Assembly (NCBI GenBank): GCA_048468815.1
Contig: DBGBSM010000366.1
Span: 1 to 54,045 of the forward strand
Source: Parabacteroides sp.
Lineage (GTDB): Bacteria; Bacteroidota; Bacteroidia; Bacteroidales; Tannerellaceae
Direction of reading: 5' to 3'
DNA: 54,045 nucleotides
A program made the translations under genes and the position numbers. Shown here in pieces: positions 1 to 54,045 of this stretch. Each line of letters begins with the position of its first letter. The stretch's first letter is position 1. The notes under the pieces were generated by a model, which searched no databases, had not been told where the DNA came from, and saw only the letters and a list, made by a program, of their open reading frames with translations.

Positions 1-151
1 AAGCGAGTTCGGGGCTTTTAGCGAACGAAAGCCGGGATGTAGCGAAGCGGACGTAGCCCTTGACCTTTTTTGCTTCGTTTTTTGGGTCAAGCCAAAAAAT
101 GAAGACCGCCGGTAGGCGCCGTCGGCAGACGCCCTCGCGGCGAGCGAAAAA
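1..151 (+). repeat. Structured intergenic repeat, copy R1 (cut by window start) plus GC-rich module
   Basis: 2-151 matches 33778-33927 with 2 mismatches; 118-148 is the reverse complement of 39762-39792. Confidence 0.9.
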
Positions 152-290
152 CCCCGCCGTGGTAACGGCCAATCCCGGCCTCGCCGGAGAAAAGCCAGCC
201 TTCGCAAAGAAAAGCGCTTTCTTTGATAGCTTTCTTTCCGCAGAAAGAAAGCAACGTTTTCTACCTTCGTTTCTTTCGAAAAAGAAACGC
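152..290. repeat. Accessory repeat modules including TTTCTTTC-N3/4-(G)AAAGAAA hairpins
   Basis: Hairpins at about 229-252 and 269-289; related inverted modules at 2271-2355, 33018-33120 and 39793-39856. Confidence 0.75.
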
Positions 291-354
291 AACCGCCGGC
301 CGACGCCCCTCGCGACCCGCGGAACAGGCAGATAAAAGCTGTAGAAGCCTGCAT

Positions 355-2229
355 TCAAACAGGCTCTATCAGCAAAGCGCATCCCCCGCGGGGAAGCAAA
401 TCCAGCCCGAGCACAGTGCGGGCCGTCACCGTTTTCCGCTCGATTTTCACGTGCGTGCGGGTAGGTACGGCTTCGCCGCCGTCGGTGTACAGGGTCAGTT
501 CGTACTTCTTCCCCGGTTCGAGAAACGAAAGAGGAAGACGCATCCGGCGCGCCTCGTTGTTGGTGATGACGCCGGCGAACCATACGCCCTCTTTCCGGCG
601 CGCCAGCGCGACGTACTCGCCTATCCGGCCGTCGAGCACCCGGGTATCGTCCCACACAGTGGGCAGGCGGTCGAAGAACTCCAGTTCCGGCTCGTCCTGT
701 ACATCGTCGGGTACATCGTACCAGTACAAAAACTGAAGGGGACTGTAGTCGATTACCGACAAGGCCAACTGGTGGCAGGCGGTGTTTTGCAGCGAGCGGG
801 CGTTCAGGCTGTTGGCCAACCCCGGCTTGAGCTCTTTGCGGTGATAATAGCACACGGTGCAGTCGGCGGCGCCGGCAATAAACCGGGTGAAAGGCAGCGT
901 GGTATTCGTATCGCCGTCGGGAAACTCTTCGTTTCCCCGCACGCCTTCCTGGGTGAGCAGGTTAGGGTAGGTGCGGCTGAAACCGGTGGGGCGGTACTCG
1001 TCGTGAATGTCTACCATCAGGCCGTACCGGGCACACTGCCTGACGGCGCGGTGCAGCCACGCCGTCCAGCGGAACGAGCCTACGTGTACGAAGCCGAACT
1101 TGATGCCCGCCACGCCCCACGACCGGTACAACGGCAACAGTTCGTCGAGGTGCTCGGTAAGCCCCCGCTGATTGACGTACAACCATACGCCGACGCCTTT
1201 ACTGCGGGCGTACCGTACCACCTCGGGAATGTCGAGGTCGTTCACGCTGCACCGCGCCGGGTCGACTTCCGACTTCCGCGGGTCAGACTCCTTGGAGGTT
1301 TCCGCCCCGTACCATCCGGCGTCGAGATGGATATACTCCAGGTGCCGCTTCACGGCGAAGTCGACGGTTTTCTTCGCCCCTTCCGTGGTAAGCGATACGC
1401 TGCGGATAACCTTCCCGGGCTTGATCCAGCGGGTATCGGTTATCCGGCAAGGTTCGTTGAGGTTCAGAATCAAATCGTTATTGGCCAACAGGTCGGCAGG
1501 CCGCTCCGCTACCATCACCACGCGCCACGGAGTGGCGAAGGGAGCGATTTCTTCCACGGCGTCGTACATCCGGCAACGGATGGTACCGGTTTCACCGTTC
1601 TTTACGAAGAACTTGGTACGGCTGTAATCCGTCAGCGCGGCTTCGGCCAGGCACGCGTACAGGCCGCCGGGTAGTTCCAGCGTCAGCGGACGTTCCGCCT
1701 CGCCCGGCCAGTCTTTCACCGGCAGGCGCCGGTACTCTGCCTGGGCGAACGGAGCGAACCAGCAACGGGTTTCGTCCGGCACGCGGAAGGTGGTTTGCTC
1801 GCCGGTGATACGCAGGTACGAACTGCCGCCGTACCGGTACCGGAAAGCGACGCCTTCGTCGTACGCCCGCACCACGAGGTGAAGCTGGTCTTTGCGGCCG
1901 GGACGGCTGAGGAAGAAGGTGGTTTCGTTGTACCGGTCGCGCACCTCGGCCCGCTCGCCGTACACGGGGCGCCAGGTACGGTTTACCGAAACCGTTTGCG
2001 TGCTGTCGAGCGCCATCCCGTTTTCCCATCCGGTAATGCCGAGCTCCGACTCGAGTATCACCGGCCGCTCGCGGTACGAAACGGTATAGGCGAGCTCGCC
2101 GGTGCCGGGCGCAACGCGCAACGCGAAGCGTAATGCGCCCCCGGGCGATGTAACGGTTGCCGGGGTGGCGGTGAGGGCGGTTGCCTGCCAAAGTGCTGCG
2201 GCAACCGCTGTGAGTAGTTGTAGTTTCAT
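355..2229 (-). CDS. Glycoside hydrolase family 97 (alpha-glycosidase), secreted
   Basis: Signal peptide; VRAYDEGVAFRY, TPWRVV, WIKPGK, LDAGWY, GIKFGF, QEGVRGNE and LPTVWDDT motifs. Confidence 0.9.
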   Translation of the reverse strand: MKLQLLTAVAAALWQATALTATPATVTSPGGALRFALRVAPGTGELAYTVSYRERPVILESELGITGWENGMALDSTQTVSVNRTWRPVYGERAEVRDRYNETTFFLSRPGRKDQLHLVVRAYDEGVAFRYRYGGSSYLRITGEQTTFRVPDETRCWFAPFAQAEYRRLPVKDWPGEAERPLTLELPGGLYACLAEAALTDYSRTKFFVKNGETGTIRCRMYDAVEEIAPFATPWRVVMVAERPADLLANNDLILNLNEPCRITDTRWIKPGKVIRSVSLTTEGAKKTVDFAVKRHLEYIHLDAGWYGAETSKESDPRKSEVDPARCSVNDLDIPEVVRYARSKGVGVWLYVNQRGLTEHLDELLPLYRSWGVAGIKFGFVHVGSFRWTAWLHRAVRQCARYGLMVDIHDEYRPTGFSRTYPNLLTQEGVRGNEEFPDGDTNTTLPFTRFIAGAADCTVCYYHRKELKPGLANSLNARSLQNTACHQLALSVIDYSPLQFLYWYDVPDDVQDEPELEFFDRLPTVWDDTRVLDGRIGEYVALARRKEGVWFAGVITNNEARRMRLPLSFLEPGKKYELTLYTDGGEAVPTRTHVKIERKTVTARTVLGLDLLPRGGCALLIEPV

Positions 2230-2270
2230 GGATATGTTAATTTAGTTGTATACTATCGCTTGCCGCCGGG

Positions 2271-2480
2271 CTTCGTTTCTTTTAAAAGCAACGAAGGTAG
2301 AAAAGGTTTTCTTTCCGCTGAAAGAAACAAAGGGCTTTCTTGCGAAGGCTGCCTTGCTTCTTCACGTGCCGGTGTTGTCCGTTATCCCGACGGGGGTTTT
2401 CGCTCGCCGGGATAACGGCCTAAACCGCCTGTCAAGGCAAAAGCCAGGTTTTCTTCAAAGGCTCTTTCATTAAAGAACCT
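2271..2480. repeat. Cluster of repeat modules from the same family
   Basis: 2271-2355 resembles the reverse complement of 190-290; 2389-2409 resembles that of 138-159; 2447-2479 resembles that of 33060-33092. Confidence 0.75.
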
Positions 2481-3462
2481 CCAGCCTCTTCACCCCTACA
2501 ACCACCGTCTCCCCCTTATCATCCACCCGGTTGATATACAGGTACGCCGCATACCGGCCGTCGTGCGATTGCATGAAAACGCTCCCCTCCGCCTTCAGAT
2601 CGAGCACATAATCCGCCGCGTTCCCGAACGATTGCCGTTGCAAATCCATATCGTCCACATAAATCGCGTTATTCTTATCCTCCTTCAACTGGCCGTCCCA
2701 TACGTACAGCTTCTTCTCCATCAGCGTGCGGTTCTTCGTCCAGCCCGCAGGCCAGGCGAACCCGTCCGGATAATACGCCTCGGCCGCAGGCGAAAAGAAC
2801 GCATGCTTGTAGGCGTACGACTTGTCGCCGACCGACTTCTTCGCCGCATATCCGTACACGAAGTCGACACGGTCCGCCAGGTTCCCGCTCTCCACCTCCT
2901 GCCGCGTATACGCCTTCATATCCGCGATAGAGAAATAACGCGCACCGTCGGGAGCGCCCGACAAGGCGATCCCCTTCGCCATCTCCATGTTCGATACCCG
3001 GTAAGCCGGCGTACCGAACTCCACCGTTTCGCCCGATTGCGACAGCGCCGAGAATACGAACGACACCTCCTTCCCCTTCAGTTCCGGAGGAATCACATAC
3101 CCGTACCGCAGCGTAACCGCTTCGGCATCGATCACGACGGCCGTCGAAACCGCCCCTTGGGTGATGCAATCCCGCGCCGCCTCCGTCGATACGTCCGTTC
3201 CGTTCTCCGTACGCCAGGCATACGGCTCGAAGCCCGTTCCCGCGGCACCCGCCGCCGAAGCCTCCGCCCGTACCGACTGCAACTTGCCCCCCGGCAAGCC
3301 CGCGGCATACGCAAACTCGATCCGCTCGCCCGCCACCAACGGCGAAACCGTACGTTTAATCAACTCGTTCTGCAACGACGCTTTCCCGCCCTCGTCGTCC
3401 GAGCAAGCCGATACGGCCAGCCAGGCACACGGGAGAAGCCAATATATCCAACTCTTTTTCAT
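2470..3462 (-). CDS. PUL surface lipoprotein (DUF4466-like)
   Basis: Lipobox AVSAC followed by SDDE; located downstream of susD. Confidence 0.7.
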   Translation of the reverse strand: MKKSWIYWLLPCAWLAVSACSDDEGGKASLQNELIKRTVSPLVAGERIEFAYAAGLPGGKLQSVRAEASAAGAAGTGFEPYAWRTENGTDVSTEAARDCITQGAVSTAVVIDAEAVTLRYGYVIPPELKGKEVSFVFSALSQSGETVEFGTPAYRVSNMEMAKGIALSGAPDGARYFSIADMKAYTRQEVESGNLADRVDFVYGYAAKKSVGDKSYAYKHAFFSPAAEAYYPDGFAWPAGWTKNRTLMEKKLYVWDGQLKEDKNNAIYVDDMDLQRQSFGNAADYVLDLKAEGSVFMQSHDGRYAAYLYINRVDDKGETVVVGVKRLEVL

Positions 3463-3563
3463 TCCTGTTTCGTTTGATTGCCGGGCGGCCGCACCCCGGG
3501 GAAACGACGCGTGCCACCCTGTGCAAGCGCCTGTCCGCCCCGTCGCGCTTCCGCCCGTTGCGG

Positions 3564-3980
3564 TTAATACTGCACGGTAACCGTTACCGTGTACGTTTTC
3601 TTTATCTTCCGGTTGCCCGACACCAACGTGTATTCGAGCGGCTCCGTCAAGTCTACCCAGTTACCCATGCCCGGTTGCACGGTAATATCGTCGGTCACGC
3701 TGCAATACGGCTTTACCTTCTTCAGGTTCGTTCCGAACTTAGCCGTGGCGTTCACCGTACACGCCACCGTATCGATCAGGCCGTTCTCCACGGTGGGACG
3801 GCTTACCAGCACCGTCTGGTGGTCGGTACCCACCAGGTCGAACGAACTCATGTAACAAGCCGTGCGCTCGGTAATCAGCAGCCCGTTCTCGTCGATGGGA
3901 TAGTCGCCGCACGAAGCCAGCGCCACCGCCAGCAAGATACCCCCCAATATACTCTTCCTTTTCATCGTTTTCTTATCCAT
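3564..3980 (-). CDS. Small PUL lipoprotein with Ig-like fold (DUF5018-like); start may be 3965
   Basis: Lipobox LASC; C-terminal YTLVSGN...YTVTVTV; abuts the susD stop. Confidence 0.7.
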   Translation of the reverse strand: MDKKTMKRKSILGGILLAVALASCGDYPIDENGLLITERTACYMSSFDLVGTDHQTVLVSRPTVENGLIDTVACTVNATAKFGTNLKKVKPYCSVTDDITVQPGMGNWVDLTEPLEYTLVSGNRKIKKTYTVTVTVQY

Positions 3981-5732
3981 TTATAACCAACACTCGTTTT
4001 GCGTAAGATTCGGATTCATCCGGATTTCGTTCTCCGGAATCTTAAAGAGGTAGAAACGCTGGTAATCGCGTTCTTGCGCATTGCGGAACTCGTCGCGGTA
4101 CCACTCGCCTTCGCCCCAGGTGCTCGTAAGCCGTTGCCCGTTCGGCTGCGGCCATATCTTTTCCACCAGGTTCCAGCGACGGATGTCGAAGAAACGGTGC
4201 CCCTCGGCCACCAGCTCCACGATGCGTTCCTGTTCCACCGCCTTAAAGAACGCCTCCTTACCGGCGAACTTCGCCCGGTCTAAGGCTGGCAGGCCGCCGC
4301 GGGCGCGAATCCGGTCGACCAGTTCGAACAGCTCGGCCGTCGGGCCGTTGTTGTATTCGTTCACCGCTTCGCAGTACATCAGCCACACGTCGGGCAGCCG
4401 CATCAGGTACTGGTCTTGCTGCCCCTCCTCGCGCGGCCCGAAAGCATATTGCCGCACGTACTTGCGGAAGATGTAGCCGGTACGCGGCCCCTGCGCATTG
4501 ATGTACGTTACATTGTCGCTGAACTTGTACCGGAATATCAGCGTATCGGGGCCTATCGTCTTTCCGTCGTCGGATACGCGCAACATCTTCTGGCCGTCCC
4601 ACATCACCGTGGCGTACAGCCGGTAATCGCGCCCCTGGTACGACTCGGGGTTACAGGCCCCGTTCCGCAACGTTTCCTTACCGTCGTCCGGGCTGGTAAC
4701 CAGCGGCTCGGCGTAGTCGCCGGTAGCCAGCAGTTGGTACCGGTCGGCCAGCCGGATGCAAGGCGTTACGTTCGCTCCGCCCGCACCCGTGCTCCGGGTG
4801 GCGAAATCGTACGTATAGGTATCGCCCAGCCCTACGCCCAGACTGGGACCCGCGTTGCTCGTGGCGAAAATCACTTCTTCGTTATATTCGTGCAGCCCGT
4901 CGAACAAGTCGGCGTAGTACGGCTTCTCGGGTTCGCCCGGCTCGCCGTTCATGTAGAGCCGCCGCCCGTATTCGGGCTTCATTACCTCGGCGAAATCTCC
5001 GGCCGCGGCCCGGTAATACGTATCGGCCTCGGCGGTATTCCCGGCGTTCTTCATCCAGCACGCCCAATACAGCTTGATTTTGCCGCTGAACCCGTATACG
5101 GCCACCCGCGTGGCGCGTCCGCGCTGCCCGTCGGCTATTTTAACCGGGATGGCGGTCTTGGCATACTCGAGGTCTTTCAGGATGCTGTCTTTTATTTCGC
5201 TGCGCGGCGTGCGGCGTAAGCTGTACGCTTCCCGGTTCCCGTCGAGCACATGCGTATAGAACGGTACGTCGCCCCACAAGTCGATGAGGCGGAAATAGGC
5301 CAGGGCGCGCAGGAAGAACAGCTCTCCCTTGATGCGCTTCAGCTCCGTTTGCGTTTTCTCGTCGGCGTACCTCGGCAGCATCTCTTCCACGTGCATCAGC
5401 ACGTAGTTGGCCCGGTTGATTACCTGGTAGGCGTTCTTCCAGTGCTGGTCGTAGCTGGCGCCGATAGCCGCCGGGTTGTAGTTGCCGTACGGATTGCGTA
5501 CGTTAGCCCACATGATGTCGCTTGCCCCGTCCCACGCATAGTTCTTGTGGAAGAAGGTGCGGGTGGCCTGGTATACGCCGTACAAGGCGGACGTAGCGTC
5601 GTCAGACGATTCCCAGAAAAGGTCGGACGACAGGTCTTTGGTCGGCTTCTGGTCGAGCAGGTCGTTCACGCACGACGTCACGGCGAAGCACAAAGCCAAC
5701 GCGATAGCGATTTCGTTTATCTGTTTTCTCAT
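3981..5732 (-). CDS. susD: SusD/RagB family glycan-binding lipoprotein
   Basis: Lipobox VTSC; FLRALAYFRLIDLWGDVP and ERIVELVAEGHRFFDIRRW motifs; follows susC. Confidence 0.95.
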   Translation of the reverse strand: MRKQINEIAIALALCFAVTSCVNDLLDQKPTKDLSSDLFWESSDDATSALYGVYQATRTFFHKNYAWDGASDIMWANVRNPYGNYNPAAIGASYDQHWKNAYQVINRANYVLMHVEEMLPRYADEKTQTELKRIKGELFFLRALAYFRLIDLWGDVPFYTHVLDGNREAYSLRRTPRSEIKDSILKDLEYAKTAIPVKIADGQRGRATRVAVYGFSGKIKLYWACWMKNAGNTAEADTYYRAAAGDFAEVMKPEYGRRLYMNGEPGEPEKPYYADLFDGLHEYNEEVIFATSNAGPSLGVGLGDTYTYDFATRSTGAGGANVTPCIRLADRYQLLATGDYAEPLVTSPDDGKETLRNGACNPESYQGRDYRLYATVMWDGQKMLRVSDDGKTIGPDTLIFRYKFSDNVTYINAQGPRTGYIFRKYVRQYAFGPREEGQQDQYLMRLPDVWLMYCEAVNEYNNGPTAELFELVDRIRARGGLPALDRAKFAGKEAFFKAVEQERIVELVAEGHRFFDIRRWNLVEKIWPQPNGQRLTSTWGEGEWYRDEFRNAQERDYQRFYLFKIPENEIRMNPNLTQNECWL

Positions 5733-5744
5733 ATCCGTATAATA

Positions 5745-8700
5745 TTAAAATCCCACATTCACACCCACCGACAACGTCCGCATCAACGGGAACGGGTCGT
5801 CTTTCACCTGGTTGCCCGCCTTGGCCTTCTCCGGGTCTACGCCGTCCCAGGCGGTCAGCGTGAACAGGTTCTCGGCCGATGCGTAGATACGCAGCTTATC
5901 GACGGTGAGTTTCCGTAGCCACGCTTTCGGCAGGTTGTAACCGACTTGCAGGTTTTTCATCCGCAGGTAGCTCAGGCTTTGCAGCCAGAAGGTCGACTCT
6001 TCGAGGTTACGGCCCGAGTTGACCGATACCATGCGGGGCAGTCGCGCCCCGCGGTTTTCCAGGCTCCACGTGTCGTTCCAGTGAAGTTCCTGGAAAGCAT
6101 ACCGCTTATCTTCGATATTCACCGTATTCATCTTCTCCAGCCAGTAATCCTTGCGTCCGGTAGTAGCCTGGAACAGCAGGCTGATGTCGAGCCCTTTCCA
6201 TTCGGCGAATAACGAAAGGCCGTAGTTGGCCGTCGGGCGTTGTTCGTTGATTTTCGGTGTCGCCTTCTTATCGGCGCCCGTTATCTGGCCGTCGCCGTTC
6301 AGGTCTTCGTACAAGAGGTCGCCCGGTGCGAGATTCGTGTTGTTGTGAATCGGCGCATCGAAGATATCCTGCCAGGTCTGGGCGATGCCCGTCGATACCA
6401 GGCAATAATTAAAGTAATACGGCATGTCGATAAATATCTTGCTCGGGCTCCGCTCTTCGTTCCACGACTCGAGCCGGTCGCGGTTGTACGAGAAGTTGAA
6501 CGTGGCCCCGTAATTCACCGGGCCTGCCAACGACTGCCAACGCAGATTCAGTTCCACGCCCCGGTTGCGCAGGTCGCCCATGTTCACGCGGGGCGCACTG
6601 TAACCGGTAAGCAGGGTGGAAAGCTGCGAAGGACGTATCATGCCGCTGGTAAGCCGGTCGTACCAGTCGATTTCCGCCGTGAGTCGGTTGTCGAAGAAGC
6701 CGAGGTCGAGGCCCACGTTGGCCACCGACGTCTTTTCCCAGGTGAAATCGCGGTTAATCATCTTGTTCGCGCTGAACCCCTGAACCAACGTATTGCCGTT
6801 CAGGGCATACGGCGTGCTGGCGAACGTATCTTTCTGCTCGTATTTGTTCACGCCCGAGTTGTTCCCCAGCGAGCCGTACGATACCCGGAGCTTCCCGGAC
6901 GAAACGTACCGCTTCACCCCGGCGAAGAACGCCTCTTCCGAGAAACGCCACCCCACGGAGCCGGACGGGAAGAAACCGTACTGGTGTCCCGGCAGGAACT
7001 TGGAGGAACCGTCGGCGCGGAAGTTGAACTCGAACAGATACCGGTCGAGCAGCGCATAGTTTACGCGGCCCAGAAATGAGCGAAGCCCTTCTGCATCGGA
7101 CGCCCCGGCGGTACGTTGCGTTTTGGTGAGCGCGCCGTCGATTTCGGTGATGTTGGTATGCAACCGGTCGTCGCGGCCGGCCGAGAACCAGCGGTTCGAC
7201 CAGTACTCTTCGTTCATGGCCGCCATCGCCGAGAAACGGTGTACCTCGCGAAAGGTCTTCTCGTACCGCAACTGGAATTGGGTAAGCGTTTTGTATCCCT
7301 GGTTCGAGGCGTTGCTGATTCCGGAGCTGGCCGGAATAAACGTTTGCACCGCTTTGTCGGTTTGGAAGTTGTACAATTGCATCCCGGTGGGCGAAAGATA
7401 CGATTTCTGGAACTGGTTGTAGTACCGGACGCCGAAGTCGATACGCGCCGTGAATCCTTTCAGGAATTCCCACTCGGCATAGAAATTGGCGTTCAGTTCC
7501 TGCCGTTCCCGCTCGTTGTGACGCGAACTGTAATCGGCGTACAGGTTGGCGGCATTGTTGGCCTCGCCGTAGGCCATCACCCCGCCGTACTGCCCCGTTT
7601 CGGCGTTGTACGGATACAACCCCGTAATGGCGATGGACAAAGGAAGGTGGTCGACGTTATAGTCGACGAAACCGTTGGCGTACGGGAACGTCATTTTCGT
7701 CCACTGCCCGTCGAGGCGTGTGCCTACCGTCAGGCGCGGACGGATTTTGTAGTCCATGTTGAACCGGAAGTTGTACCGGTTGTTATCGTTGTTAATCATA
7801 AAGCCTTCTTCGTCGAGCAACCCCAGCGACAGGAAAAAGTTATGCTTCTCGCCGGCGCCCGAGGCCGACAGGTTGTGCAGTTGCACATGACCGGTTTGCG
7901 TTACCCAGTCCAGTTGGTCTTCGTTGGGGAAACGCACCGGGTCGACCAGCCCCATCGCCATCCACTCGTCGACGGTGCCGTCGCTGAAGCTGGGAATGCT
8001 GCGGCCGGCGCGCGACGAGCGCTGGTGTAACGTAAGCGCACGCGGATAATTTTGCAGCACATGATAGAAACTCGTAGGCTTGGAAAAGGCCACCGAGCCG
8101 GTGTAGTTGATTTGTACCTTGCCGCTCCCTTTCCCCGTTTTGGTGGTGACCAGAATCACCCCGTTGGCGGCGCGCGAACCGTAAATGGCCGAAGATGAAG
8201 CGTCTTTCAATACCGAGATGTTCTCGATGTCGTTGATGTCGATGCGGTTGATGTCTACATCGGGCATCCCGTCCACCACCACGAGCGGGCTGGCGTTGTT
8301 TACGGTACCCAGTCCGCGGATAAGCAGGGCCGAGTTGTTGGCGCCCGCCATCCCCGTGCTTTGTTGCACCGACAAGCCGGGAATCATGCCCGACAGCGCC
8401 GACGAAACGTTGCTTACCGAACGGCTCGACAGCTTTTCGTCGACCTTTACCGCCGCCACGGCACCGGTAAGATTTACTTTTTTCTGCGTGCCGTACCCCA
8501 CTACCACCACCTCGTCGAGGTAGCGGGTATCTTCGGCCAGCCTTACCGTAAGCTCCGTACGGCTTCCTACGTGCACTTCCTGCGGAGCATACCCGATAAA
8601 AGAGAATTGCAACACGGCCTTCTCGCCGGTTACCGAAAGCGCGAACCGCCCGTCGACATCGGTCACGGTGCCGTTCGCCGTGCCTTTTTCCATAATAGAG

Positions 8701-8885
8701 ACTCCCGGCAAAGGCAATCCCTGGGCGTCGTACACCATACCCGTTACCGTGCCTTTCCGTTGGCTGGCCGGGACGTCCTTCGCTGCGGAAGGCTCCTGTT
8801 CGCTGGTATTATCCGCATAGAGCGGCCCGGAACTTATCCAGACCTGCGATAATAACGCGCCGAATACGATTAATTTTCTGTTCAT
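5745..8885 (-). CDS. susC: SusC/RagA TonB-dependent transporter
   Basis: LDEVVVVGYGTQKK, LKDASSSAIYGSRAANGVILVTTK and DGSSKF motifs; terminal F. Confidence 0.96.
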   Translation of the reverse strand: MNRKLIVFGALLSQVWISSGPLYADNTSEQEPSAAKDVPASQRKGTVTGMVYDAQGLPLPGVSIMEKGTANGTVTDVDGRFALSVTGEKAVLQFSFIGYAPQEVHVGSRTELTVRLAEDTRYLDEVVVVGYGTQKKVNLTGAVAAVKVDEKLSSRSVSNVSSALSGMIPGLSVQQSTGMAGANNSALLIRGLGTVNNASPLVVVDGMPDVDINRIDINDIENISVLKDASSSAIYGSRAANGVILVTTKTGKGSGKVQINYTGSVAFSKPTSFYHVLQNYPRALTLHQRSSRAGRSIPSFSDGTVDEWMAMGLVDPVRFPNEDQLDWVTQTGHVQLHNLSASGAGEKHNFFLSLGLLDEEGFMINNDNNRYNFRFNMDYKIRPRLTVGTRLDGQWTKMTFPYANGFVDYNVDHLPLSIAITGLYPYNAETGQYGGVMAYGEANNAANLYADYSSRHNERERQELNANFYAEWEFLKGFTARIDFGVRYYNQFQKSYLSPTGMQLYNFQTDKAVQTFIPASSGISNASNQGYKTLTQFQLRYEKTFREVHRFSAMAAMNEEYWSNRWFSAGRDDRLHTNITEIDGALTKTQRTAGASDAEGLRSFLGRVNYALLDRYLFEFNFRADGSSKFLPGHQYGFFPSGSVGWRFSEEAFFAGVKRYVSSGKLRVSYGSLGNNSGVNKYEQKDTFASTPYALNGNTLVQGFSANKMINRDFTWEKTSVANVGLDLGFFDNRLTAEIDWYDRLTSGMIRPSQLSTLLTGYSAPRVNMGDLRNRGVELNLRWQSLAGPVNYGATFNFSYNRDRLESWNEERSPSKIFIDMPYYFNYCLVSTGIAQTWQDIFDAPIHNNTNLAPGDLLYEDLNGDGQITGADKKATPKINEQRPTANYGLSLFAEWKGLDISLLFQATTGRKDYWLEKMNTVNIEDKRYAFQELHWNDTWSLENRGARLPRMVSVNSGRNLEESTFWLQSLSYLRMKNLQVGYNLPKAWLRKLTVDKLRIYASAENLFTLTAWDGVDPEKAKAGNQVKDDPFPLMRTLSVGVNVGF

Positions 8886-8909
8886 AAATAAAGGGTATTA
8901 ACAAAGGTT

Positions 8910-10856
8910 CTAAAATATCCGGGCTACCCATCCGCCGCCGGAGGCCAGCGAAACGGTCAGGGTATCGCCCTTGCTCACGCGGCAAACCGTCCGTTTATAG
9001 TCGATAGCCCGGATGCCGGCGTTCGGGCCATCGTGGAATATCTCCGCCGTATAGGTTCTTCCTTCGTCGAGGAAGTCGAAAGCGAGGGTGAGGGTACGCG
9101 GCGTCCAGTCGGTGATAGAGGCTGCGTACCAGGTGTTTCCACGACGGCGGGCTACAGACAGGTAATCGCCTATCCTGCCGTTCAGCGGCACAGTCCGGTC
9201 CCATTCCGTCGGGATGGCTGCCAGGAAACGGGTACAGACTTCTTCGCGGTAATAGTCGCTCTGCGCATCGGGAAGCATCTGCATCGGGCTCTCGGCAATT
9301 ACGGCCATCGCCATCGAATGGGCGCGCGTGCCCTGCCCCATCGGGCGGTTGTGGTCGGGCTTGAAGCTTCCTTTCGTACCGTTGTTCAGCGTGCCGGGGA
9401 TGTAGTCCATCGGGCCGGCTACGTTGCGGATAAACGGCAGGGTACAGTGGTGGTCGGGGTTATCGAGCGACGTACCTCCGCTGTATTCGAACTCGATCAG
9501 GGCTTCGCGGGTCAGGATGTTCGGATAGGCGCGGCGCAACCCGTCGGGCTTATACGCTCCATGAAAATCGAGCACCATCCGGTAGCGCGCCGCCGCTTCG
9601 GCCGCCCGGCGGTAGAATTTGACGGCTTCCTGGTCGGAGCGGTTGATAAAGTCGACCTTGATTCCCTTCACGCCCCACCGGGCAAACTGCTGTAACGCAG
9701 CCTCCATCTGGCTGTCGAACAAATCGTACGTTACCCACAGCATCAAGCCTACTCCTTTGGAAGCGGCATACGCGGCGACCGCTTCCATATCCAGCGCATC
9801 GATGCTGCGCGTGAGGTCTTCTCCCAGCGTCCAGCCGTCGTCGAGCAGGAAATAGCGGATACCGAAAGCCGCGGCGAAATCGATCATATACCGGGCTGTT
9901 TCCGTATTGACCCCGGCCTGGAAGTCGACGCCGTACAGGCCGCGCCGCGACCACCAGTCGAGCGTAACCCAGCCCGGTTCGATCCAGGAAGGGTCGGCAA
10001 TCCGGCACGCAGGCCCCAACAGGTATACCAACTGGTTGTTCAGCAAATCGGTGTCTTCGCGAGCCGTACCCAGGATACGCCACGGAAAAGCACGCGTGCC
10101 CTCCGTACGGGCGATGTACGCTTCGCATGCCGATACCCGGCGCCGGTTCTTAGGGTTCCCTTCCGGGGTGTAAGCCTTCGGATAGGGCCAGAAATGTGTG
10201 ACGAGCGCGTCGCCTTCTTTCTTGAGCCACATACAGGGATAATCGTCGACATCGGCTTCGAGGAAAATCACCTTTCCCGCCGGCGTCTGTACCAGCGCAG
10301 GCAGGTTGCCCATGGAGCCGGACGGCAACCCGGTCAGTGCCCGGGTAACGTAGGGCGCTTCGTAGTCGCTGTGCATGCGGTCGTCGTGCTGATAAGTGAA
10401 CTGCGCCGCTCCGTCGAACACGAAGCGCGCCTGCTCGTTGTGTACGGTAAGGGTATCCGGCAGCTCGGTAACGAAGCGGTAGGCGACCCCCTCGTTATAC
10501 ACCCGGAACTGGAGCCGGCTTTCCCGGAAGCATACCGTCGTTTCGGTATAGGCCTCGGGTATTTCCCCGTTCTTCTCTTTTATTTCCGGACGCACGGTAC
10601 GGCTTACGGCCGTCGTTTTAACCGACCGGACGACCGGATGGCGCCCCGGTATCGTTCCGCGGTCGGTATCGAGGTGCAGGTCACGGATTGCGAACAGCCG
10701 CTTGCCGTCGAGGTACGCCTGTACCGAAACGTCCGCATCGACCGAGATACACACCTCCAACCGCTTGTCGGGCGAGGTCGCTTTGATTTCTTTTGCCTGT
10801 AGCGGCGTACCGAAGAATACCGCCGCCCAAAGCCAGGTGAACAAGTTCGTTTTCAT
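8910..10856 (-). CDS. Glycoside hydrolase family 97, retaining-type motif
   Basis: Signal peptide; FRVYNEGVAYRF, LDDGW, GIKVDF, DFHG, GPMDYIPG and IPTEWD motifs. Confidence 0.9.
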   Translation of the reverse strand: MKTNLFTWLWAAVFFGTPLQAKEIKATSPDKRLEVCISVDADVSVQAYLDGKRLFAIRDLHLDTDRGTIPGRHPVVRSVKTTAVSRTVRPEIKEKNGEIPEAYTETTVCFRESRLQFRVYNEGVAYRFVTELPDTLTVHNEQARFVFDGAAQFTYQHDDRMHSDYEAPYVTRALTGLPSGSMGNLPALVQTPAGKVIFLEADVDDYPCMWLKKEGDALVTHFWPYPKAYTPEGNPKNRRRVSACEAYIARTEGTRAFPWRILGTAREDTDLLNNQLVYLLGPACRIADPSWIEPGWVTLDWWSRRGLYGVDFQAGVNTETARYMIDFAAAFGIRYFLLDDGWTLGEDLTRSIDALDMEAVAAYAASKGVGLMLWVTYDLFDSQMEAALQQFARWGVKGIKVDFINRSDQEAVKFYRRAAEAAARYRMVLDFHGAYKPDGLRRAYPNILTREALIEFEYSGGTSLDNPDHHCTLPFIRNVAGPMDYIPGTLNNGTKGSFKPDHNRPMGQGTRAHSMAMAVIAESPMQMLPDAQSDYYREEVCTRFLAAIPTEWDRTVPLNGRIGDYLSVARRRGNTWYAASITDWTPRTLTLAFDFLDEGRTYTAEIFHDGPNAGIRAIDYKRTVCRVSKGDTLTVSLASGGGWVARIF

Positions 10857-13800
10857 ACTTCCGTCGTATTAGAGTGAATGGAATGCGATATGTCTTTCAG
10901 CCGGCGTTCCGCCATAGCCCGATGTATCTGTACGCCTTGATGATTCAGGTCGAGTCGGGCAGCCTCTCCGAAGTACCGGACGGCCCGGGTGAAATCTTCC
11001 AGGCCCAGCCATCCCAGGCCGAGGAGGTAGTAGCAACACACCCGGTTGCGCTTACCGGCATCTTCTTCCCATACCTGGAGTTCAGGGAGCGAAACGGCGA
11101 AATAGTCTGCCCGGGGACGATCGTACAGGTGTTTTTCCCCGTACGAAACCAGGCTGTTGAAACAGCTCCGCGCTTTTCGTTCGTTTCCTGTCCGGCGAAA
11201 TGCCAGACCCTGGTAAAACAGCTTGTCGGGCTGCTGGTCGTTGTAATACAGGGCGACCGACGGCCGGAGGTTTCCCCGCGTAGCCTTGCGGAAGAATTTC
11301 ACCGCTTCTTCTTTCCGTCCCGATGCTTCCAACAGGCACGCTTTATAATACAGGAGGTCGTTCTCCTGCGCACCGGCCAGTTTGCCTTCGCCTAAACCGG
11401 ACGGATAAACGAAACAGGCTTCGATGAGGAACAGGGCTTCTTCGTAAGCCTGTTCCTCCGCTAATTGCCTGGCCCGTTCGATCCGGGCCAGTTGGTATTG
11501 CGCCGGCACTTTGCCTTCGCCGCCCTCCCACGGGTGGAACCGCCGCCCGTCGATTAAGCGGATAGCGTCTTCGTAACGGCCGGTCTGGTTCAATAAGGTT
11601 ACATACTCCAGGTACAGGTCGTCGCGCTGGAGTACGACATCGTAATGTCGCCCGAGGAAAGCGAGCCGATCGGCGTGCGGCCGGTTCAACCGCTTATACA
11701 GTTGGTCGAGCTCCAGCAGGATGCGGGCGTCGGACGTATCCAACGCATACGCCTTTTCGATTAATGCAACCGCCTCGTCCGGTTTGCCGAGCTTATTGAA
11801 AGAGGCTAGCGCCAGGTTGCGCCACACGGTAGGGAACGTATCGTCGATGCGGGCCGAGGCCTCCCAGCAATCCGCCGCTTCGGCATACTGCCGTTTATCG
11901 TACCAGATGTTACCTAAGTAATACAAGGCTTTCGGAACGGGTACCGGCAGCCGGCTGACCGCTTGCAACGCTCGTATCGCTTCCAGCCGGTTCGGAAAGA
12001 AAGGTGCCGCCAGTTGGCGCTCGGCCGCTGCCGCCGCTACCGCTGCCTTCTCCGGTTCGTTTTTACAGATAAGAAACCAGCTCCGGTAGTAATAAAGCAG
12101 CGGGTCGGGCTGTACTACCAGGCTGTCCGCTATTTCGGTAATCCGGATGGCTTCGCTCCAGCGACCCGCCGCGGCGTAGTCGAGCGCCAATTCTTCGTAG
12201 TTGTGCGCTTCGTCGCGCATCCGGGTAGTGAAACGCGACAAGGCTTCGTCGCTTTCCGTAAGCAGGTATTCTTCGAACAGGCAGCCGAAATTAAAGCCAT
12301 CTATTTCGAGCGACTCGCGGATAAGTTTCAAGGCATCGCCGGAACGCCCCAGGTAACGGAAAGCGATAACCTGCAAGTGGCGGGCACGGTGGTTGTGCCA
12401 GTTACGGGCCAGCGACTTGCCGGTTTCCTCCCGCACGCTTTCCCAGTCTTGCCGGAGAGCCGACAATTGGGCCAGGGCGTAATACCCTGCATCCTGCCAG
12501 GCGGCATTCCAACACGCCTTATAAAAATACCCGTACGCTTCTTCGTACTTCTCCTGGTAACGGAGCGAAAGCGCCAGGTTGTAAAGCGGCTCGCCGTCAT
12601 ACGGGTTCGGGTTGCGCTCCGTAAGCGTCTGCACCGCCCGGCGCAGATAACGTTCGGCTTGTGCGAACCGGCCTCGGCGAATCAGCCACAAGCCCATCGC
12701 ATTGTTACAACGCACATCCGTAGCGTCGCGGCGCAACGCCTCTTCATAGTAATCGGCGGCGCAATAAACGGCATGCCGGTATTGTTCGAGATGAAGCCCG
12801 GTAAGGTAAAGCTGCTCTACGGAGCGTACTTCTTCCGGAGCGGAAGCCGGCCGGGCGGCGTCGGGCAACGGCCGGAGCTCGTCCGGCTCGGCCACCCACG
12901 AAAGGAGAATGCGGCCGGCTTCGTTGCCGATGGTTACGCCTATTCCGTCGATACGGGTAAACGGCAGGGAAGCCGTATAAACGGTTTCAGGGGAAAGGTC
13001 GGCCACGGTATCGAGGTAGATGGCGTGCTCGCTACGCACCACGATGTGCAGCCGGGATTGCGCCGAAGTGGCGAATATTTTTAACAGGTACGCACCGTCT
13101 GCCGGCTCCAGGTTCATCAGTAAATCGGCTGTAGCGTTCTTCACCACGCCCAGCTCGCGGTACGGGATGAAGTACTGGCTGAAACGCTTTTCCTCGTAAG
13201 GCTGAATCCAGGAAAAGTCGGGCTGGTTATCGGTGAATACACCCGTCATCAATTCGATATACGGGCCGTCGGCATCGGTAAGGTTTTCGTCCCAGGCACG
13301 TCCGAAATCGCCGTTGCCCCAGGTCCATTGCTTTTTTCCCGGTGCGATGTGGTGGTTGGCTACATGTAAAACGCCGGCGCGGGTATCGTTCTCGTATCCG
13401 CCGATGAAATCGTATTTCGACTTGCCGGCCATATACGAAGTGGGCACCGGAATGTTTTTGTAACGCGAGATGTCCACACCCGCCGAATAGTCCGTTTTGT
13501 AATAGGTACCCGTAGCGACGGGGTAACGCGATACGTCCCGTTTCCCGTGGTCGAATACCGCGTGTACGTCGGCAGGGAACACCGATTGGTAGTGCTCGTT
13601 CACGGCTACGGCCGGATTAGCCCACCACAGGAAAGTCTGGGGTAACGGAGTAGGATTATACAACACACCTTTCACTTCCAGCACGGCGCGACCGGGATAG
13701 AGGGTGAATCCGGCCATCCCTTTCTGGTGTGTCATCCGCTCCAGTTCGCTCACCCACACGGTGGCGCTTCCGTCGGGATACCGCTCGATGGTAAAATCGA

Positions 13801-14194
13801 CCGGCAAAAACGTACTGGGCCGGTGGTGCTGCGGCCAGTTGAATTCGATACCGCCGGAAATCCACGGCCCGACCAGTCCCACCAACGCCGGCTTGATTAC
13901 CCGGTTGTAATAAATGAAGTGCCGTTGTTTCAACTTGTCGTAAGCCATCTGGATGCGGCCGCCTAATTGGGGCAATACCATAATCTTCAGGTAATCGTTT
14001 TCCAGAAATACGGCGTGGTAAGGCCGGTCGGCACAGGTATCTTCGACGGATTCGATAACCGGATAAGGATACACGGCTCCGCTGCTTCCCTGGTAAACTC
14101 TTTTCTCGAGAAATACCGGATTCTTTTCGGGCAGGCCGGTGCCGTAGGTAGGGAGAAGGATGTCTTCTTCCCAAACGTATACATTGTCGTTCAT
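10853..14194 (-). CDS. DUF5107 domain plus TPR-repeat protein (YphG-like), cytoplasmic
   Basis: RVYQGSSGAVYPYP, WISGGIEFNWPQHHRP and PGKKQWTWG motifs; long TPR-like C-terminal half; no signal peptide. Confidence 0.85.
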   Translation of the reverse strand: MNDNVYVWEEDILLPTYGTGLPEKNPVFLEKRVYQGSSGAVYPYPVIESVEDTCADRPYHAVFLENDYLKIMVLPQLGGRIQMAYDKLKQRHFIYYNRVIKPALVGLVGPWISGGIEFNWPQHHRPSTFLPVDFTIERYPDGSATVWVSELERMTHQKGMAGFTLYPGRAVLEVKGVLYNPTPLPQTFLWWANPAVAVNEHYQSVFPADVHAVFDHGKRDVSRYPVATGTYYKTDYSAGVDISRYKNIPVPTSYMAGKSKYDFIGGYENDTRAGVLHVANHHIAPGKKQWTWGNGDFGRAWDENLTDADGPYIELMTGVFTDNQPDFSWIQPYEEKRFSQYFIPYRELGVVKNATADLLMNLEPADGAYLLKIFATSAQSRLHIVVRSEHAIYLDTVADLSPETVYTASLPFTRIDGIGVTIGNEAGRILLSWVAEPDELRPLPDAARPASAPEEVRSVEQLYLTGLHLEQYRHAVYCAADYYEEALRRDATDVRCNNAMGLWLIRRGRFAQAERYLRRAVQTLTERNPNPYDGEPLYNLALSLRYQEKYEEAYGYFYKACWNAAWQDAGYYALAQLSALRQDWESVREETGKSLARNWHNHRARHLQVIAFRYLGRSGDALKLIRESLEIDGFNFGCLFEEYLLTESDEALSRFTTRMRDEAHNYEELALDYAAAGRWSEAIRITEIADSLVVQPDPLLYYYRSWFLICKNEPEKAAVAAAAAERQLAAPFFPNRLEAIRALQAVSRLPVPVPKALYYLGNIWYDKRQYAEAADCWEASARIDDTFPTVWRNLALASFNKLGKPDEAVALIEKAYALDTSDARILLELDQLYKRLNRPHADRLAFLGRHYDVVLQRDDLYLEYVTLLNQTGRYEDAIRLIDGRRFHPWEGGEGKVPAQYQLARIERARQLAEEQAYEEALFLIEACFVYPSGLGEGKLAGAQENDLLYYKACLLEASGRKEEAVKFFRKATRGNLRPSVALYYNDQQPDKLFYQGLAFRRTGNERKARSCFNSLVSYGEKHLYDRPRADYFAVSLPELQVWEEDAGKRNRVCCYYLLGLGWLGLEDFTRAVRYFGEAARLDLNHQGVQIHRAMAERRLKDISHSIHSNTTEV

Positions 14195-14207
14195 GTCGGT
14201 TTATAAA

Positions 14208-15587
14208 TTATTTCGTAAACGCTTCTTCTATTTCTTCCAGACTTTTTCCCTTGGTTTCGGGCAACCGGCGGTAGATAAACAGGAAAGCCGCCAGGCAAAT
14301 GACTCCGTATATCCAGTAGGTTCCCGCCGCCCCGAGCTTCTCGTTGAGAAAAGGAAAGGTATAAATCAGCAGGAAGCTGGCCGTCCACAGGAAAAAAGTA
14401 GCTGTCGCCATGGCGGCACCCCGGATACGGGTGGGAAATATCTCGGAAAGCACCACCCAGATTACCGGCGCCAGTGTCATGGCATAGCAGGCGATGGCCA
14501 ATACCATCCCCGCCAGCATGGGCCACCCACCCAGACCCCGGTAGTAACCAGCTCCGAGCAGCAGGTAAAGCAGGGCCAGCCCGAGGGCGCCCGTTAACAA
14601 CAAGGCGCGGCGTCCCCACCGGTCTACCGTATACAAGGCGACCAGCGTAAAAAGCACGTTGGCGATACCGGTAATCACGATGTTGGCCAGTACGCCGGAC
14701 ACGGCATATCCGGCCGCCGAAAACAGTTCATGGGCATAATTGAACAGCACGTTGATACCACACCACTGCTGGAATACGGCCAGCACTACGCCGATGCTTA
14801 CGGCTTTCCGTATGCCGGGTGCGAACAGCGAATGCCGCTGCCGGACAACAGCTGTTTCCTTCGTGGCGTTTATCTCGTTTACGGCTTCGCGGGCATATGT
14901 CGGACCGCCGATACGGACGAAGATGCGGAATGCCTGTTCTTGCCGGGATTGTTGCCGGACGAGCAGCCATCGCGGGCTTTCGGGAATCACGAACGCAAGC
15001 GCGAAAAAGAGCACTGCCGGCAACGTTTCCATCCAGAACATCCAACGCCAGGCATACCGGATGCCGGCCGCAGTAAGCATTTCGCCTCCCGGAGTATACA
15101 GCTCGCCGATAAACCAGTTCGTTCCTTGCGCCAGCAAAATACCCGTCACGATGGTAAGCTGGTTGAGCGAAACGAATTTCCCTCGTACGGAGGCGGGCGA
15201 AACTTCGGCTATATACATGGGCGAGACATTGGAGGCGATACCGATTCCGAAACCTCCCAGGATACGGTAAGCGATAAACCAGGCGAACGTATCGACCGCT
15301 CCGGTGCCGATAGCCGACACGGTAAAAAGAACCGAAGCGACGATAAGCATTTTTTTCCGTCCGTACCGATCGCTCCAAACGCCTGCCGATACGGCACCGG
15401 CCAAGCAGCCTGTAAGCGCACTGCTCATCGCCCACCCACGCAGCGCAGCCGATTGCTCCAGGCCGAAGAAAGGCTCGTAAAACAGTTTCGCGCCGCCTAT
15501 CACGACCCAGTCGTAACCGAAAAGCAGTCCGCCCAAAGCCGAGACAGAACTGATAAGCAACAGGTAAGAGGTGTGTTTCCGTTTCAT
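14208..15587 (-). CDS. MFS sugar porter (XylE/AraE-like proton symporter)
   Basis: GGLLFGYD, DRYGRK, PESPRWL, QQWCGIN and PETKGKSLEEI motifs; ATG at 15587 preferred. Confidence 0.93.
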   Translation of the reverse strand: MKRKHTSYLLLISSVSALGGLLFGYDWVVIGGAKLFYEPFFGLEQSAALRGWAMSSALTGCLAGAVSAGVWSDRYGRKKMLIVASVLFTVSAIGTGAVDTFAWFIAYRILGGFGIGIASNVSPMYIAEVSPASVRGKFVSLNQLTIVTGILLAQGTNWFIGELYTPGGEMLTAAGIRYAWRWMFWMETLPAVLFFALAFVIPESPRWLLVRQQSRQEQAFRIFVRIGGPTYAREAVNEINATKETAVVRQRHSLFAPGIRKAVSIGVVLAVFQQWCGINVLFNYAHELFSAAGYAVSGVLANIVITGIANVLFTLVALYTVDRWGRRALLLTGALGLALLYLLLGAGYYRGLGGWPMLAGMVLAIACYAMTLAPVIWVVLSEIFPTRIRGAAMATATFFLWTASFLLIYTFPFLNEKLGAAGTYWIYGVICLAAFLFIYRRLPETKGKSLEEIEEAFTK

Positions 15588-15732
15588 GGTTATCGGAGTT
15601 AGGATAATTCTACAACGCAAAGGAAAGGGAAAGGCGAGGGGGAATAAATAGATAAAAAAAATAAAAGATGGACGATCTTCCGATTTAACTTCCGAGGGCT
15701 TTTGAGTAAGGTAACCGTTTGATTAAAAGCCC

Positions 15733-15740
15733 TATATTTG
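15733..15740 (+). promoter_or_regulatory. Bacteroidetes -7 element (TAnnTTTG) for the AraC gene
   Basis: TATATTTG ends 26 nt before ATG 15767. Confidence 0.6.
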
Positions 15741-15766
15741 TATACCCTATCAGAGGTGGCGCTACG

Positions 15767-16654
15767 ATGAAAAAACGGAAAGACGGATTTAGCGGGGAGC
15801 GGGCGTTGGTTTTACCTCTTTCGCTCGTACAGGAGATGGAGAACGAGCCTTTATCGTCGATGTTGTATGTCACCGACATCGGGTATTACCCGAAGGCTCG
15901 GAACCATTTCAGGGAGCGGAAAGTGCCCATTTCGCAATACGTTTTTATTTATTGTACGGAAGGAGCGGGCTGGTTCAGGCTGAACGGTACGGAATACCGG
16001 GTGGGAAAGAATCAGTATTTTATCCTGCCGGCCGGCATACCGCACACATACGGCGCCGACGAGCAAGATGCCTGGACAATTTACTGGATTCACTTCAAAG
16101 GAAAGCTGGCGGGAAAACTGGCCGAGGGACTCACGTTGCCGGTAGAGATAAAACCGCATGTTTCTTCGCGTATCAGCGACCGCATCGAATTGTTCGAAGA
16201 GATTTTCCGTACACTCGAGATGGGCTACAGCCGCGAAAACCTGTTGTATGCCTGTTCGGTGTTTTACCATTTCCTGGGTACGGTACGTTATGTGCAGCAA
16301 TACCGGAATGCAGCGGGCGCCGACTCCGGACAGACCGACCTGGTTACGGCGGCCATTCATTTTATGCGGGAAAATATCGAAAAGAAGCTCACGCTGGCCG
16401 AGATAGCGAAACACATCGGCTACTCGCCTTCGCATTTTTCGATTTTGTTCAACCGGCGTACGGGCTATTCGCCGGTAAACTATTTTAACCGGCTGAAAAT
16501 CCAGCAAGCCTGCCAGTTGTTGGATTTCACGGATATGAAGATCAATCAGATTTGCTACAAAATCGGCATCGAAGACAGTTATTATTTCTCTCGCTTGTTC
16601 AGCAAGGTAATGGGCATGTCGCCGAAAAAGTATAAAAGAGAAAAGAAAGGATAG
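15767..16654 (+). CDS. AraC family regulator with cupin ligand-binding domain
   Basis: TDIGYYP and WTIYWIHF motifs; C-terminal double HTH (YYFSRLFSKVMGMSPKKY); divergent from the MFS gene. Confidence 0.92.
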   Translation: MKKRKDGFSGERALVLPLSLVQEMENEPLSSMLYVTDIGYYPKARNHFRERKVPISQYVFIYCTEGAGWFRLNGTEYRVGKNQYFILPAGIPHTYGADEQDAWTIYWIHFKGKLAGKLAEGLTLPVEIKPHVSSRISDRIELFEEIFRTLEMGYSRENLLYACSVFYHFLGTVRYVQQYRNAAGADSGQTDLVTAAIHFMRENIEKKLTLAEIAKHIGYSPSHFSILFNRRTGYSPVNYFNRLKIQQACQLLDFTDMKINQICYKIGIEDSYYFSRLFSKVMGMSPKKYKREKKG

Positions 16655-16679
16655 AAAAGGTTGTTAGCCCGAGACACTC

Positions 16680-19600
16680 CTACCCCGCTTTATGCCTGCG
16701 CCGGTACTCCTTCGGCGTAAGGCCGTACAGCGCCCGGAAGCACACCGCGAAGTAACTGCTGCTGCCGAATCCCACCCGGTCGAGAATCTCCGTAACGGTC
16801 AAGTCGGTGTCGCACAAGAGCTGCGCCGCCGTTTCGAGGCGTATCTTCTTAATCATCTCGGCCGGCGATACTTGCGTAAGGCTGCGCGCCTTCCGGTAAA
16901 AGTTGGCGCGGCTCATGTTCAGCTCCGCGCAAATACGGTCTACATCCAGCGAAGGGTCGGAAAAGCCCGCCTTGATAACCTCCGTGTAGCGGCGCAGAAA
17001 CGCTTCGTCGGCCGGCGTAGCTTCGAGGCTCGCCTTTTCGAGCACGATTTTCCGGGCGTACTTCTTTTTCATCTTCTCGCGCGCCGCCAACAGATTCTTT
17101 ATCTTCGTGTGGAGCAGCGACATGTCAAACGGCTTTACCAGGTACGCATCGGCCCCCGCTTCGAGCCCCGCCTTTACTTGTCGGGGAAGCGCCCCGGCCG
17201 TAAGCAAAATCACGGGGAGGTGCGCCGTCCGTTCGTCGCTTTTCAGCCGGCGGCACAACTCCAGGCCGTCCATGCCGGGCATCATCACATCGCTCACCAC
17301 CAGGTCGGCACGGCTCCGGGTGAGCGCTTCGAGCGCCTCTTCGCCGCCCGGCGCCTTCACTACACGATACCAACGGCCGAAATAACGCTCCAGGTACGAC
17401 AGCACCTCTTTGTTGTCTTCCACCAGCAACAGCGTAGCCTGCGGAAGCCCGGCCGGCTGTGCCGCCGGCGGTTCCGTTCCGGCCGACAAAGCCGCCGCGA
17501 GCCGGTCACGGTCGAGCGGCAATTCCGGGGCAACGGCATGCGCTTCGCGAATAACCGGCTTGTCGCCTACGGGCAGCAACAGGCGCATCGACGTGCCCTG
17601 CGGCAACGACTCGGCCCACAGCGCCCCCCGGTGCCGGCGCACGATGGCGCGCGAAAGGCTCAGCCCGATGCCCGAGCCGCTTACCTGCCGGTGCAGGTCG
17701 GGCGTAGAGCGGTAAAAGGGCTCGAATATCTTCTCCTTGTCTATCCCCTCCAGGCCGCGGCCGGTATCCGTAACCTCGGCATACAGGTAATAATTCTCCA
17801 CGGGCCCGAACCCGGCAGCCCCCAGCATTCCGGCCGCTTCCCGCCCCAGTATCTTTACGGAAAGCCGTACGGCGCCACCGGCGGGCGTGAACTTAAAGGC
17901 GTTCGACAGCAGGTTGAAGAATACCTTTTCCAGCTCGCCCCGGTCGAACGTAACCCACAGGCCGGGAGGCAGCCGGTTCTCCCATCCGAAGGCAATGCTC
18001 CGCTGCCGGGCGCCCGGCACAAAGGCGTCGTAAATGTCGCGTACGAAAGGGACGAACTCGAAATCGGCCGGCTGCAACACCATCTTGCCGGTTTCGTACT
18101 TCTGCACGTCCATCAGGTTGTCTACCAGCAAGAGCAGCCGCTCGGTATTCTTACGCATCAGCAGGAACGTGTTTTTCAGTTCCTCCGAGAACGAGGCGTG
18201 CCGCAAAAGCTCGTTCAGCGGGTTGACAATCAGGGTGAGCGGCGTACGCAACTCGTGCGCGAAATGGGTGAACAGCCGCATCCGCTCCTGGTGGAGCTCG
18301 TTGGTTTTACGCTGCTCCAGTTGCTCGAAACGAATGTTGTTTTCCAGCTCCCGCCGCGTGTTCCGGAACGAAATAAAGCGGGCGGTAACCGCAACCGTTA
18401 CCAGCAGATAAAGCAGGTAAGCCCACCCGGTACGCCACACAGGCGGAAGCACGGTGATACGCAACGCCGCGACTTCGAGCGCCCACACGCCGTCGGTGCC
18501 GGCCGCTTTTACCCGGAACTCGTACCGCCCGGGAGCGAGGTTACTGAAGTAAGCCTCGCGCCGGACGCCGGCATCGCGCCAACCGGAGTCGAGCCCCTCC
18601 AGCATGCAGGCGTACCGGCTCTGGGCAGGCGAAACGAAATCGAGAGCGGCGTAACAGACGGCTATGTTCGTTTGGTTCCATTTCAGCGTGATTTGCCGGG
18701 TGCGATGCAACTGTTCGTGTAAGATGCCGGTTTCGTCGCCCGGCCGGACGCGCCGGTTGTTCACGCTAAGCGAGATAAGGTATACCCGCGGCGGCACGGG
18801 GTTAGGGCGGAAGGTAAGCGGGTTGAAACTCACCAAGCCTTTATGACCGGCTAAGTAGAGCATGCCGGAACCGGAACGGGTTATCGCGTGGGGGGTAAAC
18901 TCCTGCATCAGTTCGGGGGCGAGCCGGACAGTTACGAAACGCCCCGAGCGTTCGTCGAGCTTCAGCAGGGCAGACGCGGTTTGCAACCAAATACCGCCGG
19001 CTTTATCCACGGTAACCGCCAGCACGGTACCGGCGCCTGTGGCAGCCGCAGCATCGAACGTGGCGGTAAGCCGCATCCGGCAGTCGAACCGGTACAGCTT
19101 CCCTTTCCGGGAGGCAATCCATACGGAGCCTTCCGCATCGCGCACGATGCCCGCCACGCCGCCTTCTATCCCGGGAACCGTATCTGCTCGCCGCGCCGGC
19201 ATATCGTACAGGTAAACTTCTTCCGTGGTGCCGAACAAGAATAGGTCGGGCCGGAGTTCGACGATGTGCCGGACGTGCCGGAAAGCGCGGGTCGAATCAG
19301 CTACCGGGAACCGGCCGGTCGTTTGGCCGCCGTCGGCCAACACCAGGTCGGAAGCCGTATGGGTGGGAATCCAGAGGCGTCCGCTACTGTCGGCGTACAA
19401 CGAGTAAATGTCGTTGTACTTGAAATCGTACAGCAGCCGGTACCGTTTGCTCCGGATGGAAAACAGATACACGGCGCCTTTGTTGGTGGCGCACAGGATG
19501 CTGTCGCCGCGGATACACAGGCTCTTGATAATGTTGCCGTACAGGTTGGTGCGGTAATCGGCGGTAAGGGGATACACGGTTTGTGTCCCTGCATCCGGGT

Positions 19601-20729
19601 CGAGCCGCAGCAGGCCGGCGCCCTCGGTGGCGAACCAGAGTGCGCCGGTTTTATCTTCTTCCCCTTTCCCGATAACGCCGGTATATGCTTCCGGAGCGAT
19701 AAAGGCGAATTCGCGGGTGTAAGGGCTGTAATAATTCGCACCTCCGGCGTAGGTGCCTACCCACAGCGTACCATCGCTGTCGCGGAACAGGTCGTACACG
19801 GAGCCATGGCTCAACGCGCCGGCTTTTCCCGGCTGCATCGGGCAGGGAACGAAACGCCGCCGACGGCGGTCGATAAAGCAAAGCCCGGAGGAAGTACCGG
19901 CCAGCAAGGTACTGTCGTCGTACTCGATAAGCGAGCGGATCGGGTTGGTATCGAATAGCGGCAGGCGGTTCGTTACGCGCTCCGGCGGAACGGTGTCGGC
20001 CCTACAGGCGTAAACGTCGCGTTCGTCGGTACTGAGCCAGCAAACACCCTGCCGGTCGGCAAGCAGGGTTTGCACGGAAGCGATTTCCCGGTACAGGCGT
20101 ACGGCTTTTCCCGACGAAGGGGTATACCGGTAAAGGCCGGCCGCCGTACCGATATAGAGGCTGCCGTCGGGGTGCTCCGCCAGGCAACGAACCAATGACG
20201 GAAGCGCGCCGCCGCCTATCCGCTCGAACCGGTCGGCCTCCGCACGGTATACGAACAGTTCGTCCATGACGGAAGCGTATACCTGCCCCGAGGCACCGGC
20301 GCAAAGCGCGTTGATGCCCCGGTTCCGGGCGCCGGGATAGTAGCGCCGTATCTTGCCGGTAGCCGTTTCCATGCGGTTGAAGCCGTTGGCGGTGGCTATC
20401 CACAGGTTGCCTTTCCTGTCGGGGGCGATGCCGGTAATGTAGTTGTTCGAAAGGGAAGCGGTGTCGTCCGGCATATGCCGGTATACCACGCACTCGTTTC
20501 CATCGTAGCGGTTCAGGCCGTTGCGGGTGCCGAACCAGAGGAAGCCGTCCACATCCTGGCCGATTTTCAGTACGCTGTTTTGGGAAAGTCCGTTTTCCAC
20601 GCTCACATGGGAGAAAAAGAAAGGGGAGCCTCCACCGGCCGATACGAGCCGGAAGCAGCCCGCGAACAGCAGGCACAGAAATAGAAGGAGGCGCCGGAAG
20701 AGTAATCGGTAAAGCGGGTTGGTTCGCAC
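16680..20729 (-). CDS. Hybrid two-component system 1 (beta-propeller sensor, Y_Y_Y, kinase, receiver, AraC HTH); GTG start
   Basis: GFLWFGTRNGLNRYDG, AHELRTPLTLI, NLLSNAFKFT, SDVMMPGMDG and MSRANFYRK motifs. Confidence 0.95.
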   Translation of the reverse strand: MRTNPLYRLLFRRLLLFLCLLFAGCFRLVSAGGGSPFFFSHVSVENGLSQNSVLKIGQDVDGFLWFGTRNGLNRYDGNECVVYRHMPDDTASLSNNYITGIAPDRKGNLWIATANGFNRMETATGKIRRYYPGARNRGINALCAGASGQVYASVMDELFVYRAEADRFERIGGGALPSLVRCLAEHPDGSLYIGTAAGLYRYTPSSGKAVRLYREIASVQTLLADRQGVCWLSTDERDVYACRADTVPPERVTNRLPLFDTNPIRSLIEYDDSTLLAGTSSGLCFIDRRRRRFVPCPMQPGKAGALSHGSVYDLFRDSDGTLWVGTYAGGANYYSPYTREFAFIAPEAYTGVIGKGEEDKTGALWFATEGAGLLRLDPDAGTQTVYPLTADYRTNLYGNIIKSLCIRGDSILCATNKGAVYLFSIRSKRYRLLYDFKYNDIYSLYADSSGRLWIPTHTASDLVLADGGQTTGRFPVADSTRAFRHVRHIVELRPDLFLFGTTEEVYLYDMPARRADTVPGIEGGVAGIVRDAEGSVWIASRKGKLYRFDCRMRLTATFDAAAATGAGTVLAVTVDKAGGIWLQTASALLKLDERSGRFVTVRLAPELMQEFTPHAITRSGSGMLYLAGHKGLVSFNPLTFRPNPVPPRVYLISLSVNNRRVRPGDETGILHEQLHRTRQITLKWNQTNIAVCYAALDFVSPAQSRYACMLEGLDSGWRDAGVRREAYFSNLAPGRYEFRVKAAGTDGVWALEVAALRITVLPPVWRTGWAYLLYLLVTVAVTARFISFRNTRRELENNIRFEQLEQRKTNELHQERMRLFTHFAHELRTPLTLIVNPLNELLRHASFSEELKNTFLLMRKNTERLLLLVDNLMDVQKYETGKMVLQPADFEFVPFVRDIYDAFVPGARQRSIAFGWENRLPPGLWVTFDRGELEKVFFNLLSNAFKFTPAGGAVRLSVKILGREAAGMLGAAGFGPVENYYLYAEVTDTGRGLEGIDKEKIFEPFYRSTPDLHRQVSGSGIGLSLSRAIVRRHRGALWAESLPQGTSMRLLLPVGDKPVIREAHAVAPELPLDRDRLAAALSAGTEPPAAQPAGLPQATLLLVEDNKEVLSYLERYFGRWYRVVKAPGGEEALEALTRSRADLVVSDVMMPGMDGLELCRRLKSDERTAHLPVILLTAGALPRQVKAGLEAGADAYLVKPFDMSLLHTKIKNLLAAREKMKKKYARKIVLEKASLEATPADEAFLRRYTEVIKAGFSDPSLDVDRICAELNMSRANFYRKARSLTQVSPAEMIKKIRLETAAQLLCDTDLTVTEILDRVGFGSSSYFAVCFRALYGLTPKEYRRRHKAG

Positions 20730-20751
20730 AATAAAAGTTGGTTTATTGCGT
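20726..20751 (+). repeat. Site A, quasi-palindromic; contains the HTCS1 start codon
   Basis: GCACAATAAAAGTTGGTTTATTGCGT; 25/26 identical to site C; inverted relative to site B. Confidence 0.9.
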
Positions 20752-20867
20752 TGCTTTACACGGCCGGATTATAGAGGATATTTAACAATTCGATGCCGAT
20801 TCGCTTTTTAAGCAGACGGCTATGAATGAGAGGAGTAGTATAGTACCTCTATTTTAACGAAATAGAA

Positions 20868-20899
20868 TTTGGAGTAAAAGAATGTTATTTCTATATTTG
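20868..20899 (+). promoter_or_regulatory. Consensus Bacteroidetes promoter between inverted sites A and B
   Basis: TTTG at 20868-20871, 20-nt spacer, TATATTTG at 20892-20899. Confidence 0.8.
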
Positions 20900-20903
20900 C
20901 ATG

Positions 20904-20924
20904 ATAAACCAACGTTTATTGTGC
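20904..20924 (-). repeat. Site B, inverted copy
   Basis: ATAAACCAACGTTTATTGTGC is the exact reverse complement of 21061-21081 and matches site A at 20/21. Confidence 0.9.
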
Positions 20925-21060
20925 AATACTGAGTACTCTTCCGTTTACGTTTCCATCTTGCCGCCTACTCATCGAAATCCATTCTGTTTCAATAAATTGC
21001 TTCAATCCGGAGGTGCGGGCGTCTGTACGTTCGCACAGGCTTTTTCCTTCCTTTCGCCCA

Positions 21061-21086
21061 GCACAATAAACGTTGGTTTATTGCGT
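21061..21086 (+). repeat. Site C
   Basis: GCACAATAAACGTTGGTTTATTGCGT; ends 19 nt before the HTCS2 ATG. Confidence 0.9.
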
Positions 21087-21105
21087 ATCAGCCCATTAAC
21101 CGCAC

Positions 21106-24100
21106 ATGAAAACCGGATTGCACTTACCTCGCCTTATACAGCTTGTCATCCTGATACTTACCGTTTCAGCGAGCGGACGGGCTGCGGCCGATTCCGTTTT
21201 TTTCTTTTCCCACTTAGGCGTGCAGGAAGGCTTGTCGCAGGTAAGCGTACTGAAAATCTACCAGGATGTGGACGGCTTCCTCTGGTTCGGCACCCGCAAC
21301 GGCCTGAACCGCTACGACGGATACGAATTTACCGTATACCGTAACGAAGTAAACAACCAGCAATCCCTTTCCGACAACTACATTACCGACATCGCCGAAG
21401 ACCGCAACCAGCGTCTCTGGATAGCTACCGCCGGCGGCCTCAACTGCCTCGACTCCCGTACCGGCACCTTTATCCGCTCGTATCCCAAAGAGCTCAGCGC
21501 CGGAGATACCAATAACCTTGTGGCGCTCCTGGCTATTCCGCAAGGCCCCCTCTATGCCTTTACCTTCGCCGGCGTGTTCCGGGCTAATCCCGAAAGCGGG
21601 AAGTTAGAAGAACACATCGTGCCCGACACCCCCCTCACCGGTATCACGACAGCCGCCTGCGCCCCCGACGGAACTATCTGGATAGGAACCCAATCGGACG
21701 GAATCCGGGTATACACGCCGCAATGGAAAGAGATACGCCGCTACCGCGAAGAAGTGCAGGGGAACATCAGCGTGCTGTACTTCGACCGTCACGACCGGCT
21801 CTGGGTAGGCACCGAAAGCTCGGGCTGTTACCGGTACGACAGCCTCACCGACACTTTCACTCCGCTGAACGAATCGAACAGCCGGTTGGGCAGCAACTAC
21901 ATCCGGGCACTCACGGATTACGACGACGCCTTACTGATCGGCACCTTCGCGGGCATTTACCGGTTCGACAGGAAAACCGGAAACGTGTCGCTGATACGAA
22001 CCGACCCCACGGGGTCGGGCACCCTGAGCCATTTCTCGGTTCACAGCCTGTTCGTCGACCGCGACCGGACGCTCTGGGCCGGTACGTATTCGGCAGGGGT
22101 GAACTATTACAACCCTTCCTACAAACGGGTTTCGTTTATCCGCCCGGCCGACTTCACCGGCATCCTCGGCATGGGGCGCGAAGACGCACAGGGCAACCTG
22201 TGGTTCGCCACCGAAGGCGCCGGTTTGCTGCGTTACGACCCGCATACCGGCGAACAAACGCTTTACCCCGTTAAACTACCGTACAAGGAGCATTTCGAAG
22301 CCAACATCCTCAAAGCGCTGCTGATTCGGGGCGACTCCATACTCTGCTCCACCCACTTCGGCTCGGTGTACCTGTTTTCCATCCGCAGCAAGCAATACCG
22401 GTTGTTGTACGATTTCAGGCATAACGATATTTACTCGCTGTACGCCGACAGCCGCGGACGCCTCTGGATTCCTACCTTTTCGAGCGACTCGCTGGTGTGC
22501 ATCGACCGCGGACGGCCGGTTTCGGAGTTCCCGGCCGACGGGAGCATGCGGAAATTCCGCTCGGTCACGGTGATAAACGAACTGCGCCCCGACGAATTCG
22601 TATTCGGTACGCTCAACAACGGGTTGTATGTTTACGATGCGGCGAAAAAGACCTGTCGCACCTTGACGGCATCCGGATTGGGTTTGCAACCGCACGAACG
22701 GCTGGGCTCCGTTACCGCCATCGTGGCCGACCGGACACGCGGAGAGGTATACGTCGCCTCCACGAAAAGCGGTATCCGGCGTTTCGACAGGCAAATGAAC
22801 CTGCTCAAACATTACCAGCACACCGACGGCATAGCCGACAGCTACATCAGCACGCTGGTACAAGATGCGGAGGGCACGGTATGGGCCGCCACAGGCAATA
22901 AAATATACAAGCTGAACCGCACAACCGATTCGTTCACGCTCTTCGAGCCTGGCGGGGTGCCGTTGCAGGAATATTCGCTGTACTCGGGCACCGTGGCGCA
23001 CGACGGCACCTTGTATTTTCCCGGCAACAGCGGCATCGTGACGTTCCACCCCGGACAGCTCCCGGCAAACCGGATGCTCCCGGAGGTGTATATCACCTCG
23101 CTCCTCATCGACAACGACCCCGACCAGCCGGACTGCAGCCGTTCTTCCGAGCCGCTGCCCGCCCGCAGCTACTCGGTGGCGTTGCAGCCCCACCAAACCA
23201 ACATCGTGATTTCGTACACCGGCCTTTCGTATATCCATTCCGGCCAAACCGCGTACGCATACAAGCTCGAAGGGGTCGACGCCGATTGGATTCCGGCCGG
23301 CGCCAGGCGCCAGGCATATTACAGCAACCTGCCTTCCGGACGGTACGTTTTCCAGGTAAAGGCTTGTAACAGCGACGGGGTGTGGAATCCGCAAGAAGCC
23401 GTGCTCTATCTGCTGGTAAAAACCCCGTTGTACCGCACCTGGTTCGCTTACCTTATTTATATAGCGCTCACAGCAGCGATTATCGCACGCTTCGTTTCGT
23501 TCCGCCGCACCCGGCGGGAACTGGAAAACGACATCCGCTTCAAGCAACTCGAAAAAGAGAAGATAGAAGAGTTGCATCGGGAGCGCATCCGCCTCTTCAC
23601 CAACTTCTCGCACGAGTTGCGTACGCCGCTCACCCTGATTATCAATCCGCTCGACGACTTGTTACAGCAGTTCTCCTTCTCGGAGGAAGTAAAGAACACC
23701 CTGTTACTGATAAAGAAAAATACGGGGCGTCTGCTGTTGCTGGTCAACAACCTGATGGACATCCAGAAGTACGAAGCGGGAAAAACCGTATTGCAAAAGT
23801 CGCGGTTCGACTTTTCGGCTTTCCTCGGCGAGATGTACGCTTCGTTCGAAAGCATGGCCGGCCAGCGGAATATCCGCTTCGCGCTGCTTTCGGAGCTGCC
23901 GCCGCATTTTTATGTGAATTACGACCGGGAAGAGATGGACAAGGTATTCTTCAACCTATTGTCGAACGCGTTCAAGTTCACGCCCGCCGGGGGAAGCATC
24001 ACGCTGATTGCCCGGCAAGCCGGAAACGAGGCATGCCGGCAGCTCCCCGGGCTTACCCGCGAACAGCTCGACATGCTGGCCGAAGAGCAATATATCTATG

Positions 24101-25215
24101 TGGAGGTGGCCGATACGGGTAAAGGCATCGAAAGCGACCGGGCCGACCGGATATTCGAGCCTTTTTACCGCTCGGACGAAGATATGCACAAGCAAATCGC
24201 CGGTACGGGCATCGGCCTGAGCCTGACGCGCTCCATCGTATGGCAGCACAACGGGATTATCTGGACGCAAAGCTCGCCGGAGAACGGCACGCGGATGATG
24301 TTCGTATTGCCGGATACGGAAACGCAACCGGACGTAAACACGGTAACGGAAGAACCGGCTGCCGGGGAAGAACCGGAGATTGCACACCGAGTGGCGTTAC
24401 TGATGGAAGAGGCCGAGGCGTATGCCCGCAAAGTGGTATTGATTGCCGACGATAACGAAGAGGTGCTGACCTACCTGGAGCGGCAGTTGGCCGACGATTT
24501 CGTGATACGCAAGGCGCCGAACGGTCGCGTAGCGCTGGAAATGATCGGGCAGTCACAACCCGACCTCGTGATAAGCGACGTGATGATGCCGGAGATGAAC
24601 GGCCTGGAGTTGTGCCGCCGCATCAAGGAAACGAGCGATTACCGCCACATCCCGGTTATCCTGCTTACCGCCAAATCGCTGGTTTCGCAAATCGAGGAAG
24701 GATGGGAAACGGGTGCCGACGACTACATCGTAAAGCCGTTCCATGTGCCGCTGCTCCGGGCGCGCATCCGCAACCTGCTGGCCGCCCGCGAAAAGATGAA
24801 AGAAGCGTACGGCGACAAGCTTTCGCTGAAAAGCCTCGGCATGGAGCCGCTCCGGCCCGACGACCGCTTCCTGCACGAATACATGGAAATCGTGAAGCAG
24901 AACATCGCCAACCCCGATTTCGACGTGGCGGTGATTTACCGGGCTATCGGGATGAGCCGGGCCAATTTCTACCGGAAAGTAAAAACCGTAACCGGCCTCT
25001 CGCCCATCGAACTGATTAAACGCATCCGCTTAGAAGCTGCGGCGCGTCTGCTGGAGGAAACGGTGCTGAATGTAACCGAAATCGCCCGCCAGACCGGATT
25101 CGGCAGCGGCTCGTACTTCGCCAAGAACTTTAAGGCGGCTTACGGCATTTCGCCTACCGAGTACCAGGAAAAGCACGCCGGGAAACGGAAGAGTGAAAAC
25201 GGAACGCCGCACTGA
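21106..25215 (+). CDS. Hybrid two-component system 2, paralog of HTCS1
   Basis: Same architecture; SHELRTPLTLI, NLLSNAFKFT, SDVMMPEMNG and MSRANFYRK motifs. Confidence 0.95.
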   Translation: MKTGLHLPRLIQLVILILTVSASGRAAADSVFFFSHLGVQEGLSQVSVLKIYQDVDGFLWFGTRNGLNRYDGYEFTVYRNEVNNQQSLSDNYITDIAEDRNQRLWIATAGGLNCLDSRTGTFIRSYPKELSAGDTNNLVALLAIPQGPLYAFTFAGVFRANPESGKLEEHIVPDTPLTGITTAACAPDGTIWIGTQSDGIRVYTPQWKEIRRYREEVQGNISVLYFDRHDRLWVGTESSGCYRYDSLTDTFTPLNESNSRLGSNYIRALTDYDDALLIGTFAGIYRFDRKTGNVSLIRTDPTGSGTLSHFSVHSLFVDRDRTLWAGTYSAGVNYYNPSYKRVSFIRPADFTGILGMGREDAQGNLWFATEGAGLLRYDPHTGEQTLYPVKLPYKEHFEANILKALLIRGDSILCSTHFGSVYLFSIRSKQYRLLYDFRHNDIYSLYADSRGRLWIPTFSSDSLVCIDRGRPVSEFPADGSMRKFRSVTVINELRPDEFVFGTLNNGLYVYDAAKKTCRTLTASGLGLQPHERLGSVTAIVADRTRGEVYVASTKSGIRRFDRQMNLLKHYQHTDGIADSYISTLVQDAEGTVWAATGNKIYKLNRTTDSFTLFEPGGVPLQEYSLYSGTVAHDGTLYFPGNSGIVTFHPGQLPANRMLPEVYITSLLIDNDPDQPDCSRSSEPLPARSYSVALQPHQTNIVISYTGLSYIHSGQTAYAYKLEGVDADWIPAGARRQAYYSNLPSGRYVFQVKACNSDGVWNPQEAVLYLLVKTPLYRTWFAYLIYIALTAAIIARFVSFRRTRRELENDIRFKQLEKEKIEELHRERIRLFTNFSHELRTPLTLIINPLDDLLQQFSFSEEVKNTLLLIKKNTGRLLLLVNNLMDIQKYEAGKTVLQKSRFDFSAFLGEMYASFESMAGQRNIRFALLSELPPHFYVNYDREEMDKVFFNLLSNAFKFTPAGGSITLIARQAGNEACRQLPGLTREQLDMLAEEQYIYVEVADTGKGIESDRADRIFEPFYRSDEDMHKQIAGTGIGLSLTRSIVWQHNGIIWTQSSPENGTRMMFVLPDTETQPDVNTVTEEPAAGEEPEIAHRVALLMEEAEAYARKVVLIADDNEEVLTYLERQLADDFVIRKAPNGRVALEMIGQSQPDLVISDVMMPEMNGLELCRRIKETSDYRHIPVILLTAKSLVSQIEEGWETGADDYIVKPFHVPLLRARIRNLLAAREKMKEAYGDKLSLKSLGMEPLRPDDRFLHEYMEIVKQNIANPDFDVAVIYRAIGMSRANFYRKVKTVTGLSPIELIKRIRLEAAARLLEETVLNVTEIARQTGFGSGSYFAKNFKAAYGISPTEYQEKHAGKRKSENGTPH

Positions 25216-25267
25216 GGCATCGGGCGAAAAGAAGCAGCGACGCCCTACTTTTATGTTATACAGCAAG

Positions 25268-25334
25268 TTGAGATATTCTTACCCCCATTTGAGACGAAAT
25301 TTCCAACGGAAGGAAGGTAGGTTGCCTTCTTTTG
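25268..25334 (+). promoter_or_regulatory. Putative HTCS operator and activator-dependent susC promoter
   Basis: TTGAGA direct repeats at 25268 and 25289 (21-bp period); degenerate -7 TTCTTTTG at 25327-25334. Confidence 0.5.
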
Positions 25335-25373
25335 GGCACGATTTTTTCACAAGTATAAACACTTATATTTATT

Positions 25374-28300
25374 ATGCAAATGAAAACCATAACAAAAAGA
25401 GCGTGTCCGTTCTCCGGCATCCGGTCGTTCCTTATCGGAACCGCCTTGATCGGAGCCGTTTCCGGACTCGGGCACGTACAAGCGGCGGACAGCAACGATG
25501 TGCCTCTGCCTACCGTAAACGGTATCGCTCAGAACGGTAAAAAAGTGACCGGAGTCGTATCGGATGCTTTAGGACCCATCATCGGCGCGAACGTCATTGT
25601 AAAAGGAACCACGAACGGCGCCATCACCGACCTCGACGGTAAATTCACCTTAACGGACGTACCGAAAGGCGCTACGTTGCAGATTTCGTATATCGGATAC
25701 CATACTAAAGAGATTCCCGTAGGCAACCAGAACGTTTTCAACGTAACCCTGAGCGAAAACACGCAAGCCCTCGACGAAGTAGTGGTAGTGGGCTACGGTT
25801 CGCAAAAGAAAGTAAACCTCACAGGCGCCGTATCGCAGGTAAGCTCGAAGGTGCTCGAATCGCGCCCGATTACCACCACCTCGGCCGGATTGCAGGGAAC
25901 GATTCCCAACCTCCAGATTACGCCTTCCACCGGTAAGCCGGGCGAATCGCCCTCCATCAATGTGCGCGGTACCACTTCGATTAACGGCGGATCGCCGCTG
26001 GTATTGGTCGACGGGGTGGAAATGAGCATGGACCTGGTTAACCCGAACGATATAGCCAACGTAACCGTACTGAAAGATGCCGCGGCCTCTTCTATCTACG
26101 GGGTACGTGCCGCCTACGGCGTAGTGCTGATTACCACGAAGACAGCCGACAAGGGCGGGAAAACGACGGTTTCTTACTCGGGTAACATCGCGTTCTCCAA
26201 GCCGACGATTCTGCCGGATATGGTGGACGACAGTTACACGCATGCGCTGTTCGTAAACGAAGCCATGAAGAACGCTAACCTGAGCCCGATGTACGACGAC
26301 TTCCAGGTACAGGCCATCAAGGCGTACGCCGAAAACCCGGCCAACAACCCGGAATTCGGTATCGTAAACGGAAAGATGTATTATTACGGCCACTCCGACT
26401 GGACGGATATGATGCTGAAAAGCTCCGCATTCTCGCATCGCCACAACGTGAACATTTCGGGGGGCGGAGAGAAAACGAAGTTCTACTCGTCGGTAGGGTA
26501 TGTAAGCCAGGACGGAATTATCCGGTATGCCGACGACAGCTACCAACGGCTGAATACCCGGTTGAACGTGGAAAACCAGACCACCAAATGGCTGAAACTC
26601 GGGTTCAAGTTATTATACAACTATACCACAGAAAACGAGCCCACCAAATACAAAGACGAAGTGTTCCACCAAATGGTATTCTCATCGCCCGTACGGATGG
26701 CGTCGCCGTATCCCGGCGACCCGGCGCATCCCGAATACGACGAATTCATCGGAAAATACTTCGACGACCAGAACCCGATTTCGTTGTTGAAAGAAGGGGG
26801 CCGCACCCGCAAACAGAACCACGACGTATGGGCCGGAATCAGTGCCGACCTGAATATCATGGACGGCTGGACGGCCCGGGTGGATTTTACGTACAATACG
26901 AATATGCAGCGTAACGGCGAGCACCGCAAAAAAGTGGATATGGTATCGTATTCGTTCACTGCAACGGAAGGAAACACCAACAACAACCACTACAAACTCA
27001 CCGACCAGGATAAAAGCTACTATTCGTTCAATGCATACACACAGTACGAAAAAACGTTCGGCAAGCATTACCTGAAAGGAATGGTGGGTTTCAACCAGGA
27101 ATTGACCAAGTACTCGGAGCACACGGCGCAACGCCGGAACCTGATTTCGCAGGAATTGCCTACGTTGAGCTTGGCTACCGGCGATCAGGAGGTAACCGAA
27201 ACAGGATACGAATGGGCGCTGCGCGGCGGATTCTTCCGGGTGAATTACATTTATAACGACCGGTACCTGTTGGAAGTAAACGGCCGTTACGACGGTACGT
27301 CGCGGTTCCCGTCGGACAACCGGTATGTGTTCCTGCCTTCGTTCTCGGCCGCCTGGCGTTTGTCGGAAGAAGCGTTTATGCAAAATACGAAGGGATGGAT
27401 GGACAACCTGAAGGTACGCGCTTCGTACGGTATTCTGGGTAACCAGCTGCTTACCGACAAATCGTGGACGGGCAACACGAAGTACTATCCGTACATTCCG
27501 TTTATGTCGTCCGACCTGACCGACAACTACATGTTAGGCAATTCGACTTCCGTAATCGTGAACCCGGCCGGATTGGTTTCGAATGCGCTGACCTGGGAAA
27601 AAGCCTCGACCGTAAACGTAGGGCTGGATGCTACCTTCCTGAACTCGCGCCTCGACATGTCGTTCGACTGGTACCAGCGTACTACCTCGGATATGTTGGT
27701 AAAAGTGGAATATCCCGAATTGCTGGGAACTACCGCTCCTCCCGCCAACAAAGCGTCGTTGCGTACCCGCGGCTGGGAAGTGGCCGTTAACTGGAAAGAC
27801 CGCATCGGCAAAGACTTTACCTACGGCATCGGACTTATCTTGTCGGACTCGCAGGCCGAAATCACGAAATACGACAACCCCACGGGAACTTTGACCGACT
27901 ACTACGTAGGACAGAAAATCGGCGAAATCTGGGGATACCAAACCGAAGGGTTCTTCCAGAGCGACGACGAAGTAGCCGGCCACGCCGACCAGTCGAAATT
28001 AGGTTCGAACTGGAAAGCGGGCGACATCAAATACCTTGATGCCGACCAGAGCGGAAAAGTGGATAACGGCGACAACACCATTTCCAACCACGGCGACCTG
28101 AAAGTAATCGGGAACACCACGCCGCGTTACCAGTACGGTATCAACGCCGACCTGGGCTGGAAAGGCATTTACCTGAACGTATTCCTGCAAGGAGTGGGCA
28201 AACGGGATTACTGGCCTTCGGCACAGGACTTCTGGCCGGTAGCCACCCAGTACTACAATACGCAGAAATGGTTCGTAACCGATTCGTGGAGCGAAACGAA

Positions 28301-28601
28301 CCGTGACGCTTACTTCCCCCGGCCTATCGCCCGGGAAACCAAGAACCAGCAAAAGCAAACCAAGTATTTGCAGGACGCTTCGTACCTGCGGTTGAAAAAC
28401 ATTTCGCTGGGGTATCATTTGCCGTCGCAGTGGCTGGCCCCGTTGCACATGTCGCAGGCTACGATTTTCGTCAGCGGCGAGAATATAGCCGAAATCTCGC
28501 ACATGAAAGGGGCGTACGACCCGGAAGCCGCCGGAAAGAACGGTACCATGAGCTATCCTTTCCAACGTACCTATTCGTTCGGTGTTAATGTTACATTCTA
28601 A
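25374..28601 (+). CDS. susC: SusC/RagA TonB-dependent transporter
   Basis: LDEVVVVGYGSQKK, LKDAAASSIYGVRAAYGVVLITTK and RYDGTSRF motifs; terminal F. Confidence 0.96.
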   Translation: MQMKTITKRACPFSGIRSFLIGTALIGAVSGLGHVQAADSNDVPLPTVNGIAQNGKKVTGVVSDALGPIIGANVIVKGTTNGAITDLDGKFTLTDVPKGATLQISYIGYHTKEIPVGNQNVFNVTLSENTQALDEVVVVGYGSQKKVNLTGAVSQVSSKVLESRPITTTSAGLQGTIPNLQITPSTGKPGESPSINVRGTTSINGGSPLVLVDGVEMSMDLVNPNDIANVTVLKDAAASSIYGVRAAYGVVLITTKTADKGGKTTVSYSGNIAFSKPTILPDMVDDSYTHALFVNEAMKNANLSPMYDDFQVQAIKAYAENPANNPEFGIVNGKMYYYGHSDWTDMMLKSSAFSHRHNVNISGGGEKTKFYSSVGYVSQDGIIRYADDSYQRLNTRLNVENQTTKWLKLGFKLLYNYTTENEPTKYKDEVFHQMVFSSPVRMASPYPGDPAHPEYDEFIGKYFDDQNPISLLKEGGRTRKQNHDVWAGISADLNIMDGWTARVDFTYNTNMQRNGEHRKKVDMVSYSFTATEGNTNNNHYKLTDQDKSYYSFNAYTQYEKTFGKHYLKGMVGFNQELTKYSEHTAQRRNLISQELPTLSLATGDQEVTETGYEWALRGGFFRVNYIYNDRYLLEVNGRYDGTSRFPSDNRYVFLPSFSAAWRLSEEAFMQNTKGWMDNLKVRASYGILGNQLLTDKSWTGNTKYYPYIPFMSSDLTDNYMLGNSTSVIVNPAGLVSNALTWEKASTVNVGLDATFLNSRLDMSFDWYQRTTSDMLVKVEYPELLGTTAPPANKASLRTRGWEVAVNWKDRIGKDFTYGIGLILSDSQAEITKYDNPTGTLTDYYVGQKIGEIWGYQTEGFFQSDDEVAGHADQSKLGSNWKAGDIKYLDADQSGKVDNGDNTISNHGDLKVIGNTTPRYQYGINADLGWKGIYLNVFLQGVGKRDYWPSAQDFWPVATQYYNTQKWFVTDSWSETNRDAYFPRPIARETKNQQKQTKYLQDASYLRLKNISLGYHLPSQWLAPLHMSQATIFVSGENIAEISHMKGAYDPEAAGKNGTMSYPFQRTYSFGVNVTF

Positions 28602-28616
28602 TAAAATTACTTCAAC

Positions 28617-30389
28617 ATGAAAACTCATATAAAAACGCTATTCGGATTGGCCGCGGGAGCGCTCTTGTTCACCGCCTGTAACGATTCCTTCCTCGACCGG
28701 AATCCGACCCACGACCTGGGAGACAACGATTTCTGGCATACGGCCAACGACCTGGAAGTATACAACAACGGGATTTACAACCAAGCGGGTGATAACGACG
28801 ATTATATGTTCCTGGTAGGATTTACCAACGACCCGTATAACAGTTCGGCCTGGAGTGCGATAGCCTGCGAAGCGCAAACCGATAATTTCGCTTCCCTGTC
28901 GTCGGCACAGCAATGGGCTACCAAAATCGGCGCAGGCCAGGAAACGGTTCCCAACAACCCCGACCGGGGCGGTTGGAAATGGGATTTGCTGCGCCGCTGC
29001 AACGTATTCTTCGAAAACTACCAGAAAGCGGACGTTCCGGATATTACCAAACAGCAGTATGCCGGCGAAGTGTATTTCTTCCGCGCCTGGTTCTACCTCG
29101 ACAAAGTGCAGAAGTACGGCGACGTGCCGTATGTAACGAAAGCGCTGGATACCGATTCGCCCGAACTGTACGGCAAACGCACTCCGCGGAAAGACGTAAT
29201 GGACTCGGTACTGGTCGACATCGACAAGGCTTGCGCTTATTTGCCGGTCGCCTGGGATAAAAGCAAACCCAACCGGGTAGACAAAGGCACCGCCTTAGCG
29301 CTGAAGTCGCGTATCTGCCTGTACGAAGGCACCTACCGCAAATACCATAACCTGGGCGATTACGAAAAGTACTTGCAGGAAGCGGTGAAAGCATCGCAAG
29401 ACTTGATAGCACTCGACAAGTATGAAGTGTACAATACGGGCAAGCCGGAAAGCGATTACACGGCGCTGTTCTCGAGCCCGGATTTATCGACCAACCCGGA
29501 AGTGATTTTCTACCGTAAATACGAAGCGGGCGTACTGGGCAACCGGATGAGCGGCTACATCGTATTGATGAACGCCGGCGCCACCAAGGATTTCGTCGAC
29601 GACTTCCTGTGCCTCGACAACGACGGCGAAGCGCGCCCGGTAAGCCTGAGCACGGATTATAAGGACGATACCTACCAGCACGTACTTACCAACCGCGACC
29701 CGCGGCTTACCCAAACCATCCTCGACCCGCTGAAAGCAAAAGACGTTTTGTTCAACCAAGATAAATACAAATTCCCGATCCTGAACGGTATGGACGGTTG
29801 GAAAACGACCACCGGTTACCATGTAATCAAGTATTACAACAAGGATGAAGATGCCAAGGGTTACGGAAACGAAGGTACCGATGCGCCGCTGTTCCGCTAC
29901 GCCGAAGTGTTGTTGAACCTGGCCGAAGCAAAAGCCGAATTAGGCACCATCAGCCAAACGGATTTGGATAATACGGTAAACCTGTTGCGCGAACGGGCCG
30001 GCATGCCGGACCTGACGCTGACCCCGCCGATGGACCCGAAATATGCCGGCGAAGGCATCTCTTCGTTGCTGGTTGAAATCCGCCGGGAAAGAAGGGTGGA
30101 ACTGTCGTTCGAGATGAGCCGTTACCCGGACTTGATGCGCTGGAAATGGGGCAAACGTTTAGCCGAGCCGATGCTGGGCATGCGTTTCGAAGAAGCCGAC
30201 AGCCAAAGCGAACAATTCAAGAATGCCAATGTGCAAACGGTGGAAGTGAACGGTAAGCATTACATCGACGCTTTTGCCGGAAACGACTTCGGGAAACGGG
30301 TATTCGACGAAGAGAAACATTACCTGCACCCGATACCGGTGAACGTACGTTCCAAGAACCCGGAATTAGGGCAGAACCCGAAATGGTAA
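28617..30389 (+). CDS. susD: SusD/RagB family lipoprotein
   Basis: Lipobox FTAC; FFRAWFY..YGDVP, FRYAEVLLN and EIRRERRVEL motifs. Confidence 0.95.
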   Translation: MKTHIKTLFGLAAGALLFTACNDSFLDRNPTHDLGDNDFWHTANDLEVYNNGIYNQAGDNDDYMFLVGFTNDPYNSSAWSAIACEAQTDNFASLSSAQQWATKIGAGQETVPNNPDRGGWKWDLLRRCNVFFENYQKADVPDITKQQYAGEVYFFRAWFYLDKVQKYGDVPYVTKALDTDSPELYGKRTPRKDVMDSVLVDIDKACAYLPVAWDKSKPNRVDKGTALALKSRICLYEGTYRKYHNLGDYEKYLQEAVKASQDLIALDKYEVYNTGKPESDYTALFSSPDLSTNPEVIFYRKYEAGVLGNRMSGYIVLMNAGATKDFVDDFLCLDNDGEARPVSLSTDYKDDTYQHVLTNRDPRLTQTILDPLKAKDVLFNQDKYKFPILNGMDGWKTTTGYHVIKYYNKDEDAKGYGNEGTDAPLFRYAEVLLNLAEAKAELGTISQTDLDNTVNLLRERAGMPDLTLTPPMDPKYAGEGISSLLVEIRRERRVELSFEMSRYPDLMRWKWGKRLAEPMLGMRFEEADSQSEQFKNANVQTVEVNGKHYIDAFAGNDFGKRVFDEEKHYLHPIPVNVRSKNPELGQNPKW

Positions 30390-30421
30390 ACCCGGAGTGA
30401 GCGTAGATAATTCGAGAAAGC

Positions 30422-30448
30422 GAACACAGAGACACGGAAACACAGAGC
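30422..30448 (-). repeat. CTCTGTG-type 8-bp-period short repeat
   Basis: Reverse complement matches 40269-40295 at 24/27. Confidence 0.7.
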
Positions 30449-30889
30449 TCCGGTTACGAACAAGCCGGAATGCGGCGTTTTTTTGTTTCCATGCTCACCC
30501 CTTTATAAACTGTACTAAATAATACGCTTTCCGGACACTCTTTTAACATAACGAAGGCACAACGACCGAACGGAAACCATGCACCTGTACACTCAGGAAC
30601 GCTTTTCCCGCCCTGTCGGATGTGCCTTCGTTTTTTTCATGCCGCCCGGTTGCTTTTATTTGCTATCTTTGCCCCGGTGCTCGGTTTGCACTATCTTGGC
30701 CTTATAGAACGAAGCCAGACTGCACTGCGACATAACCGGGTGAACTCGCTTCTGTTTCTCCGGCATGGCCGGTTCTTGCTACCGCGAACCAAAGGCCGGA
30801 TTGGTACTGCTTTGACAACTTATGAGATAATTTTATTCATACAGTCCGGTGGCGCCCCGTATTTTTGCTACCGGTAAATTGAAAAACAC

Positions 30890-33004
30890 ATGAAAAAACG
30901 AACAAACTGCTTGATTGCTCTTTTAGCCTGCTTCAGTGTGCTCGCACAAGCCGGAGGCAGGGAAATCACCTCGTTCAACGCTGACTGGTTGTTTAAAAAA
31001 GGCCCTTTCCCCACCGAACTGCTGAGTGCCGTGCGCCAGTGGGACGCCTCGTGGAAACCGGTGGATTTGCCTCATACCTGGAACGCAGTAGACATGCAGG
31101 TGAAGGCCGACGACTTTTATGCAGGGCCGGCCTACTATAAAAAACAGTGTTTCTTTCCCGAAGAGATAAAAAACAAACGCGTATTCCTCCGTTTCGAAGG
31201 GGTGGGCGCCGTAGCCGAAGTATATGTAAACGGTACGCTGGCCGGCACGCACAAAGGTGGTTACTCGGCCTTCGCCGTGGAAATGACCTCCTTGTTGAAA
31301 CCGGGTGCCGAGAACGAAATCGTCGTGAAAGCCGACAACGCTTCGCGCCCGGACGTGATTCCGGTAAACCACGTGTTGTTCGGGGTATACGGCGGCATTT
31401 ACCGGCCGGTTTGGCTCGTGGTAACCGACCCGTGCAACATTACGGTAACGGACTGCGCTTCGCCGGGCGTATATATCACCCAGAAAAACGTATCGAAAAA
31501 ACAGGCCGACGTAACGGTAAAGGTAAAGCTGGATAACGCGACCCTTCAACCGGTACCGGTGGTTCTGGAAAACACGGTGTATACGCAGGAAGGAAAGAAG
31601 GTGGTTTCCGAGTCGCGCCGCATCGACCTGACGCCGCAGGGAACGCAGGCTTTCGAAACCTCCTTTACCATCAAGCATCCTACCCTTTGGCAGGGACGCG
31701 AGAATCCGTATTTATATAAGGTGGTATCGCGCTTGCTCCGCGATAACCGGGTAATCGACGAGGTGGCGCAACCGCTGGGATTACGCAAATACGAAATCGT
31801 AGCCGGAAAAGGGTTTTACCTGAACGGGATAAAATATCCGATGTACGGCGTAACGCGCCACCAGGACTGGTGGGGCTTGGGAAGCGCCTTGCTGAACGAA
31901 CATCACGACGCCGACCTGGCTACCATTATGGATGTGGGCGCCACCACGGTGCGTTTCGCGCATTACCAGCAATCGGATTACCTGTACTCGCGTTGCGACA
32001 GCCTGGGACTGATTATCTGGGCCGAAATCCCGTTCGTGAACCGCGTAACCGGGCAGGAGGCCGAAAACGCCCGTAACCAGTTGCGCGAAATGATCCGGCA
32101 AAGCTTCAACCATCCTTCCATCTATGTATGGGGGTTGCACAACGAAGTATACCAGCCGCACGAGTATACTTCGACCCTCACGCAATCGCTCCACGACCTG
32201 GCCAAGACGGAAGACCCGGACCGCTACACGGTTTCGGTAAACGGTTACGGGCACATGGAACATCCGGTGAACCTGAACGCCGACATCCAGGGGATGAACC
32301 GGTATTTCGGCTGGTACGAGAAGAAAATACACGACATCGAACCGTGGGTGGAAGAGCTCGAAAAGAAATACCCCTACCAGAAGTTGATGCTTACCGAATA
32401 CGGCGCCGACGCCAACCTGCGTCACCAAACGGAATACCTGGGCGAATCGCTGAACTGGGGGAAAGAGTTCTACCCGGAAACGTTCCAGACCAAGACGCAT
32501 GAGTATCAGTGGAGCGTTATCGCCTCGCATCCGTATATCATCGCCTCGTACCTGTGGAACACGTTCGATTTCTGCGCTCCGCTCTGGACACGCGGCGGTG
32601 TGCCGGCCCGCAACATGAAGGGATTGGTTACGTTCGACCGGAAAATCAAGAAGGATTCGTACTTCTGGTACAAGGCGAACTGGAGCAAAGAACCGGTATT
32701 ATACCTCACGCAACGGCGTAACACCGACCGGGAAAAACAGGTTACTTCGGTAACGGTATACAGTAACGTAGGTACACCGCAGGTATTCCTGAACGGGAAA
32801 GAGTTACAAAACGTACGGAAAGGATACACCGACGTACACTACATCTTCGACCCGGTAACCCTGGCCCACGGCGTAAACACCTTGAAAGCGGTGGTCGTAA
32901 AAGACGGGGACACCTACGAAGACAGCATCGAATGGAAGTACACCGGCGAGAAGAAAAGGGAAGTGGATACGTTTGAGAACACGGGGGCGCATGCCGGGTT
33001 CTGA
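30890..33004 (+). CDS. Glycoside hydrolase family 2 (beta-galactosidase/glucuronidase-like), secreted
   Basis: LPHTWN, LRFEGV, YGGIYRPV, NHPSIYVWGLHNE (acid/base) and LTEYG (nucleophile) motifs. Confidence 0.92.
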   Translation: MKKRTNCLIALLACFSVLAQAGGREITSFNADWLFKKGPFPTELLSAVRQWDASWKPVDLPHTWNAVDMQVKADDFYAGPAYYKKQCFFPEEIKNKRVFLRFEGVGAVAEVYVNGTLAGTHKGGYSAFAVEMTSLLKPGAENEIVVKADNASRPDVIPVNHVLFGVYGGIYRPVWLVVTDPCNITVTDCASPGVYITQKNVSKKQADVTVKVKLDNATLQPVPVVLENTVYTQEGKKVVSESRRIDLTPQGTQAFETSFTIKHPTLWQGRENPYLYKVVSRLLRDNRVIDEVAQPLGLRKYEIVAGKGFYLNGIKYPMYGVTRHQDWWGLGSALLNEHHDADLATIMDVGATTVRFAHYQQSDYLYSRCDSLGLIIWAEIPFVNRVTGQEAENARNQLREMIRQSFNHPSIYVWGLHNEVYQPHEYTSTLTQSLHDLAKTEDPDRYTVSVNGYGHMEHPVNLNADIQGMNRYFGWYEKKIHDIEPWVEELEKKYPYQKLMLTEYGADANLRHQTEYLGESLNWGKEFYPETFQTKTHEYQWSVIASHPYIIASYLWNTFDFCAPLWTRGGVPARNMKGLVTFDRKIKKDSYFWYKANWSKEPVLYLTQRRNTDREKQVTSVTVYSNVGTPQVFLNGKELQNVRKGYTDVHYIFDPVTLAHGVNTLKAVVVKDGDTYEDSIEWKYTGEKKREVDTFENTGAHAGF

Positions 33005-33017
33005 TCGCTGGCCGCTG

Positions 33018-33120
33018 GGCTTTCTTTCCGCGGAAAGAAACAAAGGAAGAAAAGAGGGCGGTTCTTTAGCAAAAGAACCTTTGAAGAAAGCTAGGCTTTC
33101 TTTGCGAAGGTTGGCTTTTA
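33018..33120. repeat. Accessory hairpin modules of the repeat family; may also terminate GH2 transcription
   Basis: TTTCTTTCCGCGGAAAGAAA; GGTTCTTTAGCAAAAGAACC; GCTTTCTTTGCGAAGG shared with 39831-39846. Confidence 0.7.
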
Positions 33121-33183
33121 CCTTTTACTAAGCGGTGATAGTCGTTGCCACGACAAGGCTTTTCACTTACTGCGAAGGGTAGC

Positions 33184-33447
33184 TTTAGGCCGTTACCACG
33201 GCGGGTTTTCATTTCTTTTCTCTTGAAAGAAAAGAAACGAAACAAAGAAAAGTTCAAGGGCTGACACCTCGTTCGCTAAAAATGGCACTCCGCTCACTGA
33301 AGGCCCCGAACTCGCTTTCTAAAGAAAGCTCAAACAGCGTGGCCTTCCGGGCGTTCGCTACGTACCATTTTCTTTACGCTCTCTCACTGAGGCCCGGGGT
33401 CCCATACGAAGTGGCCAGTGTTATACAATGCGGTGGAACTGCCGTTC
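33184..33447 (-). repeat. Structured repeat copy R2
   Basis: Close direct match to 39871-40099; diverged inverted partner of R3. Confidence 0.9.
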
Positions 33448-33647
33448 AAACGTTGAGGCCGGTGTTTTTCGATGCGTTAGCCCTATCTCCACCGATGTGG
33501 CAGTACTGAAAATGGCGTGGTGTTAACTCCTGAGGACGGAACGGTAATCAGTCAGGGTACCAACGTGCACTCTGTGTAGTCGAAAGCGGCGTGAAGCGGT
33601 TATCTAATCACTGCCGACAGTACCTATCGGTTCCTGCCTCATCGCCA

Positions 33648-33960
33648 GAACGGCAGTTCCACCGCATGGTATAAAGCCGGCCGCTTCGTATGGCCCACGG
33701 GCCTCGGGCGATGAGCGTTAAGCAGACCGGCTGAAAGAGAGCGTGAAAAAAGCCACGCTGTTTGAGCTCCTGTAAGGAGCGAGTTCGGGGCTTTTAGCGA
33801 GCGAAAGCCGGGATGTAGCGAAGCGGACGTAGCCCTTGACTTTTTTTGCTTCGTTTTTTGGGTCAAGCCAAAAAATGAAGACCGCCGGTAGGCGCCGTCG
33901 GCAGACGCCCTCGCGGCGAGCGAAAAAAAGCCCTTTGTTTCTTTCAGCGGAAAGAAAGCC
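33648..33960 (+). repeat. Structured repeat copy R3 plus flanking modules
   Basis: Inverted relative to R2; 3' part nearly identical to 2-151. Confidence 0.9.
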
Positions 33961-34012
33961 CGGGAGCCAGCGTTCTCCATACTAAACCATTAAATCAGTC
34001 AGTTAGAATAAC

Positions 34013-37000
34013 ATGAAAACGAAACTTCTTTATTCATTCCTCGCTTGCATAACGCTTTGCGCCTACGGAAATACGCCGGCTTCACCGCTCGGCGACCGGC
34101 TCCACCGCGTAACCGAAGAAATGAAATGGGTCAATCCGCAGGCGATGCACCGTTACCTGGCCGATATAAAACGGCATCACGGGGCGGACACGGTTGCACT
34201 CGGGCAAAAATTAATGCGGCTGGAAACCCGGCTACCGGTCGTACAACAATCGCTCGCCACGCCGGCCGATACGGCGCGAGCCATCGGGCAAGCCGAAGAA
34301 CTACTGACGTTAAAGCGGGAAATCATGCTGGCTAACCCGTTACTCGACGGCGACAAAATCCTCGTAGCACGCTACCGGCTGGGCGATAAGGCCCGTAAAG
34401 CGATGGCGCCCGACTTGGGCACCGCCCCCAACAACTGGTCGTCGCTGCTCTCGTCGCGCCGGCGCGGATACGATGCCGAGATAGCGGTACTTTCCGGTTT
34501 ACGGGGCGAACGGCACATGCAAACCGTTTACAAACCGGAATCGGACGTACCGGTTTCCGACATCCAGCTCCATTGGGATGCCGGCCGCATCCTTTTCTCG
34601 TCGCTCGACTCGGCCCGTAAATGGAATATCTACGAAGTCGGCATCGACGGAAAAGGGCTTCGCCAAGCAATCACGATAGACGAGCCCGACCTCGAGTTCT
34701 GCGATGCGAACTACCTGCCTGACGGACGTATCGTTGCCACCACCAATATCGGCTACAACGGCGTACCCTGCGTGCACGGCGACGATAAAGTGGCCAACCT
34801 CGTTTCGTACGACCCGCAAACCGGCCGCATGCAACGGCTTACGTTCGACCAGGACGGAAACTGGAATCCGGTGGTGATTCCGAACGGCCGCATTCTGTAT
34901 ACCCGTTGGGAATACACCGACCTGACGCACTACTTCTCGCGCATGGTGATGCACATGAACCCGGACGGTACCGAAAACAAGGCGCTCTACGGAAGCGGTT
35001 CGTACTTTCCGAACAGCACGTTCGACGTAAAGCCGGTTTCCAACACGAACAACCGGTTTATCGGCATCGTTTCCGGCCACCACGGCATCGCCCGCTCCGG
35101 GCGTCTTATCCTGTTCGACCCCGCCAAAGGACGGCAGGAAGAAAAGGGAATGATACAGGAATTACCTTTCAGTACCCGCCCCATCGTACCGGAAATCAAA
35201 GACGAGCTGGTCGACGGAGTATGGCCGCAATTTATCAAGCCCTACCCGTTGAACGAAACCTATTACCTGGTTGCAGCCAAGCCCTATCCGGATGCTTTAT
35301 GGGGCATCTATTTAACGGATACGTTCGATAATCTCACGCTGATAGCCGAAACCGAAGGCGAAGGATTTATCTCGCCCATCCCGGTGCGGCAAACGGAAAC
35401 CCCGCCGGTGATTCCTTCCAAAATCAAGCCGGGAGAGAAAACCGCAACGGTTTTCATACAGGATATTTACGAAGGAGAAGGCACCCAAGGCGTTCCGCGC
35501 GGTACGGTGAAAGCCCTCCGTGTGTTCGCCTACGAGTATGCGTATGTAAAGGCTCCCTCCGACCACGACGCACAAGGTATCCAGAGCGGATGGGACATCA
35601 AGCGGGTACTGGGAACCGTTCCGGTGGAAGCCGACGGCTCGGCGCTCTTCACCATCCCCGCCAACACGCCGGTTTCGCTCCAGCCGCTCGACGAGCACGG
35701 AGCCGCCGTGCAGTGGATGCGTAGCTGGATTGCCGGGATGCCCGGCGAAATCGTATCGTGCATCGGTTGCCACGAAGACCAGAATAAAATTCCGATTCCC
35801 AAGCGCACGATGGCTTCGCAGATTACGCCGCATAGGTTACAACAGCCCGAAGGCGGCGTACGGCCGTTTACGTTCCGGCTGGAAGTGCAACCGGTGCTCG
35901 ACCGCCACTGTGTATCGTGCCACAACGGCGAAAAAGACATTCCCGACTTCCGGAAAGACCGGATGGTAGTATACAAACGGGGCATCGCCACCAAAATAGA
36001 GCGGCATTTCGACCAAAGTTACCTCGACCTGCATCCGTACGTGTACCGGCAAGGCCCCGAGGCCGACATCCGCGTATTGAAACCCTACGAATATTATGTA
36101 AACAACAGCGAATTGATACGGCTGTTGGAAAACGGCCACCACGGCGTTACCCTGCCGGATGCCGACCGGCGCACGTTGTATACCTGGATCGACCTGAACG
36201 TGCCGTATTTCGGCGCCTTTACCCAACTCGACCTGAAAAAAGAGGCGCCCGCCTGCCAGGTACAGCGCCGGATGGAACTGGCTGAAAAGTACAGCGGGGT
36301 AAAAGTAGACTGGCAAAAGGAAATAGCCGATTATGCCGCCTGGCTGAAAACGCATGCCGGCGAAAATACCGCAACCTCCACACCGGCACCGGCCCCGAAG
36401 CGGCCGGCTACCCCCCGGGTAAAAGGATTTCCTTTCGATGCGGACGCAGCCAAACAGAAACAAAACGGCCGCTCCTCGCGGACACTGACGGTAGCGCCCG
36501 GCCTTACCATCGAATTAGTTTGGATTCCCGCCGGAAAATTCGTGATGGGAGATAACGCCGACCCGTCGGCTTCGCCCGCATTCGCCGCAGAAGTAAAGAA
36601 AGGATTCTGGATGAGCGCCACCGAAATTACAAACGAACAGTTCAACGCCTTATTTCCGGAACACGACAGCCGGTATATCGGTCAGCGCTGGAAAGACCAT
36701 ACCACGCCCGGCTATCCGGCCAATCGCCCGGAACAACCGGTTATCCGGGTAAGCTGGGACGAAGCGAACGCTTTCTGCCTGGCGCTCGGCGAAAAGCACG
36801 AGTGCCGCATCGCGCTGCCTACCGAAACCCAATGGGAATGGGCGGCCCGCGCCGGCTCGGGCGAACCGTTCTGGTACGGCGGTACCGAAGCTGATTTCGG
36901 CGCATACGAGAACCTGGCCGACAGCACGCTGGCAGACCTGGCCGTACAAGGCGTAAACCCGGTTCCGATGTCGGCAACCAACCCGATGCGCGCCTTCTGG

Positions 37001-37306
37001 GATTACCAGCCGAAAGTGAAAGAAGTAACCGACGGACGCCTGATTGCCGGAAGCCCGGCAGCCTACCGCCCCAATCCGTGGGGCTTGTACGATATGCACG
37101 GTAACGTGGCCGAATGGACCTCGTCGGACGCGCAACCGTATCCGCTCGGTAAACGGCCGGCCGACAGGATAGAGAAAAAGGTGGTTCGCGGCGGCTCGTG
37201 GATAGAGCGGCCCCGACAGGCGACGGCAGCGGTGCGTAAGGCTTACTATCCTTGGCAACGTCCTTTTCAGGTGGGTTTCCGGATTGTGATGGAAGAAACG
37301 GAATAA
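34013..37306 (+). CDS. Secreted multidomain protein: beta-propeller/hydrazine-synthase-alpha-like region, two CxxCH motifs, C-terminal FGE/SUMF1-type domain
   Basis: GTVPVEADGSALFTIPANTP, SCIGCHE, HCVSCHN, LPTETQWEWAARAG, NPWGLYDMHGNVAEW, RGGSW and VGFRIV motifs. Confidence 0.8.
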   Translation: MKTKLLYSFLACITLCAYGNTPASPLGDRLHRVTEEMKWVNPQAMHRYLADIKRHHGADTVALGQKLMRLETRLPVVQQSLATPADTARAIGQAEELLTLKREIMLANPLLDGDKILVARYRLGDKARKAMAPDLGTAPNNWSSLLSSRRRGYDAEIAVLSGLRGERHMQTVYKPESDVPVSDIQLHWDAGRILFSSLDSARKWNIYEVGIDGKGLRQAITIDEPDLEFCDANYLPDGRIVATTNIGYNGVPCVHGDDKVANLVSYDPQTGRMQRLTFDQDGNWNPVVIPNGRILYTRWEYTDLTHYFSRMVMHMNPDGTENKALYGSGSYFPNSTFDVKPVSNTNNRFIGIVSGHHGIARSGRLILFDPAKGRQEEKGMIQELPFSTRPIVPEIKDELVDGVWPQFIKPYPLNETYYLVAAKPYPDALWGIYLTDTFDNLTLIAETEGEGFISPIPVRQTETPPVIPSKIKPGEKTATVFIQDIYEGEGTQGVPRGTVKALRVFAYEYAYVKAPSDHDAQGIQSGWDIKRVLGTVPVEADGSALFTIPANTPVSLQPLDEHGAAVQWMRSWIAGMPGEIVSCIGCHEDQNKIPIPKRTMASQITPHRLQQPEGGVRPFTFRLEVQPVLDRHCVSCHNGEKDIPDFRKDRMVVYKRGIATKIERHFDQSYLDLHPYVYRQGPEADIRVLKPYEYYVNNSELIRLLENGHHGVTLPDADRRTLYTWIDLNVPYFGAFTQLDLKKEAPACQVQRRMELAEKYSGVKVDWQKEIADYAAWLKTHAGENTATSTPAPAPKRPATPRVKGFPFDADAAKQKQNGRSSRTLTVAPGLTIELVWIPAGKFVMGDNADPSASPAFAAEVKKGFWMSATEITNEQFNALFPEHDSRYIGQRWKDHTTPGYPANRPEQPVIRVSWDEANAFCLALGEKHECRIALPTETQWEWAARAGSGEPFWYGGTEADFGAYENLADSTLADLAVQGVNPVPMSATNPMRAFWDYQPKVKEVTDGRLIAGSPAAYRPNPWGLYDMHGNVAEWTSSDAQPYPLGKRPADRIEKKVVRGGSWIERPRQATAAVRKAYYPWQRPFQVGFRIVMEETE

Positions 37307-37389
37307 GAAAAAACAGACGAAAGCCGGTCGGTTACCGCCGAGTGCCTGCGGTAAATGCCGCGCTTTCCCTGTTTGTATTCTTCTACCGG

Positions 37390-38838
37390 CTACCTTTCCG
37401 GAAATACCGGAAAAGTAGCCGGCGCTTCCCGTACCGAAGTTTTTTTAGCGGGCACTTCCCACTCGTACCGGGTCTGCGCGGTTTCTTCTATCCATTTTCT
37501 GTAAAAAGCATACACTTCTTTCTGCCGGAACAAAAGCCAATGGCTGCCCGCCAGCAAAAAGGCAATCAATAAAACGGTTCCGCTCTTGTTTACCCAAAAG
37601 GGAAACAAGTCGTTCCGGAAATTCATAAGCCGGCCGGTCGTTTTACTCCCGGAAGAAACGACCGGCCGGTTCGTCTTTGCCGGCACCGTACTGATAACGC
37701 CGATAAAGGTAAGCGTTACCAAAAAAGGAGCCCGCAACAGGGGAAAGGAAAATACGGTGTAAATAAGGGCGGCTATCAAGGCTCCGCAAACATCGGCCAT
37801 GCCTTTCTTATAAGCGGAATAAAAGCAACTGCATAAGATAGCCACCACCAATACCAACGTAAGAATATTAATTTCGCTATGTCCGTCAGGCAAATGTACT
37901 ACGCGGGTGATTTCGGTAAAATACGTAAGAGGGGTTATTTCGAGCACGTCTTCCGGATGCAGGCTAAAGGTGGGCTGGTACCGGAAGAGCCGCATGTCGC
38001 CTTCGACGGTATGGGAAATGTAAATGCCGGAAAACGTAATAAACACGGCTACTGCGACGACCAGCAGCGCATAAGTAAAGGCTACGCTGTGGCTGCGTTT
38101 CATTTTTTTCATCAACTTACCCCAGGAGAAACATTTCCAGGCAATCCATATACACGGAAAGATAGCGGCCAGCCAGGTAGTAAGGCTGATCACGGCCGGG
38201 AGAATCACCATAATGAGCATGAGCGTGGGTAACGCACTGTAAAAAAGAAGGGTGCGAATATCGAGACAATCGGTTTTCCGGCACGAACCGTACCGGAGTA
38301 CCCAGTAAAGACTTACGGGCAAGAGCATGGCCAGGTATCCTCCGTAGGAATCCGAGTTGATAAACGAGCCGGTTAGGTGCGACAAAAAGTGCTTTTCTTC
38401 CGCCAGGTGGAAAAACTGGATAATGCCCAGCAACGCTTCGATGCATCCCAGGCAAAGCAGGATGGAGATAAAGAAAATGCCCAACTCCGGAAACATGGAT
38501 AAGCCGGTACGGAGCATAAACCACAACAAAAGTAATTGCAGGCAAAGCGGAAATTTCTCGGAGGCGTCGATGTTCCATTCGTAAATAACACCGGTAACCA
38601 GCGCCAACAGTACCAGAAGCAAGTCGGTAACCGACAGGCGGAAAGCGAGGTTTTTACGATAGACCAGGGCGGCGAACAACAGGCTTCCTCCCATAAACAG
38701 CAGGGATAAATGCAACCAGCAGCGTTTACCCAACAGCAAGTCGTTGCTCGTTACCGGAAGAATCGCCAGCACGGTGGCGGCCGTAAGCATACTCGCCACG
38801 GCGATCAGCAGGATACTGAGGTAAGAAGTGGAATTCAT
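37390..38838 (-). CDS. O-antigen ligase (Wzy_C)-like membrane protein, divergent
   Basis: Many hydrophobic segments; EALLGIIQ, LTGSFINSDSYGGYLAMLLP and VFSFPL motifs. Confidence 0.6.
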   Translation of the reverse strand: MNSTSYLSILLIAVASMLTAATVLAILPVTSNDLLLGKRCWLHLSLLFMGGSLLFAALVYRKNLAFRLSVTDLLLVLLALVTGVIYEWNIDASEKFPLCLQLLLLWFMLRTGLSMFPELGIFFISILLCLGCIEALLGIIQFFHLAEEKHFLSHLTGSFINSDSYGGYLAMLLPVSLYWVLRYGSCRKTDCLDIRTLLFYSALPTLMLIMVILPAVISLTTWLAAIFPCIWIAWKCFSWGKLMKKMKRSHSVAFTYALLVVAVAVFITFSGIYISHTVEGDMRLFRYQPTFSLHPEDVLEITPLTYFTEITRVVHLPDGHSEINILTLVLVVAILCSCFYSAYKKGMADVCGALIAALIYTVFSFPLLRAPFLVTLTFIGVISTVPAKTNRPVVSSGSKTTGRLMNFRNDLFPFWVNKSGTVLLIAFLLAGSHWLLFRQKEVYAFYRKWIEETAQTRYEWEVPAKKTSVREAPATFPVFPER

Positions 38839-39133
38839 CTGTAGGATATTTGCAATTAAACCCGATGCCTTTTCCCTAAACCAACCTGTTGCCAGCCTGT
38901 CCTTTCTCGCTTGCCGGAGCTAAGGATGCGGACAGGGCTGGCGGGATAACCGACAATCTTTTCCGGTTAACCGGTACGAAAACGGCTCGCACACGGTAAC
39001 TCACCACATCGATAATCCAGGGTTGCTTGCCGATAGTATAAAGTAATTCGGCTGCAAACATACGGAAAATAGGAGGAACCGGTACGTTTTTTTGGCTAAC
39101 ATGTTACTAACATATCGCTACAGGAGAAGAAAA

Positions 39134-39742
39134 TCAAAGGAGCAGCTCTCCTTTTCCCTGGCGTACTACCTCGAAAGGCTCGGCCGTGCAATCCACAACC
39201 GTGGAGCCTTCGGTATCGCCGTATCCGCCGTCGATAACGTACGCGACAGCGTGCTCGTATTTTTCGTGAATCAGTTCCGGATCGGTAAAATATTCTATCC
39301 CGTCGCCTTCGTCGTGAAGGGAGGTGGTGAGTACGGGGTTGCCTAATTCTTTTACTATTTCGCGGATAATGGCGTTGTCGGGTACGCGGATGCCTACTTC
39401 TTTGCGGTTTTTATAAATCTTGGGAAGCTCGGAGGAGGTAGGCAGGATAAAGGTAAACGGGCCGGGCAGGTTTTTCTTCATCAGTTTGAAGGCGGCATTG
39501 CTCACCTTGGCGTATTCGCTGAGGTTACTCAGGTCGTAGCAGATAATCGAGAGGTCGGTTTTCTTCGGGTTGATACCCTTGAGCCGGCAGATCTTTTCTA
39601 CGGCGCGCACGTTCAAGGCATCGCAGCCGATAGCGTATACGGTATCGGTGGGATAAATAACGAGGGCGCCGTCGCGAAGCGCTTCCACTGCTTTGAGTAT
39701 GTCGCGCTGGTTGGGGTTTTCCGGATAAATTTTCAGTAACAT
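39134..39742 (-). CDS. Sua5/YciO/YrdC family protein (threonylcarbamoyl-AMP synthase-like)
   Basis: IYPTDTVYAIGCD, LPGPFTFIL, VGIRVPD and IDGG..STVVD motifs. Confidence 0.9.
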   Translation of the reverse strand: MLLKIYPENPNQRDILKAVEALRDGALVIYPTDTVYAIGCDALNVRAVEKICRLKGINPKKTDLSIICYDLSNLSEYAKVSNAAFKLMKKNLPGPFTFILPTSSELPKIYKNRKEVGIRVPDNAIIREIVKELGNPVLTTSLHDEGDGIEYFTDPELIHEKYEHAVAYVIDGGYGDTEGSTVVDCTAEPFEVVRQGKGELLL

Positions 39743-39761
39743 GATGTTGGGATAAATTAAA

Positions 39762-40103
39762 TTCGCTCGCCGCGAGGGCGTCTGCCGACGGCTTTGTTTC
39801 TTTCCACTGAAAGAAACAAAGGTAGAAAAGGCTTTCTTTGCGAAGGCAGGCTTTTCTTCCTACCGGCCGGTTTAGGCCGTTACCACGGCGGGTCTTCATT
39901 TTTTTCTCTTGAAAGAAAAAAACGAAGCAAAAAAAGTTCAAGGGCTAACGCTCACTCGCTAAAAATGGCACTCCACTCACTGAAGGCCCCGAACTCGCTC
40001 GCTACGCTCCCTCAAACAGCGTGGCCTTCCGGGCGTTCGCTCCGTACCATTTTCTTTACGCTCGCTCACTGAGGCCCTGGGGTCCCATACGAAGTGGCCG
40101 GTG
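39762..40103 (-). repeat. Structured repeat copy R4 plus accessory modules
   Basis: 39871-40099 matches R2; 39762-39792 is inverted to 118-148; hairpin at 39792-39821. Confidence 0.9.
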
Positions 40104-40268
40104 CTTTTCAGGGTCACGTAGGAAGCGGCTTGCTGAGACGCCAAGAGGCCCTACATAGTGGACGGTATTATAAAACTACCGTTCCAACGAAAAGGCTGGC
40201 GCATTTCAGGATGCGGCAAGATGCGGTTGCACGAGTCCGATGAGAGGCGCATGCTCTTCTCGCTGAAT

Positions 40269-40295
40269 GCTCTGTGCCTCTGTGTCTCTGTGTTC
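40269..40295 (+). repeat. Three CTCTGTG units at 8-bp period
   Basis: GCTCTGTGCCTCTGTGTCTCTGTGTTC. Confidence 0.75.
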
Positions 40296-40401
40296 AATTT
40301 ACAAGCATCCTCCGCTCCCTGGCCCTCATACGAAACGGCCGGCGTTGTTCGATGCGGTAAAAAACCGGTTATAACGTACAAAAAATAGTTCGATAACTAT
40401 A

Positions 40402-40493
40402 AAAAGAACTTTTGACAGCTGTCAAAAGTTCTTGCGACAATCATGAAAAGTTCTTTTGACAGTTATGAAAAGTTCTTTTGACAACTGTCAAAA
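40402..40493. repeat. Four tandem 22-bp units containing a perfect 30-bp palindrome
   Basis: Units resemble AAAAGTTCTTTTGACAGTTATG; palindrome AAGAACTTTTGACAG/CTGTCAAAAGTTCTT at 40404-40433. Confidence 0.85.
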
Positions 40494-40657
40494 TATTTTT
40501 GGTTAGTTATTTTTTCGCGTCCTATCAAGCGGAGCACATAAAAAACACCCGCCCCATCGCGTGGAACCCCATGAGCAATAAGCTATCACCTCTTCTCGGC
40601 GCTTATGCGCCGAGCCGGTGCCCGAGCGGCTATGGAGCGGAAAAGGGCGCTCCCCGG

Positions 40658-41515
40658 TTATCCGTAAATAATATGTCCGTTCTCGTCGGTATATTCCTCT
40701 AAGCCCTTGCTGTACTGGTTCATAGCACGCAGGCTCATACCCATGCTCGAGAAACCGCCGTCATGGAATAAGTTCTGCATCGTTACCTTCTTGGTTAAGT
40801 CGGAGAACATGACGATACAGTAATCCGCACATTCGTCGGCCGAAGCGTTTCCGAGCGGCGACATCTTGTTCGAGAAATCCATCAGGTTTTCCATGCCCTT
40901 TACGCCGCTTCCGGCCGTTGTCAGGGTAGGCGACTGGGAAACGGTGTTGATGCGCACCCCCTTTTCGCGACCGTAAATGTACCCGAAACTCCGGGCGATC
41001 GACTCCAGTAACGCTTTGGCATCAGCCATGTCGTTGTAACCGAAAAAAGTACGTTGGGCCGCCACGTAAGAAAGGGCGAGTACCGAGCCGCCTTCGGAAA
41101 TAGCATCCTGTTTTTTGGCCACCTGCAACATCTTATGGAACGAAAGGGCGGAAATATCCAGCGTTTTGTCCAACATGCCGTAGTCGAGGTCGTCGTACGT
41201 CCGTTTTTTCCGTACGTTCGGCGACATACCTATCGAATGGAGTACAAAATCGATTTTGCCGCCCAACACTTCCATAGAGCGGGCGAATACGTTTTCGAGG
41301 TCTTCCACGCTGGTAGCATCGGCCGGAATCACTTCCGCATGCAATTTATTCGCCAGTTCGTCGATCTGCCCCATACGCACGGCGATGGGCGTGTTCGACA
41401 AGGTGATGGTTGCTCCTTCCTCTACCGCTTTTTCAGCTACTTTCCAGGCAATCGACATATCGTTGAGCGCACCGAAAATGATGCCCCGCTTGCCTTTCAA
41501 TAAATTATGACTCAT
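40658..41515 (-). CDS. fabI: Enoyl-ACP reductase
   Basis: LLKGKRGIIFGALNDMSIAW and YNDMADAKALLES motifs; ATG at 41515; -7 box TACTTTTG at 41540-41547 (- strand). Confidence 0.9.
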   Translation of the reverse strand: MSHNLLKGKRGIIFGALNDMSIAWKVAEKAVEEGATITLSNTPIAVRMGQIDELANKLHAEVIPADATSVEDLENVFARSMEVLGGKIDFVLHSIGMSPNVRKKRTYDDLDYGMLDKTLDISALSFHKMLQVAKKQDAISEGGSVLALSYVAAQRTFFGYNDMADAKALLESIARSFGYIYGREKGVRINTVSQSPTLTTAGSGVKGMENLMDFSNKMSPLGNASADECADYCIVMFSDLTKKVTMQNLFHDGGFSSMGMSLRAMNQYSKGLEEYTDENGHIIYG

Positions 41516-41571
41516 ACCAATATCTTTTATAATACGGCACAAAAGTACATAAAATGTGCAACACGGCAAGC

Positions 41572-44040
41572 TTATTCCCTGAAATAAACTCTTTTTACGC
41601 GCGGCGACACGGAGGTGAACACCTCGTACGGAATGGTTCCGAGCTTGTCGGCCAGCTCCGTTACAGGCAGTTCCTCGCCGAAAATAATCACCGGGTCGCC
41701 TTCGTTGGCATCCGTTCCGGTTACATCGATCATGCACGTATCCATGCAAACATTGCCTACGACGGGGCAACGCCGGCCACGCACCAGCACCTCTCCCACA
41801 CCGCAACCGAAATGACGGTCGAACCCGTCGGCATACCCGATGGGGATGATGGCGATACGCGAGTCACGGGTAACGCATCCCCGACGGCTGTACCCTACGG
41901 TATCGCCGGCCGGCACGTCGCGGATTTGCAGTATCGTGGTTTTCAGCGTACTCACGTTATGCAACCCTTTCTGCCCCGAGGCGCTGATGCCGTACAAGCC
42001 GATGCCGAGCCGTACCATATCCTGCTGGTACTGCGCGAACCGCTCGATGCCCGCCGAGTTGAGGATATGCCGGATTACCTTGTACTCGCATCCCTGCTCC
42101 AATGCCTCGGCCGCCCGGGTAAACGTTTCGATTTGCTGTAAGGTAAAATCGTCGAACTCCGCCGAATCGCTGCCCGCCAGGTGCGAAAAAGCCGACCGGA
42201 TTATCACTCCGCTCTGGCTCTTGATACGCCGGCAAAGCTCCGGTATCTCTTCCGGAGTAAAACCCAACCGGTGCATCCCGGTATCGATTTTTACGTGAAT
42301 GGGATACGAAGTGATGCCCCGCTTTTCCGTTTCCCTTACAAAAGCGTCGAGCAGCCGGAAATTATATACTTCCGGCTCCAGCCGGTGCTCGAACAGCATA
42401 TTGAAACTGCTGAACTCGGGATTCATTACGATAATCGGGATGGTAATGCCTTCTTTCCGCAGCTCGGCACCTTCGTCGGCCACGGCTACGGCCAGGTAAT
42501 CGCACCGGTGCTCCTGAAGCGTTTTCGCCAGTTCGTACGAACCGGCTCCGTAGCCGAACGCTTTTACCATGCACACCATCTTGGTTTCGGGTTTCAGCTT
42601 GGAACGGTAATAATTGAAATTATGTACCACCGCATCCAGGTTTACTTCGAGAATCGTTTCGTGTACCTTCTTCTCTAACAAATCGGATATCTGCTCGAAG
42701 TGGAAATGACGCGAGCCTTTTATCAAAATCAGTTCGTTCCGGAAGTTCTTAAAAGAAGGCGAGTTGATAAATTCGGCCGTGGTGGTATAAAATTCCTTTT
42801 CGGCCGTGGTGAAAGCATCGCCGTATGCACTCATTTCCTTGCCGATGCCGATGATGCGGTCGACCCGGCGCCGTTGCACCATGTCGGCCACTTTCTTGTA
42901 CAAGCTCTTCGGAAGGGTACCCGACTGGAGGATGTCCGACAGGATAAGCGTCCGCTTCATTTCGCGGGCCACCATGCGGCTTTGCTGGAAATCGAGGGCG
43001 ATGTCGAGCGAGTTGATGTCGGAGTTGTACGTATCGTTTATCAGCAGGCAGTCGTTTATACCCTGCTTTACGTCGAGCCGCATGGCTACCGGCTCCAGTT
43101 TCGTAAAACGGGCCTCGTTGTTTACGCTGGTGGGCTTCAGGTACAGCATCAACGCGATGCAATGCAGCACGTTCTCGATGGAAGCGTCGTCGGTAAAGGG
43201 GATGGTAATAAAACGGTCGTATCCGAGGGTGGTACACCGGATAATCGACTGATGCGCCAGCTTCTCGATAGACGAGATAAACAAGGGTGCCTCCGAGTCG
43301 GTACGGCTCCAGGCGATGGCCTTATGCGACAGGCAAGCCGCTTCGATGCTGTTGGCCACCACCGTATCGTCGCCGTCGTAAATAATGGCCTCGCAATCTT
43401 TGAACAACATCAGCTTCTCCTGCAATTTCTGCTTTACCGAGATAAAGTTTTCCTGGTGCGCCTCGCCGATGTTGGTAATAATCCCGATGGTAGGAGCGAT
43501 AATGGGTTGCAGGCGCTCCATTTCGTCGGGCTGCGAAATACCCGCTTCGAAAATACCCAGCGTATTTTTGTTCGACATCTGCCATACCGAAAGGGGTACG
43601 CCCAGTTGCGAATTGTAGCTCCGGGGCGAACGCACGATATTGAACTCGCCGTGCAACAACTGGTACAGAAACTCTTTTACCACGGTTTTTCCGTTGCTGC
43701 CCGTAATCCCGATTACCGGAATGTTGAACCGCTTCCGGTGGAAAGCGGCCAACTGCTGCAAGGCGCGCAGGCAATCTTTCACCACCAGGAAGTTCGCATC
43801 GCGCATCCGCTCGAACTCCGGACGCATTTCGCTTACCACGAAATTGCGCACACGCAGCCTGTAAAGCTCGGATATGTATTTATGGCCGTCGTTCGTTTTC
43901 GTTTTCAGGGCGAAGAAAAGGCTTTGTTCGGGGAAAGAAAGCGAGCGGCTGTCGGTTAATAAGATGCTGATCGTAGTGTCTTTTATTTTCGGGCAAGCGG
44001 CGCCGGTAATGCCGGCTATCTCTTTTATCGTATATTCCAT
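41572..44040 (-). CDS. alr: Bifunctional MurF-like ligase / alanine racemase
   Basis: GITGSNGKT and INDTYNSD (Mur ligase); MVKAFGYG, HVKIDTGMHRLG, IGYADG and VCMD (Alr). Confidence 0.93.
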   Translation of the reverse strand: MEYTIKEIAGITGAACPKIKDTTISILLTDSRSLSFPEQSLFFALKTKTNDGHKYISELYRLRVRNFVVSEMRPEFERMRDANFLVVKDCLRALQQLAAFHRKRFNIPVIGITGSNGKTVVKEFLYQLLHGEFNIVRSPRSYNSQLGVPLSVWQMSNKNTLGIFEAGISQPDEMERLQPIIAPTIGIITNIGEAHQENFISVKQKLQEKLMLFKDCEAIIYDGDDTVVANSIEAACLSHKAIAWSRTDSEAPLFISSIEKLAHQSIIRCTTLGYDRFITIPFTDDASIENVLHCIALMLYLKPTSVNNEARFTKLEPVAMRLDVKQGINDCLLINDTYNSDINSLDIALDFQQSRMVAREMKRTLILSDILQSGTLPKSLYKKVADMVQRRRVDRIIGIGKEMSAYGDAFTTAEKEFYTTTAEFINSPSFKNFRNELILIKGSRHFHFEQISDLLEKKVHETILEVNLDAVVHNFNYYRSKLKPETKMVCMVKAFGYGAGSYELAKTLQEHRCDYLAVAVADEGAELRKEGITIPIIVMNPEFSSFNMLFEHRLEPEVYNFRLLDAFVRETEKRGITSYPIHVKIDTGMHRLGFTPEEIPELCRRIKSQSGVIIRSAFSHLAGSDSAEFDDFTLQQIETFTRAAEALEQGCEYKVIRHILNSAGIERFAQYQQDMVRLGIGLYGISASGQKGLHNVSTLKTTILQIRDVPAGDTVGYSRRGCVTRDSRIAIIPIGYADGFDRHFGCGVGEVLVRGRRCPVVGNVCMDTCMIDVTGTDANEGDPVIIFGEELPVTELADKLGTIPYEVFTSVSPRVKRVYFRE

Positions 44041-44044
44041 CGTG

Positions 44045-45031
44045 TCAATTCAGTTTAGACTTCAACATATCTATTTCATTTCGAATATCAAAGGAAGGGA
44101 ATTTCTGTGTAATTCGTTCCATCTTTAACAAAGTTTGGACGATAAATTTTCGGTACGCTTCGCTGTGCTCGTCGAACGGTCGGTGTTCGAGCGCCCGGGC
44201 TATTTTATCCCATTCTTTCATCGCCTCCTGCGACGAAGGGGAAACGTAGCCCGAAACGAACCGCTCCCAGATATACGCTATGGCCAATGCCGAGGGATGT
44301 ACCATATCATCGGCGTAAAACCGGTAATCGCGCAATTCGTCCATCATCAGCTCGTACGCCGGGAAGTAGGCCACCGAATCCGGGTATTCCTTTACCAGGG
44401 CATCCACGGCCAGCAGCAAAGCGGCTTTACTCAACTGGTTTTCGTGGGCGCCGTCGCGCCAGTGCCGGATAGGGCTTACCGTAAAAATAAATCGCATGCC
44501 GGGCTGTATTTCCCACAGCTCGCGGCATACGGTTCGCAAGGCTTCCGCAATTCCGGCCGTTTCGAGCCGGTAACGGTCGAATTGCCTTTCGGGCAGTTTA
44601 TGGCAATTGGCGACGATACGGCCGGATTCTTTCAGCCGGTAAACGAAAGCGGTACCTAACGTGATAATCGTTACGCGGGTAGCCGGCAGGTTGGCGCGGC
44701 TCTCGGCAAGCCGCCGGTTAATCGCATCCAGGCAGGTTTGCTCCGAAACCGAAGAAAAGCGGCTATGATGGTCGAAACTGTGAAACTGCCCGTTATGGTA
44801 AAACAAGTCGGCCGGCGTATAGAGTTTATCGCTTTTCAATATCCTCACGGCGGAGGCGATGGAACAAGGATTGTAAAGGGTGCCGAACGGGTTGGTATCG
44901 CTCCGGAATTTATACCGGTGCAACTTCAGTCCGATATTCTCGGCGAAACACGACCCCAACAGCAAAAGCCGGTCGGAGTAGGCCAGTGTAAACGGCGGCG
45001 CCGGAAGGTCGATACGGGTGATAAGTTCCAT
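44045..45031 (-). CDS. GSCFA domain protein (SGNH-hydrolase-like)
   Basis: LGSCFAENIG, TVSPIRH and YFPAYE..DELRDYRFY..DMVHP motifs; ATG at 45031. Confidence 0.88.
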   Translation of the reverse strand: MELITRIDLPAPPFTLAYSDRLLLLGSCFAENIGLKLHRYKFRSDTNPFGTLYNPCSIASAVRILKSDKLYTPADLFYHNGQFHSFDHHSRFSSVSEQTCLDAINRRLAESRANLPATRVTIITLGTAFVYRLKESGRIVANCHKLPERQFDRYRLETAGIAEALRTVCRELWEIQPGMRFIFTVSPIRHWRDGAHENQLSKAALLLAVDALVKEYPDSVAYFPAYELMMDELRDYRFYADDMVHPSALAIAYIWERFVSGYVSPSSQEAMKEWDKIARALEHRPFDEHSEAYRKFIVQTLLKMERITQKFPSFDIRNEIDMLKSKLN

Positions 45032-45277
45032 ACGTATATACAATAATAATAAGAGGCGCTTTCCGCGCAAAAGAGACGGTTCGGAACGCGCCGGACAAAT
45101 CCTCCGGAAAAAAGCATCCGCACACGCCCGGTTTCGACTCGCAAAAGCGGGTTTCCTTACGGCAAAAATAGAATTTCTCCCGGTAAAAACAGGCAAAAGG
45201 GAATAAATAAATACACTGCCGTTCATGCCTCCCCGCAAAGGGAATTCGGAAGAATACAGGATAATTGACGGAACAAA

Positions 45278-45310
45278 CTTGTATTATATGCGCTTATTTC
45301 CTTACTTTTG
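45278..45310 (+). promoter_or_regulatory. Promoter of dxs-trkA-trkH
   Basis: CTTG, 21-nt spacer, TACTTTTG. Confidence 0.6.
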
Positions 45311-45409
45311 CAAACTAAAGAATCGAAGACACGCGGCACTCCGGCGCAACAAAACCGGCTTGGCTTTTGCCGCGGCTTACGTTATCTTCGCTTCAAAAAA
45401 TTACCAGAA

Positions 45410-47335
45410 ATGGCAGAAACCGAGGAAAAGCATGTATTGAACCAGTTGAATTTTCCGGCCGATTTACGCAAGTTGGAGCCGGAGAAGCTGGACGAAGTAT
45501 GTGCGGAACTGCGTCGCTATATTATAGATGTGTTATCCGAAAACCCCGGTCATCTGGGGGCGAGCCTGGGCACCGTAGAATTAACGGTGGCCTTGCATTA
45601 CGTATTCGATACGCCGGCCGACCGGATCGTTTGGGACGTAGGGCATCAGGCTTACGGCCACAAGATACTGACAGGGCGGCGCGAATCGTTCCATACGTTA
45701 CGCAGATACGGGGGTATCAGCGGGTTTCCGAATCCGGCCGAGAGCGAGTACGACGCATTCATCGCCGGCCACGCTTCCAATTCCATTTCGGCTGCGTTGG
45801 GCATGTCGGTGGCTTCTTCGCTGAAGAAAGAAGAAAACCGGCACGTAATCGCCGTGATAGGCGACGGCGCCATGACGGGCGGCCTGGCTTTCGAAGGGCT
45901 GAACAACGCTTCTTCCAACCCCAACAACCTGTTGATTATCCTGAACGACAACAATATGGCCATCGACCACAGCGTCGGTGCGTTGAGCCAGTATTTAGTG
46001 GATATTACTACGTCGCAGGCTTACAACAAGATGCGGTACGACGTATACCGCGGCTTCCGGAAACTCAACATCATCACCGACGAATTGCGGGGCAGTATCC
46101 TGCGTTTCAATAACAGCCTGAAGGCGTTGCTTACCAAGCAACATAATTTGTTCGAAGGGTTCAGCATCCGGTATTTCGGCCCGGTAGACGGGCACGACGT
46201 AAAATACCTGGTAAAGGTGCTGAACGACATCAAGGATATGAAGGGACCGAAACTGCTGCATATCCGCACCAAAAAGGGAAAAGGCTTCCAGCCGGCCGAG
46301 GATTCGGCTACCGAGTGGCATGCACCCGGCCGCTTCAACAAGGAAACGGGCAAGCGGATTATCGTGCATAACCTCGACGAGCCGCAACTATATCAGGATG
46401 TGTTCGGGCATACGCTGGTAGAGTTGGCCGGACGCGACGAACGGATAGTGGGCGTAACGCCCGCAATGCCTACCGGCTGCTCGATGATTTATATGATGAA
46501 GGAATTTCCGGAACGCACATTCGACGTAGGCATCGCCGAAGCGCATGCGGTAACCTTTTCGGCCGGCATGGCCAAAGAAGGGCTTATTCCGTTTTGCAAC
46601 GTGTATTCATCTTTCCTGCAACGGGCCTACGACCAGGTAATTCACGATGTGGCCATTCAGCGGCTTCCGCTCATTCTGTGTCTCGACCGGGCCGGATTGG
46701 TGGGCGAAGACGGGGTTACGCACCACGGCGTATTCGACATGGCCGCCTTACGGTGCATACCGAACCTCACGATTGCTTCCCCGCTGAACGAGCATGCCTT
46801 GCGGAACCTCATGTTCACGGCTTACAAGAACCGGGAAGGGGGGCCGTTCGTAATTCGTTATCCCCGCGGGAAAGGCGAGCTAAAAGATTGGCGCAACGAA
46901 ATGCAGGAATTGCCGGTAGGGAAAGGGCGACAACTTGCCGAAGGCAAAGACGCGGCCGTTCTGTCGATCGGCTCCATCGGGTACGAAGTAAAAAAAGCGC
47001 TCCGGCTCCTCGAGGCGGACGGCTTCTCGGTAGCTCATTACGATATGATTTTCCTGAAACCGCTCGACGAAGCGCTCTTGCACGAAGTAGCGAAAAAATA
47101 TAAAAAAATAGTTACCGTAGAAAACGGAGTGATAAACGGAGGTATGGGAAGCGCCGTACTCGAGTTTATGGCCGATAACGGATACACCCCGCAGGTAAAA
47201 CGCATCGGGGTGCCGGATGCATTTATTGAGCACGGCTCTATTCCCGATTTATACAGGCAATGCGGAATGGACGGCGAAGGAATCGCCCGTACGCTCCGTG
47301 GTTGGCTATCGGAACAAGCGCCAGCGATTGAATAA
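45410..47335 (+). CDS. dxs: 1-deoxy-D-xylulose-5-phosphate synthase
   Basis: [31 protein letters not shown] and [10 protein letters not shown] motifs; ATG at 45410. Confidence 0.97.
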
Positions 47336-47367
47336 GAAAAACCGATTTGGGCTTTAATTAGTAGTGT

Positions 47368-48705
47368 ATGAAGATTATTATTGCCGGCGCCGGGGAAGTG
47401 GGCACCCATTTGGCCAAGCTGATGGCGCAGGAGAAGCAAGATATCGTTTTGATGGATCCCAGCGAAGAACGGCTGAAGTTCGCGAACTCGTATATGGAAA
47501 TTTTATCGACAGTAGGCAACCCCACTTCGTTGCGCGACCTGGAAGAAGCCGGCATCAAACATGCCGATTTATTCGTGAGCGTTACGCCCGAAGAAACTAC
47601 GAACCTCACCGCCTGCATGTTGGCTGCGAACCTGGGAGCGAAAAAAACATTCGCCCGCATCAACAACTACGAATACTTGTTACCTAAAAACAAGGTGTTT
47701 TTCGAGAAACTGGGCATCAATACGATGATTTATCCCGAAATGCTGGCGGCCAAGGAAATCGTATCGGCCATCAAACGGCCGTGGTCGCGCCAGTACTGGG
47801 AATTGTTCGGGGGAGCGTTGATTCTGATCGGCGTAAAAGTGCGTGAAAACGCGCCTATCGTGGATACGCGCCTGATGGATTTGGTAAACGACAAGAAGTT
47901 ATACCATATCGTAGCCATCAAACGGAACAACGACACGATTATTCCGAACGGTACCGACCTCGTCGAAGCGGGCGACATCCTCTTTTTCACCACGACCCGC
48001 GAGCACGTGGAAGACGTACAGCGGTATGCCGGTAAGCGGAACCCGGAAATGAAGAAAGTGGTGATTATGGGCGGCAGCCGCATCGGCATCCGCGCGTCCC
48101 AGTATTTGCCGAGCAATATCCGGATTAAGATTATCGAAACCGATAAAGACAAAAGTTTCCAGATTGCCGAAAAGGTACCCGGCAACGTACTGGTAATTAA
48201 CGGGGATGCCCGCGATACCGATTTGCTTATTCAGGAAGGTATCAAAGATACCGACGCCTTTATCGCCGTAACCGAAAACTCGAGTACGAATATATTGGCT
48301 TGCATGGCGGCCAAACGGTTCGGCGTATACAAAACCATTGCCAACGTGGAGAATCTCGACTACGTTCCGTTGGCGGAGAAAATGGACATCGGCACGATTA
48401 TCAACAAAAAGCTGATTGCCGCCAGCTACATTTACCAGTTCTTGCTGGATGCGGACGTTACCAACGTAAAGTGCCTCACCTTTGCCGACGCCGAAGTGGC
48501 CGAACTGGTGGCACGTCCGGATTCGAAAATTACGAAAAAGCCGGTAAAGGATTTGAAGCTGCCGAAAGACATGACGCTGGGCGGCTTGCTCCGGAACGGC
48601 GAGCCGATTATGGTAAAGGGGGATACGGTTATCCAGCCGTACGACCATGTGATGGTATTCTGCCTCGACTCGGCCATGCGGAAACTGGAAGATTATTTTA
48701 ATTAA
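47368..48705 (+). CDS. trkA: Trk potassium uptake NAD-binding subunit
   Basis: MKIIIAGAGEVG; second RCK motif VIMGGSRIG. Confidence 0.95.
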   Translation: MKIIIAGAGEVGTHLAKLMAQEKQDIVLMDPSEERLKFANSYMEILSTVGNPTSLRDLEEAGIKHADLFVSVTPEETTNLTACMLAANLGAKKTFARINNYEYLLPKNKVFFEKLGINTMIYPEMLAAKEIVSAIKRPWSRQYWELFGGALILIGVKVRENAPIVDTRLMDLVNDKKLYHIVAIKRNNDTIIPNGTDLVEAGDILFFTTTREHVEDVQRYAGKRNPEMKKVVIMGGSRIGIRASQYLPSNIRIKIIETDKDKSFQIAEKVPGNVLVINGDARDTDLLIQEGIKDTDAFIAVTENSSTNILACMAAKRFGVYKTIANVENLDYVPLAEKMDIGTIINKKLIAASYIYQFLLDADVTNVKCLTFADAEVAELVARPDSKITKKPVKDLKLPKDMTLGGLLRNGEPIMVKGDTVIQPYDHVMVFCLDSAMRKLEDYFN

Positions 48706-48718
48706 ACTTGCCGGGGAA

Positions 48719-50179
48719 ATGTTTCAGTTGAATGTGCGGTTCATTGTGAAGATGCTGGGGTCGATGCTGATGCTCGAAACCCTGTTTATGCTGAGTGCGG
48801 TAGTGGTGGCCGTTATTTACGGGGGTGACGACGTATATCCGCTCTTGCTGTCGAGCGGCCTTATGTTCGGCAGCGGGCTGTTGTTATATTTAGCCGGGTT
48901 GAAAGCCAACGAAAGCACGGCCGGCCGCCGGGAAGGGATGCTTACGGTTACGCTTACCTGGATTTTGTTTTCGTTTTACGGTATGCTGCCGTATTATTTA
49001 GGCGGTTACATTCCGAAAATAGTAGACGCTTATTTCGAAACGATGTCGGGATTTACGACTACCGGCTCTACGATTCTTACCGACATAGAGGCGCTCCCTC
49101 ACGGAATCCTGTTCTGGCGAAGCCTCACGCAATGGGAAGGCGGTATCGGGATGATTGTATTTACCATCGCCTTGCTTCCGCTTTTCGGAGTGGGCGCCTC
49201 GCAGCTTTTCGACGCCGAGACGCCCGGTATTACCCACGACCGCTTCCGGCCCCGGGTAACCCAGGTAGCCAAACGGCTATGGGGTATCTATGTAGTGCTT
49301 ACTTCCGTATTGGCCGTGTTGCTGTGGATGGGACCGATGAACTTGTTCGATGCGGTATGTCACTCACTCACTTGCCTTTCTACGGGGGGCTATTCTACTA
49401 AGAACGCCAGTATCGCTTACTGGAACTCGGCTTACCTCGACTACACCCTGATGGTATTTATGTTTATCGGCTCGATTAACTTTACCTTGATGTATTTCGT
49501 TATACAAGGGAAATACAAAAAGTTTTTCAACAACGAGGAATTGCGCTGGTTCTTCTTTTTCGTGTTAGGAGCTATCGTAGTAGTAACGGGTTGGTTGGTA
49601 TGGAAACGCCTGGAGCCCGATTTTTTCATGGCGTTGCGCAAAGGTGCCTTCCAGGTGGTAACGCTGGTTTCCACTACCGGATACGCTACGGCCGACTACA
49701 ATCCGTGGGGCGCGTTTTTCTGGATGATCGCCTTGGTGCTGATGGTGATTTGCGGGTGCGCAGGCTCTACCTGCGGCGGATTGAAAATGGGACGTTTCGT
49801 AATTCTTACCAAGAATATGCTGAACCAGTTTAAGAAGCAGACCCATCCGCATGCCGTTATTCCCGTCCGGGTAAACGGGCAAGCGTTATCGGTCGACCTG
49901 GTACAGCGGGTACTGGCCTTCGCTTTCGTGTATTTCGGCATTATCGTTGCGGGCAACCTGGCGCTGATGGCGGGGGGAATCGCTTTCGAAGATTCGCTGG
50001 GCGCCGTGGTATCGGCCATGAGTAATACCGGGCCCGGACTGGGAAACGTGGGGCCTGTGGATAACTACGCCTGGATGCCGGATTATGCGAAATGGGTTCT
50101 CGCGTTTATCATGATGACCGGGCGCCTGGAAATATTTACCGTAATCACGTTGTTATTGCCCGGTTTCTGGAAACAATAA
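48719..50179 (+). CDS. trkH: Trk potassium uptake membrane subunit
   Basis: FETMSGFTTTG, STGGYS, STTGY, GSTCGGLK and GRLEIF motifs. Confidence 0.95.
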   Translation: MFQLNVRFIVKMLGSMLMLETLFMLSAVVVAVIYGGDDVYPLLLSSGLMFGSGLLLYLAGLKANESTAGRREGMLTVTLTWILFSFYGMLPYYLGGYIPKIVDAYFETMSGFTTTGSTILTDIEALPHGILFWRSLTQWEGGIGMIVFTIALLPLFGVGASQLFDAETPGITHDRFRPRVTQVAKRLWGIYVVLTSVLAVLLWMGPMNLFDAVCHSLTCLSTGGYSTKNASIAYWNSAYLDYTLMVFMFIGSINFTLMYFVIQGKYKKFFNNEELRWFFFFVLGAIVVVTGWLVWKRLEPDFFMALRKGAFQVVTLVSTTGYATADYNPWGAFFWMIALVLMVICGCAGSTCGGLKMGRFVILTKNMLNQFKKQTHPHAVIPVRVNGQALSVDLVQRVLAFAFVYFGIIVAGNLALMAGGIAFEDSLGAVVSAMSNTGPGLGNVGPVDNYAWMPDYAKWVLAFIMMTGRLEIFTVITLLLPGFWKQ

Positions 50180-50223
50180 CCGGGTACCCGCGCTTTTTTA
50201 TTGGTTCATCCTGATTTTCGGCG

Positions 50224-50231
50224 TACCTTTG
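50224..50231 (+). promoter_or_regulatory. -7 promoter element for aroA
   Basis: TACCTTTG, with ATTG 20 nt upstream. Confidence 0.6.
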
Positions 50232-50257
50232 CGAATCGAAATAAAGAGATATTCCTT

Positions 50258-51481
50258 ATGAACTACCTAATCACGGCACCCGACCGGCTCCGCACCACCG
50301 TCAGGCTACCCGCCTCCAAAAGCATCAGCAACCGGGCGTTAATCCTGAACGCCTTGAGTTACAGCCCGTACGAAATACAAAATTTATCCGACTGCGACGA
50401 TACGGAAGTGATGGTGCGCGCCCTGAATTCGGATAGCGCTTGCTTCGACGTACGTGCGGCCGGCACGGCCATGCGTTTCCTTACGGCGTTCTTATCGAAA
50501 ATCGTGGGCGAATGGGTGATTACCGGAACGGAACGGATGAAACAGCGTCCTATCAAATTGCTGGTGGATGCACTCAATTCGCTCGGCGCCCGCATCGAAT
50601 ACATGGAAAAAGAAGGGTATCCCCCGTTACGTATTTTCGGAAGCGCCTTACAGGGAGGCGAAATTACCCTGAACGGCGGCGTAAGCTCCCAATACATTTC
50701 GGCGTTGCTGATGATTGCGCCGCTGATGGAAAAAGGATTACGCCTGCATCTGGAAGGAAAGTTGATTTCACGGCCGTATATCGACCTGACACTCCGGTTG
50801 ATGGAGCAATACGGCGTTACCGCCCGCTGGACCGGCGATAGCATTTGCGTAGCGCCGCAAGAATACAAGCCGGTGCGCTTTACGGTAGAATCCGACTGGT
50901 CGGCCGCTTCGTACTGGTACGAAACGATGCTGCTTTCCGGGCACGCCGAAATCGAACTGACGGGGCTGTTCAAGAACAGTTTCCAGGGTGATGCACAGGG
51001 AGCCGGATTATTCGACCGCTTAGGGGTAAGCACACTTTTTACGGAGCGCGGCGTACGCCTGAAACGAAACGGGAATACTTGCGCCAAGCTGGTTTATAAC
51101 TTTGTGAACGAGCCCGATTTGGCTCAAACTTTTGTCGTAACGTGCGTGTTAACTAATACGCCGTTCCGCTTTACCGGCCTCCAATCGCTGAAGATTAAGG
51201 AAACCGACCGCATCGAAGCGTTGAAAGCGGAAGTGCGCAAGTTAGGCTACGTGCTTCACGACAGCAACGACAGCATACTGGAATGGAACGGCGAGCGTTG
51301 CGAGCCGGAAGCCATGCCGGTAATCGAAACGTACGAAGACCACCGGATGGCGATGGCATTCGCGCCTGCCGCATTGGCCAGAAAAGAAGGCATCACGATT
51401 GCGAACCCGGGAGTGGTAAGCAAATCGTATCCCGGCTACTGGAACGATTTGGAAGCTGCCGGATTCGTGATAAACAAATAA
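50258..51481 (+). CDS. aroA: EPSP synthase
   Basis: LPASKSISNR, AGTAMRF, SSQYISAL, KETDRI and EDHRMAMAF motifs; ATG at 50258. Confidence 0.97.
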   Translation: MNYLITAPDRLRTTVRLPASKSISNRALILNALSYSPYEIQNLSDCDDTEVMVRALNSDSACFDVRAAGTAMRFLTAFLSKIVGEWVITGTERMKQRPIKLLVDALNSLGARIEYMEKEGYPPLRIFGSALQGGEITLNGGVSSQYISALLMIAPLMEKGLRLHLEGKLISRPYIDLTLRLMEQYGVTARWTGDSICVAPQEYKPVRFTVESDWSAASYWYETMLLSGHAEIELTGLFKNSFQGDAQGAGLFDRLGVSTLFTERGVRLKRNGNTCAKLVYNFVNEPDLAQTFVVTCVLTNTPFRFTGLQSLKIKETDRIEALKAEVRKLGYVLHDSNDSILEWNGERCEPEAMPVIETYEDHRMAMAFAPAALARKEGITIANPGVVSKSYPGYWNDLEAAGFVINK

Positions 51482-51498
51482 AACGGAGACAAACGGGT

Positions 51499-51921
51499 AT
51501 GTGGATTATTATCATAGGATTGGTTGCATTAGGCATCGTAGCCGCATTACTGGGGTACCTGCGCAACCGGAAGCTCCAACGCCAGTTGGAACGGGGAGAA
51601 ATCGACGAGATTCCCGAACCGAAGGAAATACCGGAGGTTTGCTGCGGAGCGCACGAAGTTTGCGAGCGCGACAGCTTATTGGCGGCGGTAAGTAAGAAAA
51701 TCGAATATTACGACGACGAGGAGCTGGATGCCTACCGGGGTATGCCTGCCGACGGTTACCCGGCGGAGGCCGTAAACGAATTCCGGGAAGTGCTCTACAC
51801 GTTACGCGAAACGGAAGTGGCCGGCTGGTTACGCAGCCTGCAATTACGGGGCATCGAACTGCCCGACGAGCTGAAAGACGAAGCGTTTTTAATTGTCGGC
51901 GAACGACGTATACATTCTTGA
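51499..51921 (+). CDS. Hypothetical membrane-anchored protein with CCGxHxxC motif
   Basis: N-terminal TM segment; CCGAHEVCE and IEYYDDEELD motifs; ATG at 51499. Confidence 0.75.
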   Translation: MWIIIIGLVALGIVAALLGYLRNRKLQRQLERGEIDEIPEPKEIPEVCCGAHEVCERDSLLAAVSKKIEYYDDEELDAYRGMPADGYPAEAVNEFREVLYTLRETEVAGWLRSLQLRGIELPDELKDEAFLIVGERRIHS

Positions 51922-51923
51922 CG

Positions 51924-52742
51924 ATGGAGTTACTACAGTATGTTTTTTTCCAGAATGCCCTGCTGGGTAGTTTCTTAACGGCGATTGTCTGCGGAATTAT
52001 CGGCACGTATATCGTTGCCCGGCGCCTGGTGTTTATCAGCGGCGGAATTACGCATGCTTCGTTCGGCGGGCTCGGGCTCGGGTTTTACCTGAACATGAAC
52101 CCCGTAGTGATGGCATTGGCATTTGCCGTAGCCTCGGCCTTCGGGGTGGAGTGGATGTCGAAGAAGCAGGGAGTGAGGGAAGATTCGGCTATCGCCGGTT
52201 TCTGGGCGTTAGGCATGGCCATCGGCGTAATTTTTATTTTTCTCACGCCCGGCTACGCACCGAACCTATCGGCGTTTTTATTCGGAAATATCCTCACGAT
52301 TACGCACGGCGACATTTACTGGATCGCCCTGCTGGTAGGTTTGCTCGTTTTGTTTTTTTCTTTCTTTTACCGGGAAATCGTGTACGTAGCGTTCGACGGC
52401 GATTTCGCCGTAACGCAACGGTTGCCGGTTAAGACGATAGAATATGTGCTGATGTTCTTTATTTCCGTAACGATTGTCGTTTCCATCCGCCTGGTGGGAA
52501 TCATGCTGCTGATGTCGTTGCTTACCTTGCCTCAGATGACCGTCAACCTGTTTACCTCTGATTTCCGGAAAATCATTTTCGGCTCCATCGGTATCGGATT
52601 CGCCGGATGCGTACTCGGACTTATCCTGTCATATTTCCTGTATGTACCTTCCGGGGCCTTTATCATTCTTGTGTTAGTCGTGGTATTCCTGCTGTTAAAA
52701 GGAGTACAAACCTGGACGGGCAAAAGTGCTGTCAACAAATAA
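51924..52742 (+). CDS. Zn/Mn ABC transporter permease (ZnuB-like)
   Basis: GITHASFGG, FLFGNIL and VGIMLL..LLTLP motifs. Confidence 0.9.
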   Translation: MELLQYVFFQNALLGSFLTAIVCGIIGTYIVARRLVFISGGITHASFGGLGLGFYLNMNPVVMALAFAVASAFGVEWMSKKQGVREDSAIAGFWALGMAIGVIFIFLTPGYAPNLSAFLFGNILTITHGDIYWIALLVGLLVLFFSFFYREIVYVAFDGDFAVTQRLPVKTIEYVLMFFISVTIVVSIRLVGIMLLMSLLTLPQMTVNLFTSDFRKIIFGSIGIGFAGCVLGLILSYFLYVPSGAFIILVLVVVFLLLKGVQTWTGKSAVNK

Positions 52743-52753
52743 AAAAGAAAGGT

Positions 52754-53521
52754 TTACTCCTCCGTTTCGAATTGCTCCATCGTAAGGTTCTCTCCATCCC
52801 ATACGATATAAGAGAAATGGCGCATCCAGTCGCCGGCTATCAATAGGCGCGACGTACGCGAAAGCATCAAATCCAGCATGATGTGACGGTGTCCGAAAAT
52901 AAAAAAATGAATATCCGGATGGGATTTCAAATATTCTTTGGCAAACAAAACCAGGTACTCGGCGGCTTCCCCTTTGTACGAACCGGTTTCTTCCTGCTCG
53001 CGCAGCCCCGACCGGCGGCTCTGTAACGACCAACCGTACGCAAACCCCATCGTCCACCTCGGATGAATCGCCGCATACAGCCGTTGGCAGAAAGGATTCC
53101 GGAACAACCCGCGCAGAAACCGGAACGTAAGCGAACGGTTGTCGACCTCGTCGCCGTGCGCCAGAAAAAAACGTTTCCCGAGTAAGTCCGCCGTAAGCGG
53201 CTCGCGGTGGATAATAGCCCCGGTTTCGGCCGGCAGGTAATCGAACATCCAGATATCGTGGTTTCCGATAAAGAAATGCATCTCTACTCCCGCGTCCGCC
53301 ATTTCCGCCACTTTTCCCAGGAAACGGGTGAATCCTTTCGGCACCACGTATTTATATTCGAACCAATAGTCGAACATATCTCCCAGGAAATAAACAGCTG
53401 CGGCCTCGTGGCGGATGCTATCCAACCAACGAACCAATCTTTTTTCAATGGCAAGCGGGTCTCGATGAAACCGGGCGCCCAGGTGAGCGTCCGAAGCAAA
53501 ATAAATTTTCTTTCGGTTCAT
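52754..53521 (-). CDS. lpxH: UDP-2,3-diacylglucosamine hydrolase
   Basis: SDAHLG, LGDMFDYW, GNHD, HGD, GHRH and GDW metallophosphoesterase motifs. Confidence 0.85.
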   Translation of the reverse strand: MNRKKIYFASDAHLGARFHRDPLAIEKRLVRWLDSIRHEAAAVYFLGDMFDYWFEYKYVVPKGFTRFLGKVAEMADAGVEMHFFIGNHDIWMFDYLPAETGAIIHREPLTADLLGKRFFLAHGDEVDNRSLTFRFLRGLFRNPFCQRLYAAIHPRWTMGFAYGWSLQSRRSGLREQEETGSYKGEAAEYLVLFAKEYLKSHPDIHFFIFGHRHIMLDLMLSRTSRLLIAGDWMRHFSYIVWDGENLTMEQFETEE

Positions 53522-53539
53522 AGGCGGAGAAAAAACGGG

Positions 53540-53857
53540 TTAGAGGAATCCTAATTCCAACTTGGCTTCTTCGCTCATCATTTCCTTGGTCCATTCCGGC
53601 TCGAATACCAGGTTTACCTCCACGTTCCGTATCCCCTCCACGCTTTCCACCTTCATGCGGACATCTTCCAGAATAAAGTCGGCGGCCGGACAGTTGGGCG
53701 CCGTAAGCGTCATATCGATACGTACGTTTTTTTCGTCGTCCAACTCCACGTTGTAAATTAGTCCCAGGTCGTATATATTGACCGGTATTTCCGGATCGTA
53801 TACGGTTTTGAGCATTTCTACGATAGCTTCTTCGGTCTGGAGAAATTCGTTGTTCAT
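53540..53857 (-). CDS. DUF59/SufT-like Fe-S assembly protein
   Basis: VYDPEIPVNIYDLGLIY and MTLTAPNCP motifs; ATG at 53857; TATCTTTG at 53956-53963 (- strand). Confidence 0.88.
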   Translation of the reverse strand: MNNEFLQTEEAIVEMLKTVYDPEIPVNIYDLGLIYNVELDDEKNVRIDMTLTAPNCPAADFILEDVRMKVESVEGIRNVEVNLVFEPEWTKEMMSEEAKLELGFL

Positions 53858-54045
53858 TTCCGAGTATAATTTAGGACCCAGATAAAGTTGCCCGAAAGCA
53901 GAATCAGGATTTACTTCTGCCGACCTACAACTCATCTTTGTTTTATTTTTTGAAACAAAGATACATCATATCTTTTATTCTATAACTGAACCGGAAGAAA
54001 AAGAAAATGTTCAACGGAAAACGCAGGCACGACCCGCAGCAGCCG

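Follow-up and report, generated by a model that had tools for sequence, protein, structure and literature searches.

In a Parabacteroides sp. genome (G000), two divergent, paralogous genes for hybrid two-component sensors/regulators (HTCS1 and HTCS2) are separated by 376 bp that hold three copies (A, B and C) of a 26-bp quasi-palindromic site, and the segment between the second and third copies (S2) has inverted exactly at its repeats. The neighbouring segment (S1), between A and B, carries a promoter. The locus is a variant of Mpi-type phase variation in which regulators are the targets, and the chances are about even that it forms a compound three-site DNA-inversion switch between HTCS1 and HTCS2. 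An earlier note on this DNA had described two sites and one segment; site C makes this three sites and two segments. The window is the whole stretch of DNA analysed (54,045 nucleotides). G001 and G002 are genomes of the same genus and X1 and X2 are public metagenome runs with contigs of the locus.

Each site is made up of two 12-bp half-sites and a 2-bp centre, which is TT in A and C and AA in B. Site A (20726-20751, + strand) reads GCACAATAAAAG.TT.GGTTTATTGCGT and site C (21061-21086, + strand) GCACAATAAACG.TT.GGTTTATTGCGT, in direct orientation with respect to A, while site B (20899-20924, - strand), inverted with respect to both, reads GCATGATAAACC.AA.CGTTTATTGTGC. Identity of the sites reaches the non-palindromic spacer and flanks (25/26 for A and C, 21/21 for B and C). 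As stated earlier, A and B contain 21-nt inverted repeats (20726-20746 and 20904-20924), which are 95% complementary and 157 nt apart; those of B and C are complementary at 21/21 positions and 136 nt apart. S1 is thus the 157 bp at 20747-20903 and S2, which has no promoter, the 136 bp at 20925-21060. At ≤ 1 mismatch, the window holds three occurrences of ATAAACNNNNGTTTAT where 0.12 would be expected by chance, a count reached by none of 100 shuffles. Of the three sites, A fits the consensus least well, departing from it at one position in G000 and at more in G001. The cores of A, B and C are compatible and B belongs to both segments, the arrangement of multiple-inversion (shufflon) systems; with more than two sites for one recombinase, S1 and S2 could invert independently. 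Classical shufflons rearrange coding sequence, however, which the A-B-C element does not. The 17-nt resemblance of 20695-20711 to 20927-20943 was set aside as probably due to chance because it is not kept in G001, and no Rfam family matched 20500-21300 at E-values up to 1.

Inversion of S2 was observed between genomes and in metagenomes. In G001, S2 is reversed exactly at B and C, and S2 of G000 aligns end to end with the G001 reverse complement. Both orientations are present in the public metagenome contigs of X1. Here, the loose end TGGGCGAAA behind 20924 is the reverse complement of 21052-21060 and the loose end TGATACGCA before 20904 is that of 21082-21090, and a 39-nt contig from the same run (record 5) matches 21052-21090, the reference junction, with 0 mismatches. 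Record 10 of X2 has the reference junction at B. The metagenome evidence consists of contigs at a depth of 2.8 to 4.2, not raw reads, and X1 may represent two strains instead of one switching population. Among the runs searched for the locus, only X1 and X2 had it (shares of 0.15 and 0.13, respectively); X3 gave one unrelated piece and X4 none.

The same sites are found elsewhere in the genome. G000 has 17 matches to the 21-mer at ≤ 4 mismatches, and a genome scan for site pairs, of the kind envisaged in the earlier note, revealed a family of promoter-bearing segments between inverted sites 140 to 170 bp apart on contigs C181, C225, C253 and C534. Segments of this family lie at a third HTCS and at SusC/D pairs, and A-S1-B has the layout of these ordinary promoter segments. 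The -7 box is fused to the site at five loci, TAnnTTTG being followed by GCA-ATAAAC at C225, C534, C253 and C336. The two centres of a pair vary together, reading TT/AA at the present locus (C366), C225 and C534, TA/TA at C181a, and AT/AT at C253 and at G002:C8. While these central 2 nt always match within a pair, the next positions differ in two of five G000 pairs. The promoter segment of C534 is inverted in G001:C29 relative to G000, with the inner half-sites GGTTTATTGTGC and GCACAATAAAGG trading sides, whereas neither the outer halves nor the TT/AA centre moved. Crossover within the central 2-bp core is therefore seen at C534; the inner halves of A, B and C carry no markers.

The exact reversal of S2 and C534 at the sites bears out the earlier proposal that the repeats are recombination sites for an invertase encoded elsewhere, and it is almost certain that they are invertase sites. 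The near-palindromes AATAAAC-N4-GTTTATT, one of which overlaps the start region of each gene, could also suit a dimeric transcription factor that co-regulates both HTCS genes from operators without any recombination. This is scarcely credible given two segments reversed exactly at the sites between genomes, the exchange of half-sites at C534, both junction types in one metagenome run, and identity that includes the non-palindromic spacer and flanks. The site pattern is present in all three genomes of the genus and in one of 98 other genomes of the family. A strict promoter-plus-site scan of genome contigs, too narrow to map the site family, gave a single record (MAG: Parabacteroides sp.), and literal literature searches for the site sequence gave unrelated primers only.

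There is no recombinase in the window, as had been reported: the PF00239 gene and the eight PF00589 genes of G000 are all on other contigs. The single PF00239 protein, P0001 (contig C154, 194 aa; 115 bits, above cut-off), matches NF009949 ('master DNA invertase Mpi family') over residues 1 to 190 with 247.9 bits, which is under the NCBIfam cut-off of 272. Its nearest solved relatives are the Gin-type DNA-invertase chains 4m6f and 3uj3. P0001 has an identity of 100% in G001, 98% in G002 and at best 48% in G007, with no match in G015, and its gene adjoins no site. It is a candidate because the genus in which it is conserved, at 98 to 100%, is precisely the one with the site, and, judged from these comparisons, it is probably the enzyme that acts on the sites. 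A, B and C would then be crossover sites of this small serine invertase, which would also serve at least four other inverted site pairs of G000.

Alternatively, the inversions might be catalysed by one of the eight tyrosine recombinases and not by the Mpi-like serine enzyme. Several Bacteroides master invertases, Tsr0667 and Tsr19 among those described, are tyrosine enzymes (PMC4747536), and, because the assembly is 88% complete, a local enzyme could be missing. This is nevertheless improbable, since at C534 the crossover falls within the central 2 bp, where a 6-bp overlap would mismatch at two of six positions, and across the pairs only the central 2 nt match in every case. Furthermore, no tyrosine recombinase adjoins a segment of the family, the nearest being 14 kb away (on C225), and it is P0001 whose conservation coincides with the sites. 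The 12+2+12 layout is also of the hix/gix type; hix and gix sites are 26 bp long and consist of two imperfect inverted 12-bp half-sites on either side of a 2-bp crossover core, by which direction is set. The present sites share with those of Hin, Gin and Cin both this layout and half-site ends AAAC(C/G). In contrast to Hin, Gin and Cin, the enzyme gene lies away from the segment, and no enhancer or Fis dependence is known here.

The closest precedent for a serine enzyme serving dispersed targets is Mpi (FinA) of B. fragilis, a single serine invertase described as flipping many scattered promoter segments (PMC4747536, PMC3090145). According to these accounts, it too is a small enzyme encoded away from its targets, which are short promoter segments bounded by inverted repeats. 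The promoter type, TAnnTTTG, is the same, and the match of P0001 to the Mpi family model spans the full length. The repeats of the Mpi system have been likened to hin repeats, going by the title of Patrick et al. 2003 (via PMC3090145). However, Mpi controls capsule operons, whereas the targets here are two or three HTCS genes and SusC/D pairs; in addition, a third site and a second, promoter-less segment are present at this locus, P0001 falls below the family cut-off, and the site pattern is largely that of one genus. The core motif of Mpi in B. fragilis is ARACGTWCGT.

HTCS1 (16680-20729, - strand, 1349 aa) has the Pfam domains Reg_prop, Y_Y_Y, HisKA, HATPase_c, Response_reg and HTH_AraC, and its paralogue HTCS2 (21106-25215, + strand, 1369 aa) is 46% identical to it. 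Each heads its own polysaccharide utilization locus, with GH97 enzymes encoded in one of these neighbouring loci and, in the other, GH2 along with a sulfatase-maturase-like protein; a switch between them would thus set which glycan the cell senses. The promoter that the earlier note had placed upstream of HTCS2, TTTG-N20-TATATTTG, is where it was said to be (20868-20899, + strand; TTTG at 20868-20871, TATATTTG at 20892-20899). It is fused to B: as had been noted, 4 nt separate the end of the -7 box from the 21-nt repeat, and, since the site is 26 bp, the last G of the box is the first base of site B. It is also the sole consensus promoter of the gap, the match at 20892 being the only perfect TAnnTTTG on the + strand of 20700-21110, and no other promoter comes within 1 mismatch of TAnnTTTG on either strand of this interval. 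For HTCS1, the earlier finding likewise holds, as the - strand of 20700-21110 has no TAnnTTTG at ≤ 1 mismatch. The inverton feature of a -33 TTTG and a -7 TAnnTTTG inside the segment is therefore present in S1 and absent from S2, where no TAnnTTTG at ≤ 1 mismatch is paired with a -33 box. A sigma-70 style scan gave two weak matches, but this model is not relevant to Bacteroidetes promoters.

The GTG start of HTCS1 (20729-20727) does lie inside A, in its outer half, and the protein is conserved in G001 from this codon onward (N-terminus VRTNPLYRL). As a result, the entire upstream region of HTCS1 consists of the site and S1. When S1 is flipped in silico, the promoter comes to lie 21 nt ahead of this GTG, in agreement with the earlier estimate of about 20 nt. 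Because the start codon of HTCS1 is in A and the gene has no other promoter, S1 is likely to invert, and such inversion is slightly favoured as the means by which HTCS1 is driven.

Flipped S1, on which the switch of the earlier note depends, was not found in these sequences. The promoter is aimed at HTCS2 in four of four (G000, G001, X1 and X2; two assemblies and low-depth contigs), and a search for the flipped-S1 junction in the G000 and G001 assemblies yielded the unflipped B junction only. Over B and the 89 nt of S1 nearest the promoter, identity to G001 is 94%. Two candidate signs of a flipped S1 were rejected. The X1 contig break at A involves two contigs that overlap by 21 nt and whose ends are not branch-like, and G001 contig C233, which starts at a site, turned out to be another locus. 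A metagenome scan for further copies of the locus, with a 21-mer from the promoter end of S1, gave four loci, all by chance and without further similarity.

It could be argued from this that only the B-C segment is live and that the promoter serves HTCS2 alone, A being a relic or rarely used. HTCS1 would then be expressed from a weak, non-consensus promoter and the element would be an on/off or high/low gate for HTCS2. S2 is indeed the only segment seen both ways, A is the poorest site, and low expression suffices for HTCS genes. Against this, HTCS1 starts within A and no near-consensus promoter (≤ 1 mismatch) faces it, A retains a compatible TT centre in a layout like that of the promoter segments of the family, and a C534 site altered at the same half-site position (AAAGG) has demonstrably recombined. 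Both the confinement of inversion to B-C and the gating role that goes with it are accordingly judged unlikely. Of the either/or switch first proposed, the sole promoter and the flip geometry stand, but S1 is unflipped wherever it was seen and the inversion observed is that of S2 (B-C). With three sites, an S2 inversion that is seen and an S1 flip that is not, the either/or picture is probably a three-state picture, in which the inversion of S1 is the step we infer.

S2 is an invertible, promoter-less segment between the promoter (20892) and the ATG of HTCS2 (21106). Its closest analogue is in cwpV of Clostridioides difficile, described as having a promoter-less invertible segment between a fixed promoter and the gene, with an intrinsic terminator proposed in the OFF transcript (PMC2784873). 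In contrast to the present locus, cwpV comes from another phylum, consists of one segment between two repeats and has a promoter that does not itself invert. The cwpV recombinase, RecV, is a tyrosine enzyme. In S2, a terminator-like hairpin, GTCTGT-N8-ACAGGC followed by TTTTT (21021-21045, + strand; -6.6 kcal/mol), is found with its T-run on the + strand only when S2 lies as in G000. The fold is weak, with a z of -1.86 over 46 nt and 10 of 200 shuffles folding equally well. That this hairpin terminates transcription is a possibility somewhat short of an even chance.

Inversion of S2 could instead be a functionless by-product of the duplicated site, with equal expression of HTCS2 in both orientations and a hairpin that is not a terminator. 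Apart from the weakness of the hairpin, B and C could pair as a 19-bp RNA stem whichever way S2 lies, and this stem may matter more than the hairpin in S2. It has also been reported for B. fragilis that repeat number, not orientation, sets expression (PMC4747536). However, the stem and U-run are kept across G000, G001 and X1 despite a change in the loop, the one stem change being from G-U to G-C, and the whole of S2 is conserved and still bounded by perfect sites. A functionless S2 is thus considered fairly unlikely.

The proposed switch would work as follows. Recombination between A and B would invert S1. As assembled, the promoter would read through B, S2 and C toward HTCS2; with S1 flipped, it would stand just ahead of the HTCS1 GTG and turn HTCS1 on. 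Recombination between B and C would invert S2, whose orientation in G000 would put the hairpin and U-run between promoter and HTCS2. With S1 as here and S2 flipped, the state of G001, HTCS2 would be on, and in the state assembled in G000 both HTCS genes would be low or off. In its full form, a heritable and reversible three-state regulator switch in which promoter and terminator cassettes share the middle site and select HTCS1, HTCS2 or neither, this is put forward tentatively and is on balance doubtful.

In gut Bacteroidales, phase variation has mainly been described for structures of the cell surface such as capsules, SusC/D-like proteins, fimbriae and S-layers. At the present locus, the same machinery precedes hybrid two-component sensors, which are master switches of polysaccharide utilization loci. 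If S1 flips, one inversion event would determine whether a cell is able to induce the one or the other of the two neighbouring loci, a form of bet-hedging in sensing rather than in structure. If the three-state reading is correct, a clonal gut population would be split into subpopulations sensing different glycans, and nutrient sensing would be phase-variable under a genus-specific Mpi-like regulon. The layout is unusual in that two cassettes, one with a promoter and the other promoter-less and terminator-like, have a site in common. This combination was not found in the literature searched, though HTCS-adjacent invertons may already be listed in inverton tables (PhaseFinder, DeepInverton PMC11602134, PMC11892184). 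The shared-site layout would be of interest for both natural and engineered recombinase logic.

Parts of this arrangement have been described elsewhere. Repeats in B. fragilis are reported to be duplicated at one or both ends (PMC3090145), and in the IVp-I/large-capsule switch (Tsr19, BF2766) an extra repeat copy beside the invertible promoter resembles the present layout, repeats between promoter and genes being reported to lower transcription (PMC4747536). That switch differs in having a tyrosine recombinase encoded alongside and one gene set instead of two divergent paralogues, and the published description, as far as it was available, mentions no terminator segment. Two invertible regions side by side, with similar repeats and thought to be served by one invertase, are also described for the IP-ARG-2 class of Bacteroidales (PMC8748976). 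Unlike S1 and S2, both of those regions are said to carry promoters and to lie just downstream of the invertase gene, and they are associated with resistance or glycan genes on mobile elements.

For the C225 segment, a 623-aa ORF to its left was considered as another divergent target. This ORF lacks Pfam matches, a 587-aa ORF overlaps it on the opposite strand, and a terminator-like hairpin is present there, so C225 is read as an ordinary on/off inverton. The third HTCS of G000 is likewise under an ordinary inverton of the same site family.

The two hybrid two-component system (HTCS) genes are full length and stand back to back, HTCS1 at 16680-20729 (- strand) and HTCS2 at 21106-25215 (+ strand), in an assembly (G000) of 4.02 Mb, 624 contigs and 88% completeness, where the window is contig C366. 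Both encode Reg_prop, Y_Y_Y, HisKA, HATPase_c, Response_reg and AraC-type HTH domains. The proteins are 46% identical across their entire length and their 5' coding ends form a 149-nt inverted repeat (79% match). Each HTCS heads a separate polysaccharide utilisation locus: the left (HTCS1) encodes two GH97 proteins, SusC, SusD, DUF4466, a DUF5107/TPR protein and an MFS sugar transporter, and the right (HTCS2) encodes SusC, SusD, GH2 and a protein with an FGE-sulfatase domain. In the HTCS2-headed locus, 34013-37306 (+ strand) encodes a 1097-aa protein with an HZS_alpha middle domain and a C-terminal FGE-sulfatase domain. Between HTCS1 and the left-locus MFS transporter, on the opposite strand (15719-16654, +), lies a gene for an AraC-family regulator with a cupin/AraC_binding sensor domain, which would be a second regulator for the left locus.

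An earlier note described the gap between the genes as a promoter lying between two inverted sites, A and B. The promoter, both repeats, the 4 nt separating promoter and B, and the GTG of HTCS1 inside A were each found as it stated, but the element is not a two-site one, as a third copy, C, had been overlooked. With ≤ 1 mismatch, ATAAACNNNNGTTTAT occurs three times in the window (0.12 expected; none of 100 shuffles reached three). Read as 26-bp sites, A (20726-20751) is GCACAATAAAAG.TT.GGTTTATTGCGT, B (20899-20924) is GCATGATAAACC.AA.CGTTTATTGTGC and C (21061-21086) is GCACAATAAACG.TT.GGTTTATTGCGT; C is identical to A at 25 of 26 positions, in direct orientation, and complementary to B at 21 of 21. 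Each site consists of two imperfect inverted 12-bp halves flanking a 2-bp centre and, because the arms are near-palindromic, it is the centre that gives a site its direction (TT for A and C, AA for B). Two adjacent segments with B as their common middle site thus make up the gap: S1 (20747-20903, 157 bp) between A and B, and S2 (20925-21060, 136 bp) between B and C.

Three minor features were seen here. The HTCS1 5' coding end by A (20695-20711) and the S2 end by B (20927-20943) show a 17-nt inverted likeness (88%), absent from the same-genus genome G001, which is either chance or a trace of the origin of the third site. A 147-aa ORF (20901-21344, + strand), running in another frame from an ATG in B through S2, C and the HTCS2 start, is probably spurious. 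A GTG in B, downstream of the promoter, opens a frame of three codons only.

The gap holds a genuine DNA-inversion element, multi-site and of the Mpi type, and one of its two segments, S2, is shown to invert. When 41 related genomes were searched with 20300-21500, 13 (G000 included) gave some match, and the orthologous gap was present in one only, G001. There the B-S2-C piece is on the opposite strand relative to both flanks; S2 is reversed exactly from B to C, and S2 of G000 aligns over its full length with the reverse-complemented S2 of G001. Two public metagenome runs, X1 and X2, hold the locus as low-depth contigs only. One X1 contig reads A-S1-B and then TGGGCGAAA, the reverse complement of 21052-21060 at the far end of S2, while a second reads TGATACGCA, the reverse complement of 21082-21090 in the HTCS2-side flank of C, followed by B-S2-C; both junctions match expectation for reversed S2. 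A 39-nt X1 contig (21052-21090, 0 mismatches) carries the unreversed junction at C, and in X2 the junction at B is unreversed. Both orientations of S2 therefore occur in nature, and both junction types in one sample. At the level of contigs, the mixture in X1 may reflect either switching in one population or two strains. The G001 assembly is broken within S1, whose middle lacks about 50-60 nt between two contig ends (C274:1 and C140:19564; L014, L002); low depth, deletion or heterogeneity may account for this break.

The further site pairs that the earlier note had proposed to seek in the genome do exist. A 21-mer scan of the whole G000 assembly (≤ 4 mismatches) gave 17 matches, including A, B and C, with inverted pairs 140-170 bp apart on C181 (2068/2215), C225 (20909/21073), C253 (1/156) and C534 (14372/14541), and lone sites on or close to the ends of contigs (the starts of C253 and C338; C130 at 100 nt and C181 at 134 nt from the end). 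A TAnnTTTG box is fused to the site as TAnnTTTGCA-ATAAAC at five loci (B of C366, C225, C534, C253 and C336); C181a has no such fused box. Family segments precede SusC/SusD pairs (C181, twice) and a third HTCS (C225; ATG 21231, 1327 aa). The latter inverton (L017, G000:C225:20909-21098) has two sites, with TATATTTG fused to the right one, lies 133 nt before the gene and is oriented alike in G001:C164. A terminator-like hairpin flanks it on the other side and appears to insulate the off orientation. C181 ends within a family segment (26908-27067), just past a TATTTTTG box, C338 starts with a matching half-site (1-22), and the two ends have AGTAA in common; they look like one inverton before a SusC/SusD pair, cut by the assembler.

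The crossover point is revealed by the C534 segment, which is reversed in G001. In G000 its left site is ACATACTAAACG.TT.GGTTTATTGTGC and its right site GCACAATAAAGG.AA.CGTTTGATGTGC; in G001 they are ACATACTAAACG.TT.CCTTTATTGTGC and GCACAATAAACC.AA.CGTTTGATGTGC. Inner halves are swapped whereas outer halves and centre are unchanged, so exchange took place inside the central 2 bp or at their borders. Centres are compatible in every pair examined (TT/AA in C366, C225 and C534; TA/TA in C181a; AT/AT in C253 and G002:C8, G002 being another same-genus genome), and positions next to the centre differ in two of five G000 pairs. Serine invertases, whose staggered cut spans 2 bp, behave in this way, and hix and gix sites have the same 12+2+12 layout. 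B. fragilis repeats are likewise compared with hin repeats in the title of Patrick et al. 2003 (cited in PMC3090145). Just right of the C534 inverton, about 110 bp (14690-14801; L019) are a dispersed short repeat, with > 20 matches in G001 at 73-82% identity.

The only resolvase-domain protein in the assembly is P0001 (C154:10180-10764, 194 aa), whose gene has housekeeping neighbours (a gyrB/parE-like gene, a GNAT gene and ribosomal protein S1). Against the NCBIfam model 'master DNA invertase Mpi family' its residues 1-190 score 247.9 bits, short of the cut-off (272), and the nearest solved relatives are the 'DNA-invertase' chains 4m6f and 3uj3, then gamma-delta resolvase. P0001 shares 100% identity with its G001 counterpart and 98% with that of G002; of the genomes tested outside the genus, G007 gave the best match (48%) and G015 none. 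The pattern GCACAATAAACNNNNGTTT was found in 4 of 101 family genomes, namely all three of the genus (8, 8 and 3 matches) and, with a single match, one of the 98 others; its reversed control gave one match. None of the eight tyrosine recombinases in the assembly lies beside a family segment, the nearest being 14 kb off. P0001 is the candidate enzyme, linked to the sites only by co-occurrence and site anatomy.

S1 has the build standard for the family: site, about 130 bp, -33/-7 promoter, site. Its promoter is, as previously proposed, the sole consensus promoter (≤ 1 mismatch, either strand) between the two genes, and as assembled it points via B, S2 and C to HTCS2, with a leader of about 200 nt. 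The promoter-proximal 89 nt of S1, including B, are 94% identical in G001, against 82-87% for flanking coding sequence. In-silico reversal between the centres of A and B gives TTTG-N20-TATATTTG, 21 nt and the HTCS1 GTG, agreeing with the predicted spacing of about 20 nt. The main argument for a dependence of HTCS1 on S1 flipping is that the gene lacks upstream DNA of its own: the start codon lies in the outer half of A, and the protein is conserved from the GTG onward (VRTNPLYRL in G000, VRHNPIYRL in G001). Against an either/or switch, reversed S1 was never seen, the promoter facing HTCS2 in all four sequences (G000, G001, X1, X2). A flipped-junction pattern search of G000 and G001 found the normal B junction only, a metagenome scan gave no further copies of the locus, and A is the least perfect of the three sites. 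However, recombination since the divergence of the two species has occurred at a C534 site that is changed in the same half-site position, and many invertons are strongly biased toward one orientation. On balance S1 probably inverts, though with real room for doubt; a promoter toggle between HTCS1 and HTCS2 is plausible but unproven.

S2 has no promoter. It contains a hairpin (21021-21040; GTCTGT-N8-ACAGGC, then TTTTT; -6.6 kcal/mol), although the fold is not statistically unusual (z = -1.86). G001 retains stem and T-run (GCCTGTT-N6-AGCAGGC, then TTTTTT) with a different loop; one stem change is G-U to G-C, and the X1 differences either affect the loop or extend the T-run. In G000 the hairpin stands between promoter and HTCS2; in G001, as in the main form of X1, it occupies the opposite strand. 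Two further caveats apply to S2: base-pairing of B with C would give a 19-bp RNA stem whichever way S2 lies, and in B. fragilis lower expression is reported to follow from the number of repeats that separate promoter and genes (PMC4747536). The predicted states would be HTCS1 on, HTCS2 on and both low.

No invertible promoter before an HTCS, or between two, was described in the literature searched, although supplementary tables may list such cases. By site anatomy and enzyme family the system is grouped with the Mpi (FinA) regulon of B. fragilis and works alike, but it acts on regulators, the sequence of its site is confined to one genus, and the locus described here has a third site and a second segment that lacks a promoter. 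The nearest analogue of S2 is the promoter-less invertible segment of the cwpV switch, where a terminator in the OFF transcript is proposed (PMC2784873). Extra repeat copies at an invertible promoter are already known from the Tsr19 switch (PMC4747536, PMC3090145), as are adjacent double invertons from the IP-ARG-2 class (PMC8748976). An inverton inside the HTCS gene BT3786 has been reported (PMC10028968), and DeepInverton notes two-component systems among enriched downstream functions (PMC11602134).
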